Position numbers and translations under genes: made by a program | Notes under the pieces: generated by a model | What the model saw: the letters and a program-made list of their open reading frames with translations, nothing else | Databases searched by the model: none | What the model was told of the DNA's origin: nothing | From: Bacteriovoracia bacterium | Lineage (GTDB): Bacteria; Bdellovibrionota; UBA1018; JBFWNL01 | Assembly (NCBI GenBank): GCA_050251055.1 | Contig: JBFWNL010000003.1 | Coordinates: 256,001-320,000 of the forward strand | Length of the DNA stretch: 64,000 nucleotides | Direction of reading: 5' to 3' | Shown: in pieces, positions 1-64,000 of the stretch | How positions within the stretch are numbered: position 1 is the stretch's first letter | Layout of the letters: each line of letters opens with the position of its first letter

Positions 1-300
1 TCGCCGGCGGACGCGGTTCCTCACATCGTTAGCCTTTCGCTTCCCGGCATGCCCACCGGGCCGCTTTCCAAGCTGCTCGAAGAGCGTGGCTGCCTCGTTT
101 CGACGGGATCGGCTTGCAGCTCCAAGAAAGCGGCGCCCGATCACGTGCTCGAGTGCATGGGCAAGGATTCCTGCGACACCCAAAGCGGCCTGCGCGTGAG
201 CTTTTGCTCCTCGAACACCCTCGAAGAAGTCGATTGCTTGGTGACGGCGCTCGACGACTCCATCCAGCGCGTCCATCAGCTGCTCAGCGGCAACCTCTAA
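1..300 (+). CDS. Cysteine desulfurase (IscS/NifZ-like), C-terminal part, 5'-truncated by the window edge
   Basis: Frame is open from base 1. VSTGSACSS catalytic-Cys motif and LRVSF...NTLEEVD tail of class V PLP desulfurases. Lies 3 nt upstream of thiI. Confidence 0.9.
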   Translation, partial: SPADAVPHIVSLSLPGMPTGPLSKLLEERGCLVSTGSACSSKKAAPDHVLECMGKDSCDTQSGLRVSFCSSNTLEEVDCLVTALDDSIQRVHQLLSGNL

Positions 301-303
301 GCC

Positions 304-1599
304 ATGACGTCCCCAATAAGCGAAGTTATCCAACCCGTTCTCATCCGCTACGGCGAAATTGCGCTCCGCAAGCGCAACCGGCCCGTCTTCGAGCGTAAAC
401 TCGGGGAGGCCGTGGCGCTGACCGTGAGGCGCGCGTGGGAACGCGCGCACCCCGACCGCGAAGCCCCACCAATTTCCTATTCATTACTGCATGGACGCCT
501 TTTCCTGCACGCGCCGTGGAACGAGATCACCCGCGACGCCATCCAACGCACATTCGGCATCGTGAGCTTCAGTCCCGCTCGTACCGTGCCAACCGAGCTG
601 CCCGCGCTCGTCCGCGCCGGTAAAGAAGAGTTCGCACGCTACGTCGAAAATCGCGGTTTGCCGGCGAACTTCGCGGTGGAGACCCGCCGTAGCGACAAGG
701 CCCTGCCCGAGACTTCCATGCAGATCGACTCGGCCGTGGGGGCCGCCATCCTGGAGAAGTTCCCGCAGCTACCGGTGAAGCTGCAGAAACCCGCCTGCAC
801 CTTGGGGATCGAGATTCGCCGCGGACATTCGTACGTGTGGACCGAAGTGATCGACGGGCCGGGTGGTCTGCCCTACAGCAGTAATAGCAAGGTCCTTACC
901 CTGCTTTCCGGCGGCATTGATTCGGTGGTCGCCGCGATCCAAATGCTCAAACGTGGAGCACCCACCTCACTCATTCACTTTTACGGAACGCCGTTCGTGG
1001 GGGAAGACGTGCTGCACAAGGTGCGCGACCTCGCGGGGCTAATCAATCGCTACGCGCCCGCCCCGCAGAAACTCTATGTGGTCCCCTTTGGAAAGATCCA
1101 AGAGAAGATCGCGCTCGCCGTGACCCCCACCTATCGGACCCTGCTTTACCGCCGCATGATGATGCGAATCGCGACGGAAGGTGCGAAGCTTATCTCGGCC
1201 CGCGCCCTCGTTACGGGCGATAACCTCGGTCAGGTCTCTAGCCAGACGCTCGAGAACATGGCCACGGTAGAGGACGCCTCCGGGCTGCCGGTACTCCGGC
1301 CGCTGCTCACCTACGACAAGCAGGAAATCGTCGATATTGCCCACCGCCTGGGGACCTTCGAAACCTCCATCCGCCCGGGCCTGGATTGCTGCACGCTCTT
1401 TGCGGACCGAAACCCTGCGATCAAAGCCCGTCTGGATTCAATCTTAGCCGAAGAAGCGAAGTTTCCCGTGGACGAATACGTGAAGGAAGCGCTGGCGGGA
1501 GCGTGGCTCGATCACGCAAATGCCGCTAGTAGAGTGTCTGTACCGCTTGCCGATACAGTTCGAGCTTCCAGTTCTGCGGCCCCAGCCATTTCGTCGTGA
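304..1599 (+). CDS. thiI: tRNA 4-thiouridine synthase ThiI (short form, no C-terminal rhodanese domain)
   Basis: IRYGEIALRKRNR N-terminus, THUMP region, GPGGLP, PP-loop LLSGGIDS, GDNLGQVSSQT and DCC motifs. Confidence 0.95.
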   Translation: MTSPISEVIQPVLIRYGEIALRKRNRPVFERKLGEAVALTVRRAWERAHPDREAPPISYSLLHGRLFLHAPWNEITRDAIQRTFGIVSFSPARTVPTELPALVRAGKEEFARYVENRGLPANFAVETRRSDKALPETSMQIDSAVGAAILEKFPQLPVKLQKPACTLGIEIRRGHSYVWTEVIDGPGGLPYSSNSKVLTLLSGGIDSVVAAIQMLKRGAPTSLIHFYGTPFVGEDVLHKVRDLAGLINRYAPAPQKLYVVPFGKIQEKIALAVTPTYRTLLYRRMMMRIATEGAKLISARALVTGDNLGQVSSQTLENMATVEDASGLPVLRPLLTYDKQEIVDIAHRLGTFETSIRPGLDCCTLFADRNPAIKARLDSILAEEAKFPVDEYVKEALAGAWLDHANAASRVSVPLADTVRASSSAAPAISS

Positions 1600-2080
1600 T
1601 TTTTCCGTCCCGGCTGATCAGGAAAGTCTCCGGATACTGGTAGGAGCCATAATGCTCGGCCGTCTTCGTACTCGTGTCCAACACCGAGACGATGTGTGGA
1701 GGCCACTCCCCGCCCGGCAAGACCTTGGCCGCATCCTCCCAATTGGCGTCCAAACTCACGAAAATCAACGCGGTCTTTTGGGGATCTAAGGTTTTCCCAA
1801 ACTCGAGCATCGGCGCGAGCTCATCAAGGCAGGGCGGACACCAACTCGCCCAAAAATGGATTAACACTACCCGGCCCTTGAAGTCGGCCAAACCCCTAAG
1901 CTTACCCGCTTTATCCGGATGGCTGAAGGCGGGGGCGGGCCGAAGGGCCGCCGAGCCTCCCTCCCGAGCATCCCGGGGGCGATTCAGGACAAAAAAGACC
2001 GTCACGATTCCGACGAGGGCGACAAAGAGACCGCCGATCAGTAGCTTAGACTTACGGTTTTCATTCATGTATTTCCCCAT
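1526..2080 (-). CDS. TlpA/ResA-family membrane-anchored thioredoxin-like disulfide reductase
   Basis: N-terminal TM segment, HFWASWCPPC active site and YPETFLI cis-Pro motif. Start uncertain (ATG 2080 or 2068). Confidence 0.9.
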   Translation of the reverse strand: MGKYMNENRKSKLLIGGLFVALVGIVTVFFVLNRPRDAREGGSAALRPAPAFSHPDKAGKLRGLADFKGRVVLIHFWASWCPPCLDELAPMLEFGKTLDPQKTALIFVSLDANWEDAAKVLPGGEWPPHIVSVLDTSTKTAEHYGSYQYPETFLISRDGKITTKWLGPQNWKLELYRQAVQTLY

Positions 2081-2132
2081 CTTCCCGCGTCGAAAGCGGA
2101 AATAAAACATGATTTCAAGCAATTACCAAAAT

Positions 2133-2162
2133 TTGCATTCCGCCGCGTTTCCTCAGTATAAT
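2133..2162 (+). promoter_or_regulatory. Putative sigma70 promoter TTGCAT-N18-TATAAT for the HNH gene (leaderless geometry)
   Basis: Perfect -10 TATAAT at 2157-2162 with the ATG 7 nt downstream. Confidence 0.6.
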
Positions 2163-2169
2163 CAATAGT

Positions 2170-2697
2170 ATGGGAGATCATACTCTCGTACTAAACGCCT
2201 CCTTCGAACCTCTGTCGATCATCAGCTGGCAACGAGCCATCCAACTTTTATTCCTGGGCAAAGTCGAAGTCATCGAGGAGTCCGAGCGCGAGATTCGCAC
2301 CGTGCGCTTCACGATCAAGGCGCCCGCCGTGCTTCGCATGCTCAGCTACATCCCGATCGCGAAAAAGCGGCAGATCATCCGTTTCTCCCGCGCCAATGTT
2401 TTCATCCGGGACCAATACCAATGCCAATACTGCGCCGACGTGCTGCCTCGCCAGCAGCTCACGCTCGATCACGTCGTGCCCTCCGTCCAAGGCGGGGAGA
2501 AAAACTGGCACAACATCGTCACTTCCTGCAAAGATTGCAACCAGCGCAAAGGGGGTCGCACGCCGGCGCAAGCGAACATGCACCTCATTCGGAAGCCGCG
2601 CGAACCGCGCTGGCTGCCGAGCAGTCAGTTGAATTTCAGCATTTCCTTCATGCCCGACCGCTGGAAAACGTATTTATACATCGATACGGAAGTCTAG
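2170..2697 (+). CDS. HNH endonuclease family protein
   Basis: LVLNASFEPL N-terminus. RD-x3-CQYC, TLDHVVP-x3-GG, NIVTSCKDCN-x2-K HNH signature. Confidence 0.92.
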   Translation: MGDHTLVLNASFEPLSIISWQRAIQLLFLGKVEVIEESEREIRTVRFTIKAPAVLRMLSYIPIAKKRQIIRFSRANVFIRDQYQCQYCADVLPRQQLTLDHVVPSVQGGEKNWHNIVTSCKDCNQRKGGRTPAQANMHLIRKPREPRWLPSSQLNFSISFMPDRWKTYLYIDTEV

Positions 2698-2702
2698 GTC
2701 CC

Positions 2703-3221
2703 GTGGCGCTCCTGAAAAAAAAGAAAACCCAGCCGGCGGATAAGGCCACTGGCGAAGCGGCCACTCCCCATCCGGTAGCGGAAGCGATTGATCTCTGTCT
2801 TTCCCTCTGCAAAGACACCCTTCCGGATCCCCGGTCGGTGGAAATCGTCCACCGGCAGGTTCTAAAAAAATTGCAAACCTCCAAGGGTGAGCGCCGCTTC
2901 CGCGAATTCGAGCGCGCCTGGGTTTTGAAAACCGCCTTTCAAAGCATACTCGCCGTAGGCAAGCGCTTGCCCCGCCGCCTGAGTGCCGCCGAGCAGTTGG
3001 GACTCGATGCTAGCGCGGGAGTGGACTCCCGCCTGGGCCAGTTCGACGTGTACTTCAATCGCCTTCACGTGGAAGAGCGCGTGCTGCTCGTGCTGCTGGA
3101 AAAATACAAGTTTCCCATGGAAGAGGTGGCCATGATCATGGGCAGCCCCCTGGGCACTCTGAAACTGCGTCGCCACCAGGCCATGAAATCCCTGCGGGAG
3201 TGGATTTGGGAACAGCAATGA
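2703..3221 (+). CDS. Degenerate ECF-type sigma factor-like protein (region 4 recognisable)
   Basis: C-terminal LHVEERVLLVL...MEEVAMIMGSPLGTLKLRRHQAMKSLRE resembles the sigma70 region 4 HTH. ATGA overlap with a zinc anti-sigma gene. Start taken at GTG 2703 after the HNH stop. Confidence 0.65.
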   Translation: MALLKKKKTQPADKATGEAATPHPVAEAIDLCLSLCKDTLPDPRSVEIVHRQVLKKLQTSKGERRFREFERAWVLKTAFQSILAVGKRLPRRLSAAEQLGLDASAGVDSRLGQFDVYFNRLHVEERVLLVLLEKYKFPMEEVAMIMGSPLGTLKLRRHQAMKSLREWIWEQQ

Positions 3222-4141
3222 ACTGCGGAGAATGGAACCGCCACTTTTCCGATTACCTCGATGGCGTGCTTCCCGAAGCGCTCCAATCGGAAACCGACGC
3301 GCATCTAAAGACCTGTCAAAAATGCACGTCCGAGATGAAACAGTTCCGTACCTTGGCCGAGGTGCTGGCCAACAAGGCGCCCCAGAGCGCGCATCTCACG
3401 GTTGCCGGACCGGCGGTCACCGCTCCAAAACGCTGGGAGCGGGCGCCCTGGTTCATTCGCAGCGGCGTCGAAGGCATGGGCGTCGCCGTGATGGTGCTCG
3501 CGGTCGTACTGGCCCTGCCCCGCTTGCGCGGATTCTACGAAAACAACCTGGAAAAGCGACTATCGGCGTTCGACATGGCCGATATCGTTTCGGACCAGAG
3601 CGTCCCGAACCAGAAAAAATCGGCGGCCGCGCCGGACGGTGGCGACCCTCTGTCGGCGGCGATCCCCCCCGACTGCACGAGCAACTCGGTGGAGTGCATG
3701 ATTCCACTCGCCGCCACGGAAACGCCCGCGGTGGCCGACGCGGCGGAAACCCTTGAGGAAGAAGCGCCCCCCGAGGAAGAACCCACGCCCGAGCCCGTGA
3801 ACATCACCGTGGGTAACTCCGAGATCTGGCGCTTTGAGATCAAAACGGAAAGCCCTCAGGAAATCAAACCCTGGCTGATCCAGACCCTCTCGGAGGTCGC
3901 CGAGGCGACGGATCCGCTCACTCCCAACGAAGTTCCGGGCGGTATCCAGTTTGACGTGCTCATCAAGAAAGAATCTGTGCTCAGGCTCAAGGGCCTGCTC
4001 GAAACGAAGGTGAAGCCTACTCCGGGAACTCCCGTCGTCGCCGGTGTCCTGAAAAACTCGCTCACCTGGTTCAAAAAACGCGCTCCCCAAGGCGTGCCCA
4101 CCGGCAAAACGCGCGTGGTGGTCTGGGTTTCCCAGATCTAA
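3218..4141 (+). CDS. Zinc-finger (zf-HC2/ZAS) transmembrane anti-sigma factor
   Basis: MNC...SDYLDG...HLKTCQKC (HxxxCxxC), one TM helix, an acidic Pro-rich linker and a C-terminal periplasmic domain. Confidence 0.8.
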   Translation: MNCGEWNRHFSDYLDGVLPEALQSETDAHLKTCQKCTSEMKQFRTLAEVLANKAPQSAHLTVAGPAVTAPKRWERAPWFIRSGVEGMGVAVMVLAVVLALPRLRGFYENNLEKRLSAFDMADIVSDQSVPNQKKSAAAPDGGDPLSAAIPPDCTSNSVECMIPLAATETPAVADAAETLEEEAPPEEEPTPEPVNITVGNSEIWRFEIKTESPQEIKPWLIQTLSEVAEATDPLTPNEVPGGIQFDVLIKKESVLRLKGLLETKVKPTPGTPVVAGVLKNSLTWFKKRAPQGVPTGKTRVVVWVSQI

Positions 4142-4144
4142 GTT

Positions 4145-5476
4145 TTAAGGATTGTACGACTCGAGATCGACCCCCGGGGCCTGCTTATCCCCTTCCACGC
4201 GTTGGTCGAAATATTCCTGGGAGAATATCAGGCGCTGACTCTTGTTCTGGCCACTTGGTTTCACGATCTCCCGGTTCTGATGTTCGGGAATCTTTTCATC
4301 TGGGAAATACTTGCGATAAATCAGCTGTACCCGACTCAACGAGGCCGGCTTGCCGTCAGTGCCGGCGGCCACTGCCTGATCCGAGGTCGGATGTCGGTCA
4401 GCGGAGCCTGCGCCCGTAACGTCCGCGGCGGTCCTCGCTCCCAAATCGTCCACGGTCGTCTTCAAAATATGCTTCATGCGCGCGGTTTCAACTGCCTGCT
4501 CCTCGGGCGTGGGCTTGGCCGCAGCCGCGCCTCCATCCTGGCGATTGACGGCGTCGATTAGCATATTGCGCGCGCGGATATAGGCGACGATCCCCAGCTT
4601 GCCGGATGCCGCTTCGAGATTTTTATGCTCGACGATGGACTTCGTCCCTGGCCTCACGGCGTAGTTCTCGGCCGCTTTCATCTCCTTGCGGTAATCGGCC
4701 ATTCGGTCCTTGAAAGCCTCATATTTTTTGACCGCGGCTTCGTAATCTTTGCGACGAAAGCAAATTCCCGTGGGTGTCTTGTCCGGACAATAAGGGTCGC
4801 GGCGAATTCGGGAAACCTTGCCCACGGCGGGATTATCCGGATCGATCGGGACCATGCTATATTCCACAAAGTCATCGATGTTCGGCACCGGTTGGGTGTT
4901 GGCGTTCACCCACCGCTCAAATTTGGCGTTGTTTACGTCGACCTGCCGTAAGGAGGCGTCGGAGTCATAAACCCGCGCGAGATCCGCGGCCGTCGGCGGA
5001 TCGATGGGACGCTCCGGCTTACGCAGCTCGGGATTGTCCACCACGATCGTGCCCCCGATTTTTTGATCGTAGGCCACCCCACTGGGATCCACGACGCGCA
5101 CATTCGAGTCCAAGCTCTTGATCTGATCGCCCAATTTCACGTGGGCCTGCCGGAGAGCGTAGAGTTCTTCCTTCGTCACTCGCTTGTACCGACGGAAACA
5201 GTCGTCGCCGCTCTCCCCGACGTAGCAAAAACCGCCGAGGTTCTCCCGCGCCAATTGGTCGCGTTGATCTTGGGTACGCGCGCTCGCTAATGCGCTTTCT
5301 AGCAGGTCGATCTTTTCTATGGTGTAAAGGGTCTGCAGGGAATTGAGATCCTGGGCCCGGCGATAGGCGCATTCCTGTCCGCATTCGCGATAGGCGGAAT
5401 CATCCGCCCAAACCGCGAAAATCGGGGCTAGGAGCAGCGATAGCCATAGGGTGAAGCTGCAGACCACTCTGAACAT
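4145..5476 (-). CDS. Hypothetical secreted protein with paired cysteines
   Basis: Long ORF. Signal peptide from ATG 5476 (MFRVVCSFTLWLSLLLAPIFAVWA), with an AAGAGG RBS upstream. Confidence 0.75.
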   Translation of the reverse strand: MFRVVCSFTLWLSLLLAPIFAVWADDSAYRECGQECAYRRAQDLNSLQTLYTIEKIDLLESALASARTQDQRDQLARENLGGFCYVGESGDDCFRRYKRVTKEELYALRQAHVKLGDQIKSLDSNVRVVDPSGVAYDQKIGGTIVVDNPELRKPERPIDPPTAADLARVYDSDASLRQVDVNNAKFERWVNANTQPVPNIDDFVEYSMVPIDPDNPAVGKVSRIRRDPYCPDKTPTGICFRRKDYEAAVKKYEAFKDRMADYRKEMKAAENYAVRPGTKSIVEHKNLEAASGKLGIVAYIRARNMLIDAVNRQDGGAAAAKPTPEEQAVETARMKHILKTTVDDLGARTAADVTGAGSADRHPTSDQAVAAGTDGKPASLSRVQLIYRKYFPDEKIPEHQNREIVKPSGQNKSQRLIFSQEYFDQRVEGDKQAPGVDLESYNP

Positions 5477-5490
5477 ATGCCCTCTTAAAG

Positions 5491-5507
5491 AGCAAAGAGC
5501 AGGCCAA
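5491..5507 (-). promoter_or_regulatory. Candidate sigma54 (-24/-12) site TTGGCCTGCTCTTTGCT
   Basis: GG-N10-GC with TGGC and TTGCT matching consensus. Very close to the start codon. Confidence 0.35.
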
Positions 5508-5582
5508 GCCCTCGACGCCAGCGCGCCATCTCGCGCATATATATATCTGAAATCACTCAGCTTTCGGTCCACTACCCTAGGC

Positions 5583-5611
5583 TTATCGGCGGAAACTCGC
5601 CCAAAGCTTAG
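5583..5611 (-). promoter_or_regulatory. Candidate sigma28/FliA promoter CTAAG-N16-GCCGATAA
   Basis: Perfect GCCGATAA -10 element with a TAAG -35, upstream of 4145..5476. Confidence 0.55.
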
Positions 5612-5653
5612 ACAGTTGGCGAGGGAACGACGATCGAGCGGCGAGGCGCCCCG

Positions 5654-6640
5654 TCAGAACGCCAGCGGCAACGATTGAAGAAGCTCCCCGTTCGCCGCCT
5701 TGCGGGCCTCGAGCGTCAACCGCGGCTTGCCGCCTTTTTCTTCGGGCCATTCGATGACCACGGACCCGTAGTTTTTCTCGACGAAGCCTTTCCCAACTCG
5801 CGCCGGATTCCGGGGTGGGCCTCCGACGCGCACATGCGTGAGCCCGCTCGAAGTGAAATCGTAAAGGGGCTTGCCGTCGGCCAGCTGAACCGTGGCGACC
5901 TCGGTAAAGTGACGATCACCGCTGATCACGAGGTAATTCCGGCCGCGCGCGCGCCCTTCGACCAATCGCTGAAACAGCCGCGCTCGGTCGGTGGGATAGC
6001 CTCCCCACGTGTCTCCCCCCGTCCCCATCGACACCACCTGGGTGCTCGAGCCGATAATCGTCAGCTGGGCTTCGTCTTCCCGCAGAACTTTCTCCAACCA
6101 GATCCACTGCGCGGGCCCCAGGATCGTCGCCGAGTCGGGTCCAGGTACGTCGCGAAAATAACGCTCATCCGGCAAAATCACCCGCACCTGGCGTCCGGTA
6201 GGACCGTAGGTCCAGGTTTGGTAGATCCCTTCCTGCGCACGTTGCGGGCTGTCTTTAGTGAAACCGAAAAAATCCAAAAAAAGCTGCTGACTCTCGCGCC
6301 GATGTTTGTAGTTCTTGCCGACGTTATTGTCGCCGTAATCATGATCATCCCAGGTACCGATCATCGGCACCGCGCCCGCGAACTTCACGAAGAAAGGATT
6401 GCGCTTGAGCCGATTCCACTCCTTCTCGCGTCCGGACGGGGACTTAAGATCGGCGTAGATATTATCACCTAACCACACCCAAAGCTGGGGTGCCTGCTTG
6501 GCCACGGATTCCCAATAATTCTGTGGATCCGTCTGATGGTTACAGGAACCGAAGCTGAATCGGGTCAAGGTGGATTCCACACTCGGAACCGGCGTCGCGT
6601 GCGCCCCGCCCACCCACAAAATCAATGCGGCTAAAACCAT
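5654..6640 (-). CDS. Alkaline phosphatase D (PhoD) family metallophosphoesterase
   Basis: FGSCN, WLGDNIYAD, TWDDHDY, QWxWLE, ISGDRH and TSSGL motifs. Sec-type signal from ATG 6640. Confidence 0.9.
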   Translation of the reverse strand: MVLAALILWVGGAHATPVPSVESTLTRFSFGSCNHQTDPQNYWESVAKQAPQLWVWLGDNIYADLKSPSGREKEWNRLKRNPFFVKFAGAVPMIGTWDDHDYGDNNVGKNYKHRRESQQLFLDFFGFTKDSPQRAQEGIYQTWTYGPTGRQVRVILPDERYFRDVPGPDSATILGPAQWIWLEKVLREDEAQLTIIGSSTQVVSMGTGGDTWGGYPTDRARLFQRLVEGRARGRNYLVISGDRHFTEVATVQLADGKPLYDFTSSGLTHVRVGGPPRNPARVGKGFVEKNYGSVVIEWPEEKGGKPRLTLEARKAANGELLQSLPLAF

Positions 6641-6737
6641 TTCCACCCCCAAAAAAGATAGAGGGAGAAAATCAAAAGCCGGCAAGGCTCGCAAGCATTT
6701 TTGCGGTATTTTTCGGCTTTTTAAGCGTGAATGAGAA

Positions 6738-7589
6738 TTACTGCTCCGCGCGAGCTTGTCCTGCGCAAGGATTCGTCTGGCCTTGCGGAAGATAGAAGTT
6801 CGCTGCCGGCACGGGGCTCCACCCGCGGGCCAGTAGATTGGTATAGGCCGCCTTCGGCTGATAACTGCCGCCTACCGACTGCGCCGGGTCGAACCAGACT
6901 TCGTTCCCCGTCACGCCGCAGGCGGGATCCGCGGCGTTGCCGTACTGCGCGTCGTTTGGCGCCAAGCGCCACAACAAGATCAGAGAAATGTGGAAGCGCG
7001 GACCTTGGAAGTAGTCGAGGTCCATCGGGTAGCTCTCGCCCGGCTGCATGTTCACCGGGATACTCGGGCAGCCCAAACGGGTCGGATGCGTGAGATCGTT
7101 GTTCACGACTTCTTGGAAACCTTCGCCGCGGTCCACCCGCAAGATGGCGCCGTCGTCGGAAAGGAGCGCGAACTGATAATCGCCTGCCACGTCGCCGGCG
7201 TTCAAGCGAAGCTCGCTTTCATAGTGCAGCGTGAACCACTCGAGTAGAACCTCGCCGCCATTGTTCTGCAAAAGCGCCCCTTGCGTCGTTTCGAATCCCG
7301 CCGAAAACAGGCGCGTCGGAACGAAAAGCTGGTTGAAATAGAGAATCGCGGGCACCGGAATGCCGTTCGCCTGGTAGTCCATCACGCTATCGTAAGGCGG
7401 CTGACCCGTGAGGTATTTCAGATCGGCTACGAGCCCATTTTGAGGCGTCACCGGCGCGCCGTTGGGATCGCAAACCAATGCCGGCCCGGGACTATTTTGC
7501 TGCAAGTTATGCAGGGGAATGCCGTCCGTACAGCCGCAAGCGGCGCTTAAGATAAGAATGCTCGCTATTTTATTGAATCCCATGCCCAT
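6738..7589 (-). CDS. PA14-domain lipoprotein
   Basis: Lipobox-like SAACGC. EWFTL, GDYQFALLSDDGAIL, NNDLTH and LDYFQGP...LILLW are PA14 hallmarks. Confidence 0.8.
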   Translation of the reverse strand: MGMGFNKIASILILSAACGCTDGIPLHNLQQNSPGPALVCDPNGAPVTPQNGLVADLKYLTGQPPYDSVMDYQANGIPVPAILYFNQLFVPTRLFSAGFETTQGALLQNNGGEVLLEWFTLHYESELRLNAGDVAGDYQFALLSDDGAILRVDRGEGFQEVVNNDLTHPTRLGCPSIPVNMQPGESYPMDLDYFQGPRFHISLILLWRLAPNDAQYGNAADPACGVTGNEVWFDPAQSVGGSYQPKAAYTNLLARGWSPVPAANFYLPQGQTNPCAGQARAEQ

Positions 7590-7636
7590 ATCTCCCTCTC
7601 AGAACAAATCCAGGCTCCCAAACAAGGAGATGGAAT

Positions 7637-7652
7637 TGCAAAAGGGAAACCA
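7637..7652 (-). promoter_or_regulatory. Candidate sigma54 site TGGTTTCCCTTTTGCA upstream of the PA14 lipoprotein gene
   Basis: GG-N10-GC spacing with a TTTGCA -12 element. Weak -24 match. Confidence 0.3.
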
Positions 7653-7699
7653 ACCCCTCGCCGACCTATGCGGGGATTAACTCGGAATTGGCGGACGCG

Positions 7700-7722
7700 C
7701 GCTGTCTACGAACTAGACAGCG
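7700..7722 (-). terminator. 9-bp hairpin downstream of rplQ (possible 3' end or stabiliser of the alpha operon)
   Basis: CGCTGTCTA-CGAAC-TAGACAGCG inverted repeat. No U-tract. Confidence 0.35.
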
Positions 7723-7747
7723 AACCACGATCCGGACAAAGGCCGTT

Positions 7748-8332
7748 TTAGACTTTTTTGGATTTACCGGTCGACTTCGTCGCCGAGGCGCCGCGATCCG
7801 CGTTCGAGGTGGCCTTGGTGGCCTTACCGCGAGACTTGGAGCCGCTGAACACCTTGCGGAAGCGGCCGAACGGATCGGCTTGCTTGCCGGCGCCGGCTTG
7901 ATCGGTTTCCTGCGTTTCCGAAGCCTTCTTCTGGGCGTCGGTCGCGGGAGCCTTGCGCTTGCGGTCGATCGGTGGGTGATCCACCAATTCCACCACCGCC
8001 ATCTGGGCGGCGTCGCCGCGACGAAGCTCGGACATCTTCAAGATGCGGGTGTAACCGCCGGCGCGGGCCTTGTAACGCTCGGCCAGCTCGCCGAAGAGCT
8101 TCGTCACCACCGCGCGATCGCGGGTGCGGTCAAACGCCAAACGGCGGCTCGCCAAGTTGGCGTTCTTGCCGAGCGTGACCAGACGATCAACGTGACGGCG
8201 GATTTCCTTCGCCTTCGGCACCGTGGTGATGATCTGTTCCATCTTGATGACCGAGTTGGCCATGTTCCGGTACATCGCCTTGCGGTGCGAAGTATTACGA
8301 CCTAATTTTCTTCCGTCTACGCCGTGTCTCAT
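7748..8332 (-). CDS. rplQ: 50S ribosomal protein L17 with long C-terminal extension
   Basis: MRH...RKLGR...HRKA and GGYTRILK motifs. Downstream of rpoA. Confidence 0.97.
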
Positions 8333-8370
8333 GACTGCTTCCTATCGTTTACTGCGGTAAATCCTAACCC

Positions 8371-9447
<1,077 letters not shown>

Positions 9448-9547
9448 CTCATTCTCCCGTTGTCTTACGTTAGGCTATATTAAGGGCCTACCGGATGAAC
9501 TGGGTGCGCGTCGACCACCTCGACCCGCACCATCCACCATTAAAAAA

Positions 9548-10174
9548 TTACTTCGAGTACAACTCCACCACCAAGCGTTCTTCCATCGGCGCGGTGATAT
9601 CATCGCGAGTCGGAAGATCGCGCACGCGGGCCTTGAAGCCGGCGGCATCGAGTTCCAACCACTGCGGAATTTCCCGGCGCTTCACGGATTCGAGCGCGGC
9701 CTGAATGCGAGTCACGCCCTTGCTCTTTTCCTTCACTTCCACCAGGTCGCCCTTGCTGATCATGAACGAAGGGACGTTCACGCGGCGGCCGTTCACGACG
9801 AAGTGGCCGTGGCGGACCATCTGGCGGGCTTCGGTGCGGGAATTCGCGAAACCGGAACGATAAGCGACGTTATCGAGGCGGCGCTCCAGCATGCTCAAGA
9901 GCATGGAGCCGGTAACGCCCTTGGAGGCCGAAGCCTTCTCGAACAGGTTGCGGAACTGACGTTCCAGCAAACCGTAGGTCTTCTTGATCTTCTGCTTTTC
10001 GCGGAGCTGCAGACCGTACTCCGAGAACTTGATACGGCCTTGGCCGTGCTGTCCCGGCGGGTAACCGCGGCGCTCGAACGCGCACTTCTCGGTGAAACAA
10101 CGATCGCCTTTCAGAAACAGCTTCTGATTTTCGCGGCGGCAGATTCTACAAACAGATTCACAATAACGAGCCAT
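9548..10174 (-). CDS. rpsD: 30S ribosomal protein S4
   Basis: CRICRRE, PPGQHG, QLREKQK, LERRLDN and VVELYSK. Confidence 0.99.
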
Positions 10175-10195
10175 GTTTCCTTCTACTTCCTTAAA

Positions 10196-10699
10196 CTATA
10201 CGCGACGTTTCTTGGGCGGACGGCAGCCGTTGTGCGGAATCGGCGTCACGTCTTCGATATAAGTCACGCGGAGACCTGCCATCGAGAGCGCGCGCAATGC
10301 GCTTTCGCGGCCGGCACCCGGACCACTGACATAAACTTGTACGGAGCGCATGCCATTTTCCACGGCCTTGCGTCCGGCGTCTTCCGCGGCGACCTGCGCG
10401 GCGAAAGGCGTGTTTTTGCGCGAACCACGGAAGCCTTTTCCGCCCGCGCTGCACCAAGCGATCGCGTTACCCATCGGGTCCGTGACCGTGATGATCGTGT
10501 TGTTGAAAGAAGACAGGATGAAGACCTTGCCGGAAGAAACGTTCTTGCGGCTCTTCTTGACCTTCGCGGCTCCGTCGGCGGGAGCGGCACCGGCGGCCGG
10601 GGCCGCGCCTTCGGCACCCGTGGGCGCCGCGCCCGCAGCGGCAGCTGCGGCGGGTTTCTTTTCTTTATCGGTTTTTACTTCAGTCTTTTGTTCGCTCAT
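10196..10699 (-). CDS. rpsK: 30S ribosomal protein S11 with Ala-rich N-terminal extension
   Basis: [17 protein letters not shown] and [18 protein letters not shown]. Confidence 0.98.
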
Positions 10700-10727
10700 A
10701 TAATTCCAATAAATCTCTAACTAGCTA

Positions 10728-11114
10728 TTAGCCCTTCATGGCTTTGATGGACTTCTTGCCGGCGATCGCAACCGCTGGGCCCTTACGCGTACGCGCGTTC
10801 GAGTGCGTGCGTTGACCACGTACCGGCAATCCGCGACGATGGCGGACTCCGCGATAGCAGCCGAGATCTTCCAAGCGCTTGATGCTGAGGCTGACTTCAC
10901 GACGAAGATCGCCTTCGACTTTGTAAGCGCGGTCGAGGATTTCACGGATCTTGCCCACTTCGGCTTCGGTGATCGCGTCCGAACTTTTGTTCAGATCGAT
11001 TCCGGCTTCGGTCAGAATTTTCTTCGAGGAAGTTTTTCCGATTCCAAAAATATAAGTCAGCGCAATTTCCATGCGCTTGTTACGGGGCAAATCAACACCA
11101 GCAATACGAGCCAC
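10728..11114 (-). CDS. rpsM: 30S ribosomal protein S13
   Basis: [28 protein letters not shown] and NARTRKGP. Confidence 0.99.
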
Positions 11115-11241
11115 GCTCTATTCTCCTTAAAAAACGGCGTTCAATTAGTTGGATCCTGTCAAGTACTTCAAGAGGCGCAGAACTACAAGGATATTTGCTA
11201 AGAAATCCCCGCAAAAAACGCGGTAATTTCCCGGCTTTTGA

Positions 11242-11355
11242 TTACCCTTGGCGCTGCTTATGACGCGGGTTTTCGCAGATGACGCGAACCACACCCCGGC
11301 GGCGAACCACTTTGCATTTCAAACAGATCTTTTTAACCGATGCACGAACCTTCAT
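11242..11355 (-). CDS. rpmJ: 50S ribosomal protein L36 (zinc-binding type), below the ORF-track cutoff
   Basis: Manual translation [37 protein letters not shown], with a GAGGT RBS. Lies between infA and rpsM. Confidence 0.97.
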
Positions 11356-11389
11356 TACGCTTTACCTCTTCTAAAAAACTAATAGTTGA

Positions 11390-11608
11390 CTATTTCGCTC
11401 TGTAAGTAATCCGCCCCCGGGTTAAATCGTAGGGAGAGAGCTCCACCGTCACTTTGTCGCCCGGGAGGATCTTGATGTAAAACATCCGCATCTTGCCGGA
11501 AATATGGGCCAGGATTTGATGCCCGTTCTCGAGTTTCACGCGAAACATGGCGTTCGGCAGGGGCTCCACCACGGTTCCTTCCACTACGATTGCATCTTCT
11601 TTGGCCAT
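11390..11608 (-). CDS. infA: Translation initiation factor IF-1
   Basis: MAKED...LPNAMFRV...AHISGKMR...[13 protein letters not shown]. Confidence 0.99.
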
Positions 11609-11643
11609 CCGACCCTTTCCAGTCGTCCTAAATCCACAATTCG

Positions 11644-12402
11644 CTAAGTCTTTGATCCTAAAGTCAAAATCTCCGGTCCTTTCGGCATAATCGCAACCGT
11701 GTGCTCAAAATGAGCCGATAGTGACCGATCTACCGTGACCGCCGTCCAACCATCTTTGAGGACTTTGACTTCAGGACTGCCGTTATTGACCATGGGCTCG
11801 ATCGCCAACACCATTCCGACCTTCAAGGGTATACCCTTCCCCTTGGCGCCAAAATTAGGCACTTGCGGCTCCTCATGGAGGGCCCTTCCGATACCATGAC
11901 CGACGAATTCCCTTACCACGCTGTATTTAAACGCTTCAACATAATTTTGGATCGCAAAACCAATGTCCAAGACGCGATTTCCCTCGTGGCACTGCTCGAT
12001 TCCCTTGAATAGCCCATCACGTGTCACGTCGATGAGCTTCTGAGCTTCGGGGCTGATCTTACCTACGGGTACGGTACGGGCGGAATCGCTGTACCAGCCC
12101 TCGTAAATAACCCCAAAATCCAGGCCCACAATGTCGCCGTCTTTTAACACACGCTTGGGAGACGGGATCCCGTGCACGACCTCCTCGTTTACCGAGATAC
12201 ATACACAGCTCGGGAACCCATGGTAGCCTTTGAACGCGGGCTTTACTTTTAGCTCCCGGCAGCGGCTCTCGGCGTACTGATCCAGCTCGCCCGTCGTCAC
12301 GCCGGGTTTCGCCATCGCCGACATCTCGTCGAGGATCTGCGCTAGCGCTGAACCCGCTTTGCGCATGTAATCGAGCTCGCGTTCGGATTTCAAGGTGATC
12401 AT
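11644..12402 (-). CDS. map: Type I methionine aminopeptidase
   Basis: [30 protein letters not shown] and SAHFEHT. Confidence 0.98.
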
Positions 12403-12410
12403 GACGGAAC

Positions 12411-13052
12411 TTACTTCAAGGTTCCGAGAAGCGAAGTATAGACCTGGTCCGGAGACTCGCTGGCGTTGATCTGCTTCAAAATGTTTTTCTTCGTGTAGAA
12501 ATCAACCAGCGGCGCCGTCTGTTTGCGATAAACTTCGAGCCGGTTCTTGATCACCGACTCCTTGTCGTCATCGCGCTGGACGAGCGCGGTTCCGCAGTTG
12601 TCGCAAACGCCGTCGCTTTTTGGCTTCGTGAACTTCACGTGAAAAACCGCGCTGCACTTGGGACAGCTGCGGCGGCCCGAGAGGCGCTCGATCACGTCGG
12701 CGTCGTCGACTTCGAAGAAAATCACGCGCTCGAGCTTGCGGCCCGAGGCCGCCAACATCTGGTCCATGGTTTCCGCCTGCGGGATATTGCGAGGGAAGCC
12801 ATCGAGGATGAAACCATTTTTGCAGTCGGGATTCTGAATACGTTCTTTAATGAGTCCAACCACGATCGCGTCGGTCACGAGCTCGCCCCGATCCATGAAA
12901 GCTTTCGCTTCCATTCCCAGCTTGCTCCTGGCGGCGATCGCCGCGCGCAGCATGTCGCCCGTGGAAAGCTGCGGCCAGCCCTTCTCCGTGACCAAGCGCT
13001 TGGCTTGCGTTCCTTTTCCAGAGCCAGGCGGGCCAAGCAGCAGCAAGATCAT
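12411..13052 (-). CDS. adk: Adenylate kinase (4-Cys zinc LID)
   Basis: GPPGSGKGTQA, STGDMLR and LDGFPR. CPKC and CDNC in the LID. Confidence 0.99.
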   Translation of the reverse strand: MILLLLGPPGSGKGTQAKRLVTEKGWPQLSTGDMLRAAIAARSKLGMEAKAFMDRGELVTDAIVVGLIKERIQNPDCKNGFILDGFPRNIPQAETMDQMLAASGRKLERVIFFEVDDADVIERLSGRRSCPKCSAVFHVKFTKPKSDGVCDNCGTALVQRDDDKESVIKNRLEVYRKQTAPLVDFYTKKNILKQINASESPDQVYTSLLGTLK

Positions 13053-14353
13053 CGGTAAGCCGCTCTACCCTTCAGCCGCGCGTGCTTCATGAAGCCTTCG
13101 TAGTTGCGGCTCAGCAAGAACGTTTCGATCTGCGCCGTCGTATCGAGCGCCACGCCCACCAAGATCAGCACGCTGGTGCCGCCGAAATAAAACGGCACGT
13201 GCATGGCTTGGGTCATGAGCGTCGGCAACACGCAGATGGCGGAGATGTAAATCGCGCCACCCAAAGTGATTCGTCCCAATACGTAATCAATGTATTCCGC
13301 GGTGGCTGGACCCGGACGGATGCCGGGGATGAAGCCGCCGTACTTCTTGAGATTATCGGCCACATCGTCGGTCTTAAAGACGATAGCGGTGTAAAAATAA
13401 CAGAAGAACACAATCAGGCCGACGAAGAGCACGTTGTAAATGAGCGCGCCGGGCTGCACCATCGCGGCGAGCTTCTGCATCCAAGGCACGTGTACGAAGT
13501 TGCCCAAGGTCCCCGGAAACATGATGAGCGAAGACGCGAAGATCGGCGGGATCACGCCGGAGGTGTTGATCTTAAGCGGCAAGTGGGTGTTCTGGCCCCC
13601 GTAAACCTTCCGCCCGACGATCCGTTTGGCGTACTGAATCGAAATCCGGCGGGAGCCCCGCTCCACGAAAATGATCACAAAGAAGGTAACAATAATGATC
13701 GCGAGCACCATCAGGATGCGGAAAGCGCTCATTTCGCCCGAGCGGTAAAGACTCAGGGTGTTGGCGATGCCGCCCGGAATGGCCGCGGCGATACCGCCGA
13801 AGATCAGCAGCGAAATACCGTTGCCGATGCCACGCTCGGAGATCTGCTCGCCCAGCCACATTAGGAACACGGTGCCCGCGGTGAGCGTCAATGCCGTCAT
13901 GAGACGGAAGCCCATGCCAGGCGTAATGACGATGCCGCCGCCGCCCATGTTTTCGAGGCCCGTGGCGATGGAGTATCCCTGCACCAAGCAGAGCACGACC
14001 GTGCCGTAACGAACGTATTGAGTCTTCTTTTTGCGGCCGGCTTCGCCTTCTTTTTTCAGCTCGGCGAGAAACGGCCACACCACCGTCAGGAGCTCGAAAA
14101 TAATGGAGCTGCTGATGTAAGGCATGACGCCCAACGCAAGGATGGAAAAGCGCTCAAGCGCGCCGCCCGAGAACATATTGAAGACGCCGAAAACCGTGCC
14201 TTGCAGCTGCTCGAAGAGCTTAGCCAACTCGTCAGAGTTGATGCCAGGAGTAGGGACGTGCACGCCCAGACGGTACACGGCCAACACCATCAAGCTGAAC
14301 AGAATGCGTTTCCGTAGTTCCGGGATCTTTACAATTCCATCTGCTCCAGACAT
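13049..14353 (-). CDS. secY: Preprotein translocase subunit SecY
   Basis: SILALGVMPYISSSII, GIGNGISL, IPGIRPG and FGGTSVLI. Multiple TM segments. Confidence 0.99.
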   Translation of the reverse strand: MSGADGIVKIPELRKRILFSLMVLAVYRLGVHVPTPGINSDELAKLFEQLQGTVFGVFNMFSGGALERFSILALGVMPYISSSIIFELLTVVWPFLAELKKEGEAGRKKKTQYVRYGTVVLCLVQGYSIATGLENMGGGGIVITPGMGFRLMTALTLTAGTVFLMWLGEQISERGIGNGISLLIFGGIAAAIPGGIANTLSLYRSGEMSAFRILMVLAIIIVTFFVIIFVERGSRRISIQYAKRIVGRKVYGGQNTHLPLKINTSGVIPPIFASSLIMFPGTLGNFVHVPWMQKLAAMVQPGALIYNVLFVGLIVFFCYFYTAIVFKTDDVADNLKKYGGFIPGIRPGPATAEYIDYVLGRITLGGAIYISAICVLPTLMTQAMHVPFYFGGTSVLILVGVALDTTAQIETFLLSRNYEGFMKHARLKGRAAYR

Positions 14354-14402
14354 CGCTCGCTTCGCTCCTTCTTCGCTCGACTACGACTGCGGATTCGGTC
14401 TC

Positions 14403-14930
14403 TTACTTTTTCTTGGCGGTTTTCTTGGCTGCCTTCTTAGCCTTCGTCTCTTCCTTCCGAATATCGGAGAGGGAGCGCGGGCGCGGGACGATTTCGAAGC
14501 TGCCGCCGGCCTGCTTGATCTTTTCCTGGGCCGAGGGGCTGACCTTGTGGGCCTTCACCTTGAAAGCCTTCTTCAGTTCGCCGGTGCCCAAAATAACGAG
14601 CTGGTCGGCGTAACCGCGGACCTGCTTGCCCTTCATGAGGGACTCCAGGGTCACTTCCGAATACTCCTTCGGATCGAGACGCTCGAGATCGCCGACGTTC
14701 AGGACGGCGCGCTCACGACGCATGAAATTGGCAAAGCCGCGCTTCGGCAGCTTACGGTACAGAGGCGTCTGACCGCCTTCGAAACCCGGACGGGAAACGC
14801 CACCACTACGGGCCAGCTGACCCTTATCGCCTTTACCGGCCGTGGGACCACCGGAACCGGGTCCGCGGCCTTTACGACGGGGCGCCTGAGTGGCGCCCGG
14901 CTGGGCTTTAATGTTGTTTAACTGCAACAT
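14403..14930 (-). CDS. rplO: 50S ribosomal protein L15
   Basis: GRGPGSG and GFEGGQTPLYRKLPKRGF. Lys/Ala C-tail. Confidence 0.98.
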   Translation of the reverse strand: MLQLNNIKAQPGATQAPRRKGRGPGSGGPTAGKGDKGQLARSGGVSRPGFEGGQTPLYRKLPKRGFANFMRRERAVLNVGDLERLDPKEYSEVTLESLMKGKQVRGYADQLVILGTGELKKAFKVKAHKVSPSAQEKIKQAGGSFEIVPRPRSLSDIRKEETKAKKAAKKTAKKK

Positions 14931-14931
14931 A

Positions 14932-15129
14932 CTAACTCTCCTTCACCACTTCTACGAGGTGTAGAACTTTCTTGATCATGCCACGAACCGCCGGGGTGTT
15001 CTCCAGGGTGCGGACATGCTCACGATGGCGCAAACCCAGCCCCGCGATCGTGGCGCGTTGCTTCGGGTTGCACGAAATCGTGCCTTTTTTCAGCTTAATC
15101 GTAATGTTTTTCTTCGTGCCTGCGCTCAT
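14932..15129 (-). CDS. rpmD: 50S ribosomal protein L30
   Basis: LGLR...NTPAVRGMIKKV. Expected operon position. Confidence 0.95.
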   Translation of the reverse strand: MSAGTKKNITIKLKKGTISCNPKQRATIAGLGLRHREHVRTLENTPAVRGMIKKVLHLVEVVKES

Positions 15130-15139
15130 AACTCACCTC

Positions 15140-15655
15140 TTAGCTCAGAATCTCGGCGACTTGCTTGCCGCGCGCCCGGGCGATGTCCTGGAAGCTGCGG
15201 AGTTTCTTCAAGGCGACGAGCGTCGCGCGCACGACGTTGTGCGGGTTGTCGCGACGGATCGACTTGGCATTGATGTTCTGGATGCCAGCGGCTTCCAAGA
15301 TCGCGCGCACGCTGGAGCTGGCGATCACGCCCGTTCCTTCCGGGGCGGGCTTCATCAACACGCGGCTGGCGCCGTAACGGCCCAGGATCTGGTGCGGGAT
15401 AGTGGTACCTTCCAGCGCGACCTTCATCATGTGCTTGCGCGCCTTCTTGCCGGCCTTCTTGATGGCTTCCGGCACTTCGCTGGCTTTACCCAGGCCCACG
15501 CCGACGCTGCCCTTCTTGTCGCCGACCACCACGATCGCCGAGAAGCTGAAGCGGCGTCCGCCCTTCACTACCTTCGCGCAGCGATTGATGTGGATGACCT
15601 TATCTTCAAAGTCGCCATCTTCACGATTGTCCCGGCGATCATTTCTTTCAGCCAT
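15140..15655 (-). CDS. rpsE: 30S ribosomal protein S5
   Basis: [19 protein letters not shown] and [10 protein letters not shown]. Confidence 0.99.
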
Positions 15656-15669
15656 TTTTCAATCTCTCC

Positions 15670-16050
15670 TTAAAATTTCAATCCACCTTCACGCGCGGCA
15701 TCGGCGACTGCCTTGATGCGACCGTGATAGATGTAACCGCCGCGGTCGAAGACCACCTTGGTGATGTTCTTGGCGATGGCGCGCTTGGCGATCAAGCCGC
15801 CGACCGTCTTCGCACCTTCGACCGAGCTGTGGGCTTTCTTGCCACGCAGCTCTTCCTCGGAGGTCGAAGCCGCGGCCAGCGTGTGGCCCTTGGTGTCGTT
15901 GATGATCTGCACGTAGATGTGCTTGTTCGAGCGGAACACCGCCAGGCGAGGACGCTCTTCGGTCCCTTCCAAGCGCGCGCGGATGCGCGCCTTGTGCTTG
16001 AACCGCACCTTCTTCTTCGGATTCGTCGTGCGACGGATTCTGGTTGCCAT
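15670..16050 (-). CDS. rplR: 50S ribosomal protein L18
   Basis: [16 protein letters not shown] and [13 protein letters not shown]. Confidence 0.99.
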
Positions 16051-16051
16051 A

Positions 16052-16597
16052 TTACTTCGCTCCTGCCGCCTTGCCTTGCTTGCGGATGATTCTTTCGTTC
16101 GTGTACTTCACGCCCTTGCCTTGGTAAGGCTCCGGCTTCTTGAACGCGCGGATCTTGTCCGCGACCATGCCCACCATCACCTTGTCCGCGCCGCTCACCA
16201 CCACGTGGGTGTTGTTCGTCACGGCCGCCGTGATGCCTTCGGGCAGTTCGTAGTCAATCGGGTGCGAGTAGCCCAAAGTCATGCTCAGGACCTTGCCCTT
16301 CACGGCCGCGCGGTAACCGACGCCGACGATATCGAGCTCTTTCTCGAAACCCGTCTTCACGCCGTGAACCATGTTGCCAATCAAGGTGCGGCTCACGCCG
16401 TGGAGGGCGCTGAGCTTCTTGTTGTCCTTTTCCTTACGGGTCACCAGCAGGTTGTCCTTGTCGAGCTTCGCTTCGATGCCTTCCGGCATGCGGTAGCTGA
16501 GCTTGCCTTTCGGGCCTTCAACCTTCACCAAGCCGTCCTTGATGTCGACCTTTACGCCCTGCTGAACTTTAATGGGTGCCTTACCTACGCGAGACAT
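16052..16597 (-). CDS. rplF: 50S ribosomal protein L6
   Basis: [21 protein letters not shown] and PEPYQGKGV. Confidence 0.99.
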
Positions 16598-16600
16598 ATT

Positions 16601-17002
16601 TTACCAAACCTCACAAAGGACTTCGCCGCCGACCTTCATGGCGCGAGCTTTCGATCCCGTCAGCACGCCCTTGGACGTGGACACGATCGCGATCCCGGCG
16701 CCGCCCAGCGGACGAGGCAGGGTATCGTAGCTCGAATACCGGCGCAGGCCCGGCGTGCTCACCCGGCGGATGCCTTGGATCACGCTTTGACCGTCTTCGC
16801 CGTACTTCAAGTAAACCTTGATCTGGGCATGGCCCTTGTCGTCGCGCATGAGGCGGAAGTTCTTCACGAATCCTTCTTCCTTCAGCACGCGCACGACGTT
16901 CGCCTTGATGCGCGAAGCGGGAATATCGATCTTCTCGATCTTCTCCTTGGCGCCGTTACGAATTCTCGTCAATAAATCTGCAATCGGATCAGTCATTGCC
17001 AT
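16601..17002 (-). CDS. rpsH: 30S ribosomal protein S8
   Basis: [25 protein letters not shown] and GGEVLCEVW. Confidence 0.99.
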
Positions 17003-17010
17003 AAATCACC

Positions 17011-17196
17011 TCACCAGCTCGACTTCGTCACGCCCGGCAGTTCGCCCCGGAGCGCCATACCGCGGAAACACAGGCGGCACATGTTGAACTTGCGCATATA
17101 CGCGCGGGGACGGCCGCACAACGGACAGCGGTTGCGCACCCTCACCTTGAACTTAAGCTTTTTGCCGATCTTCTCGAGCTTACATTTCTTAGCCAA
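17011..17196 (-). CDS. rpsZ: 30S ribosomal protein S14, short zinc-binding (type Z)
   Basis: 61 aa with RCPLCGRPR...CRLCFR...[11 protein letters not shown] start with GGAG RBS. Confidence 0.97.
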
Positions 17197-17208
17197 ACGT
17201 CGGTCTCC

Positions 17209-17940
17209 TTACTTTCTGAAAGGCATGCCAAGCTCGGTCAGCATCGCCCGAGCGTGTTCGTTCTTGGTTGCCGAGGTGGTGATCGTGATGGTCATACCCG
17301 CGACCTTTTCCACCTTATCGTAATTAATTTCCGGGAAGATGATCTGCTCGCGCAGGCCCATCGAGTAATTCCCGCGGCCGTCAAAGCTCTTCGGGTTCAC
17401 GCCGCGGAAGTCACGCACGCGAGGAAGCGCGGTGTTCATCAAGCGGTCCAGGAATTCGTACATGCGCGCGCGGCGCAGGGTCACGCGCACCGCGAGCGGG
17501 ATGCCGGCGCGAACTTTGAAGTTCGAAATCGCCTTCTTCGCGCGGGTGAAGACCGGCTTCTGACCGGTGATCGCCATGATCTCATTGTAGGTATGATCGA
17601 GCAGCTTCGGGTTGCCCACGGCTTCCTTCAGCGCGCAGTTGATCACGACCTTCTTGATGCGCGGTACTTGCATCGGGTTCTTGAACTGGAATTGCTTCAT
17701 CAGGGAAGGCACCACCGTGTCGGTGTAGAGCTTCTGCAGGCGCGGGGTGGCCGACGGCGAAATGCGGGTTTCCCCGTCCGCCGCGATCTTCACGTCCGAC
17801 TGGACGCCCTTATCGCGCTTGCCTTTGCCTTCCTTGCCTCCGCCCTTCTTCGCTTCCTTCGCGGCTTCGGGGGCGGCTCCGCCTTCGGCGGCCGGCTTGG
17901 CTTTCTTTTCAGTTTTCTTATCTTCGTTATTCTCAGCCAT
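17209..17940 (-). CDS. rplE: 50S ribosomal protein L5 with long N-terminal extension
   Basis: [23 protein letters not shown] and [15 protein letters not shown] before the extended start. Confidence 0.98.
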
Positions 17941-17949
17941 AAATTCCTC

Positions 17950-18306
17950 TTACTTCGACGTCTCGAGCGCGGTGTCGCACTTCTTGCACACGCGGGTCTT
18001 CTTAGCGCCGCCCTTCGCCTTGGCGTCGATTTTCATTCCGTGCCGTACGCCCTTGTTGCACTTCGGGCACATCAGCAGCACGTTGGAATAATGAATCGGC
18101 AGTTCCTTTTCCAGCATTCCGCCGGCGGGGTTTTGCTGACTGGGCTTCACGTGGCGCTTCTTCATGTTGATGCGTTCCACGACCACCCGGCCGGACTTGC
18201 CCAACACGCGCATGACCTTGCCGGTCTTGCCGCGATCACTGCCCGTCATGACCTGCACGAGGTCATTCTTACGGATCGTAAACTTAGTGGTTGCCTGGGC
18301 GCTCAT
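17950..18306 (-). CDS. rplX: 50S ribosomal protein L24
   Basis: KOW motif [10 protein letters not shown] and [13 protein letters not shown] and CKKC. Confidence 0.97.
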
Positions 18307-18671
18307 AATACCTCCGGAGCGAGCGAGATGATCTTGGTGAACGCCTTACCGCGCAGCTCACGCGCCACGGGTCCAAAGATACGCGTGCCGATCGGCTCAC
18401 TCTGGGCGTTGATCAAGACCGCCGAATTCGAATCAAAGCGGATGTAGGTGCCGTCGCCACGATTGATTTCCTTCTTCGTGCGGACGACCACGGCCTTCAG
18501 GATGTCCCCCTTCTTCACTTTCGCGTTCGGGGAGGCGTCCTTCACGGTGACGACGATCACGTCGCCCACGCTGGCGTACCGGCGGCGCGAACCGCCCAGC
18601 ACCTTGATGCACATGACGGACTTGGCGCCGGAGTTATCCGCGACATCCAACCGTGTGGTTTGCATAATCAT
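18303..18671 (-). CDS. rplN: 50S ribosomal protein L14
   Basis: [20 protein letters not shown] and [10 protein letters not shown]. Confidence 0.99.
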
Positions 18672-18683
18672 GACAAATTCTCC

Positions 18684-19082
18684 TTAATCCACGTTCACCA
18701 GCGCGGCGGAGCTGCCACGACGGATGATCGATTGGAGGACCCAACGCTTTTCCCGGCTCAAAGGACGGCTCTCGACGAGCGACACCAGGTCGCCGGTCTT
18801 CGCGTCGTTCTTCTCGTCGTGCGCCTTAAACTTGCGCGAACGTACGGTGTACTTGTTGTAGAAGGAATCGCGAACGCGACGATCGATGCGGACCACGATG
18901 GTCTTCTGCATCTTATCGCTCACCACGATGCCCACCATTTCCCCGCGGCGCTGGAGCGCGTTGCGGGTGTCCTGGTTGATTTCCAGGGTCTTCTCGTCCG
19001 TGCTCGTCGAGGCGGCGCGAGAGGTTTTATTTTCCTTTGCCGGGGCGGTCTTCACAGCCGGCTTCTTCGTCGTCGTTGCCAT
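18684..19082 (-). CDS. rpsQ: 30S ribosomal protein S17 with N-terminal extension
   Basis: GIVVSDKMQKTIVV, AHDEKN and ESRPLSREKRW. Confidence 0.97.
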   Translation of the reverse strand: MATTTKKPAVKTAPAKENKTSRAASTSTDEKTLEINQDTRNALQRRGEMVGIVVSDKMQKTIVVRIDRRVRDSFYNKYTVRSRKFKAHDEKNDAKTGDLVSLVESRPLSREKRWVLQSIIRRGSSAALVNVD

Positions 19083-19330
19083 TACTTCTTACCTTTCGCC
19101 GAAGCTTCGGTTTTCGTCGCCTTTTGGGCTTTGGCCGCGCTCAAGGAAGCAAGCATGAACTTCATGCGATTCAGCTCCTTGCGCTGGCGCCAGATCTTCG
19201 CGGTGTCTTCGAGTTGGCCGGTGGCCAGCTTGAGACGGGAGTCAAACACGGCGGCTTCGGATTCGCGAATCTTCGTCCGCAATTCGTCCGCCGTCAGGTT
19301 CCGCACGTCTTTCATCTTTTTATTCGCCAC
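19082..19330 (-). CDS. rpmC: 50S ribosomal protein L29
   Basis: R-x-LT-x2-EL and ATGQLEDTAKI. Lies between rplP and rpsQ. Confidence 0.93.
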   Translation of the reverse strand: MANKKMKDVRNLTADELRTKIRESEAAVFDSRLKLATGQLEDTAKIWRQRKELNRMKFMLASLSAAKAQKATKTEASAKGKK

Positions 19331-19340
19331 GATTCACCTC

Positions 19341-19910
19341 TTACTTCTTCGCCTTGGCGTCCGCGGCCTTGGCATCTGCCTTAGCCGGAGCCGCTTCCGC
19401 CGCGCCTTCCGCCGGCTTCGCCGGGGCCGGAGCCGCCGCTTCGCGGGCCGCCTTGGTTTGGCGCATCGGCGCCATGGTCGCCGTGCGCTTCTTGATCTCG
19501 TCGTCCGTGCGCGAGATCGGCTTGCAGTGAAGCGGCAACTTATAGTTGGCGAGCTTCATCGCGCCGATCGCGTCTTCGCGCGGGATCCCGGCCATCTCGA
19601 ACAGGATGCGTCCGGGTTTCACGACTGCCACCCAGTCTTCCACCCCGCCCTTACCGGAACCCATGCGGGTTTCGGCCGGCTTTTTGGTGAGAGGCTTATG
19701 CGGGAAGATACGGATCCAGATGTTGCCGCCGCGCTTGATGTAACGGGACATCGCCACGCGGGCCGCTTCGATCTGACGGGAAGTGATCTTGCCGCAGGTC
19801 GTGGCCACCAGGCCGAAATCGCCAAAGTGCAAGGTCGCGCCGCGGTCTGCCTTGCCGCGCATCTTGCCTTTCTGCTGCTTACGCCATTTAACTCGCTTAG
19901 GGGCTAACAT
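19341..19910 (-). CDS. rplP: 50S ribosomal protein L16 with Ala/Lys/Pro C-terminal extension
   Basis: [24 protein letters not shown] and ETRMGSGKG. Confidence 0.99.
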
Positions 19911-19916
19911 GGTCGA

Positions 19917-20594
19917 CTACTCCCTCTTGCTGGCCAGGGCTTTCGCCTGGTCCGCGGCCTGACGCTTGAGGGTCTGCACTTCACCCAGGTAAACCCAGGT
20001 GCGCACGCCGATCAAACCGTAGGCGGTGTTGGCTTCCGAAAAACCGTAATCAATGTTCGCGCGCAGGGTGTGGAGCGGCACGCTGTCCTCGCTGTACCAT
20101 TCGCGGCGGGCGATTTCCGCGCCCCCGAGACGGCCCGAGCACTGGATCTTGATGCCCTTGATGCCCTGCTTGAACGCGGCGGTCATGCACTTCTTCATGG
20201 CGCGGCGGAAACCGACACGCTTGGCGAGCTGACCCGCGACGTTCTCCGAAATCAACATGGCGTTGGCTTCGGGATTCTTCACTTCGATGATGTTCAAGAA
20301 GACTTCCGAGGACGAAAGCTTCTGGATCTCGGCCTTGAGGCTCTCGACGCCAGCGCCCTTCTTGCCGATCACGATGCCGGGACGGGCGGTATGCACGTTC
20401 ACCTTCACCTTGTTCGCGGCGCGCTCGATCTCGATGCCGGCGATGCCCGCGCTAGCGAGCTTGGCCTTCAGGAAACGGCGGAGCTTCACGTCTTCGTGCA
20501 AGAGCTTGGCGTAGTTCTGCTTGGAGAACCAACGGCTGTCCCAGGTACGGGTGACGCCTACGCGGAATCCGATTGGATTAACTTTCTGACCCAT
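19917..20594 (-). CDS. rpsC: 30S ribosomal protein S3
   Basis: [33 protein letters not shown] and VPLHTLRA. Confidence 0.99.
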
Positions 20595-20605
20595 TCTCTA
20601 TCTCC

Positions 20606-20950
20606 TCAAACCTTTTCCGCTAGCGTCACTTTAATGTGGCTAGTGCGTTTCTTGATGCCGAATGCCGAACCCTTCGCGCGCGGGCGGAAGCGTTTCAGCG
20701 TCGGGCCTTGGCAAACCAAAACCGTCTTCACAAACAGGTTGTCGACGTCGATGGCGCCCTTGCCTTTTTGGTCGGCGTTGGCCACCGCGCTCTTCAAGAG
20801 CTTGTGGAGGGCCATCGCGGCCTTCTTACGCGGCGAAAACCGCAGGTAAGTCAGGGCGAAGTTGATGTTCTTGCCACGGATCTCGTCGGCCAGAAGAATC
20901 ATCTTCCGGGGGGCGGACCGCATGAAACTGAGCTGTGCCTTCACTTCCAT
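20606..20950 (-). CDS. rplV: 50S ribosomal protein L22
   Basis: KSAVANA, GPTLKRFRPRAKG and KRTSHI. Confidence 0.98.
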   Translation of the reverse strand: MEVKAQLSFMRSAPRKMILLADEIRGKNINFALTYLRFSPRKKAAMALHKLLKSAVANADQKGKGAIDVDNLFVKTVLVCQGPTLKRFRPRAKGSAFGIKKRTSHIKVTLAEKV

Positions 20951-20959
20951 ATTCGCTCC

Positions 20960-21280
20960 TTACTTCTTGTCCCCAGCCGGGGCGGCGGCGGCTGCCGGAG
21001 CAGCGCCTTCAGCCTTCTTGTCGGCAGGCGTGTGGCCATGGAACGTGCGGCTGATGGCGAATTCGCCCATCTTGTGCCCGACCATGTTTTCCGTGACGTA
21101 CACGGGAATGAATTTCTTGCCGTTATGCACGGCGAACGTCAGGCCCACGAAATCCGGGAGGATCATGGAACGACGGGACCAGGTCTTGATCACTTTACGG
21201 TCGCCCGAAGCTTTCGCGGCGGTCACCTTCTTCTCGAGGTGCGCATCGCAAAACGGGCCTTTCTTTAAAGATCTTGCCAC
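20960..21280 (-). CDS. rpsS: 30S ribosomal protein S19
   Basis: [17 protein letters not shown] and [10 protein letters not shown]. Confidence 0.99.
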
Positions 21281-21292
21281 AGTCGAATCTCC

Positions 21293-22123
21293 TTATTTCT
21301 TACGTTTCACGATGAAGCGATTGGTGCGCTTGTTGTTACGGGTCTTGTAACCCTTGGTCGGCTGACCCCACGGCGAACGCGGGTGACCGCCGGACGCCTT
21401 GCCTTCACCGCCACCCATCGGGTGGTCGATCGGGTTCATGGCCACGCCACGCACGGTCGGGCGAACGCCCATCCAGCGCATGCGGCCTGCTTTGCCGATC
21501 GTGATGTTTTCGTGTTCCGCATTGGAAAGCTGCCCGATGGAAGCGCGGCATTCGCGGTGAATGAACCGGATTTCACCACTCGGCAGCTTCACTTGACAGT
21601 AGGTGCCGTCCTTCGCCATGAGCTGGGCGAACTGACCAGCCGCGCGCACGAGCTTGCCGCCACGACCTGGCTCTACTTCCAGGTTGTGGAGCATGGTGCC
21701 CACGGGGATCAAAGCCAGCTGCAGGTTATTTCCCGGCAGAATGTCGGCCGCGTCGCCCGCGAGCACGGAATCGCCCACCTTCATATTGGCCGGGGCCAGG
21801 ATGTAGCGCTTCTCGCCGTCCGCGTAGTTCAGCAAAGCGATGAACGTCGTACGGTTTGGATCGTACTCGAGCGAAGCGACCTTCGCCGGGATATCGCGCT
21901 TATCGCGCTTGAAATCGATCACGCGGTACTTCTGGCGATGTCCGCCGCCTTGGTGACGAACCGTCATGCGTCCGTGGGCGTTACGGCCGCCCTTGGAGCG
22001 CTTGTCGGTGATGAGCTTGCGCGGCTTGCGCGGCTGCTCGTCCTTCGGCGTGAGCATCGAGAAATCGGCCACCGTCAGGTAACGGCGGGCGGGAGTAATG
22101 GGTCGGAATGTTTTAAGTGCCAT
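21293..22123 (-). CDS. rplB: 50S ribosomal protein L2
   Basis: EYDPNR, GKAGR and [21 protein letters not shown]. Confidence 0.99.
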
Positions 22124-22153
22124 GTTATCCTCTTGCCTTTATATCCGTTGCTC

Positions 22154-22444
22154 TTATTGCGCTCCGAAGAAGTCGATCTTCTGGCCTTCGTCCAACGTGA
22201 CGATGGCTTTCTTCCAATTCGAGCGCTTCGTGGCGAAGCGGCCCACCATCTTGGCCTTACCGTGCATGGTCATCGTGTGCACGCGGCGCACGCGGACCTT
22301 GAACAGCTTCTGGACGGCGTCCTTGATCTCATGCTTGTTCGCGGCGGTCGCGACGCGGAACACGTAGCGGTTGCCCACCTCGGCGAGCGCCGTGCTCTTT
22401 TCGCTGATGACCGGCTTTTGAATCACTTCGTAAATGGTACGCAT
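22154..22444 (-). CDS. rplW: 50S ribosomal protein L23
   Basis: PVISEKS, ANKHEIKDAV and WKKAIVTL. Confidence 0.98.
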   Translation of the reverse strand: MRTIYEVIQKPVISEKSTALAEVGNRYVFRVATAANKHEIKDAVQKLFKVRVRRVHTMTMHGKAKMVGRFATKRSNWKKAIVTLDEGQKIDFFGAQ

Positions 22445-22447
22445 AAA

Positions 22448-23065
22448 TTATCCGAGCCTCGCTTCCAGCTTCGCCACGGCTTGCTTGGTCAAAACGAGCG
22501 TGTCGTGCTTGATGATGTCGTACACGTTCAACCCTTCCGTCCGCAGGATGCGCACGTTCGGGAGATTACGTCCGGAGAGCTCCAGGTTCTGGTTCTTCTC
22601 GTCGACGATCAGCGCTTTCGTGAGTTCGAGCTTCTCGCGGATCGCCGCGAAAGCCTTCGTCTTGGCCGCCGAGAGTTTGAACTCGTCGACGATCATCACG
22701 CGGTTCGCCTTCACGCGTTCGCTCAAGGCCGCGCGCAGGGCGCCCTTCATCATGGTCTTGGGCGTGAACTGCTCGTAGGAGCGGGGAAGCGGACCGAACG
22801 TACGGCCACCACCGACCACCAGCGGGGAACGCTGGGAGCCGCGACGGGCGTTACCGGTGCCCTTCTGCTTGTAGGGCTTCTTGCCGCCGCCGCGGATTTC
22901 CGACTTGGTCTTCGTCTTGGCCGTGCCCTGGCGACGAGTCGCGAGCTGGGCCTTGATGACCTGGTGAATGAGCGGCACGTTCACCTTCGCGCCGAACACG
23001 GCGTCGCTCAGGTCGATCGTCCCGACTTTCTTCTTCTCAGTATTAATGACGTCTAAAGTTGGCAT
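22448..23065 (-). CDS. rplD: 50S ribosomal protein L4
   Basis: RQGTAKTK, GGGKKPYKQKGTGNARRGS and RNLPNV. True start is ATG 23065 (AAGGA RBS). Confidence 0.98.
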   Translation of the reverse strand: MPTLDVINTEKKKVGTIDLSDAVFGAKVNVPLIHQVIKAQLATRRQGTAKTKTKSEIRGGGKKPYKQKGTGNARRGSQRSPLVVGGGRTFGPLPRSYEQFTPKTMMKGALRAALSERVKANRVMIVDEFKLSAAKTKAFAAIREKLELTKALIVDEKNQNLELSGRNLPNVRILRTEGLNVYDIIKHDTLVLTKQAVAKLEARLG

Positions 23066-23078
23066 AAAATCGTCCTTC

Positions 23079-23804
23079 TTACTTGGCCGCGGCCTTCTGC
23101 AGAGGCTTAATCGCCTTCTGGATGGTGACGATGCCGCTGCGCGGACCGGGCACGCTGCCGTGGACCAGCAGGATGCGCTTCTCGAGGTCAACGCCCACCA
23201 CCTTCACGTTTTGAATCGTGCGGGTGATGTGGCCCATGTGACCGGCCATTTTCTTGTTCTTGAACACTTTCGCGGGATCGGCACGGTTACCGATGGAGCC
23301 CGGGCTGCGGTGGCTGACGGAGCAACCGTGCGAAGCGTGCAGGCCTGCGAAGTGGTGGCGCTTCATCACGCCTTGGAAGCCCTTACCCTTGGACACGGCG
23401 GTGAGATCCACCATGTCGCCGACTTTCAAAAACTCGGCGGTGAGTTCCGCGCCGGCGGTGAGTCCGTCCATCTTGGCGGATTCTTCCAGGCGGATTTCGT
23501 TGTTCACGTAGTAACCCTTGCCGCCCGTCTTGTTGTAGTGGCCTTTTTGCGCCTTATTGATGCCCTTCACCGGCTTTTCGAGCAGGCCGATTTGCACGGC
23601 CTGGTAGCCGTCCTTGTCCTTCGTCTTCACTTGCGTGATGAAGTTCGGACGCAGGTCGATGACCGTCACGGCGACGGCGTCGCCCGCATCGTTAAACACT
23701 TGAGTCATCCCGGCCTTCACGCCGAAGATGCCGCCCGTCCCCTGTGACAAAGTCACACCCTGGGAAGGCGAAGCACTCGTGGTTGCTTCAGTCGTTTCAC
23801 TCAT
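23079..23804 (-). CDS. rplC: 50S ribosomal protein L3
   Basis: GVKAGMTQVF, DGYQAVQIG, SKGKGFQGVMKRH and GSVPG. Start ATG 23804 with GGAGA RBS. Confidence 0.98.
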   Translation of the reverse strand: MSETTEATTSASPSQGVTLSQGTGGIFGVKAGMTQVFNDAGDAVAVTVIDLRPNFITQVKTKDKDGYQAVQIGLLEKPVKGINKAQKGHYNKTGGKGYYVNNEIRLEESAKMDGLTAGAELTAEFLKVGDMVDLTAVSKGKGFQGVMKRHHFAGLHASHGCSVSHRSPGSIGNRADPAKVFKNKKMAGHMGHITRTIQNVKVVGVDLEKRILLVHGSVPGPRSGIVTIQKAIKPLQKAAAK

Positions 23805-24023
23805 GTCGTTTCTCCAAGTCTCCGGACTTCTCCGGAGCACAACACCAATTGTCTGGTGATCAACCGTTCACAGCATCACCGGGAGGTCTTATCCTATTGC
23901 CGCCGGATGCTTTCATGAGACGATTTACAAAGCCGCGGACTTTCCGATTGGGAGCGAATTTACATTCGCTGCAAAAAGTAGTTTCCGTTGCTTTCTTTTA
24001 GAACCGAAAATCAGGACCTAAAA

Positions 24024-24338
24024 CTAGGACTTAATTTTCACATCGACGCCAGCCGAGAGATCCAGCTTCATCAGCGAATCAATCGTCTGTTGGGTCGGCT
24101 CGATGATGTCCAAAAGCCGCTTATGGGTTCGAATTTCGAACTGTTCGCGCGACTTTTTATCTATGTGAGGCGAGCGGAGAACGCAATATTTATTGATCAC
24201 GGTCGGCAGCGGGATCGGTCCCCGCACGCTAGCGCCCGTTCTCTTAGCGGTCTCCACGATTTCCCACACGGATTGATCGAGGACCCGGTGATCAAAAGCC
24301 AAAAGCTTGATCCGGATTTTGTGTTCTAAAACAGCCAT
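24024..24338 (-). CDS. rpsJ: 30S ribosomal protein S10
   Basis: KIRIKL-x-AFDH, GPIPLPT and [23 protein letters not shown]. Confidence 0.99.
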
Positions 24339-24860
24339 TCTCATCTCCTTTTAAATCCCAGGAAGTTCCCTCGCACGAGCAGATGAGTGCCCGACGAGCA
24401 ATCTTTCCCGAGTCATCAACAATGATTGAGGGAGGAGAGATACTGGTTCTGGATGTTGAAAGCAAGCGAGAAACCCTTTGAGTTCAAGGGATCTACCGGA
24501 AGCTAATAACCAACCAAAAAACACTACTTTATAACCCGCCAAGGTCTTCTGCAGAGTCCAGGAAGGGCAACCTGCCTTGTCTCAAACCCTGACGAGTAAG
24601 GCACATTACGAAAAACCGCGGGTAGTTTCTTTTTGTAACTAGCCACCGAAGAGCTTGATACTTGAGCCAAATTCCCTCAAATGCCCCTTACCCAATCGAG
24701 GAAGCTACAGAAATCAAACTACCAAAAAGAAACTCGTGGCGTCTAGGAAGACAACAGTGCCTAAAGCTTAGGCGTAAAGTCGCGGTGCCCAAGTCACTCG
24801 CGACACGGAGCGGCCCCCTGAAAATTCTCGGTTTTTCCGAAAGCACCCGTGCGGGCGGAA

Positions 24861-24877
24861 TTGGCCGCCTCCTTGCA
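24861..24877 (+). promoter_or_regulatory. Candidate sigma54 site TTGGCCGCCTCCTTGCA
   Basis: GG-N10-GC with TGGC and TTGCA, about 80 nt upstream of the 1142-aa gene. Confidence 0.45.
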
Positions 24878-24957
24878 CCTTTGGTTTCCTGATTACGGGG
24901 TATCGGGGCCTGATAAAGAATTAGTCTTTCTTTACCGTCTTCCCACTCGGGGTAGAC

Positions 24958-27900
24958 ATGCCGACGCTGATTTCGGGATCTCGCGTTGTTCTGGGTTTAT
25001 TTTTCACCTTCACTGGTTTGACCGCCTCCGGCTGCCAAGCGCGCTTGGAGCCGCGCCTTACGCGCGCACCCGCGCTCGCCCGGCTCGATACGGCGGCACC
25101 AGGAGTGATCGACGAGTCCCGTGCCTCAGCCCAAACCGCGCCCACGCAAGGCCTACTAGGCAAGTATTTCGACAACGCGGATCTCACGAGCCTGAAGTTT
25201 TCCCGCATCGACGCCGCGGTCAACTTCGATTGGGGCGCGGGATCCCCCGACGCCTCGATGGATGCGGATACCTATTCGATTCGTTGGAAAGGAAGCGTCG
25301 AAGCGCCATTTTCCGCGCCCTTCACGTTTTACACCTGGTCGGACGACGGCGTTCGCCTCTGGATCAACGACCAGCTCGTGATCGACAACTGGACGGGCCA
25401 CTCCGCGACGGAAAACAGCGGCGTCGTGTACCTCGTAGGCGGGGAGCGCTATACCGTCCGCCTCGAATACTACGAAAACACCGGCAACTCGGTGATCGGC
25501 CTGAAATGGTCGGCACCCGGGCTCGCCAAACAGATCATTCCCAACTCCGCGCTTTTCGCACCGGGATCAACGGCTAACGGGATCGGCCTGGAAGGCAAGT
25601 ACTTCAATAATGTCGATCTCACCGAGCTCATGTTCCGGCGCCTCGACCCCCGCGTATACTTCCCCTGGGGCACGAGCGCGCCGGATCCAACGATGGGCGC
25701 TAACACGTTTTCGGTAGAGTGGAACGGCTTCGTGGTTCCGCTCCATTCGGAAAACTACACGTTTTATACCTACACCGACGACGGCGCGCGCCTCTGGATC
25801 GACGGGCAGCTCATCATCAACGACTGGCAAAACCACAGCGCCGCCAACCGCGCCAGCGCGCCGATCGCGCTCGAGGCCGGCGTGCGCTACCCCTTGCGCA
25901 TGCGCTACTACGACCAATCCGGCGAAGCGGTGGCGAAGCTGAAGTGGGAAAGCGCGAGCCAGGCCATGCAGGTGATTCAAACCAGCCAACTCTTCCCGCC
26001 GGAGCTAAGCCCGGTACTCGCGCCCAACATCGGCTACGAATCCAGCATCGTGGCGACGCAAGGATCTCCACTCGGCGCGGTGATACCGATCAACACCGGC
26101 GGCCCGATCTCGGGCTGCTCGGTAACGCCCGCGTTGCCGGCAGGCCTAAGCCTGGCCGCCACGACTTGCGGAGTGAGCGGCACACCCACGGCGAGCTCGC
26201 CCTTGGCGCAATATACCGTTACCGCCACGAGCCCACTAGGTAGCACTCAAGCGATCGTGCAAATTGGCGTCAACTCAGGTTCGAATCCTCCTCCCCCGCC
26301 GCCACCTCCGGCTGCGGCCCCGGAAGTGACCGTGACCCTGAACGGAGTGAACATCACCGACGGCCAAAGCGCGGCGATCGATTTCGGTTCGGTCGCGCAG
26401 AACGCTAGCGGACCCACCCGCGTTTTCCAGGTGAAAAATGACGGCAATGCCACCCTCACCTTGGGCACGGTGAATGTGCCGGCGGGATACGCACTTACGG
26501 AAGCCCTTTCCACCAGTCTCGCTCCAGGCGCCTCGGATACTTTTTCGGTGCGCCTGAACACCGGCGCGGCCGGCAGCTTCTCGGGTTCGGTGAGCTTCAC
26601 CAACAACGACGCCAACGAAAGCCCGTTCAATTTTTCCGTCACGGGCATGGTGACCTCAACGCCGCCCCCGCCGCCGCCGCCGTCGGGCAACGCGCCCATT
26701 GGCTGCAGCATACAGGCACCCTACGGATTGAGTGGCTACGCGCCTTTCACCGCTCACGTCCACGTCATCTCGGCGGGCTGCAATCTGCGAGCGGGAGATT
26801 ATACCTCGGCGCGCATCGAATGGGACTTTGGCACTCCAAGCGGAAACCCCTACCAGCTCGTCGGCTTCAACGGGTCGTATACGTACGATACGCCGGGCAC
26901 TTACACGCTCACGCTTCGGGTCGCGAACGAAACGGGTGCGATGTCGACTTACACGGCGCTCGTGAACGTGATGGCCGACAACCGCAGTGCGATCTACGTC
27001 TCGGCGGCGGGCAATGACAACAACCCCGGCACGCAGGCCGCGCCGATCGCGTCGCTCACGAAGGTGGGTCAGCTGCTTTCGGCCGGCCCGAATAACCGCG
27101 CCGTTTACTTTCGGCGGGGCGATACGTTCACCTGCGGCGGCACCTGCTTGAGCCTAACGGGACAAAACGTGCTCGTCGGCGCCTACGGATCGGGGGCCAA
27201 GCCCGTCATCGCCACGAACCAGACCACGAACTGGGGACGCATTATTAACCTCAGCGGAAGTCAGATCGTGGTGCAGGACCTAAAAATCCGCACCACGAAG
27301 TCCGGCGGCACCTGCGGAGACAATAGCGCGGCCAACGACTCCTGTCCGGCGGCGTTCGAGTTCTCGGGCACGAACCTGACCGCCCGCCGAAACGACGCCG
27401 ACAATCTGGGCTCTTTCTTGAAAGTGAACGGGTCGGCCAACGCCGTACTGCTGCGCGGGAACTCCGCGCCGGTGATCGGCGGGTACTTCGTGTGGGCCGC
27501 CGGCGGAAACGACCACGTCTACACGGAAAACACCGTGCTGGGCTCACGCGATCAGCATAACTTCCGCATGTACCACAACCGCGTCCTGCTCCACGGCAAC
27601 TACATGTCGACGGATGGCTCCAGCGAAAAACCGTGCATTGATTTCGCCGGCACCAACTACGGCTACGCGCGCATGAACACGCTCTTGGGCCGCGTTCGCA
27701 TTGGGTACTGGGACGGCTCGGGCAGCAATCCGTCGGGACGTAACTCCGTGTTCGAGGGCAACCACATCACCTGGTCTAGCCCCGAAGGCGCGATCTTCGC
27801 CTACCCGGGCGCAGACAACACGTACTTGCGCAACAACGTGATCATCGCCAATGGCGGCGTGGGCATCAAATTCATGCTGGTGGACGATGGGAGCGGAACT

Positions 27901-28386
27901 TGGGTATGGAGCGACCACTCGTCCAGCAACGTGAGGATCGTCCACAACACGATCGTCGACTCCAGCACGAGCGACCGCCAGGCCATCGTCCTGCGCCGGG
28001 TGACGCCGGACCCCGTGCTCGTCGCGAACAACGTCGTCGTGCGCCCGAACTCGCACCAGATCGAGAACGTCTTCTTGGAGGAGATCTCGAGCCTGCCCGC
28101 GCACTACGCTTTCATCAACAACCGGTACCGGACGCCGGCGAACGCGAACTGCGTCATCCGTTCGGGAGCCGCATGCTACTCGCTCACGAGCTGGGAAGGC
28201 TTTGGCTTTACGAGCGGCGAGAACGTGCATGGATATTCGGCCAGCTCGTTTTCGGCGGACTTCACGCCGCCGAATGACCCCATTTTCCTGAATGCCCCGG
28301 TGATCCCGGGAATCTTCGACGACTACTATGGTCGTCTGCGGGGGAGCGCACGTACGGCGGGGGCCCTGGAGCGAAACCCGCTCTAG
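24958..28386 (+). CDS. Large surface lipoprotein: 2x PA14, Ig-like, choice-of-anchor-D-like, PKD-like and right-handed beta-helix domains
   Basis: LTASGC lipobox. Two GLxGKYF...SDDGVRLWI / TDDGARLWI PA14 repeats, PALPAGLSL Ig module and poly-Pro linkers. IYVSAAGNDNNPGT-x3-P beta-helix cap followed by Asn-ladder repeats. Confidence 0.85.
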   Translation: MPTLISGSRVVLGLFFTFTGLTASGCQARLEPRLTRAPALARLDTAAPGVIDESRASAQTAPTQGLLGKYFDNADLTSLKFSRIDAAVNFDWGAGSPDASMDADTYSIRWKGSVEAPFSAPFTFYTWSDDGVRLWINDQLVIDNWTGHSATENSGVVYLVGGERYTVRLEYYENTGNSVIGLKWSAPGLAKQIIPNSALFAPGSTANGIGLEGKYFNNVDLTELMFRRLDPRVYFPWGTSAPDPTMGANTFSVEWNGFVVPLHSENYTFYTYTDDGARLWIDGQLIINDWQNHSAANRASAPIALEAGVRYPLRMRYYDQSGEAVAKLKWESASQAMQVIQTSQLFPPELSPVLAPNIGYESSIVATQGSPLGAVIPINTGGPISGCSVTPALPAGLSLAATTCGVSGTPTASSPLAQYTVTATSPLGSTQAIVQIGVNSGSNPPPPPPPPAAAPEVTVTLNGVNITDGQSAAIDFGSVAQNASGPTRVFQVKNDGNATLTLGTVNVPAGYALTEALSTSLAPGASDTFSVRLNTGAAGSFSGSVSFTNNDANESPFNFSVTGMVTSTPPPPPPPSGNAPIGCSIQAPYGLSGYAPFTAHVHVISAGCNLRAGDYTSARIEWDFGTPSGNPYQLVGFNGSYTYDTPGTYTLTLRVANETGAMSTYTALVNVMADNRSAIYVSAAGNDNNPGTQAAPIASLTKVGQLLSAGPNNRAVYFRRGDTFTCGGTCLSLTGQNVLVGAYGSGAKPVIATNQTTNWGRIINLSGSQIVVQDLKIRTTKSGGTCGDNSAANDSCPAAFEFSGTNLTARRNDADNLGSFLKVNGSANAVLLRGNSAPVIGGYFVWAAGGNDHVYTENTVLGSRDQHNFRMYHNRVLLHGNYMSTDGSSEKPCIDFAGTNYGYARMNTLLGRVRIGYWDGSGSNPSGRNSVFEGNHITWSSPEGAIFAYPGADNTYLRNNVIIANGGVGIKFMLVDDGSGTWVWSDHSSSNVRIVHNTIVDSSTSDRQAIVLRRVTPDPVLVANNVVVRPNSHQIENVFLEEISSLPAHYAFINNRYRTPANANCVIRSGAACYSLTSWEGFGFTSGENVHGYSASSFSADFTPPNDPIFLNAPVIPGIFDDYYGRLRGSARTAGALERNPL

Positions 28387-28421
28387 CCCCCCCCGATTCC
28401 GTTTCACATCGTTACGCGCAC

Positions 28422-28454
28422 GCAAGGGCGGCCTCGGGCCGCCCTTGCCGTTTT
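28422..28454 (+). terminator. Intrinsic terminator after the PA14/beta-helix gene
   Basis: GCAAGGGCGGCC-TCG-GGCCGCCCTTGC 12-bp stem followed by CGTTTT. Confidence 0.7.
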
Positions 28455-28465
28455 CGTGCATTCGG

Positions 28466-28565
28466 ATTTATTTCGATTGATACAATATTATGATTATTAA
28501 AATAATATTATTTATAAATATATGTTTTTATTAATTATTATTATTTATTTAGATACATAAAAAAT
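28466..28565. other. Extremely AT-rich intergenic tract
   Basis: About 100 nt almost devoid of G/C within a GC-rich background. Confidence 0.85.
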
Positions 28566-28649
28566 GACACATCTAGTAATTACCCGACAATCCCTGTAGT
28601 CTAATTAAGAGCCAAGCAAAGGAACTACCAACACAAGGGGACAATAGTT

Positions 28650-29063
28650 ATGGGTACGAAGGGACTTTTGACTTTAGCTTTAGTGAGCATCGCCCTGTCG
28701 ATCGCGGCCAACGCCAAGACATCCGGTCCATATGGCTTCTGTGCCAGCAAATGGCCTGGACCGGTGCCCGTGACGCCAAATCGCTGCGCCATTTTCGAAG
28801 ACAATGATCCATCTTCGAACGAGGGAGAATGCCGATTTCTTTATGACTACCTAAAGGATCACGCGATATACGTGCCTGGTCAGTACGGCCAAGCCGCGGC
28901 CTGTGAAGGCGCTACGCTGTATGCGACTTGCTTGAAAAACTTTGGCTGCTCGGCGGACTATCAACCACCGCAAACCGGCCCGGGCGAGAAGAACGAACCT
29001 ACGATTCAAGATTTAATCGATAGCCTGAAAAAGACCTGCGATTGCAAACTTACGGTCTACTAG
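28650..29063 (+). CDS. Small secreted cysteine-rich protein (8 Cys)
   Basis: AAGGGGA RBS, signal peptide ending AANA and 8 Cys in the mature part. Confidence 0.75.
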   Translation: MGTKGLLTLALVSIALSIAANAKTSGPYGFCASKWPGPVPVTPNRCAIFEDNDPSSNEGECRFLYDYLKDHAIYVPGQYGQAAACEGATLYATCLKNFGCSADYQPPQTGPGEKNEPTIQDLIDSLKKTCDCKLTVY

Positions 29064-29065
29064 AC

Positions 29066-29135
29066 GAATCAGGAACCGCGCCCGCCATCCGGTGCTCTCG
29101 CCCCAAAAAAGACCGGGCGGGCGCGGTTCCGATTC
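29066..29135. terminator. Long GC-rich hairpin between convergent genes
   Basis: GGAACCGCGCCCGC (29072-29085) pairs with GCGGGCGCGGTTCC (29117-29130). Extended by GAATC/GATTC and an inner CCGGT/ACCGG. Confidence 0.6.
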
Positions 29136-29147
29136 CAAAATTTCGAC

Positions 29148-29297
29148 TTATCGAACCGCAGCCAATGCTTGCGGTGCCCGGGCCTGAGTGAGCTTGATGG
29201 GATTAGAAGCCGGGCGGCTGAAAACCGCGGCCAGTAAGACCATCAAAACTACGAAAGGGACACTCAACTCCACCATCTCCATCTTCAGCGCTCTCAT
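29148..29297 (-). CDS. Unannotated 49-aa single-pass membrane or secreted peptide
   Basis: Manual translation MRALKMEMVELSVPFVVLMVLLAAVFSRPASNPIKLTQARAPQALAAVR. GGAGGT RBS just upstream of the ATG. Confidence 0.6.
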   Translation of the reverse strand: MRALKMEMVELSVPFVVLMVLLAAVFSRPASNPIKLTQARAPQALAAVR

Positions 29298-29356
29298 ACC
29301 TACCTCCGAATTTTCCAAACCCCAGTTCCGAACTGGGAATACCGGAAGCTCGATAC

Positions 29357-29372
29357 TTCAACGCTTGTGCCA
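29357..29372 (-). promoter_or_regulatory. Candidate sigma54-like site TGGCAC-AAGCG-TTGAA upstream of the 49-aa ORF
   Basis: Perfect -24 TGGCAC with N5 spacing. The -12 has GA instead of GC. Confidence 0.35.
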
Positions 29373-29399
29373 CTAGTTATTTATCAATATTTTCAAATA

Positions 29400-29420
29400 T
29401 TTACGCTGTTTTAGCGTAAA
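29400..29420. promoter_or_regulatory. Inverted repeat TTTACGCT-N5-AGCGTAAA, possible operator
   Basis: Perfect 8-bp inverted repeat in the divergent intergenic region before the ABC operon. Confidence 0.35.
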
Positions 29421-29525
29421 ATTCAGATAGAGCCAGCCTGCGCCCATGGAGCTGAAATGATACCGATTTCAGCTGAAATACCGGGGTCGATCCGCCATAC
29501 TCGCTCGATCGAAAGAGGAAAACCC

Positions 29526-30269
29526 ATGGCCGCCCAACCGACTTCCAGTATCGTCTCGCTCACGTCCGTCTGCAAAGATTACAAACTCGGCGTCACCGTC
29601 GTGCCTGCCCTGCGCGGCGTAAATCTCACGGTCAATGCGGGGGACTTCGTCTCGATCGCGGGCCCCTCCGGCAGCGGCAAGACCACGCTCCTAAATCTCA
29701 TCGGCTGCGTGGACACGGCGACATCGGGCGAAGTGGTGGTCGACGGTCACAACACCCTGAATTTAAGCGAACGCAAGCTCACCGAGCTGCGCCTGAACAC
29801 GATCGGCTTTATCTTTCAAAGCTTTAATTTGGTGGCGGTACTGAACGTCTTCCAAAACGTGGAGTTTCCGTTGCTCCTGCAGCGCAAGCTCTCGACGGCC
29901 GACCGCGAACGTCGCGTGAATAGCCTGCTCGAAAAGGTGGGATTGCACAAACACGCTAAGCATCGCCCTAGCGAACTCTCCGGCGGGCAACGGCAGCGGG
30001 TGGCCATCGCGCGGGCGCTCGTGACCGCACCCAAGATCGTCCTGGCCGACGAGCCCACGGCAAACCTCGATTCCAAAACGGGCGAAACCATCTTGGACCT
30101 AATGCGTGAGATGAACCGCCTGGAAAAGACGACCTTCATCTTCTCCACTCACGACGCGAAGGTCATGTCGTACGCGAACTCCGTCATTAAAATCGCCGAC
30201 GGTCAAATCGTAAACCAAGGCGGCGGAAACGGCGCTGGGCAACGCAGTCACACGGAAGCGAATCAGTGA
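29526..30269 (+). CDS. ABC transporter ATP-binding protein (LolD/MacB-like)
   Basis: [34 protein letters not shown] and [13 protein letters not shown] 29526 with GAGG RBS. Confidence 0.95.
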
Positions 30270-32365
30270 TGAGCGGCATTCGGATCATTTTGCAGATCGC
30301 GTTTCGCAACCTGTTCGCGAACTTCCTGAACCTGGTCATCGGCGGCATCGTGCTCGTGGGCACGCTGCTCTTCGTGGTGGGCGGCTCTTTTCTCAACAGC
30401 GTCGATCAATCGATGTCCAAGAGCATCATCGGCAGCGTGTCGGGCCACGTGCAGGTATATTCGAGCAAGTCGAAGGAAAAACTCGCGCTTTTCGGAGACT
30501 TCGGTTTTCCGGATTTGGCGGCGATCCCTGATTTTTCGAAGGTAAAAAACTCCCTCACGACGATTCCGAATGTGCAGACGGTGATCCCCATGGGCGTCAA
30601 CAGCGCGAGTATCACCTTCGGCAATACGCTCGACCAAGTACTTGAAAAGCTGCGCGCGGCGGTGAAACGCCGGATGGCGGGCGATCATTCGCGTGAGCTC
30701 GCGGATAAGATCGCGAGCCTCAAGAGCCACGTACGACATATCGCGGGCGTAATCCAAACCGATTACCAACGTTTTAGTGTAATGGCCTCGGCCGATGCCG
30801 TGGACAGTGATGGTCTCGCCTCGTTGAAACGCGCTACCTCCGACTCCTTCTGGGCTGGCTTCGACGCCGACGCGTTGAACCAGCTCGAATTTCTCGAAAA
30901 TAAGGTCGCCTCCTTGCTTCCCGATGCTGATTACATTTTCCTCAACTACATGGGCACGGACCTCGAGGCGTTCAAACGCTCGTTTGACCGGATGGAAATC
31001 GTAACTGGCAATATGGTGCCCGAGCGACAGCGCGGGATCGTGCTCTCTCAGTATGCCTACGAAGAGGCCTTCAAACTCAAGAGCGCACGTCGTCTCGACA
31101 AGATCAACGAAGCCTTGACGGAAAAAGGCCAGCGCATCGCGAACGAGCCCGATCTGCAGCAGATGATCAAGCACAACCGCAGCCAAACCCGCGAGATCAT
31201 TCTCCAGCTCGACCCCCTCGCCATGCGGCAGTTCGTGGGGTACCTGCAGGACTTCTTGAAAGACAACCGCACGGAAGCCGCGCCTTTGCTCGCCACGTTT
31301 TTCGAGATGAATGACGAAAACTTCGCCCCGCGCTACAAGTTCTTCTACGAGAAACTCGCCCCCATGCTCGAGCTCTATCGATTGAAACCGGGTGAATCAC
31401 TCATCATCAAGGCTTTCACGAAATCGGGTTTCATCCAGACCATCAGTATAAAGGTCTACGGCACGTTTCAGTTCAAGGGCCTCGAGAAATCGGGCCTGGC
31501 CGGCAGCATGAGCCTCATGGACCTGATGTCCTTCCGCGACCTCTATGGCTACGTAACGCCCGAAAAAATCGCCGAGACGGAGGCGCTGAAGAAAACCGTC
31601 GACTCCCAGTTCGTGAAACGCGACGAGGCGGAGGCGGCTCTGTTCGGCGGCGATAGCATCGTCGAGACGGGCCGCAGCCGACAGATCGATGACCGCGCGG
31701 AAATGGGCGGGGTGAAGTACACGACCACGGGCGATACCGGTGCCGGCCGAGTCTACACGCAAGCGGAGATTGAAAACGGCGTCGCCCTGAACGCGGCCGT
31801 TATCCTGAAGGATCCGACCCAGCTAGAAGCCACCATGAAAGAGATTGCGGCCGTCTCCCAGCGGGATGGGCTCGACCTAAACGTGGTCGACTGGCAAGAA
31901 GCGGCGGGTAACGTGGGGCGCTTCGTCTTCGTCGCCAAAATGGTGCTCTACTTTGCTGTTTTCATCATTTTTGTGGTGGCGCTCGTCGTGATCAACAACG
32001 CCGTGATGATGGCGACCCTCCAGCGTATCCGCGAAATCGGCACCATGCGCGCGATCGGGGCCCAACGCGGCTTCGTGCTCGCGCTGGTCGTACTCGAGAC
32101 CGTATTCCTGGGCCTGGCGTTCGGGTCGGTCGGCACCTTCCTGGGCGCCCTCGCGGTGAAGTGGCTGGGCTGGAAAGGGATTCCGGCTGTCAGCGATTTT
32201 CTTTACTTCTTCTTCTCGGGGCCTCGGCTCTTTATCAGCCTCGGCACCGGTAGCGTGATCGGCGCGATCATCGTGATCGGGCTGGTGACGGCGATTTCGG
32301 CGCTCTATCCGGCTATTATCGCCACCCGCATCGCTCCCGTGCGCGCCATGCAAAGCGAAGACTAA
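30269..32365 (+). CDS. FtsX/LolE-like ABC permease with very large periplasmic domain
   Basis: IAFRNL N-terminus and one TM, then a ~500-aa soluble domain. RIREIGTMRAIG and three C-terminal TMs. Confidence 0.9.
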   Translation: MSGIRIILQIAFRNLFANFLNLVIGGIVLVGTLLFVVGGSFLNSVDQSMSKSIIGSVSGHVQVYSSKSKEKLALFGDFGFPDLAAIPDFSKVKNSLTTIPNVQTVIPMGVNSASITFGNTLDQVLEKLRAAVKRRMAGDHSRELADKIASLKSHVRHIAGVIQTDYQRFSVMASADAVDSDGLASLKRATSDSFWAGFDADALNQLEFLENKVASLLPDADYIFLNYMGTDLEAFKRSFDRMEIVTGNMVPERQRGIVLSQYAYEEAFKLKSARRLDKINEALTEKGQRIANEPDLQQMIKHNRSQTREIILQLDPLAMRQFVGYLQDFLKDNRTEAAPLLATFFEMNDENFAPRYKFFYEKLAPMLELYRLKPGESLIIKAFTKSGFIQTISIKVYGTFQFKGLEKSGLAGSMSLMDLMSFRDLYGYVTPEKIAETEALKKTVDSQFVKRDEAEAALFGGDSIVETGRSRQIDDRAEMGGVKYTTTGDTGAGRVYTQAEIENGVALNAAVILKDPTQLEATMKEIAAVSQRDGLDLNVVDWQEAAGNVGRFVFVAKMVLYFAVFIIFVVALVVINNAVMMATLQRIREIGTMRAIGAQRGFVLALVVLETVFLGLAFGSVGTFLGALAVKWLGWKGIPAVSDFLYFFFSGPRLFISLGTGSVIGAIIVIGLVTAISALYPAIIATRIAPVRAMQSED

Positions 32366-32382
32366 CCTATGAGGATCGAAGC

Positions 32383-33684
32383 ATGAAACAGCTCTTTTTG
32401 ATCGCCATCCGCAACCTCATTCAAAACCGCAAGCGCACGATCTACCTGGGCGGCGCCATCGCGGGCGTGAGCTGCCTGCTCGTGATGCTGCTCTGCCTGT
32501 CTTCCGGCATGCGGCAAACGATGTTTAAATCCGCGACCGTACTGCAAACCGGCCATCTGAACGTGGGGGGATTCTACAAAGTGACCTCGGGCCAATCCGC
32601 ACCCGTGGTAACCGACTATAAGAAGCTTTCGGAGATCGTGCGCCAAACCCTACCCGACCTCGATTATCTCGTGGCTCGGGGCCGCGGTTGGGCAAGACTG
32701 GTGAGCGATTCGGGTTCAGTCCAGGCGGCCATCGGCGGGCTCGACTATTCCCAAGAAGGCGCCTTTAAGAACGCGATCCAGGTCATTTCGGGTAACCTAG
32801 ACGAACTTTCCCAGCCCGGCACGATCATGATCTTCGAAGAGCAGGCCAAGAAACTCGAAGTGAAGGTGGGCGACACCCTTGTGATCTCGTCCACCACCAC
32901 CCGCGGAATGAACAACACCATCGACGTGCGCGTGGTCGCCATCGCCCACGACCTGGGCATCCTGAGCTCGTTCAACGTATTCATCCCCGACGAATCCGTA
33001 CGCAAGCTCGAGCAGCTCAACGCCGATGCGACCGGCGCCATCCAAATTCATATTAAGGACATCGCCCGCATTCCCCAAGACATGGAGCTGCTGCGTAACG
33101 CGTTTTCGGCAGCCGGTTACCAGCTGATGGATCGCGAAGCGAAGCCCTTTTGGGAAAAATTTGACTTCGTGAACCGCGAGGACTGGACGGGGCAGAAGCT
33201 TGACATCACCACCTGGGAGGAAGAGATGTCCTTCTTCAAATGGGTATTCACCGCCATCGAAGGCCTGATGTTCGTGCTCACGACGATCCTGCTCGTGATC
33301 ATCTCCATTGGTATCATGAATTCGATGTGGATAGCCATCCGCGAGCGCACGCGCGAGATCGGCACCCTGCGCGCGATCGGCATGCAGCGCATGCGCGTGA
33401 TGGCGATGTTCGCGATCGAAGCGTTTTGCCTGGGCTCGCTCGCTACCGTCGCCGGCGCGGCGATCGGCATTGGGCTGGCCGCCTTACTGAACTCGGCCCA
33501 GATCAGCGTCCCGTTGAACGCGCAGTTTCTGCTCATGTCGAACACGCTTAAGCTTACGGTAGATTTCTCACGTATTTTGACCGGCATGTCGGTCATTACG
33601 GCGTGTACCACTTTGGTTTCGTTGATTCCGTCGATCCATGCGGCCCGCATGAAACCCATCACCGCCATGCACCACATTGGCTAA
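32383..33684 (+). CDS. FtsX/LolE-like ABC permease
   Basis: IAIRNL and ERTREIGTLRAIG. 1+3 TM topology. Confidence 0.92.
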   Translation: MKQLFLIAIRNLIQNRKRTIYLGGAIAGVSCLLVMLLCLSSGMRQTMFKSATVLQTGHLNVGGFYKVTSGQSAPVVTDYKKLSEIVRQTLPDLDYLVARGRGWARLVSDSGSVQAAIGGLDYSQEGAFKNAIQVISGNLDELSQPGTIMIFEEQAKKLEVKVGDTLVISSTTTRGMNNTIDVRVVAIAHDLGILSSFNVFIPDESVRKLEQLNADATGAIQIHIKDIARIPQDMELLRNAFSAAGYQLMDREAKPFWEKFDFVNREDWTGQKLDITTWEEEMSFFKWVFTAIEGLMFVLTTILLVIISIGIMNSMWIAIRERTREIGTLRAIGMQRMRVMAMFAIEAFCLGSLATVAGAAIGIGLAALLNSAQISVPLNAQFLLMSNTLKLTVDFSRILTGMSVITACTTLVSLIPSIHAARMKPITAMHHIG

Positions 33685-33691
33685 CCGAGGT

Positions 33692-34531
33692 ATGAAAACC
33701 ATGACGCAACTACTTTCCTTGACCGCTCTGATAATCGGAATCATTCCCGGACATGCTTCCGTTGCACTGTCCGCTCCTGCGGCGAAACCCGCGGCCGTGA
33801 CGCCGACGGGCGGCGCAAAACTAGATAGCAAACAGATGATGGACCTTTTGGCCGGGATCGACCAGCGCATCCGTAGCCCCGGCGACTACAAGTCGCTCGT
33901 GTACCTGGAGCAACGCGAAAAAGATAAACCGGATGTAGTGCGCGAAGCGCTTGTCTACCGCCGCGACGTCGACCAAAAACTCATGATTCTCTTTACCAAG
34001 CCCAAGGCCGAAGCCGGTAAGGGCTACCTGCGGCTCGACAAGAACCTTTGGTACTACGATCCGGGAGTGGGTAAGTGGGAGCGCCGCACGGACCGTGAAC
34101 GCATCGCCGGAACGGACTCGCGTCGGCAAGACTTCGATCAATCGAACCTCGCCGGCGAATACAAGCCCGCGTTCGAAGGCGAGGAAAAACTCGGCAACTT
34201 CGACGTGTGGGTGCTGAAACTCACCGCGAACCCCGGTATCGACGTCGCCTACCCGATCGTGAAGTTTTGGATCGACAAAGCCACAGGCAACGATCTTAAG
34301 CGTCAGGACTTCGCGCTCTCGGGCCGCTTGATGCGCACGTCTTATAACCCAAAATGGCAGAAGCTCTTCAGCAAGGCAAAAAATGCCGAGCTTTGGTACC
34401 GCCAGGAAGTACGTATCTACGACGAAGTGGACAAGGCGAACTCGACGCTGGTCGTGATCAAGAGCGTGGATTTGGATCCCCTACCCGAGAACATGTTCAC
34501 GAAGGCGTGGCTAGAATCCAAGAGTAGATAG
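33692..34531 (+). CDS. Outer-membrane lipoprotein-sorting (LolA-like) periplasmic protein
   Basis: Signal peptide and F-x2-P-x3-AG-x-GYL-x4-NLW-x-Y-x-P, GTDS-x3-DF pattern. C-terminal LPENMFT. Cassette context. Confidence 0.8.
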   Translation: MKTMTQLLSLTALIIGIIPGHASVALSAPAAKPAAVTPTGGAKLDSKQMMDLLAGIDQRIRSPGDYKSLVYLEQREKDKPDVVREALVYRRDVDQKLMILFTKPKAEAGKGYLRLDKNLWYYDPGVGKWERRTDRERIAGTDSRRQDFDQSNLAGEYKPAFEGEEKLGNFDVWVLKLTANPGIDVAYPIVKFWIDKATGNDLKRQDFALSGRLMRTSYNPKWQKLFSKAKNAELWYRQEVRIYDEVDKANSTLVVIKSVDLDPLPENMFTKAWLESKSR

Positions 34532-34621
34532 GCTTCGCCGCTCACCGGATAACCGGCAGACATTGCCCATTTTTAAAACCGGTTGATTTGGCGAAGCATC
34601 CTGCGAGCATGTTAAGTAACC

Positions 34622-36112
34622 ATGCGTTTCGCCAAGCGGTTTCATATTCTCGCGGCAATCGCCGGGTTCGTTGCCGGCGTTAACTCACTTTCGCACGCGG
34701 ATCCCAAAGAACGCGAGGGCGGCCGGCCCAGCGAAGCCGACATTTTCGGCGCGCCTGCAGATGCGGCGGCGAATCCGACTAAGCCCGTCCAGGCTACTGG
34801 TACCGCGAGCCCACCGCCGAACTCTTCCCAAACCTCCGTGGGACCCGCGACGACCGAGGCCGACCCACGCGCTGCCGAACTCGCCGCGCCAGCCCACTCG
34901 TTCAAAGACCAATTCGCGGCCGGCACCGCCGTCGACAATCCACTACAAATCGGCGGTCGTTACTATCAACGCCTTATTCTCAGCGGGCAAGAAGGCAGGG
35001 GTCTCACGAACGCTCCGTTGGCTGCACCCCTGCAATTTGATGGCTTCCTCGACGGACGCCCCAATGATCGCCTGCGCGGCTACATCAATAGCCGCCTCAG
35101 CTACGACCCCACTTCCACCGCTAACGCTTCGGTCGCCCTCGATCAGGCATGGTTGAAGTTTGATATCGACCGCGCCGTCTTCGTCACGGCGGGCAAACAG
35201 CATGTGAAGTGGGGTACCTCCCGATTTTGGAATCCGACGGACTTCCTGAGCAACCAACGCCGCGATCCTCTCTTGCCCTACGATCTGCGCCTGGGCAGCG
35301 GCATGGTAAAATTCGACTTGCCGATGGAGGCATCCCGCAGTGCGATCTACGCGATCTTGTTGCTCGATAATCCTTCGGCGGCGGGCACCGCCGGAAAAAC
35401 GGGCCTAGCCCTCCGGGGAGAAACTACCGCCGGCAATACCGTCATGGGATTAGATTTCGTCTTCCGCGGGCAGCGCTCGCCGGTTTACGGCGCCGATCTC
35501 ACGAGCCCGCTCGGGCCGTTCGACATCTACGCCGAACTCGCGTATCAGCCGCGCCCGAGCGGCAGCCAGTATCAGCTGCTCGCGCCACCGACCGCGGGCG
35601 CCGATTTATCAAGCTTCGTACTCGCCACCCCGCGCACGGGATCGGCCACGCAAGCGAGTGGCGGATTGTCCTACAGTTTTTCGTGGAAAGAAAATCGCGT
35701 CGCCACCGCCGGGATCGAGTATTTTTACAACGCCCTTGGCTACGGCGACATCGGCGCCTACCCCGTGCTCTATGCCACGGGCGAATTCCAACCCTTCTTC
35801 TTAGGTCGACACTACTTCGGGCTCTATCTGACTGCGGAAGGCCCGGACGAAGCCAAGCGCACTTCCTACACCTTCACGTTGCTCGGAAATCTTTCGGATC
35901 ACTCTTATCTAGGACGCATCGACTTCGCTTGGCGGGTGCTCACCTATCTCACCTTCGATATCTACCTCAACGGTCACTTCGGCCAACCGGGCGGAGAGTT
36001 TCGTTTTGCCATGCAGACCCCCGCGCTGACGTACTCGGGTACGACAATTCCAGCGGTGAACCTGCCGAATGCGATCTTCGATCTTGGCCTCGGTCTGCGC
36101 TTAGATTTTTAA
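34622..36112 (+). CDS. Putative outer-membrane beta-barrel protein
   Basis: Signal peptide and Pro/Ala linker. DQAWL...VTAGKQ-x3-WG-x4-WNPTDF. C-terminal beta-signal GLGLRLDF. Confidence 0.75.
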   Translation: MRFAKRFHILAAIAGFVAGVNSLSHADPKEREGGRPSEADIFGAPADAAANPTKPVQATGTASPPPNSSQTSVGPATTEADPRAAELAAPAHSFKDQFAAGTAVDNPLQIGGRYYQRLILSGQEGRGLTNAPLAAPLQFDGFLDGRPNDRLRGYINSRLSYDPTSTANASVALDQAWLKFDIDRAVFVTAGKQHVKWGTSRFWNPTDFLSNQRRDPLLPYDLRLGSGMVKFDLPMEASRSAIYAILLLDNPSAAGTAGKTGLALRGETTAGNTVMGLDFVFRGQRSPVYGADLTSPLGPFDIYAELAYQPRPSGSQYQLLAPPTAGADLSSFVLATPRTGSATQASGGLSYSFSWKENRVATAGIEYFYNALGYGDIGAYPVLYATGEFQPFFLGRHYFGLYLTAEGPDEAKRTSYTFTLLGNLSDHSYLGRIDFAWRVLTYLTFDIYLNGHFGQPGGEFRFAMQTPALTYSGTTIPAVNLPNAIFDLGLGLRLDF

Positions 36113-36221
36113 AAATCTATAATTACAAACAGATAGACTGCCGTCCAAGTGGAGTCCATCGTGAAAGGAAACCCATGAACCGTACTCTCCGCTGAAATCG
36201 CATCGCCGCGCAGAAAAAAAT

Positions 36222-36246
36222 GCCCGCTGGTTTGAGCCAGCGGGCC
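36222..36246 (-). terminator. Intrinsic terminator, copy 1 of a 25-bp direct repeat
   Basis: GCCCGCTGG-TTTGAG-CCAGCGGGC stem preceded by A7 on + (U-tract on -). Identical to 38317-38341. Confidence 0.85.
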
Positions 36247-36272
36247 GCTTTCATCTGGATACGAATTCGGGT

Positions 36273-37334
36273 TCAATGAACCGGAATATCCAAGTTAGGC
36301 TGATAATATAGATCTTCGTAATTCATCATCAAGCTGAAGAACGACTTGAAGCGGCTTGTTTGCGCCAAAAACCGCTGCCAGCCCACGTTCAGGGTATAGA
36401 GTTCCAATCTTGAAAGTTGAACCTCCATACCCGGGACCGTACCTTTAGGTGGCTTCACGTCCAGCACCTTGGCATCCATACCGATGCCGTCTCTAGAGTC
36501 ATCGAACACAATCACGTATTTTTTGTTATCGGAGCCCCAGTTGCCCTGATCCCGCGCTCGGGCCTTGGACGATACATGGCGCCACTTCAAACCAACGTAG
36601 GCGTTTAGATTAAAATTAGCCGGCAAGGTTTCACGAAGGTGCGTGGCCACGAATCTAGCAATCTCTACTTCCTCGTCGCTGCCTGCGCCAAAAAAAGAGG
36701 CGAACTTCACTTCGTCGAAGCCGAAGTAGGTCTTTAAGATCTCCACTGCCTTCGCTTTCACGGAATCGCGTTGTTTAGATAAGCTCAAAGCGGAAAGCGC
36801 CGCCGCCGCCTGATCGTAATCTGCGAGCATGCTGCCCGGCTCCGCAAGGAATGAGCTGCCATCGGTCACATATCTCACTTCGCCACCGCCCAAGAACCAA
36901 GAAGAGACCTGGTATTTGCCATCTTCCACACCCATGATGCCTAGGTACTCGTGAAGGACGAGGGCGACTTTCTTGCGGGGATTCTGGATGGAAACCCAAG
37001 CCTGACGGCTCACCAGGATCTTCTTCTCCGCCGGGGTATTGATGGCTTCCTTCACCACTCCGTTAAGAACGAGCGTACGCTCTACGCACTCGACCGAGAC
37101 CGCGTCGATCATCTGCTGAAAGAGGTTGAGATCGATCTTCTGCAAGGCTTCCGGATACTTCACGCCCAGCTCCCGGCGCAACGTTCGGGCGGTTTCGATG
37201 AATTCGAGCGCGCAGGTATCTCCGCCCCCGCTGGAACCTGGACCCGGTACCAAACCCGACGTCGGCTCTCCAGCCATGACCGGCGCGGCACCCAACAACG
37301 TGAATAGGCTGACCCACAAAGAAAACTTTTTCAT
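36273..37334 (-). CDS. Secreted hypothetical protein with Gly-rich GSSGGGD motif and HExxG motif
   Basis: GGAG RBS, signal peptide MKKFSLWVSLFTLLGAAPVMA and LVLHEYLGIMG. Confidence 0.8.
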   Translation of the reverse strand: MKKFSLWVSLFTLLGAAPVMAGEPTSGLVPGPGSSGGGDTCALEFIETARTLRRELGVKYPEALQKIDLNLFQQMIDAVSVECVERTLVLNGVVKEAINTPAEKKILVSRQAWVSIQNPRKKVALVLHEYLGIMGVEDGKYQVSSWFLGGGEVRYVTDGSSFLAEPGSMLADYDQAAAALSALSLSKQRDSVKAKAVEILKTYFGFDEVKFASFFGAGSDEEVEIARFVATHLRETLPANFNLNAYVGLKWRHVSSKARARDQGNWGSDNKKYVIVFDDSRDGIGMDAKVLDVKPPKGTVPGMEVQLSRLELYTLNVGWQRFLAQTSRFKSFFSLMMNYEDLYYQPNLDIPVH

Positions 37335-37457
37335 AAATACAGCACTCCTAACGCGACTCATAAATCAACTACTACTCACCAGGCCAGCCGCGATTTCAGC
37401 CCAGCGAATGAACCCGGGTTTAACCTGTTTTCTGACGCCCCACGAGGTGCTTATTGT

Positions 37458-37494
37458 TAATATATTACGAATTATGTAATATATTATTACGAAT
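37458..37494. promoter_or_regulatory. Two TAATATATTA palindromes 19 bp apart, candidate operator
   Basis: TAATATATTA at 37458-37467 and 37477-37486, within TAATATATTACGAAT and TAATATATTATTACGAAT. Abuts the regulator ATG. Confidence 0.5.
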
Positions 37495-38305
37495 GGAAGG
37501 GACACCTACCGTATTTGACTTTGATGACTATAAGGATTTTCTTAAAGCCACGTTTTCCGGCAAAGGAACCTGGGGGCTAATCAGCAAATTGGCCGAAGCC
37601 GCGGGGTGCCAGCGTTCGTATCTTTCACGGGTGATCCACGAAGAGGTTCATCTCACCCCCGACCATGGATACGGTTTGGGGAAGGGACTCCGCTTAAACG
37701 CCGACGAGTTCGAATACTTCTTGGCTCTATTGGAAAAAGCCCGTGCAGCATCGAAAAGCTACCGGGAGCACCTAGAAGCAAAAATACGGAGACTGAAACG
37801 CGAACATGAGGATCTTTCCAAACGTGTCCAGCGCCCGGCGCAAACAGTTCTTTCGCCCCAGCTCCAGTCTTACTATTCCTCATGGCACTGGAGCGCCATT
37901 CACATCGCAGTCAGTGTTCCGACGCTGCAGACCGTGCCCGCTATCAGCCGGCGTCTAAGCCTGCCGGAGGCGGCGGTCGAAAGCGCGCTTAGGCAACTCC
38001 ATTCCATGGGCCTGGTCAAAAACGATGGGGGGCGCTGGTCCTACCTACCGACGGAACTGCATACCCCCAAGAATTCCCCTTACGTAAACATGCACCACGC
38101 AAACTGGCGGCAAAGAGCCACGCTCGATGCCCAGGACCCCACGCGCGACAGCCTCCACTACACCGTAGTTCAATCGATGGACCGCAACGCCTACGAGAAA
38201 ATCCGACGGGAGTTTCTCGCGACGATCGAACAAGCGAGCAATATTGCCCGACCAGCGCCGGAGGAAAAACTCGTCTGCATTACCTGTGATATCTTTGAAC
38301 CCTGA
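37493..38305 (+). CDS. TIGR02147/DUF4423-like putative DNA-binding regulator
   Basis: VFDFDDYKDFLK start and an XRE-like HTH (LAEAAGCQRSYLSRVI). EFEYFLALL, YYSSWHWSAIH, a second winged HTH and H-x-NWR. Recognised by eye. Confidence 0.8.
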   Translation: MEGTPTVFDFDDYKDFLKATFSGKGTWGLISKLAEAAGCQRSYLSRVIHEEVHLTPDHGYGLGKGLRLNADEFEYFLALLEKARAASKSYREHLEAKIRRLKREHEDLSKRVQRPAQTVLSPQLQSYYSSWHWSAIHIAVSVPTLQTVPAISRRLSLPEAAVESALRQLHSMGLVKNDGGRWSYLPTELHTPKNSPYVNMHHANWRQRATLDAQDPTRDSLHYTVVQSMDRNAYEKIRREFLATIEQASNIARPAPEEKLVCITCDIFEP

Positions 38306-38310
38306 AAAGC

Positions 38311-38346
38311 AAAAAGGCCCGCTGGTTTGAGCCAGCGGGCCTTTTT
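38311..38346. terminator. Bidirectional intrinsic terminator of tuf and the regulator gene, copy 2 of the 25-bp repeat (38317-38341)
   Basis: AAAAAGGCCCGCTGG-TTTGAG-CCAGCGGGCCTTTTT. Confidence 0.9.
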
Positions 38347-38368
38347 GTTTCTAATCTTCAGCTAAAAT

Positions 38369-39559
38369 CTACTCGATGATCTCGGACACGACGCCGGCGC
38401 CGACGGTCTTGCCGCCTTCGCGAATGGCGAAGCGCAGTTCCTTCTCCATCGCCACCGGGGTGATCAAGTCCACCGTGATCGCGATGTTATCGCCCGGCAT
38501 CACCATCTCCACGTTCGGCGGCAACTCCACGATGCCCGTCACGTCGGTCGTGCGGAAGAAGAACTGAGGACGATACCCCTTGAAAAACGGGGTGTGACGT
38601 CCGCCTTCTTCCTTCTTCAAGATATAAACCGAGCCCTTGAACTTCTTGTGCGGCTTCACCGATCCCGGCTTCGCCAACACTTGTCCGCGCTCGACTTCTT
38701 CCTTCTTCGTGCCGCGGAGCAAAGCGCCCAGGTTGTCCCCGGCTTCGCCGTAATCAAGCAACTTGCGGAACATTTCGATGCCCGTCACCGTCGTCTTCGT
38801 CGTCGGACGCAGACCGATGATTTCCACTTCCTCGCCCACCTTAATCGTTCCGCGTTCCACGCGGCCCGTGACCACCGTACCGCGGCCCGAGATGGAGAAC
38901 ACGTCTTCCACCGGCATCAAAAACGGCTTGTCCTTATCGCGCTGAGGCTGGGGAACGTAAGCGTCCACCGATTCCATCAGCTGCACGATCGCCTTTTCGC
39001 CCAGGTCGCCCTGGTCGCCAGCCAGACCCTTCGTCGCCGAACCCTTGATGATCGGGATCTTGTCGCCCGGGAATTCGTACTTCGAGAGAAGCTCGCGAAC
39101 TTCCATCTCCACCAGGTCCAAAAGCTCCTTGTCGTCGACCATGTCGCACTTGTTGAGGAATACAACAATGGCCGGAACACCGACCTGGCGGGCGAGCAGG
39201 ATGTGCTCGCGCGTCTGCGGCATCGGACCGTCAGCGGCCGAAACCACCAAGATCGCGCCGTCCATTTGGGCGGCGCCCGTGATCATGTTCTTCACGTAGT
39301 CGGCGTGCCCAGGGCAGTCGACGTGCGCGTAGTGGCGCTTGTCCGTTTCGTATTCCACGTGCGAGGTGTTGATCGTGATCCCGCGCTCTTTTTCTTCCGG
39401 CGCGTTGTCGATCTGGTCGTACGCACGTGCCTGCGCGTAACCCTTCTTCGCCAGCACCGTCGTGATCGCCGCCGTCAACGTCGTCTTGCCGTGGTCGACG
39501 TGACCGATCGTCCCGATGTTGCAGTGGGGTTTCTTTCTATCAAATTTCTCTTTTGCCAT
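38369..39559 (-). CDS. tuf: Elongation factor Tu
   Basis: [29 protein letters not shown] and NKCD. Confidence 0.99.
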
Positions 39560-39610
39560 TTTCTACCTTCCTTAAACGCTTAAACTTCCAAAAAACTTCA
39601 CCTAGTTTTC

Positions 39611-41707
39611 TCAGGCCCGCGGTGGGAGCACGCCGGCTTTGATTTTAATTTCCTCGGCCAGGTTATCCGGGAGCGGTTCATAGTGCGAAAATTCCATCGT
39701 GAACGTCGCCCGGCCCTGCGAAGAAGACCGCAGGGCGGTCGAGTAGCCGAACATCGTGGCCAGTGGTACTTCCGCTTTGACCACTTGCATACCATGGCGA
39801 TTTGACAGATTCAAAATCTTTCCTCGGCGGGAATTCAGGTCCCCAATGACGCTCCCCATGTAGTCATCCGGGCTCACTACTTCACAAGCCATGATCGGTT
39901 CCAAGATTAGGGGGCGGGCCTGGAGCGCGGCCTGCTTGAAGGCCATCGACGCGGCGATCTTGAACGCGATTTCGGACGAATCCACTTCGTGAAACGACCC
40001 GTCATAAAGCGTAGCCTTGATATCCACGACCGGGTAGCCGGCCACGATGCCGCCGCCCATGGATTCTTCGACCCCCTTCCCCACGGGCGGGATGAATTGC
40101 TGCGGGATAGCCCCATTCTTGATGCCGTTGACGAACTGAAAGCCCGTGCCGGGCGGCAGGGGTTCGAGCTCGATCCAGACGTGCCCGAACTGGCCCTTGC
40201 TGCCGGCGGCCTGGCGCAGAAATTTACCTTCGGCCTTGGCCGGCACCGAAATGGTTTCTTTATAAGCCACCTGCGGGCGCCCGATATTGGCGTCGAGCTT
40301 GAACTCCCGCTTTAAGCGGTCCACGATGATTTCTAAATGCAGCTCGCCCATCCCGGAAATCAACGTCTGCCCCGTATCGGCATCCGCGCGTACGCGGAAG
40401 GACGGATCCTCCACGGCTAACCGCTGTAATGATGTGGCAAGTTTTTCTTGGTCGGCCTGGGTCTTGGGCTCGATGACGATCGAGATCACCGGCTCGGGAA
40501 ATTCGATCTTCTCCAAAAGCACGGGACGCTTCTGCGAACAAAACGTGTCGCCCGTCGTTGGGAAACGCAACCCCACCGCGGCGCCGATGTCACCCGCCGA
40601 AAGCTTTTGAATCTCTTCGCGCTTGTTGGCGTGCATGCGCAGCAAACGCCCAAGACGCTCGCGCTTGTCTTTGCCGGGATTGAAAATCGTTTCGCCGGTT
40701 TCGATACTCCCGGAATAAACCCGGAAGTAAACCAGCTGACCCACGAATGGATCGGTCATGATCTTGAACGCTAGCGCCGCAAAAGGCTCTTCTGGATCGG
40801 CTTTGCACAAGATAGTTTTGTTCGCGTCGGCGGGATCTTTGCCTTCGGCGGGTTTCACTTCCACGGGCGAAGGCAGATAATCGACGATGGCGTCGAGCAA
40901 CGGCTGGACGCCCTTGTTTTTAAAGCTCGCCCCGCAAAGCACGGGTACGATCAGCATCGAGATGCAGCCTTTGCGGATTCCCGCGCGCAGCTCCGCTTCC
41001 GTGAGCGCGCCGCCATTCAGATATTTTTCCGTAAGCTTATCGTCGCACTCCGCGACGGCTTCGATCATCTTCTCGCGGTACTCGGCCGCCTGATCGGCGA
41101 GCTCGGCCGGGATTTCCTTTTTCTCGAGCTTGGCGCCCTGATCGGTGGGCTGCCAAACCATCAGCTTCATCTCGATGAGATCGACGATGCCATGAAAAGT
41201 GTCTTCCGCACCCCACGGGATCTGAAGCGCCACCGGTCTCGCACCTAGTCGCTCTTTGATCTGCTTGATTACCTCGAAGAAGTCCGCGCCAATGCGGTCC
41301 ATCTTATTGACGAACGCGATACGAGGCACGTGATACTTATTGGCCTGGCGCCAAACCGTTTCAGACTGCGGTTCGACCCCGCCCACCGCGCAAAACACGC
41401 CGACCGCCCCGTCGAGCACGCGCAGGGAGCGCTCCACTTCGATCGTGAAGTCAACGTGGCCGGGAGTATCAATGATGTTCACCTGGTGATCGCGCCAGAA
41501 GCAAGTCGTCGCGGCGGAGGTGATCGTAATGCCCCGCTCTTGCTCCTGCGGCATCCAATCCATGATGGTCGTGCCTTCGTGCACTTCGCCCATTTTGTGG
41601 GTCTTGCCGGTGTAAAAAAGAATGCGCTCGGTGGTCGTGGTTTTGCCCGCGTCGATGTGCGCCATGATGCCGATGTTGCGCGTACTTTGAAGATTGGGGC
41701 CTGCCAT
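39611..41707 (-). CDS. fusA: Elongation factor G
   Basis: [37 protein letters not shown] and HEVDSSE. Confidence 0.98.
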
Positions 41708-41717
41708 TACTAACTCT

Positions 41718-42863
41718 TTAGGGATCCTTTATTTGGGCTCGCTGCGCGATTACGCTGACTAATATCACCGCCCAACAAGCGTACAAAAGCACAAAAACAT
41801 GCGGAAAAATAAAATAGTGCACCACCGCGCTATGGCGCATGAGCACGATCCACACGTAAGAAGCTACCAGCGCCAACCCGCTGGCGGCGGCGAACTGTGC
41901 CCGCCGGTGACGCGGCCCCAGATACAACCAGGCGGCTAAGAACGAGAGCGCCAACATCTGGAAGGCTCCGATACGGAAAAACCCTGCCACGTGTTGGCTA
42001 TACTCGAATACGAGCTTCAAAAGCGGCACGGGCGCGCCGCCCGAGCGCCCCAGATAGGTCGCGATCTGGTCTTGCCACGCATCCGAGAAGCTCGCCAAAA
42101 ACAAGGCCACTTGAGTAAAATGCACGGCATAACCTGCCAAAATCCCCAAACCCACGACAAACGAGTCGCGCAGGCCGCGCCGCCAATTCAGGCGCTCGGG
42201 CCGCAAGAGTCTCCCCACCAGGGGGGATGCGCAGATCACGAAGACGCTCGTGAATTGGACGTAAATCCCCGCAAAACCCAGCGCCCACCACCACGGCGTT
42301 TTCACCGCCTTACGCATACCGAGAGCCAATCCCGCCAAAGTCAGCGCGTCGGCGTACGAAACGCCCACGAGGGTCAAACCCCATTGATAAATGGCGGGGG
42401 CCAAAAAAAGTGGCAACGCCAAAGCCGCACGCGACCACGGCCAAGCGGGTACGACCTCGCGGGCGGCCGTTAAGATCAAAAAAAGCACCGCCGCGAGCGT
42501 GCATAGAAGCGGAAGCATGCGTGCGTAAGGAATCGTTGAATCATCCCCACCTAACAGACGGAATGGAATCCACGAAAGGTAACTGTCCCCCGGCAGATAG
42601 TGCGTGTAAACGAATGTTTCCCGCAGCTTCGCGATCGGCGTCTCATGGTTGAAGCCTTTAAAAACCGGGAGGCCGTAGGTCGGCCCGAAACCATCGCGCA
42701 AAAATTCGCGAATCCCCTCAATGGTCATTGCCTCCGCGGTGTGCTGAATGGCGGGCGACGGCCCGAAATGACGGATCAACGCCACTTCCTTCACGAGGAA
42801 AAGGACGCAAATAATAACGAATGCGGTTTTAGGGAACGAGCTGGCTTTCGCCAATCTTACCAA
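41718..42863 (-). CDS. Polytopic membrane protein, GT-C (ArnT/PMT-like) glycosyltransferase candidate
   Basis: About 10 hydrophobic segments, and a large first loop ending in YTHYLPG. Fills the rpsG-fusA gap exactly. TTG start at 42863 or 42854. Confidence 0.65.
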
Positions 42864-43330
42864 CGGAAGTGCGCGAACGCCTTGTTGGCATCAGCCATGC
42901 GGTGCACGTCTTCGCGCTTCTTCATGGCGCCGCCGCGGCCTTCGGAGGCCTCGAGGAATTCGCTGGCCAAACGTTCGGCCAAGGAGTTTTCCGTGCGGGC
43001 ACGCGCGGCTTCGATGATCCAGCGCGAAGAGAGCGATTGACGACGGCCCGGGGCGACTTCCACCGGAACCTGGTAGTTGGCTCCGCCGATACGACGGGAC
43101 TTCACTTCGAGCACGGGCTTGGCGTTTTCCAAAGCCTTCTTGAACACCTTAATGCCGTCTTCGGTCTTGGTGCGCTCTTGAATGATGTCGATCGCTTGGT
43201 AGAACACGCCTTCGACGAGGGCTTTCTTACCATCCTTCACGAGCGTATTGATGAACTTGGTTACAACGATGTCGTTGAACTTGGGATCCGGTTGAACTTC
43301 TCTTTTGGCGGCAGTCTTTTTACGACCCAT
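42857..43330 (-). CDS. rpsG: 30S ribosomal protein S7
   Basis: EVKSRRIGGANYQVPVEV and [15 protein letters not shown]. Confidence 0.99.
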   Translation of the reverse strand: MGRKKTAAKREVQPDPKFNDIVVTKFINTLVKDGKKALVEGVFYQAIDIIQERTKTEDGIKVFKKALENAKPVLEVKSRRIGGANYQVPVEVAPGRRQSLSSRWIIEAARARTENSLAERLASEFLEASEGRGGAMKKREDVHRMADANKAFAHFRW

Positions 43331-43364
43331 TTTCTTTCAATCCTTCTTTATAACTTTTGCTGGA

Positions 43365-43790
43365 TTAAGCTTTCGCCGGTTCCGCGGAAGCCGCGGCACC
43401 CGCCGCTGCGCCACCGCCGCCGCTCGGGCGCTTGGCGCCGTACTTCGAGCGACTTTGCTTACGACCCGCCACGCCTTGCGTGTCGAGCGTTCCGCGTACG
43501 GTGTGATAACGAACACCGGGAAGATCCTTCACGCGGCCGCCGCGAATGAGCACGATCGAGTGCTCTTGCAGGTTGTGGCCGACGCCTGGAATATAAGAAG
43601 TGACTTCGAAACCGTTGGTCAATTTCACGCGGCAAACTTTGCGAAGCGCGGAGTTCGGTTTCTTAGGAGTCGTCGTGTAAACGCGCGTGCAAACGCCGCG
43701 GCGCTGGGGACATTTTTCAAGCGCGGGGGCGCTGGTTTTCCAAACTTTGCGCTGCCGGCCCGCACGGATGAGCTGATTAATCGTAGGCAT
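43365..43790 (-). CDS. rpsL: 30S ribosomal protein S12
   Basis: [17 protein letters not shown] and [11 protein letters not shown]. Ala/Gly C-tail. Confidence 0.99.
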
Positions 43791-43823
43791 TACTATCCTC
43801 TCTGTAATTTCTGTAAGGCGGTG

Positions 43824-43852
43824 AAAATAGACGACTCCCCTGGTTGAGTCAA
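43824..43852 (-). promoter_or_regulatory. Putative sigma70 promoter of the str operon, TTGACT-N17-TATTTT
   Basis: Near-consensus hexamers with 17-nt spacing, about 34 nt upstream of rpsL. Confidence 0.6.
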
Positions 43853-43928
43853 GCGAACTATCAGGCCTTATTTCTAAGCATATTTCGACTCAAGCGAAGC
43901 GCGCGTCTGTGGCTTCCGTTTTTAATTA

Positions 43929-43957
43929 TTGACCAAAAAAGTCTGTTTTAGTAGGTT
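43929..43957 (+). promoter_or_regulatory. Putative sigma70 promoter TTGACC-N17-TAGGTT
   Basis: Consensus-like hexamers and spacing upstream of 44013. Confidence 0.45.
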
Positions 43958-44012
43958 GCTCACCATCGGGTAGCCAAAAGAGTCTAAATCAGGCGTAAGC
44001 AGGAGTTCGTTT

Positions 44013-45806
44013 ATGTGGAATTTCAGCACTATCCCGAGCATTTACATCATTCTGACCTTCATCCCTAGCTTGGCCCTCGCCAATCCCATCGACTACGCTA
44101 TTGAGCTGGTAGGCGTCGAAGCGAGCGCCAGTGCGGACAGCTTTTCCGCCAGCGATCTCTCTTTTTCCGCCGCTATCCCCACCCGGCCGGATCTCGGAAC
44201 CTTCCCCCTGCACCCCCCCGGTAAAGTACTTGAGGTGGGCTCGAAAGAATCAATCCCGGTTCAAGGCCGCCGCCTTGTCTTGCCGGCCGGAGCCGCCATC
44301 CACCCGGAAAACAGCGATGATCTGTTGGTACCCTTGGAAATCTTCATCTTCGATCGAGACATTTCCTACTGGCGGATGCGAACGGTGGAAACCCCGCTGG
44401 TCGTGCGTCGCCGGCTCCACTTACGGTGGAGTCCCCGCGTGAATCCCGGCCAGCCACAGGTCATCACCACCGTCTTTCTCTCCGACGACAAGGGAATCCT
44501 ATTTACGCTCACGTTCCACGCCCACGTCGTAAACACCGAAGCTTCACGGCACCGGTTTCAGGCTGCGAAGAAAGTGATCGAAGACCATGCCTACCGCTGG
44601 CTCGCTCCAATCGACCGGACCAGCAAGGATTGGCTCTTCTTAGAGAACCCCGCCACGGCGGCGAAGCGCTACGATCGCGCGCTCATCTGGGTGGGCGGCG
44701 GCTTGAATACGGGCTATTTCCTCGGCATGCTCGACGGCGCGATCGAATCCAACTGGAAGCCCGACGTGATCGTCGCTACTTGTGGTTCCAGCCTAGCCGG
44801 CGCGATCGCGCACCATGCGCAATCCTCGGCGGAAATGCGTCAAGTGGTCGAGAGCCGCGAATTCTACGAGCTACTGCAGAAAGTCGAAGGCAACAACACC
44901 GAGCTCTTGGGCGTAGGCATGAAGGTCCTGGAACTGATGTGGGCGAATCGGGTTTCTGGCTCTATTCCTGCCCTCGACGAAGGCCACATCTTTCATATGG
45001 ATCCACACGGCTTGCCCGGCGACCTCTTAAAAGACCGCTTTCGTTCAGAAGGTATTCGTCTGTTGGTCGTCGGCGCCAAGGCGAACCGAAGCGGAAAAAA
45101 AATCCAGAGCTTCACCCCCACCTATTTCACCGACGCCCAGACGGGCGCGTTGCTGAAAGACTTCCTTTATCCGCTCGCTCGCCAGTTCCCCGACTCCAAA
45201 ATGACCGAGAAAGGGCTGGTGGTTACGAGCCTCGATACCTCGCAGGCCATTCGGGCCACAATATCGGATGCCTACCTCATCAACCCGCTGGAGCTACCGA
45301 ACGGCGAAGTTTATGGCGCCGGCGCGCACATGCTTCATCCGCTGGAGCTTGGGCCTACTCTCGCACGCGAAAGCATGATGATGTTTCCGGGATCTTTTGG
45401 CTTCGTCCCCCAGGAAACATTGAAAGCCGCCTGGGGTATAGACAATAATGAACGGGTCCGCCACGTCACCTCCCAGTACGCTGACTACTGGATCGACGGC
45501 TCGGACAATCCGTTTGCCCCGATCGCGAACTTCAACGAACATCTCGATCTCGGCGCCGCCGACGGACACAAGGTGTGGATCGGGTTACCCAATCGCTTTG
45601 AAGAATACGTCCGAGGTGTCCGCCTACAATGGGAAGAGGGCCGCCTGCGCGCGATAGAAGCCCTGAGTGCTCCGTACAAGAACGACAAGGCTCACATCCG
45701 GCAGATGAACGAAGCCAACACGAGCAAGGAAACCCGCGAAGCCGTGGCCAAGTATCGCAAGCGGCGGCAAACCCTCCCCGCCGCACGCGCAAAAGGCTTA
45801 AATTAA
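44013..45806 (+). CDS. Secreted patatin-like protein with non-canonical active-site motifs
   Basis: Signal peptide and ALIWVGGG glycine loop. PDVIVATCGS at the GxSxG position and QAIRATIS...YGAG at the ASxxxP/DGG positions. Confidence 0.7.
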   Translation: MWNFSTIPSIYIILTFIPSLALANPIDYAIELVGVEASASADSFSASDLSFSAAIPTRPDLGTFPLHPPGKVLEVGSKESIPVQGRRLVLPAGAAIHPENSDDLLVPLEIFIFDRDISYWRMRTVETPLVVRRRLHLRWSPRVNPGQPQVITTVFLSDDKGILFTLTFHAHVVNTEASRHRFQAAKKVIEDHAYRWLAPIDRTSKDWLFLENPATAAKRYDRALIWVGGGLNTGYFLGMLDGAIESNWKPDVIVATCGSSLAGAIAHHAQSSAEMRQVVESREFYELLQKVEGNNTELLGVGMKVLELMWANRVSGSIPALDEGHIFHMDPHGLPGDLLKDRFRSEGIRLLVVGAKANRSGKKIQSFTPTYFTDAQTGALLKDFLYPLARQFPDSKMTEKGLVVTSLDTSQAIRATISDAYLINPLELPNGEVYGAGAHMLHPLELGPTLARESMMMFPGSFGFVPQETLKAAWGIDNNERVRHVTSQYADYWIDGSDNPFAPIANFNEHLDLGAADGHKVWIGLPNRFEEYVRGVRLQWEEGRLRAIEALSAPYKNDKAHIRQMNEANTSKETREAVAKYRKRRQTLPAARAKGLN

Positions 45807-45820
45807 GCCCCAGTAAATTG

Positions 45821-45849
45821 TTGACAAATTAAGTATGATTTAATATGTT
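45821..45849 (+). promoter_or_regulatory. Putative sigma70 promoter TTGACA-N17-TATGTT
   Basis: Perfect -35 and a 17-nt spacer upstream of the paralog pair. Confidence 0.6.
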
Positions 45850-45896
45850 CGAGCCCGTTTGGTTAAATCGAATCTTGTTCGGGCAGGAAGGCTACT

Positions 45897-47381
45897 GTGG
45901 CTATTTTTAATGTAGTTTTAGCTATTTATATCGCGTTTAGCGCTGCCTCTGCGATCGCTAATCCAGAGCGCTTTGAACACTCTGAAACCCTCGCCATCGA
46001 AGGAACCGGGGAGGAGACCTTCTACCAGATCGACCACCAGTTGGATTGTGGCGGACGAGCGAGCCCAACGTTGCCGGGCTTAGTCGGCACCGTTCACCTC
46101 GGAGGCGGCAAGGCGATCTGGTTTGACCTCTTTCAAGGCAAGTCCCGCACCCTCGTCTCGCTGGGCCGCCCTCGGCAAGCCACGACCCTCACCGTGGACA
46201 TCTGGAACCGCCGCGGCCAAGACTGCCGAGTCGCCCAGTTCACCACGCAGATCGTGAAAGTCGATGTCAGCCAGGCGAACCTGGAGCAAAACATCCATGC
46301 TACAGCGCTGCTGCATTCCCCTTATATCGTCATCCGAAAAGACCAGAGCATGAACCGCAACACCGACGTGCCCCTGGAACTGGTTTACCACGTGGAACGG
46401 GACGCCGCGAAGAAGACCATCACGATTCGCTACACGACTTTTTTCTCCGACGAAAACTCCAAGACCGCGGCCAGCGACAGCGAAGGGCAAATGTCCCGCT
46501 ACGGCCGCACGAGCGACATTGAGTGGACGTACGAAGTGATTTTCGACCAGGTAAGCGGCAAGAAGCTCGACGCACGTTACCAGGGCGGTTTTACCGATAA
46601 AGTACGCGGATGGAACCCGCTGAACTGGCAACTGTCCGGCGACCACAGTAGCCACTCCTTCAATGGCGAATATGCCGACGGCACCGACCACCCGGTTCTC
46701 TACAACATCGCCGATAACAACGTGTTCTCTGATCGCGCCGGCGGAGAAAGCCTGACTAACGCCCGCGTGACCTACCGCCTGGGACTGGCGGAACAGTCAA
46801 ACGTTCCTTCGCCGCTCGCCCGCGAGCGGTTCCAACAAAGCCCCGCCGGTCAGTACATGTACCTGGTTTGCGACAAAGAGTGCGAGCTGGAAAACAAAGC
46901 CGCCGGCACCGCGGAGGACTATCTCTACATAGCGGTACGCGGAAAGCTCAGCCCGAGCGGAACCCTCTTCAACGCCCGCAACGGCGCGTTCAAGATCAAG
47001 ACGTATCTCTTCGATGTCTGGGTCAATGCCCAAGATGACGGCGTGGTGCACGACCGCAAGTTCCAGCTGGACCGGACCATCGAAAGCAATCGCAGCTGTG
47101 ACCGAATGGGCGAGGACATGCACGGCCAAGAATCCACTCCCGCCATCCGGATCGGCAAGGCCGACCTCGACGCCGTCGCGAGCGGCAAAAAAATGATTTA
47201 CCTGCGGTTTACCGACGCGCGATTCGCGGGCACGACCGAAAAGTTCGCCGTCGATGAGCTTTCCGTCTTCCGTATGGTGTGGAATCCTGAAATGGGATCC
47301 TACGAAAAGCAGCCTTGGAAAATCGCCGGCGGCACGCTCGACGGCTTCCGATCGGGCCTCGTGGTCTCCCCGGCCCGATAA
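45897..47381 (+). CDS. Secreted hypothetical protein, paralog A
   Basis: Signal peptide. Colinear similarity to 47385..48785 (HSPY, PLELVY, FFSDE, RYGR-x2-DIEW, GDH, HP-x-LYN-x-A-x-NNVF). Confidence 0.85.
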   Translation: MAIFNVVLAIYIAFSAASAIANPERFEHSETLAIEGTGEETFYQIDHQLDCGGRASPTLPGLVGTVHLGGGKAIWFDLFQGKSRTLVSLGRPRQATTLTVDIWNRRGQDCRVAQFTTQIVKVDVSQANLEQNIHATALLHSPYIVIRKDQSMNRNTDVPLELVYHVERDAAKKTITIRYTTFFSDENSKTAASDSEGQMSRYGRTSDIEWTYEVIFDQVSGKKLDARYQGGFTDKVRGWNPLNWQLSGDHSSHSFNGEYADGTDHPVLYNIADNNVFSDRAGGESLTNARVTYRLGLAEQSNVPSPLARERFQQSPAGQYMYLVCDKECELENKAAGTAEDYLYIAVRGKLSPSGTLFNARNGAFKIKTYLFDVWVNAQDDGVVHDRKFQLDRTIESNRSCDRMGEDMHGQESTPAIRIGKADLDAVASGKKMIYLRFTDARFAGTTEKFAVDELSVFRMVWNPEMGSYEKQPWKIAGGTLDGFRSGLVVSPAR

Positions 47382-47384
47382 ACT

Positions 47385-48785
47385 ATGTGGATAATCGCCT
47401 GGACGCTGTTGAATTTCGCCGCTGCGGAAACCATCTACGAAGTGAATTACCGCATTCACTGCGGCGAATCTCCACGAGAGGCGCAAGCCCTGCCGGGTTT
47501 TCAGGGGACCCTGAAGTTCGAGTCAGGCGGCCTGGCTCGCGAAATCCGTTTCGACCTTTTTCAAGGTAAGGAAAAGACTTTGGTCTCACTGGGAGACACG
47601 GCCGCCCAGCCCGAAGTCACTCTCCTACCCCATGCCGGAACCCGCTGCCGCCTGGAAAAGACCGCCACGACACTCAACCAGGTAGACCTTTCACGCGCAG
47701 ATTTGGACGCAAACCTCTACCTAACGGCCCTGCGCCATTCCCCTTACCTCGTCGTCCGTCGCGACCAGGTCGAAAATCGGGGCACGGATCTGCCCCTCGA
47801 GCTGGTTTACAGCCTACATGAGAACGCGGACGCGGGGACCGTCACCCTCCGTTACACCGTGTTTTTCTCGGACGAGGATTCCAAACGCTCGGCGGCCGAC
47901 GTGAAGGGCCAACTCGCACGCTACGGCCGCAGCACCGATATTGAGTGGGCTTACGAGGTGGTTTTCTCGCGGAAAGACGGCGCAGTCTTGGGCCGCTACT
48001 TCCAGGGCGGCTTCGGCGACAAATCGCGCACGGGCGATCTCGCGGGCGATCATGCTCGTGTTTCCTTTCAAGGAAAATACTGGGGCGGAACCGCGCATCC
48101 CATTCTCTACAACTTCGCCAAAAACAACGTGTTCGCCGATGCTCCGAAAGCGATGGCCGAGGCGGATCGCTATATCGCGTATCACCCTTCGCTGACGCCC
48201 GATGCGCGTATCCAAACGCCCGAGGCGCGCGAAGCTTTCCAATTTAGTCCCGCCGGCTCGTATATGACCGCGGTCAGCGAGATCGAAACCCGGTTAGAGG
48301 GAAAGTCGCCAGGCACGGTGAGCGACTACCTGTTCGCCACCGTGCGCGGGACCTTGCTGCCCAATCAAACGCCATTCAACTTTTCCAATGGCGCATTTAA
48401 CATTAGCGTCGACATGAAAGGCACGCGCGAGTCTTTCGGTCGCTTCGGCACCGAGCAGAAAGTCGATCGCTTGGGTGAGGACATGTTCCAGCAGGAGTCC
48501 ATCGCCGGCATCAGGTTAACGGGCGGGCTACTCGATGGCCTGACCGCCGCGGGCGGGCTTACGGCGGAGATCGCTTTTTCCGATGCGCGCGCCTTCGGCC
48601 GGACGGAGAAATTCGAAATCGCCCGCCTGGGCTGCTTCCGCCTGCGCTGGAACCCGCAAACGCAACGCTACGAAACCCAAACCCTGCCGGTGCTTACGCA
48701 AAAACTCGAGGGATTTGGTTCCACGGTACGCCTCGGCCGCGAGCGCCTACTCGCGGAAGATGCGCCGAGCGAGTCAGTAAAGTGA
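47385..48785 (+). CDS. Secreted hypothetical protein, paralog B
   Basis: Starts 3 nt after paralog A. Short signal-like N-terminus and the same conserved blocks. Confidence 0.85.
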   Translation: MWIIAWTLLNFAAAETIYEVNYRIHCGESPREAQALPGFQGTLKFESGGLAREIRFDLFQGKEKTLVSLGDTAAQPEVTLLPHAGTRCRLEKTATTLNQVDLSRADLDANLYLTALRHSPYLVVRRDQVENRGTDLPLELVYSLHENADAGTVTLRYTVFFSDEDSKRSAADVKGQLARYGRSTDIEWAYEVVFSRKDGAVLGRYFQGGFGDKSRTGDLAGDHARVSFQGKYWGGTAHPILYNFAKNNVFADAPKAMAEADRYIAYHPSLTPDARIQTPEAREAFQFSPAGSYMTAVSEIETRLEGKSPGTVSDYLFATVRGTLLPNQTPFNFSNGAFNISVDMKGTRESFGRFGTEQKVDRLGEDMFQQESIAGIRLTGGLLDGLTAAGGLTAEIAFSDARAFGRTEKFEIARLGCFRLRWNPQTQRYETQTLPVLTQKLEGFGSTVRLGRERLLAEDAPSESVK

Positions 48786-49919
48786 ATATTTCTCGTTGAG
48801 ATAGCTTTCGACGAGATCGCGCTCGTTCTCCAGCAACAGATCGTCGTAAAGCAGGATCTCGGAGATTTCTCCATAGAGGCTGAAGTCGGAATCCTCGCCA
48901 ATGAGGCTCGACTTCATCCCTAACGTGACGGGTCCGCTATGCTTGGCGCGGCTCTTGGCTTCGGCGATCTCGGAAGCCGTGAGCTGGCGCAGGGAAATCG
49001 CCGCCGCCGGGAAAAAACCGTCGTCGCCGTTGATCCGCACCCGTTGCTGCGCCCCAAAGATGATTTCTCCCGTGTAAAGCACGGGAGCCTTGCCAAAACC
49101 GTGTTTGCCGTCGGCGCAGCTATTGGCGCCCCCGTGGGCACCCGGAGTCGCGATACCCACCGTGTCTACGTCGTAGGCGAATCCGTAATGCTCGCCCTCC
49201 GCGTCCCCGAACATCAGAAAGTAGGGGCGTGCCGAATCTTTAAAACTTCTCAGCACGGAAAACGCGGAAAACCCGTAGTTTTTTGCATAAACGTAATTGG
49301 CGCCGAGCGTGAGATACTGCTTCTCGCCGTCGAATTCGACCGCCGGTAAGTCACCCGCGCCCGATTTCACGAACCGCGGGGGCGTGCGCTCGTTCGTCGC
49401 GTGCCGATCGTGCCCGCTCTCGTCCCGCCACCGCACGACGGTGCGTTGATCACGCGAACCATCTAGGGTCAACGACTCGGGCCGCAGCCAAAGCGCCGGC
49501 GCCCCAAGATTCAGCAGGGAGGCATCCTGCCCGAATCCATTCGCGTCCGTCACGCGCACCCGAACCGTTTCGACGCGTGCCGAGGCCGTGAGCACGCCGG
49601 TCACGGAACCAATCGTGCTCGCACCCGCAGTGACGGAAAACTGATACGGAGCGGTGCCACCCGTCGCCGAAAAGGTGGCCGTCTGCCCGGAGCGAGTCAC
49701 GGAAACGCTCGCGGTTAGACCGATGGAAGGTGGCTCGATCGGACCGGGAGGCTCTTCCTCGGTGGGCGCGGCGGGCGTAGGCTCTGGCCCCACCCTAAAA
49801 CTCTTGGGGACCCCTTGAACCGTACAAGCGCCTAAACCCAACACGCCCAGCAGCCAAAGGGTCTGCCCCAAAGACTGGCCCAGATGATTGCCCCGTTGCT
49901 TCATTGTCTTAAGCGACAT
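48774..49919 (-). CDS. Lipoprotein with one Ig-like repeat and a LamG/concanavalin-like C-terminal domain
   Basis: LGAC lipobox and FSATGGTAPY...VRVTD repeat. PALWL...W-x-DESG...GEISEILLYD...ESYLNEKY tip domain, homologous to the C-terminus of 50159..55165. Confidence 0.85.
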   Translation of the reverse strand: MSLKTMKQRGNHLGQSLGQTLWLLGVLGLGACTVQGVPKSFRVGPEPTPAAPTEEEPPGPIEPPSIGLTASVSVTRSGQTATFSATGGTAPYQFSVTAGASTIGSVTGVLTASARVETVRVRVTDANGFGQDASLLNLGAPALWLRPESLTLDGSRDQRTVVRWRDESGHDRHATNERTPPRFVKSGAGDLPAVEFDGEKQYLTLGANYVYAKNYGFSAFSVLRSFKDSARPYFLMFGDAEGEHYGFAYDVDTVGIATPGAHGGANSCADGKHGFGKAPVLYTGEIIFGAQQRVRINGDDGFFPAAAISLRQLTASEIAEAKSRAKHSGPVTLGMKSSLIGEDSDFSLYGEISEILLYDDLLLENERDLVESYLNEKYSLY

Positions 49920-50110
49920 CCCACTCCCCTCATCCTCTTTTCGACCAAATTTTCAAGATACCTTAACCTTCACAATAGAGCCGTATGTCCTGCTTAACCT
50001 GTCAATTAACTAGTCAGAATAAAACAGTTATTCTAAATAGCTGAATATTATTATGCTTTTTTATTAACTCTATTTAAATTAAATCAATAACTTCATATTG
50101 TTAACCAATA

Positions 50111-50139
50111 TTGACTTTAAAGGGTCGGATACCGATAAT
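50111..50139 (+). promoter_or_regulatory. Putative sigma70 promoter TTGACT-N17-GATAAT within an AT-rich divergent intergenic region
   Basis: Near-consensus hexamers, 19 nt upstream of ATG 50159. Confidence 0.55.
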
Positions 50140-50158
50140 AATCTAAGGACGTAAGTGG

Positions 50159-53100
50159 ATGATGTTTACCCTTCACCTGAGCAAAACCGCTCTCCGGCTG
50201 CACGTGTGTGCGCTCGCGCTACTGACGGCGTCGGGGTGTATTTTGCCAGACGGCACTAGTCCCACCGGCGAAACCCCGCGCACGGGCGCAGGAGCCGGAG
50301 GCGGAGGCGGCAGCGGAACCCCGGCGCCCTCCCTGAATAACAACCCACGGACGGTCACCATCGCCTCCGAAGACACGATGACCTTCTTCCCCACCGGCGG
50401 CACGGCGCCCTACACTTTTTCGATTCTGTTCGGCTTGGGCGATGTCGACGATACGGGCGGATTCACCGCACCCACGGCCCCCGTGCAACTATCCACCATC
50501 GTGCGCGTCACCGACAGCGCGGGGGCGAGTTCTGATTCGGTCGTGACGATCAATCCCGAACTCGAAATTTCCCCAGCCACGTTAACCTGGGCCGTGAACG
50601 GCATTTACACTTTTACCGCCACGGGCGGCGTTACCCCTTATACCTACAGCGTGAACACGGGCTCCGGCAGCATCAACGCGAGCACGGGTGCCTTCACCGC
50701 CGCCGCTACCCCCGGTGCCGTCACCGTCCGCGTGACCGACGCCTTGGGCCACTACAGCGACTCCACCGTAACCATCAACTCGGCGGTTTCCGTCAGCCCC
50801 AGCAGCAAATCTTTGGCGGTAAACAATACTTTCACTTTCACGGCCAGCAACGGCGCGACCCCCTATACCTACTCGATCGTTTCCGGCGGCGGGACCATCA
50901 ACGCCTCCAGCGGACTTTACACCGCCCCCGCCACGAGCGGCGTGGCCACGGTGCGCGTGACGGACGCGGCCGGGGGCGTGAGCGACTCGTCCGTGACGAT
51001 CAACGCCGCGCTCGCCATCTCGCCCACGAGCTACACTCTCGCCGTGAACAACACGCACACTTTCAGCGCCTCGGGTGGCGTGGCACCCTACAGCTACTCC
51101 ATCCAGTCGGGAACCGGCTCCGTTCATCCCACGAGCGGTCTGTACACCGCCCCCGCCTCGGCCGGATCGGCCGTCATCCTCGTCACCGACTCACTTTCCA
51201 ACACCGCCACCGCCAACGTGACCATCACTGGCGCGCTCGCCATCTCGCCCGCCACGTTAACGTGGGCGGTAAACCGTCCCTATACTTTCTCCGCCTCGGG
51301 CGGCGTACCCCCTTATGTTTTTTCCGTGTTCGCGGGCGGTGGATCGATTAACTCTTCAAGTGGCGCATTCACGGCGGGAGCCACGGCCGGGGCGGTCACC
51401 GTGCGCGTGACCGACGCGGTTTCCAACACGAGCGACTCGAGTGTCACGGTGAATAATGCGGTGGCGATCAGTCCGACGACTTACACCCTCGCCGCGGGGA
51501 ACACCCATACCTTTACGGCCTCGAACGGCGTCGCGCCCTACACCTATACGATAATCAGCGGCTTCGGCACGATTCATCCGTCCACTGGGCTTTACTCGGC
51601 ACCAGCTTCCGCAGGCTCGAACGTCGTGCGCGTCACCGACACCACGGGCGGCACGAGCGATGCGACGATCACGATCAATGCCGCGCTCGCGATCTCGCCC
51701 ACGTCGGTTAGCCTTTCGGTTGGCAACACCCACACTTTCTCGGCCTCAGGCGGCGTGGCGCCCTATGCATACTCCATTCAATCGGGCACGGGTTCCGTGG
51801 ACCCGGCAAGCGGCCTGTACACCGCGCCCGGCTCGGCTGGCTCGGCCGTGGTTAAGGTGACGGACGCACTCAGCAACACCACCACCGCCAACGTCACGGT
51901 GGCCGCGGGGATCGTGATCTCGCCCTCGACCCTCACCTGGGCCGTGAATCAAAACTACACGTTTACGGCGACGGGGGGCGTCGCTCCTTATACCTACTCC
52001 ATTCAAGCGGGCTTAGGTTCGATTGGCGCCGCCACCGGTATCTTCACCGCCGGCGCGAGCGCAGGCGCCGTTACCGTCCGCGTGACCGATTCCATCGCCA
52101 ACTACAGCGAATCCACCGTCACCGTAAATGCGGCCGTCTCGATCAGCCCGACGACGAAGACGCTGGCCGTGAACAATAACTTTACCTTCACGGGCTCCGA
52201 TGGAGCCACGCCGCTGGTCTACACCGTTGTCAGTGGCGGGGGCGCGATCAACCCAAGCACCGGAGCTTACACTGCGCCGGCCACCAGCGGCTCGGCGACC
52301 GTGCGCGTGACGGATACCGCTGGCGTGTACGCGGATTCCCTGGTCACGATCAATCCAGCCATCTCCCTCTCGCCAACGAGCCTAAGTATCGCCGTCAACG
52401 GGACCCAAACCTTCGCGGCGAGCGGCGGCGTCGCACCTTATACTTATTCGATCGATTCCGGCGTCGGCTCCATTCACGCGACTAGCGGTCTATACACCGC
52501 GCCGGCTTCGACGGGATCGGCCGTCGTTCGGGTCACCGATACCTTAAGTAACACGACGACGGCCAACGTTTCCGTCACGGCCGCGCTGGCGATCACCCCG
52601 GCGACCAAAACCTTGGCCGTCACCAACAACTTTACCTTCGGCGCCACGGGCGGCACCGCACCTTATAGTTACTCCATCATCTCTGGGGGCGGGAGCGTGG
52701 GCGCCGCTACGGGCGTGTACACCGCACCGGGCTCTGCGGGCTCGGCCACCGTCCGCGTCACCGACGCCGTATCGGCGACCAGCGATGCCGCCGTTACCAT
52801 CAACGCCGCACTGGCTATCTCCCCCACTTCCTTCGCCCTGTCCGTGGGCAACACGACGACTTTCTCCGCCACGGGCGGCGTGGCCCCTTACGGCTACACC
52901 ATCGATTCAGGCGTCGGGTCCGTGGATCCCGCGAGCGGGCTTTACACCGCACCCGGAAGCCCAGGCTCCGCCGTCGTGAAAGTTACCGACAGCCTCGGTA
53001 ACACGAGCACCGCCAACGTGACCGTGGGCGCGGGTATCGTGATTTCACCGTCAACCCTGACCTGGGCCGTGAACCAGAACTACACCTTTACCGCCACCGG

Positions 53101-55165
53101 AGGCGTCGCACCGTATACTTACTCGATTCAGTCGGGCCTGGGCTCGATCGGCGCCGCCACCGGCGTCTTCACTGCCGGAGCGAGCGCGGGCGCCGTCACC
53201 GTGCGCGTGACGGATTCACTGAGTAACTTCAGCGAATCCACCGTGACCGTGAACGCGGCGGTCGCGATCAGCCCGACCACCAAGAGCTTAGCGGTCAATA
53301 ACGCCTTCACCTTCACTGGATCGAACGGCGCTCCGCCGCTGGTTTACACCGTAGAAAGCGGCGGCGGGTCAATCAATTCATCTAGCGGCGCCTACACCGC
53401 GCCTTCCGCGGCGGGCTCGGCCACCATTCGCGTCACTGACGCGGCCGGTGTTTACGCCGAGTCTTTGGTCACGGTCAACGGCGCGCTTTCTATCTCACCC
53501 GCCATTCAAAGCCTAGCCATCAACAACACGGTTACCTTTGCGGGCGTGAGCGGCGTTCCCCCCTACGGCTACACCATCGATTCGGGCGTGGGTTCCGTGG
53601 ATCCGACGAGCGGCCTGTACACCGCACCGGGATCGGCGGGGGCGGCTGTAGTCAAGGTCACGGATAGCCTTGGCAACATCAGCACGGCCGACGTCACCGT
53701 CACCGCGGCCCTCGCGATTTCACCGACGACGAAGACCTTGGCCGTGAATAACGTCTTTACCTTTTCCGCCACCGGCGGCGCGACGCCGTATACCTATTCC
53801 GTGGTTTCCGGAGGTGGAAGCGTCGTGGCCGGAACGGGGGCCTACACGGCACCCGCAAGCGCGGTAGCAAGCGTCACCTTGCGCGTGACCGACGCGCTCA
53901 ATAACACGAGCGACGCCACGATCACCGTGAACCCTGCGCTGGCGATTAGCCCGACGAGTTGGACCATGAATACGTCCGCCACGAAGACCTTCGGCGCTAC
54001 GGGCGGGGTTTCCACCTACACTTACTCCATCGAGTCAGGCGGCGGATCGATCAATTCGTCGAATGGCCTATATACGGCGCCCGGAACGGCGGATTCCGTC
54101 GTGGTGAAAGTCACGGATACGCTTGGCAACACCAGCACCGCGAGCGTCACCGTACGCGTGCCACTCGCCATCGCGCCCGCGACCGCCGTCGGGATTCGTG
54201 CCAATCAAGTTTACGGGACGAACTTCTCGGCGACCGGCGGGACCGCTCCATACACCTACAGCGTGTTCGCGGGCGGAGGCAGCATTAACTCCAGCACCGG
54301 CCAGTACACCGCGCCGTCCACGATCCAGAACGTCACGATCCGGGTGACGGATAACGACGGCACCACGAGCGACAACAACCTGGTTTACATTATCGGCAGC
54401 CCGGCCCTGTGGCTCGACGCCGAACAAGGCGTTACCTGCAGCGGCGGCGGAACCGCCGTCTCTACCTGGTCGGACCAAAGCGGCAACGGCTACGACGCCT
54501 CCCAGGGCACCGCGAACGAGCGCCCCACCTGTTTCACCAGCCAGGTCACCGGTAGCGGCAACTCCGCGGTGACCTTCAGCCACACGACCGGATTCGATGG
54601 CACGTATGACAACCTCAACTTGGGCGCAAACTACCTATTCTCGAATAATTCGGGGGTCACACTGTTTTCCGTGATGAATAGCGTGGCGAACATGACCAAT
54701 CCCTACTTCTTTTCGTTCGGGAACGCGGTCACCACTCACTATGGCTTCGGATACGACACCGCGGGAGCGGGCATCGCCACGCCGACTTCGTTTAGCGGCG
54801 TCGACCAACTCACCAGCGGCAACAACGTAGCCCATGCCTACGGCTCGGGCACCTGGGTAACCTACACCGGCGAAATCACCTTCGGCGCATCCGGCAGTCA
54901 AAAGGTACGCCTCAACGGCGGATCAACCCTCATCAATCAGGCCATTACCACAAGCGCCCTGACGGCGACCGAGATCGCCGAAGCCTCCACCCGAGGCACA
55001 TTTTCAGGCCCCGTTACGATCGGCATGCGCTCGGATACCGGCGCCGATACCACGAGCAACCTGCGCGGCGGAATCGCCGAAATGTTGTTTTATGACGACA
55101 CTGTATCCACTGCGGAGCGGACCACGATCGAAGCTTATCTAAGGGCGAAGCACCAGCACTATTAA
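50159..55165 (+). CDS. Giant surface lipoprotein/adhesin: 18 Ig-like repeats plus a LamG-like tip domain
   Basis: LTASGC lipobox. 18 copies of ISP...F-x-A-x-GG-x2-PY...G-x-YTAP...V-x-VTD (~75 aa). C-terminal PALWLDA...WSDQSGNG...IAEMLFYD...EAYL. Confidence 0.9.
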   Translation: MMFTLHLSKTALRLHVCALALLTASGCILPDGTSPTGETPRTGAGAGGGGGSGTPAPSLNNNPRTVTIASEDTMTFFPTGGTAPYTFSILFGLGDVDDTGGFTAPTAPVQLSTIVRVTDSAGASSDSVVTINPELEISPATLTWAVNGIYTFTATGGVTPYTYSVNTGSGSINASTGAFTAAATPGAVTVRVTDALGHYSDSTVTINSAVSVSPSSKSLAVNNTFTFTASNGATPYTYSIVSGGGTINASSGLYTAPATSGVATVRVTDAAGGVSDSSVTINAALAISPTSYTLAVNNTHTFSASGGVAPYSYSIQSGTGSVHPTSGLYTAPASAGSAVILVTDSLSNTATANVTITGALAISPATLTWAVNRPYTFSASGGVPPYVFSVFAGGGSINSSSGAFTAGATAGAVTVRVTDAVSNTSDSSVTVNNAVAISPTTYTLAAGNTHTFTASNGVAPYTYTIISGFGTIHPSTGLYSAPASAGSNVVRVTDTTGGTSDATITINAALAISPTSVSLSVGNTHTFSASGGVAPYAYSIQSGTGSVDPASGLYTAPGSAGSAVVKVTDALSNTTTANVTVAAGIVISPSTLTWAVNQNYTFTATGGVAPYTYSIQAGLGSIGAATGIFTAGASAGAVTVRVTDSIANYSESTVTVNAAVSISPTTKTLAVNNNFTFTGSDGATPLVYTVVSGGGAINPSTGAYTAPATSGSATVRVTDTAGVYADSLVTINPAISLSPTSLSIAVNGTQTFAASGGVAPYTYSIDSGVGSIHATSGLYTAPASTGSAVVRVTDTLSNTTTANVSVTAALAITPATKTLAVTNNFTFGATGGTAPYSYSIISGGGSVGAATGVYTAPGSAGSATVRVTDAVSATSDAAVTINAALAISPTSFALSVGNTTTFSATGGVAPYGYTIDSGVGSVDPASGLYTAPGSPGSAVVKVTDSLGNTSTANVTVGAGIVISPSTLTWAVNQNYTFTATGGVAPYTYSIQSGLGSIGAATGVFTAGASAGAVTVRVTDSLSNFSESTVTVNAAVAISPTTKSLAVNNAFTFTGSNGAPPLVYTVESGGGSINSSSGAYTAPSAAGSATIRVTDAAGVYAESLVTVNGALSISPAIQSLAINNTVTFAGVSGVPPYGYTIDSGVGSVDPTSGLYTAPGSAGAAVVKVTDSLGNISTADVTVTAALAISPTTKTLAVNNVFTFSATGGATPYTYSVVSGGGSVVAGTGAYTAPASAVASVTLRVTDALNNTSDATITVNPALAISPTSWTMNTSATKTFGATGGVSTYTYSIESGGGSINSSNGLYTAPGTADSVVVKVTDTLGNTSTASVTVRVPLAIAPATAVGIRANQVYGTNFSATGGTAPYTYSVFAGGGSINSSTGQYTAPSTIQNVTIRVTDNDGTTSDNNLVYIIGSPALWLDAEQGVTCSGGGTAVSTWSDQSGNGYDASQGTANERPTCFTSQVTGSGNSAVTFSHTTGFDGTYDNLNLGANYLFSNNSGVTLFSVMNSVANMTNPYFFSFGNAVTTHYGFGYDTAGAGIATPTSFSGVDQLTSGNNVAHAYGSGTWVTYTGEITFGASGSQKVRLNGGSTLINQAITTSALTATEIAEASTRGTFSGPVTIGMRSDTGADTTSNLRGGIAEMLFYDDTVSTAERTTIEAYLRAKHQHY
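50340..54390 (+). repeat. Intragenic tandem array of 18 x ~225-bp repeats with a 675-bp super-period
   Basis: The LTWAVN-type unit starts at 50582, 51257, 51932 and 53057 (spacings 675, 675, 1125). Confidence 0.9.
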
Positions 55166-55192
55166 CCTAACCGAAGAACTTAAGATGTACGT

Positions 55193-56425
55193 ATGCGAAT
55201 GAAAAAAAGTTACTTCATAGTTTTGACCAGTTTTCTCATGAGCGGATGCCTCCGGGTCTCGCTGTTTTCTCCTATCCGGCCGGGCGACGAAAACCCCGGC
55301 GGTGGAGAAGAGGAAGCATCCTACGTCTGGGAGCGCATGGGCAGTCCGCTCACCAACGCCCAGCCGGCGAATAGCTGGAAGTTCACGGCCGATATCGCTA
55401 TCGACAACGGCACGGCATACGTCGCCTACGGCAACGAAGCGGACGACGAAATCCATGTCGAGAAGTGGTCCGGGGGAGCGTGGACGGGATTTACCCAGGT
55501 GCAAAACTTCGAGGGCGCCTTCCAAGACCCACGGTTTGCCATCCAGAATCAGATAATCGGTTTGGGCTTCCAAGACGCTGGCGACATCTTTAACCTTTAT
55601 ACCTTCGATGACCCGGGTGGCGGCTGGTTCCAGACCTATGGCTTCGACAACGCCTACTTCAGCGTCTATGGGACCTTTGCGGGTTCCGGAATGGTGGCCT
55701 TCGGAGACGGCGGCTATCTTTTGGCCGGGGCCTTTCGCACCACGGACAGCAAGTTTCCGCTGATGTTCGCCGCCGACATTCCCAACCTGGCTCTCACGGG
55801 GCAGCTGATCTTGGACGGAGGGACGATGGTCGCGGTGGCGGGCGCGGAGCGCTCCGACTTTTTTGTCGATTCCAGCCTCAACGCCTACGTCGGCGTCTTA
55901 AATTCCTCCACCTTACGCTATAACCTGCAAATGACCGCCGGATTTGATACCGGCTGCTTCACCGCCGGGGTCTGCCAAATTTGGCAAGACATCACCAACA
56001 ACGTTGGCGATGAACTGGGTGACGCAACCGCGGGCGCGGCGATTCTTTACCAGGGACTCCCAACGGTTGCCGTCACCACCGACGATGGCGCCATCTACAC
56101 GTACGGGATCTACCAATTCGACGGCGCAAACTGGAATCCTCTGGGGTCCGCATTCACCGCTACCTACACGGCGGCGGTCGCACGACTCGCGACCGACGGG
56201 ACCTCGCTTTATCTTGGAGTCATGAGCAAGGGAAACCAGGGGCTACAGGTTTACCGCTGGAATGGCTCCACCTGGAAAACCCACGGACCGGCCAGCGCCG
56301 GGGATCGATCCATCCGGCAGTTTTCACTGGTCGCGGATGAGACCTTGGGCGTGATCGCCATCGCCCAACGTGTCGATCCGAACGACGGGGTCGAAGTGAT
56401 TCGATTGGTCACAGAGCCAGAATAG
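55193..56425 (+). CDS. Lipoprotein, probable beta-propeller
   Basis: LMSGC lipobox. Repeated blade-like motifs (VEKWSGGAW, YQFDGANW, VYRWNGSTW). Confidence 0.75.
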   Translation: MRMKKSYFIVLTSFLMSGCLRVSLFSPIRPGDENPGGGEEEASYVWERMGSPLTNAQPANSWKFTADIAIDNGTAYVAYGNEADDEIHVEKWSGGAWTGFTQVQNFEGAFQDPRFAIQNQIIGLGFQDAGDIFNLYTFDDPGGGWFQTYGFDNAYFSVYGTFAGSGMVAFGDGGYLLAGAFRTTDSKFPLMFAADIPNLALTGQLILDGGTMVAVAGAERSDFFVDSSLNAYVGVLNSSTLRYNLQMTAGFDTGCFTAGVCQIWQDITNNVGDELGDATAGAAILYQGLPTVAVTTDDGAIYTYGIYQFDGANWNPLGSAFTATYTAAVARLATDGTSLYLGVMSKGNQGLQVYRWNGSTWKTHGPASAGDRSIRQFSLVADETLGVIAIAQRVDPNDGVEVIRLVTEPE

Positions 56426-56439
56426 CTGGCACCCCTAAA

Positions 56440-59001
56440 TTAGTGCTTAATCGGACGCGTGCCCGGCTTTTTCTTGTCCTTGGCCGCTTTTTGCACGATC
56501 TCCACCGGCACCGGCATCGCCGTAGGCTGGGCGGTGAACAGGCTACCCAGACCGCGATCCACCAGAAACTCTTCCGGATGCTCGATATCGAGCGCCAGGC
56601 GCAAGACCTGATCAGCATGCTCGACGGGAATGATCTTCATCCCTTCGACGATCTCTTTCGGGATCTTTTTCATGTCCGGCAGGTTGCCCTTCGGGATCAG
56701 CACAGTCTTGATGTCGCCGACCTTGGCCGCCAGGAGCTTCTCCTTCAGGCCGCCGATCGGTAACACCCGCCCGCGCAATGTGATTTCGCCGGTCATGGCG
56801 ACGTCACGCTTCACCGGGATCTTCAGGAGCGCGCTCGTGATCGAGGTCGCCATGGTGATCCCGGCCGAGGGACCGTCCTTCGGCACCGCGCCTTCCGGCA
56901 CGTGCAGGTGGATGTCGACGTTCTGGTTGAACTCCTTCGAGAGACCCAGCTGTTCCGCACGGGAACGAACGTAGCTCATCGCGGTCGAGGCGGACTCCTG
57001 CATCACTTCACCGAGTTTGCCCGTGACCTTGATCTGACCCTTACCTGGGACGACGCTGACTTCAATCTGCAAAAGATCGCCGCCGGCTTCCGTGTAAGCG
57101 AGGCCGTTGACCAGGCCCACTTCGTTTTTGTCCTCGATCTTGCCGTAGGTGAACTTCGGCGGCCCGAGCATTTCCTCGAGATCCGACTCACTGAGCACGA
57201 TGCGCTCGATCTTGGCCACCTTGGTGATGACCTTCGCCTTCTTGATGCCCTTTTCTTTTGCGTCCGCCTTCGCTCCGCTCTGCGCTTCCGCCTGGGCTTC
57301 CACCTGCGCCTCGACAATGCGCTTCGCGGCCTTGCGGCAAAGCGTGGCGACCGTGCGTTCCAGGTTACGCACGCCCGCTTCGCGGGTGTACGTGCGGATG
57401 AGCTGCTTAAGCACCTCGTCGGCGACTTCCAAGTTCTCCGACTTCAGGCCGTGCAGCTCCATCTGCTTGGGCAGAAGGTACTTGCGGGCGATATTGAACT
57501 TCTCGACTTCCGTGTAGCCCGAGATCGTGATGACTTCCATACGATCGAGCAGCGGCTTCGGAATGCTGTGGAGCGAGTTCGCCGTGAGCACGAACATCAC
57601 CTTCGAGAGGTCGTAGTCGACTTCGAGGTAGTGATCGCCGAAATTATGGTTCTGCTCCGGATCCAAGACTTCGAGCAGGGCCGAGGACGGGTCGCCGCGG
57701 AAGTCCATGGACATCTTGTCGACTTCGTCGAGCAGGAAGACCGGGTTCGAGGAACCGGCTTTCTTCAGCGACTGGATGATCTTTCCAGGCAACGCGCCCA
57801 CGTAAGTGCGGCGGTGACCGCGGATCTCGGCCTCGTCGCGAACCCCACCGAGCGAGCAGCGTACGAACTTCTTATTGAGCGACTGCGCGATCGAACGGGC
57901 GAGCGAGGTCTTGCCGACGCCCGGAGGGCCGGCGAAGCACAAGATCTGGCCTTTGGAGTTCTGCGTGAGCGTGCGCACGGCGAGATACTCGATAATGCGC
58001 TCTTTTACTTCTTCCAATCCGTAGTGGTCTTCGTCCAAGACCTTTTCCGCGAGCTGGATATCGTTGCGGTCCTCGGTGTAGGTCGCCCACGGGATCGTGA
58101 TCAACCAATCGATATAATTACGCACGACGGTCGCTTCCGCCGACATCGGCGACATCATCTTGAGCTTCTTGAGCTCGCGATTGGCGCGTTCTTTCGCTTC
58201 CTTAGACATGGGCTTGGCGCGGATGGCCTTCTCCAAAGCCATGATCTCGGCCTTGAACTCGTCCTTTTCGCCCAATTCCTTCTGGATCGCCTGCATCTGC
58301 TCGTTGAGGTAGTACTCCTTCTGCGAGCGCTCCATCTGCTTCTTCACGCGGGAGCGGATGCGGCGCTCGACCTGCAGGATTTCGATCTCGCCTTGCATGA
58401 GCTGCAACAGCTTTTCCAGGCGGGTAGCCGGATTGGTGATTTCGAGGATGCCCTGCTTTTCTTCCAATTTCAGGTTCAGGTGGGCGACGATGATGTCGGC
58501 CACGCGGGACGGATCATCGATGCTGTTCACGCTCATGAGCATTTCCGGAGGAATGCGCTTATTGAGCTTCACGTAATTTTCGAAGGTGGATTTCAGGGAA
58601 CGTACGAGCGCCTCCATCTCGACCGTGGTCTCGAGATCGTCTTCGAGCTCCTCGACTTCGGCCTCGATCATGCGCTCGGTTTCGCGGTACTTCAAAAGCT
58701 TCGCGCGCTTCTTGCCTTCGACCAAAACCTTTACGGTGTTATCGGGCAAACGCAAAATTTGGAGAATCGTGCCCAGGGTGCCGACTTGGAAAATATCGTC
58801 CTTCCCCGGGTTCGCCGTCGTGGCTTGCTTCTGCGCCACCAGGAAAAGATCCATCTTGTTATTCACGCATTCTTCGAGCGCATTGATGGATTTTTCGCGT
58901 CCTACGAAAAGCGGAACCACCATGTGCGGAAAGATGATCACATCTCTCAGCGGCAGCAGCGGCACGTTCATTTTCTGGGTCTCTTTTTTCTTGTTAGCCA
59001 T
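56440..59001 (-). CDS. lon: ATP-dependent protease La
   Basis: [39 protein letters not shown] and PIGGLKEK. Confidence 0.99.
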
Positions 59002-59019
59002 AGACGTCCCCCCATGAAA

Positions 59020-59048
59020 ATTACAGCATAGGGCCCAAACAGATGCAA
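59020..59048 (-). promoter_or_regulatory. Putative sigma70 promoter of lon, TTGCAT-N17-TGTAAT with TG extension
   Basis: Hexamers with 17-nt spacing, 18 nt upstream of the lon ATG. Confidence 0.45.
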
Positions 59049-59209
59049 AAAATATCTTTTGACGAGCTGGCTAACCACCGACAACCAAAGGCAGAATTGG
59101 CCCAGGCAAAATCTAATTCGCAATCTGATCGCTTGCGTCATAAGGAATCAAAACGGCCCTATCTGGGGCCAACCACGGGCTAATTTCGGGTTCGAAAGGT
59201 GATTTCCTC

Positions 59210-60025
59210 ATGAAGTCCTGGATCGGGCTCTCGCTAGGCATTTTTTTGGCACTCGCGCGCCCAGCCGCCGCCTCCACGCTTGAGCTCAAGCCCTCCCCTC
59301 ACTTCGAGCTCTTCTCGAGCAACCCCGGGGTAAGCACCTATCGCTGCTTCCTTCCCGATGTCGGGCCTGACGGGCAGTCCTTACTTTTGACTTTCCGAGG
59401 CGCCGATAGCGCGCGCGACACCGACCCCGAGTTTTCCAGATTCCGGCCCGGGCTCTACCGCGTCGCTCGGCTCACCCAGCGCGAAGGCAAGACCAGCGCC
59501 ATTCAAGGCGAGTACGCCGAGGATACCCGCTTTCTAGCCCTGCTTTGGGTATCGGTTCCATTCAAGGCTCCCCAGGAAATCGCGAAGCTGCTCGAAGCCT
59601 GCGGGCTGAAAATCTCCCTAGATCGCCAGGACGTCGACGCACCGGCTGGTCCCAAAGATGCGAGCCCACCCCCAAAAAATATACCCACGACTCCGGTGCC
59701 TGATCGTGACCCGCTCGGCCTCCCGCCCGATACTACGCCACTTGAGCGGCGGGATTTTCTGTTCGGAAACTACTTCTTCCGAATCCAAGGAATGAACAAA
59801 CGCCAGGCCTGGGAGCATTGCCGAAAAATCTCCTTAGAAGACGCTTGTCGCCATCAGCGCGCCTGCCATTGGATCCAAGGCGAGTGCGAATTCAAGAACT
59901 TAGCCGATTCCGTAGGTATGGATCACTCGAGAATGTGCTGGAGGTTCACTTACCAACAACGGCAAGCCGACTGCGAGGCCCTTCCCCACTGCTCCTGGGT
60001 CCCGCCCCGCTGCGCGATTCGCTAA
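59210..60025 (+). CDS. Secreted hypothetical protein with two C-terminal Cys repeats
   Basis: AAGGTG RBS, signal peptide and Pro-rich linker. C-xn-C-x5-C-x-W-x4-C occurs twice. Confidence 0.7.
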   Translation: MKSWIGLSLGIFLALARPAAASTLELKPSPHFELFSSNPGVSTYRCFLPDVGPDGQSLLLTFRGADSARDTDPEFSRFRPGLYRVARLTQREGKTSAIQGEYAEDTRFLALLWVSVPFKAPQEIAKLLEACGLKISLDRQDVDAPAGPKDASPPPKNIPTTPVPDRDPLGLPPDTTPLERRDFLFGNYFFRIQGMNKRQAWEHCRKISLEDACRHQRACHWIQGECEFKNLADSVGMDHSRMCWRFTYQQRQADCEALPHCSWVPPRCAIR

Positions 60026-60031
60026 GAAAAC

Positions 60032-61369
60032 TTAGGCGCTTTCCGCGCTGTCGCCACCGCCGCGGCCGCCCTGGGCGAGCGCTTTTTCTTTGCCTTCGGC
60101 CTTATCCTTCTCGTCGGTCAGTACCAAGATGGGCTTTTCGCCCTTGGTGATGACGTTCTTGGTGATCACGCACTTCTTCACCTCAGATTTGGCGGGCAGG
60201 TCGTACATGATCTCGAGCATGGCCTGCTCGAGGATGGAGCGCAGACCACGGGCGCCGGTGGCGCGCTTGATGGCCTCCTTTGCCACGGCCTCGAGCGCGT
60301 CGGGTTCGAACTCGAGCTGAATGCCGTCGTATTCGAAAAGCTTTCCGTATTGCTTGGAAAGCGCGTTCCGCGGCTCGGTCAAGATGCGGATCAACGCGGC
60401 TTCGTCGAGCTCTTCCAGAGACGCGAACACGGGCAAGCGACCGATGAATTCCGGAATCAATCCGAACTTCACCAGATCTTCCGGGCCGACGTCGCCCAAG
60501 AGCTGCGAAACATTCTCTTCTTTTTTAGAAGCGATGTTCGCGCCAAAGCCCATGCTGCGGCGACCCTTACGGTGGGAAACGATCTTATCGAGGCCCACGA
60601 AAGCGCCCCCACAGATGAACAGGATGTTGCGGGTATCGACCTGCACGAACTCCTGTTGCGGATGCTTACGGCCCCCCTTGGGCGGGATGTTCGCCACGGT
60701 GCCTTCGATGATCTTCAAGAGCGCCTGCTGCACGCCTTCGCCGCTGACGTCGCGGGTGATGGACGGGTTTTCGCCCTTACGAGAAATTTTATCAATTTCG
60801 TCGATGTAAACGATCCCGCGTTGCGCGCGCTCGACGTTGTTATCGCAGCTTTGCAGCAGATTCAGGATGATGTTCTCGACGTCCTCGCCGACGTAACCCG
60901 CCTCGGTCAATGTCGTCGCATCCGCCATCGCGAACGGCACGTTCAGCATCTTGGCCAAGGTCTGCGCGAGCAGGGTCTTGCCCGAACCCGTAGGCCCCAC
61001 GAGCAGGATGTTGCTCTTGGTGAGCTCGATCCCGTCCTTGCTGGCTTTCTTGCCATCGTAATGCTGGATGCGCTTGTAGTGGTTGTACACGGCGACCGCG
61101 AGCGTGCGCTTGGCGCGCTCCTGGCCGATCACGTACTCGTCGAGATAGGATTTGATCTCGGCGGGCTTGGGAAGTTTCTTGTCGCCGAACGTGGTGTTCG
61201 GGGTTTCCTGTTGGCCTTCTTCGGCGATGATGTCGTTACAAAGCTCGATGCATTCATCGCAGATGTAAACGGAAAGCCCCGCGATGAGTTTCTTTACTTC
61301 GCGCTGGTTTTTCCCGCAAAAGGAACAACAGAGATTGCCGAATCCGTCGCCGAATTTTTTGCCGTCCAT
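60032..61369 (-). CDS. clpX: ATP-dependent Clp protease ATP-binding subunit ClpX
   Basis: CSFCGK...ICDEC zinc finger, [19 protein letters not shown] and [14 protein letters not shown]. Confidence 0.99.
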
Positions 61370-62022
61370 TAAGTCTGTTCCCTTCTTTCCATGACCTTGT
61401 CGATCAAGCCGTACTTCGCTGCCGCTTCCGCGGAAAGATAGTTGTCGCGATCCGTGTCCCGGCGGATCTCATCCATGCTACGCTTCGTGTGATGCGCCAT
61501 GATCTGATTCAGCCGCTCCTTCAGGTACAAAATTTCCTTCGCCTGGATCTCGATATCCGAGGCCTGCCCGCGGGCGCCGCCCAAGGGTTGGTGAATCATG
61601 ATGCGGCTGTTCGGAAGCGCATAACGATGCCCCGCTTCCCCGGCCGTCAGCAGCAAAGCTCCCATACTCGCAGCTAATCCAATGCAATAGGTGTGCACGG
61701 GGGCCTTTACGAACTGCATCACGTCATAAATTCCCAAGCCCGCGGTCACCGAACCCCCCGGGGAGTTGATATAGAAATGAATCGGCTTATCCGGCTCGCT
61801 GGATTCGAGGAAGAACATTTGGGCGATGAGCAAATTCGCGACCACGTCGTTCACTTCCGTGCCCAAGAACACAATGCGATCGAGAAGCAGGCGCGAGTAA
61901 ATGTCGTATTGACGCTCACCACGCGGGGTTTGTTCGATGACGACCGGATTCGGAATATAGCCCACGACATCGGGCCTCACTAATTCGGCGGGAACTGCAT
62001 TCTTAGATGATCGGATCAACAT
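61369..62022 (-). CDS. clpP: ATP-dependent Clp protease proteolytic subunit
   Basis: [26 protein letters not shown] and DRDNY. Confidence 0.99.
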
Positions 62023-62206
62023 ACGCGCCTCCCAGGTTCAAACCCACACCCACATTCGTTAGTATACACACTCTTCGGGTTTGTAACTCCGCAGAATAAG
62101 TGATTTTCACCCAGTTTTCGTGGGTCTTTTTGTACACGTGAGCGCCCGTCTTCTGACGGGGCGATGGCGGGGGTATACCAAAAAAATCCCCATTCCCCAA
62201 ACGGGG

Positions 62207-62563
62207 CTAGTGGCGGGTGACGTTTTTCCCTGAGTTCTTGAGGGGTTTAATGCCGATTGGGGTCGGTTGAGTGAACTGCTTTTCTTCGACCACGGATTCA
62301 GCCGATTCCGCAGTCAAATTTTCGTCGGCGGAAAGCGATTCATTCAAGGATTCGAGATAGGACAACATTGCTACGCGCAACTCTTCCAACGTGAGCTCAC
62401 GATCGGACTGATATCCTGTATCGTGCAAGATTTTGTTGAGCTCACCGACTACCGCATCCTTGGGTAAGCCGCTGGCCGCAACCAAAGTTTCGAGCAAGGC
62501 TTCGCCTTCCTCGTGCTCCGGCTGGTTATTTTCTGCTGCGAATTTTGGTGGCGAAGAATCCAT
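62207..62563 (-). CDS. Small acidic hypothetical protein
   Basis: Helical core L-x2-ASGLP...EL-x2-IL...LTLEELR-x-AMLSYL. Own promoter upstream. Confidence 0.7.
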   Translation of the reverse strand: MDSSPPKFAAENNQPEHEEGEALLETLVAASGLPKDAVVGELNKILHDTGYQSDRELTLEELRVAMLSYLESLNESLSADENLTAESAESVVEEKQFTQPTPIGIKPLKNSGKNVTRH

Positions 62564-62586
62564 TCTTTTTCCCCCGACTGGTTCAA

Positions 62587-62616
62587 AGTATAGAAGCGGC
62601 TTTTTCCGACATGCAA
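62587..62616 (-). promoter_or_regulatory. Putative sigma70 promoter TTGCAT-N18-TATACT
   Basis: Near-consensus hexamers, 23 nt upstream of ATG 62563. Confidence 0.55.
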
Positions 62617-62700
62617 GGTTTGTTTTTATCTGGGAAGAAAATATTAGTTGATTAAAAATACCAGTTATTTCGTCAACTCTTTGGCCTTACCATTTAAGAG

Positions 62701-63201
62701 ATGAAACCCAAATCGAAACTCCTTCCCCGTACCCCCAGTGAATCCTCCGTCATTATGACGGAACTCGTGCTCCCATCGCACGCAAACGTTTTAGGCAGCA
62801 TCTTCGGCGGCACGATCATGGCCTGGATCGACATCGCGGCGGCCATCGCCGCCGGCAAACACGCACGCAGCACCGTGGTCACGGCATCGATTGACGCCCT
62901 TCATTTCATCGCGCCCGTCCGGCTAGGCCAGGTGGTCCACATCCACGCGACGGTAAACCGGGCCTTCCGCACATCGATGGAAGTCGGCGTACGCGTGGAC
63001 GCGGAAGACCAGATCACCGGTGAAGTCACCCACACCGTCACGGCCTACACGACCTTCGTCGCGCTCGACGAAAACCGAAAACCGCGCGAAGTACCGCCTC
63101 TCGAACCGCAATCGCCCGAGGAGATCCGCCGCTACGAAGAAGCGCTGAAGCGCAAAAACTCGCGCGTGGCCTTAGCCGGGGAACTAAAAGGAAAGAAATA
63201 G
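62701..63201 (+). CDS. Acyl-CoA thioesterase (YciA-like hotdog fold)
   Basis: P-x-HAN-x-LG-x-IFGG-x-IMAWID, VVTASID, RTSMEVGV and TFVALD. Confidence 0.93.
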   Translation: MKPKSKLLPRTPSESSVIMTELVLPSHANVLGSIFGGTIMAWIDIAAAIAAGKHARSTVVTASIDALHFIAPVRLGQVVHIHATVNRAFRTSMEVGVRVDAEDQITGEVTHTVTAYTTFVALDENRKPREVPPLEPQSPEEIRRYEEALKRKNSRVALAGELKGKK

Positions 63202-63207
63202 ACGTAA

Positions 63208-64000
63208 CTAGTAGTGGCCGGGCTGTTTGCTTAGCCGCGAGCGCACTTCCCAAAGCTGCGGAAAGCACTTCTTAACGGTCTGGCTGCGCAGATAATTCAC
63301 GCCGGCGGATCCGCCCGTGCCCATCTTAAATCCAATAATGCGCTCCACCACGCGCACATGGTGCTCGCGCCAAAGCGATAAGTACTCATCGAATTCTACG
63401 AGCGCTTCGCAGAGCAGGTAGATGGGGAGCATGTTGTCCGGCTCGGAATAAATCTTCGTCAGGGCGACCATCACTTTCTCATGATCCGCCTCCGACATCG
63501 GATCCACCGCCTGGGCCGCCGTGCCCACATCAAAGCCCTGCTTGCCAAGCGTCGTAAAGAAGGAGTGGCGCAGATCCGGCTCGGCCATTCGTTGCTTGAG
63601 GCGCGCCAGGTATTCCGGCTGGTTTTGAAAGGACTTGAAGTAGTTTTCATTCTTCATCCCCGCCAAGAACTCGATCTCGCGGTATTGGATGGACTGAAAG
63701 CCGCTTGCGGGGCCCAAGGAATCGCGGAACTCGAGGAACTCGAGCGGCGTCATGGTCTCTAAAATATGGATCTGCGGCACGAGCAAGCGCAGGATCTCGA
63801 CCACGCGCTTCACGAAGTGATGCGCGCGCAAGACCTTCCCCTCGTTCATGTAGCGGATGCTGTTCTCCATCTCGTGCAGCACGAGTTTGAACCAAAGCTC
63901 GTACGTTTGATGGATGACAATAAAGAGCATCTCGTCATGGTGCGCCGGTTTGGAGAGCGGCTGCTGGAGTGCCAGCAAATCTGGAACCTTCAGGTACGCG
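63208..64000 (-). CDS. kynA: Tryptophan 2,3-dioxygenase, 5'-truncated by the window edge
   Basis: HDEMLFIVIHQTYELWFK, ASGFQS-x-QYR and VERIIG-x-K-x-GTGGS. Frame stays open to the window end (AYLKVPDLL). Confidence 0.95.
   Translation of the reverse strand, partial: AYLKVPDLLALQQPLSKPAHHDEMLFIVIHQTYELWFKLVLHEMENSIRYMNEGKVLRAHHFVKRVVEILRLLVPQIHILETMTPLEFLEFRDSLGPASGFQSIQYREIEFLAGMKNENYFKSFQNQPEYLARLKQRMAEPDLRHSFFTTLGKQGFDVGTAAQAVDPMSEADHEKVMVALTKIYSEPDNMLPIYLLCEALVEFDEYLSLWREHHVRVVERIIGFKMGTGGSAGVNYLRSQTVKKCFPQLWEVRSRLSKQPGHY

Follow-up and report, generated by a model that had tools for sequence, protein, structure and literature searches.

Two copies of a predicted terminator hairpin bracket a divergent regulator gene pair beside tuf in a Bacteriovoracia bacterium

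A 25-mer, GCCCGCTGGTTTGAGCCAGCGGGCC, occurs twice in the 64-kb stretch of DNA analyzed here (hereafter the window), at 36222-36246 and 38317-38341, both times on the + strand and thus in direct orientation. They are separated by 2070 nt (36247-38316), which contain exactly two genes in divergent orientation, one for a regulator of the TIGR02147/DUF4423 type and one for a protein with a signal-like N-terminus. The explanation that we favor, with about even confidence, is that this 2.07-kb pair arrived by one insertion into a bidirectional terminator that separated a lol-like operon from tuf, so that the terminator hairpin now stands at both ends. The two genes themselves form an ordinary divergent pair. 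The features are as follows.

34622-36112, + strand: last gene of a lol-like ABC operon (496 aa; weak match to DUF1302, 22 bits, cut-off 23.2)
36216-36251 and 38311-38346, direct orientation: extended repeat of 36 nt, 33/36 identical (repeat family D20)
36222-36246: hairpin copy 1, predicted terminator for the - strand secreted-protein gene (9-bp GC-rich stem, 6-nt loop)
36273-37334, - strand: gene for the protein with a signal-like N-terminus (353 aa; alternative start at 37361)
37335-37492, between the two genes: divergent promoter region (158 nt)
37458-37486, no strand assigned: candidate operator, a perfect 11-bp inverted repeat (I1), TAATATATTAC N7 GTAATATATTA, with 100% complementary arms
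37493-38305, + strand: TIGR02147/DUF4423 regulator gene (270 aa; N-terminal XRE-like HTH, central winged HTH)
38310-38347: perfect 38-nt palindrome (16-bp arms including A5 and T5 tracts, 6-nt loop)
38317-38341: hairpin copy 2, an exact match of the 25-mer
38369-39559, - strand: tuf (EF-Tu; Pfam GTP_EFTU, D2 and D3), last gene of its row

Two exact matches of the 25-mer in the window are more than any of the dinucleotide-shuffled controls contained (0/100 reached 2), and no third copy was found on either strand of the 64 kb when up to 3 mismatches were allowed. The stem 9-mer was likewise not found in the window outside the two hairpin copies. By local alignment the repeat measures 31 nt with 1 mismatch (AAAAA, then T or G, then the 25-mer). 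When the adjoining 45-nt flanks were aligned locally in direct orientation, equal or better scores were obtained with 93 of 1000 shuffles for the right flanks and with 390 of 1000 for the left flanks. The flanks outside the 31-36-nt repeat are unrelated in direct orientation, and the edges of the repeat are sharp. The first-pass annotation had described an exact 25-bp duplication, identical even in the loop, that encloses exactly two divergent genes, and both statements hold. Two other readings of the repeat were rejected: a longer, decayed duplication by the flank alignments, and a DNA-uptake sequence by the confinement of the stem 9-mer to the two copies.

We also searched for the 24-nt hairpin in 185,579 species genomes, a set to which the source genome does not belong, and obtained 1 match, in a Hyphomicrobiaceae MAG (L001), where the hairpin lies 28 nt past the end of an ORF and is followed by a T-rich tail. 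On a rough estimate, we take this match as a chance occurrence or a convergent alphaproteobacterial terminator, unrelated to the present locus.

A GC-rich stem-loop with a U-tract directly after it and a stop codon nearby, the anatomy of an intrinsic terminator, was found for copy 2 on both strands and for copy 1 on the - strand. Copy 2 forms the core of the 38-nt palindrome, with a stem of 16 perfect pairs. Its RNA folds at -35.7 kcal/mol on the + strand and -32.5 kcal/mol on the - strand (z -7.6 on both strands; 0/200 shuffles as good), with U at 7/9 and 6/9 of the bases after the hairpin, respectively. Because it lies 27 nt beyond the tuf stop codon, copy 2 is the predicted tuf terminator, as had been proposed; the regulator gene's stop codon is closer still, at 11 nt, and the hairpin probably serves as a bidirectional intrinsic terminator common to tuf (- strand) and the regulator gene (+ strand). 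Copy 1, on the - strand, has 9 pairs (8 of them G-C) followed by the tail ATTTTTTTCT, folds at -26.5 kcal/mol (z -3.1), and is located 26 nt past the stop codon of the secreted-protein gene. Its + strand side is weak, with U at 4/9 bases after the hairpin, and the + strand gene upstream has its stop codon 109 nt away. Judged from this anatomy, the hairpins probably terminate transcription, and both ends of the module would be terminated, in agreement with the earlier description.

Terminators in the window are not generally alike: of 10 perfect hairpins with a stem of at least 8 bp, 3 are intergenic, and the third intergenic one has a different sequence from the two copies. No tRNA was found at the site and no Rfam family matched there at gathering scores; below those scores, the matches at copy 2 were to terminator-bearing families only.

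To the right of the pair, tuf closes the row rpsL-rpsG-(381-aa ORF)-fusA-tuf. To the left, the gene at 34622-36112 converges on copy 1, and LolA-like, FtsX-like and LolD-like genes lie upstream of it in the same operon. The 14 kb that separate tuf from rpsJ are wholly non-ribosomal, which is in keeping with an insertion. Among 39 tabulated ORFs, the regulator gene has the second-lowest GC3 (0.624) and the secreted-protein gene the fifth-lowest (0.658), compared with 0.81 for tuf and 0.70-0.78 for the lol-like genes. This deviation is mild, and low expression could account for it. Neither a plasmid nor a phage DNA match to the module was obtained. A Pfam scan of 62 ORFs found no recombinase, transposase or integrase domain, in line with the first-pass view that the module carries no recombinase of its own.

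We then joined the outer flanks to one hairpin copy in silico. The resulting sequence is a symmetric bidirectional terminator, with U at 7/9 positions on both strands. An insertion is a reasonable reading because the repeat is sharp-edged, exceeds chance and brackets the pair, the ends are terminated, GC3 is low, and deletion of the segment restores the symmetric terminator. The hairpin and U-tract anatomy, with hairpins 11-27 nt past three stop codons, is in keeping with it. We read the change as a gain; it may instead have been a loss. Furthermore, we know of no mechanism that routinely yields a 25-36-nt duplication, which counts against an insertion. It had been proposed that the pair is a cassette inserted with target duplication and that it hints at how its family spreads; the insertion at a terminator stands as a reasonable part of that proposal, and mobility does not, for reasons given below.

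In the scenario that we favor, the lol-like operon (+ strand) and tuf (- strand) would originally have converged on one bidirectional terminator consisting of an A-tract, a hairpin and a T-tract. A single event would then have brought the 2.07-kb two-gene segment into this terminator and left a hairpin copy at either end. One possible route is that a staggered break formed around the palindrome and was repaired. Equally possibly, a small circular DNA with an identical hairpin recombined with the resident one in a single crossover; on this circle, the 3' ends of both genes would converge on the circle's hairpin. Both the insertion and its route are reconstructed from the present arrangement, in which copy 2 would stop transcription of tuf and the regulator gene, and copy 1 that of the secreted-protein gene and, weakly, that of the lol-like operon.

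The regulator was assigned to its family with both curated models, as the first-pass annotation had suggested. It scored 51.6 bits (E 9.1e-14) against TIGR02147 (NCBIfam, type 'paralog', Fsuc_second), a narrow margin of 1.6 bits above the cut-off of 50, with residues 19-274 of the 283-aa ORF aligned to positions 3-259 of the 272 in the model. Against Pfam DUF4423 (PF14394) it scored 61.8 bits with a gathering cut-off of 30, covering model positions 8-164 of 165. It therefore resembles the TIGR02147/DUF4423 proteins of Bdellovibrio and Fibrobacter in passing both cut-offs over nearly the full model length; the slim TIGR02147 margin sets it apart, and the members of the family are without known function. 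Profile searches of the PDB gave weak winged-helix matches (ArsR, MarR, FadR) at residues 135-205 and weak matches to SinR, HigA and C.BclI at residues 8-68, and defence-system models gave only weak HTH-type matches at the locus.

A total of 76 proteins including the query (E ≤ 1e-3), of similar length and 29-55% identity, were found across Bdellovibrionota, where the group, with proteins of about 268 aa, is widely conserved; the nearest other relative is 55% identical. Given this distribution, the regulator gene may have been in the lineage for a long time instead of having arrived from outside. The many Atlas clusters of the family are also mostly from Bdellovibrionota. B. bacteriovorus HD100 has at least two named members, Bd3700 and Bd3758. 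The former is listed as up-regulated during growth in prey in PMC12546842, which is the sole mention of the family that we found. Among the neighbors of these B. bacteriovorus genes, Bd3701 and Bd3757 are listed as uncharacterised, and Bd3699 and Bd3759 are absent from the listing.

Within the 158-nt region between the two genes, the 29-bp candidate operator overlaps both promoter-like hexamers of the regulator gene (-35 TTAATA, 17-nt spacer, -10 TATATT; 37457-37485). A related motif occurs 2 times in the window, a number given by 0 of 100 shuffles. The regulator probably binds this palindrome as a dimer and represses its own promoter. The -10 hexamer ends only 7 nt before the ATG at 37493, and the regulator mRNA is accordingly likely to be leaderless. 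The regulator may also control the adjoining gene, whose product appears to be exported through the Sec pathway and to be a two-domain member of an uncharacterised family. A search of the - strand found no promoter-like site for this gene, so that regulatory coupling of the pair is put forward only as a possibility.

The 353-aa protein begins with MKKFSLWVSLFTLLGAAPVMA, followed by GEP, which we read by eye as signal-like. From this N-terminus, the protein is likely to be secreted through the Sec pathway; the earlier designation as a secreted protein is retained as such a reading. Two domains can be distinguished, an N-domain at about residues 30-150 with an invariant GG and HE, and a C-domain at about residues 155-351. 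Neither a Pfam or NCBIfam family nor a PDB relative was found by sequence. In the representative library, however, relatives were found in 815 clusters at E ≤ 1e-3, in 179 at ≤ 1e-10 and in 4 at ≤ 1e-30, and most of the matches are restricted to residues of about 30-150. The invariant columns in 43 sequences are G37, G38, I106, H128 and E129. The C-domain stands alone in three proteins (P0091, P0098 and P0219), and the nearest relative is 43% identical. A metallopeptidase is treated as a lead only: structural matches had TM-scores by query all ≤0.40 from a poor Atlas model (pLDDT 0.46), and 1 of the 43 relatives gave one weak PhageMetallopep match.

Several other explanations of the duplicated hairpin were considered. 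The hairpin might be a small dispersed repeat, of the REP kind or a terminator-like SPRITE, that landed separately at two gene ends without insertion of a block. Small palindromic repeats do sit intergenically, and one family is terminator-like, according to PMC3184786; a common A-tract also stretches the similarity to 31-36 nt. However, just two copies are present in 64 kb, the scan of 62 ORFs gave no HUH transposase, and the 24-mer is absent from the other species-representative genomes save the one unrelated MAG. The conserved GTAG that precedes REP palindromes (PMC8266576) is missing from both strands of both copies, the 5' flanks being AAAT and AAAG on the + strand and AGCG and AAAG on the - strand. 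We consider this explanation a minor possibility.

Alternatively, nothing was inserted: the pair would have long been beside tuf, and gene conversion or templated repair would have copied one terminator to the opposite end. The wide conservation of the regulator group in Bdellovibrionota fits this idea, as does the more complete palindrome of copy 2 (16-bp arms), which copy 1 resembles as a partial copy. Conversion needs prior similarity, however, and the flanks show none; it also leaves unexplained the symmetric terminator obtained from the outer flanks and the low GC3 of both genes. We regard it as rather unlikely.

The possibility that the pair is a non-autonomous mobile cassette, which targets terminator hairpins, duplicates its target with an enzyme supplied in trans, and represents the way in which TIGR02147 regulator-effector pairs multiply, appears improbable. 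Its attractions are that the direct repeats enclose two genes and no more, equipped with a promoter region and terminators of their own, that no recombinase lies within or near the pair, that GC3 is low in both genes, and that the family is numerous in Bdellovibrionota, with more than one named member in B. bacteriovorus HD100. On the other hand, the 64 kb contain no third hairpin copy and no second copy of the hairpin pair, and plasmid and phage DNA gave no match. With identities of only 55% for the nearest regulator and 43% for the nearest relative of the secreted protein, no recent copies are known, contrary to what a cassette on the move in recent times would show. No shared source was recognised between 6 other secreted-protein relatives and 75 other regulator relatives, in a weak linkage test that used a word-indexed search and missed even the best secreted-protein relative found otherwise. 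Finally, the search for terminal inverted repeats inside the direct repeats gave a marginal result and no convincing pair: the inverted alignment of the inner flanks was equalled or beaten by 34 of 1000 shuffles, as one of six tests, and the aligned stretches are not equidistant from the repeats. The duplications that transposases are known to make are also much shorter than 25-36 nt. The present evidence thus lends no support to mobility of the pair or to a role in the spread of TIGR02147.

A more specific version, in which a hairpin-recognising recombinase encoded elsewhere uses terminator hairpins as attachment sites, moves regulator and secreted-protein modules and drives the TIGR02147 expansion in Bdellovibrionota, is quite improbable. 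Under it, each insertion would preserve correct termination of the module as well as of the host operons. Least credible of all is an assembly artefact, in which a chimeric join at a short repeat put foreign DNA beside tuf: the assembly seems to be of the metagenome type with MAGs as relatives, and an assembly graph built with small k could be misled by a 25-31-nt repeat, but 2 contigs are on record for both proteins (the longest of 375,960 nt), both junctions are clean with a predicted working terminator at each gene end, and the regulator's relatives are from Bdellovibrionota, consistent with the rest of the window.

We compared the locus with known systems. As in the bidirectional intrinsic terminators described in bioRxiv 10.1101/2022.10.23.513370, a GC-rich hairpin is framed by an A-tract on one side and a T-tract on the other, with convergent stop codons at a distance of 11-27 nt; the difference is that the same hairpin and loop occur here twice, 2.1 kb apart, and that the terminator role is predicted. 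IMEX elements, which integrate through XerCD at dif (PMC5357621 and PMC9765430), are likewise recombinase-less inserts between direct repeats of a short palindrome with a 6-nt center. In contrast, the site here is a terminator beside tuf among ribosomal-protein operons, and no relative of the module was found in phages or plasmids. All 16 of the 4-kb blocks of the window have negative GC skew, without a sign switch, so that the locus is not at the replication terminus, the site of dif.

REP sequences and their RAYT (TnpA-REP) share with the hairpin the form of a small GC-rich extragenic palindrome at gene ends, but differ in the GTAG by the palindrome (PMC8266576), which is lacking here, and in that only two copies exist in 64 kb and no tnpA in the scanned ORFs. 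In IS200/IS605 elements and their derivatives (PMC3201880 and PMC4810608), hairpins lie near both ends in the same orientation, and the transposase may be missing from the derivatives. Their palindromes are imperfect and cleavage takes place some way from them, according to PMC3201880, whereas those here are perfect, identical and terminator-like, and the window encodes no TnpA. Integron cassettes carry an attC site, with an integron integrase and attI nearby. The present pair differs in having its own promoter region for two genes and no integrase in the window. IS200/IS605 elements also make, to our knowledge, no target duplication.

Composite units between two copies of a MITE, such as the IMU-flanked integron, and the terminator-like SPRITE repeat provide a further parallel, with genes between two small structured repeats and a trans-acting enzyme possible (PMC3184786). 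Those repeats are about 100-290 nt long, end in terminal inverted repeats and duplicate 5 bp of target, whereas the repeat here is 25-36 nt and no convincing ends of this kind were found. Terminator duplications flanking cassettes had no described equivalent in the literature, among the matches listed.

If the hairpin were a reusable attachment site, small gene modules would have a means of spreading that is new; the evidence does not point there. If the locus is an insertion scar only, it would be a tidy case of new genes entering a bidirectional terminator while leaving a core operon undisturbed. The locus also offers one more uncharacterised TIGR02147 regulator beside a candidate operator, and the N-domain of the secreted protein, with its invariant GG and HE, forms a separate lead as a family of 815 representative clusters without a Pfam model.

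The 25-mer GCCCGCTGGTTTGAGCCAGCGGGCC was found at two plus-strand sites in the window (36222–36246, copy 1, and 38317–38341, copy 2), and the identical, direct duplication described by the first-pass annotation was thus confirmed; two matches occurred in 0 of 100 dinucleotide shuffles. A third copy was not found on either strand of the 64-kb window with up to three mismatches. The stem is perfectly palindromic, so the two copies can be called direct only from the asymmetric loop TTTGAG. As had also been noted, the copies enclose exactly two divergent genes, together with a 158-nt promoter region:

34622–36112 (+): last gene of the lol-like operon, facing copy 1
36222–36246: copy 1
36273–37334 (–): secreted-protein gene
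37458–37486: candidate operator, a perfect 11-bp inverted repeat, TAATATATTAC N7 GTAATATATTA, just upstream of the regulator ATG
37493–38305 (+): TIGR02147/DUF4423 regulator gene
38310–38347: perfect palindrome of 38 nt with copy 2 at its centre, 16-bp arms including an A5 and a T5 tract
38369–39559 (–): tuf

Local alignment extended the repeat to 31 nt by adding AAAAA and a single mismatched position (T or G) ahead of the 25-mer, and an alternative delimitation gave 36 nt with 33 of 36 positions identical (repeat family D20). The 200-nt flanks of the two copies aligned with scores no better than those of shuffles, and in a more permissive alignment the scores of the 45-nt right and left flanks were equalled or exceeded by 93 and 390 of 1000 shuffles, respectively. 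We therefore regard the repeat as real, short and sharp-edged; outside these 31–36 nt, the flanks of copies 1 and 2 are unrelated.

Each copy forms a 9-bp stem, 8 of its pairs being G-C, that closes a loop of 6 nt, and the hairpins fall within the sequence definition of an intrinsic terminator. The RNA of the 38-nt palindrome folds at –35.7 kcal/mol on the plus strand and –32.5 kcal/mol on the minus strand (z-score about –7.6 on both; 0 of 200 shuffles folded as well). Copy 2 lies 27 nt beyond the stop codon of tuf and 11 nt beyond that of the regulator, and is predicted to be a bidirectional intrinsic terminator of this convergent pair; its position and its hairpin and U-tract anatomy bear out the earlier identification of the 25-mer as the tuf terminator. 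Copy 1 lies 26 nt beyond the stop codon of the secreted-protein gene, on whose strand the hairpin is followed by the tail ATTTTTTTCT. On the plus strand, its tail contains only 4 U in 9 and the stop codon of the last lol-like gene is 109 nt away, so that the present copy 1 is predicted to be a poor terminator for this operon. The proposal that both ends of the module are terminated is supported, by copy 2 on both strands and by copy 1 on the minus strand; copy 1 is weak where it faces the lol-like operon.

No Rfam family matched at the gathering score, and every sub-threshold match was to a terminator-carrying family. Ten perfect hairpins with stems of at least 8 bp were present in the window, three of them intergenic. 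The third of these (28422–28448) differs in sequence from the two copies, and the stem 9-mer occurs in copies 1 and 2 only; local terminators are therefore not generally alike. There was no sign within the window of an abundant palindromic repeat or uptake-sequence-like word. When the 24-mer was scanned against a collection of 185,579 species genomes, of which the source genome is not a member, one locus was returned, with an identical loop, in an unrelated alphaproteobacterium (Hyphomicrobiaceae MAG, JAPXTA010000028.1, L001 2001–2024). There the hairpin lies 28 nt beyond the end of an ORF and is followed by a T-rich tail, and we read it as an independent terminator that arose by chance or convergence.

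The most likely account, to which we give about an even chance, is that the regulator and secreted-protein genes entered as a pair, in a single insertion into a bidirectional terminator beside tuf, leaving a hairpin at both ends. When the outer flanks were joined in silico to one hairpin copy, 7 of 9 nucleotides after the hairpin were U on both strands, which is how a terminator shared by the convergent lol-like operon and tuf would be expected to look. The sharp repeat edges would also fit an insertion. GC3 values of the regulator and secreted-protein genes (0.624 and 0.658) were the second and fifth lowest of 39 chosen ORFs, small ORFs and some ribosomal genes being omitted, compared with 0.81 for tuf and 0.70–0.78 for the neighbouring lol-like genes; this fits insertion, but the signal is mild and low expression could explain it. 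The insertion proposed earlier is thus consistent with all three observations, although none of them is proof.

Among the alternatives, a dispersed small repeat that happens to border the module is unlikely: the hairpin is not abundant in the window and its stem 9-mer has no further occurrence there. Local copying of the hairpin with nothing inserted is slightly less likely again. We assign a low probability to the mobile cassette of the first-pass annotation, which was offered as a clue to the spread of TIGR02147 proteins. Against it, the window holds no third hairpin copy, and neither the 72,556 plasmid records nor the 50,697 phage records searched contained a DNA match to the 2.25-kb region. 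A search for terminal inverted repeats, in which the inner flanks were compared in inverted orientation, gave a marginal result: the score was equalled or exceeded by 34 of 1000 shuffles in what was one comparison out of six, and the stretches that matched lie at unequal distances from the repeats. The nearest proteins in the collections searched were 55% (regulator) and 43% (secreted protein) identical; a recently moved cassette should have left closer copies, with the caveat that the lineage is sparsely sampled. An assembly artefact is very unlikely.

Transposase target duplications span a few bases, and 25–36 nt is well above that and closer in size to an attachment-site core. Unlike REP elements, which carry GTAG beside the palindrome (PMC8266576), the hairpins have no adjacent GTAG and are not abundant in the window. 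They are also unlike integron sites. Elements exploiting dif (IMEX) integrate at the replication terminus, whereas each of the 16 blocks into which the window was divided had a negative GC skew and this locus is therefore not at the terminus. IS200/IS605 derivatives resemble the module in having same-orientation hairpins at both ends, but have imperfect palindromes and need TnpA, and no TnpA turned up among the ORFs scanned. In MITE-flanked composites, as in the terminator-like SPRITE repeat (PMC3184786), the repeat is larger than these hairpins and has ends of its own. Both a TIGR02147 regulator paired with a divergent gene and the proposed scar of an insertion into a terminator belong to known kinds, and the suggestion of an undescribed system is not upheld.

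The regulator exceeded the cut-offs of DUF4423 (61.8 bits against 30) and, by a small margin, TIGR02147 (51.6 against 50), in agreement with its earlier assignment. It most likely begins at the ATG at 37493, giving 270 aa, a start that agrees in protein length and N-terminus with its relatives. These numbered 76 proteins at E ≤ 1e-3, query counted (best other, 55% identical); nearly all are about 265–275 aa, the named ones are from Bdellovibrionota or Oligoflexia MAGs, and the Atlas clusters are mostly Bdellovibrionota. A profile of 41 relatives gave weak PDB matches to SinR, HigA and C.BclI at positions about 8–68 and to winged-helix regions of ArsR, MarR and FadR at about 135–205, and these two regions suggest that the regulator likely carries two DNA-binding modules. 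The 11-bp inverted repeat overlaps a promoter-like hexamer pair whose –10 element ends at 37485, which suggests that the regulator gene may be leaderless and self-repressed. PMC12546842 reports up-regulation of Bd3700 during growth in prey; its supplements give at least Bd3700 and Bd3758 as DUF4423 proteins and describe the neighbours of these two as uncharacterised only.

The partner ORF, read from its ATG at 37334 with AGGAG 10 nt upstream, encodes 353 aa. Its description as secreted stands insofar as we read its N-terminal sequence, on which the description depends, as signal-like. Both candidate ATG starts are covered by a direct repeat at 37331–37379, whose 22-nt units are 73% identical and lie 27 nt apart. 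The protein had no sequence match in Pfam, NCBIfam, PADLOC or PDB; a metallopeptidase-like fold is a weak lead. An exhaustive search of cluster representatives returned 815 proteins at E ≤ 1e-3, of which 179 reached ≤ 1e-10 and 4 reached ≤ 1e-30; the closest other protein was 43% identical over the full length. Most matches align to residues about 30–150 only, an N-domain that marks out a family with 815 representative clusters and no Pfam model (database proteins P0085–P0232); G37, G38, I106, H128 and E129 were invariant in 43 aligned sequences. The C-terminal parts vary: Pfam repeats among the 43 were ankyrin (2), WD40-type (1) and LRR_5 (1), and the five closest word-search relatives have LRR-like C-terminal parts. 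The C-domain of the present protein stands alone in three other proteins. Judged by the lengths of their longest contigs, relatives of the secreted protein and of the regulator shared no contig, a weak proxy for linkage based on an insensitive search.

The window is core chromosome. No transposase, integrase or other recombinase domain was found by Pfam in 62 ORFs (at least 100 aa, overlapping shadow ORFs excluded), in line with the earlier remark that the module has no recombinase of its own, and there are no tRNA genes in the window. The sole nuclease-like ORF found is a stand-alone HNH endonuclease (HNH_5 and HNH domains; 2170–2697, +), 34 kb off. At 50159–55165 (+), a 1668-aa protein with about 14 tandem 225-nt (75-aa) repeats and weak BiPBP_C and SprB-repeat matches is probably a large surface protein. 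The surroundings of the module are arranged as follows:

str row (–): rpsL, rpsG, a 381-aa membrane ORF, fusA, tuf
tuf–rpsJ interval, 24345–38368: about 14 kb, non-ribosomal, with the module, the lol-like ABC operon and a 1142-aa PA14 protein
lol-like ABC operon (+): LolD-like protein, two FtsX-type permeases, LolA-like protein, weak DUF1302-like protein
S10-spc-alpha ribosomal operons: beginning at rpsJ (24024–24344), about 14 kb from tuf

The 381-aa ORF (41718–42863, –) lies between rpsG and fusA, a position at which non-ribosomal genes are unusual; it is very hydrophobic, looks polytopic and had no Pfam, NCBIfam or PADLOC match. In many bacteria, tuf and rpsJ are adjacent, and the module may be only the latest of several additions between them.
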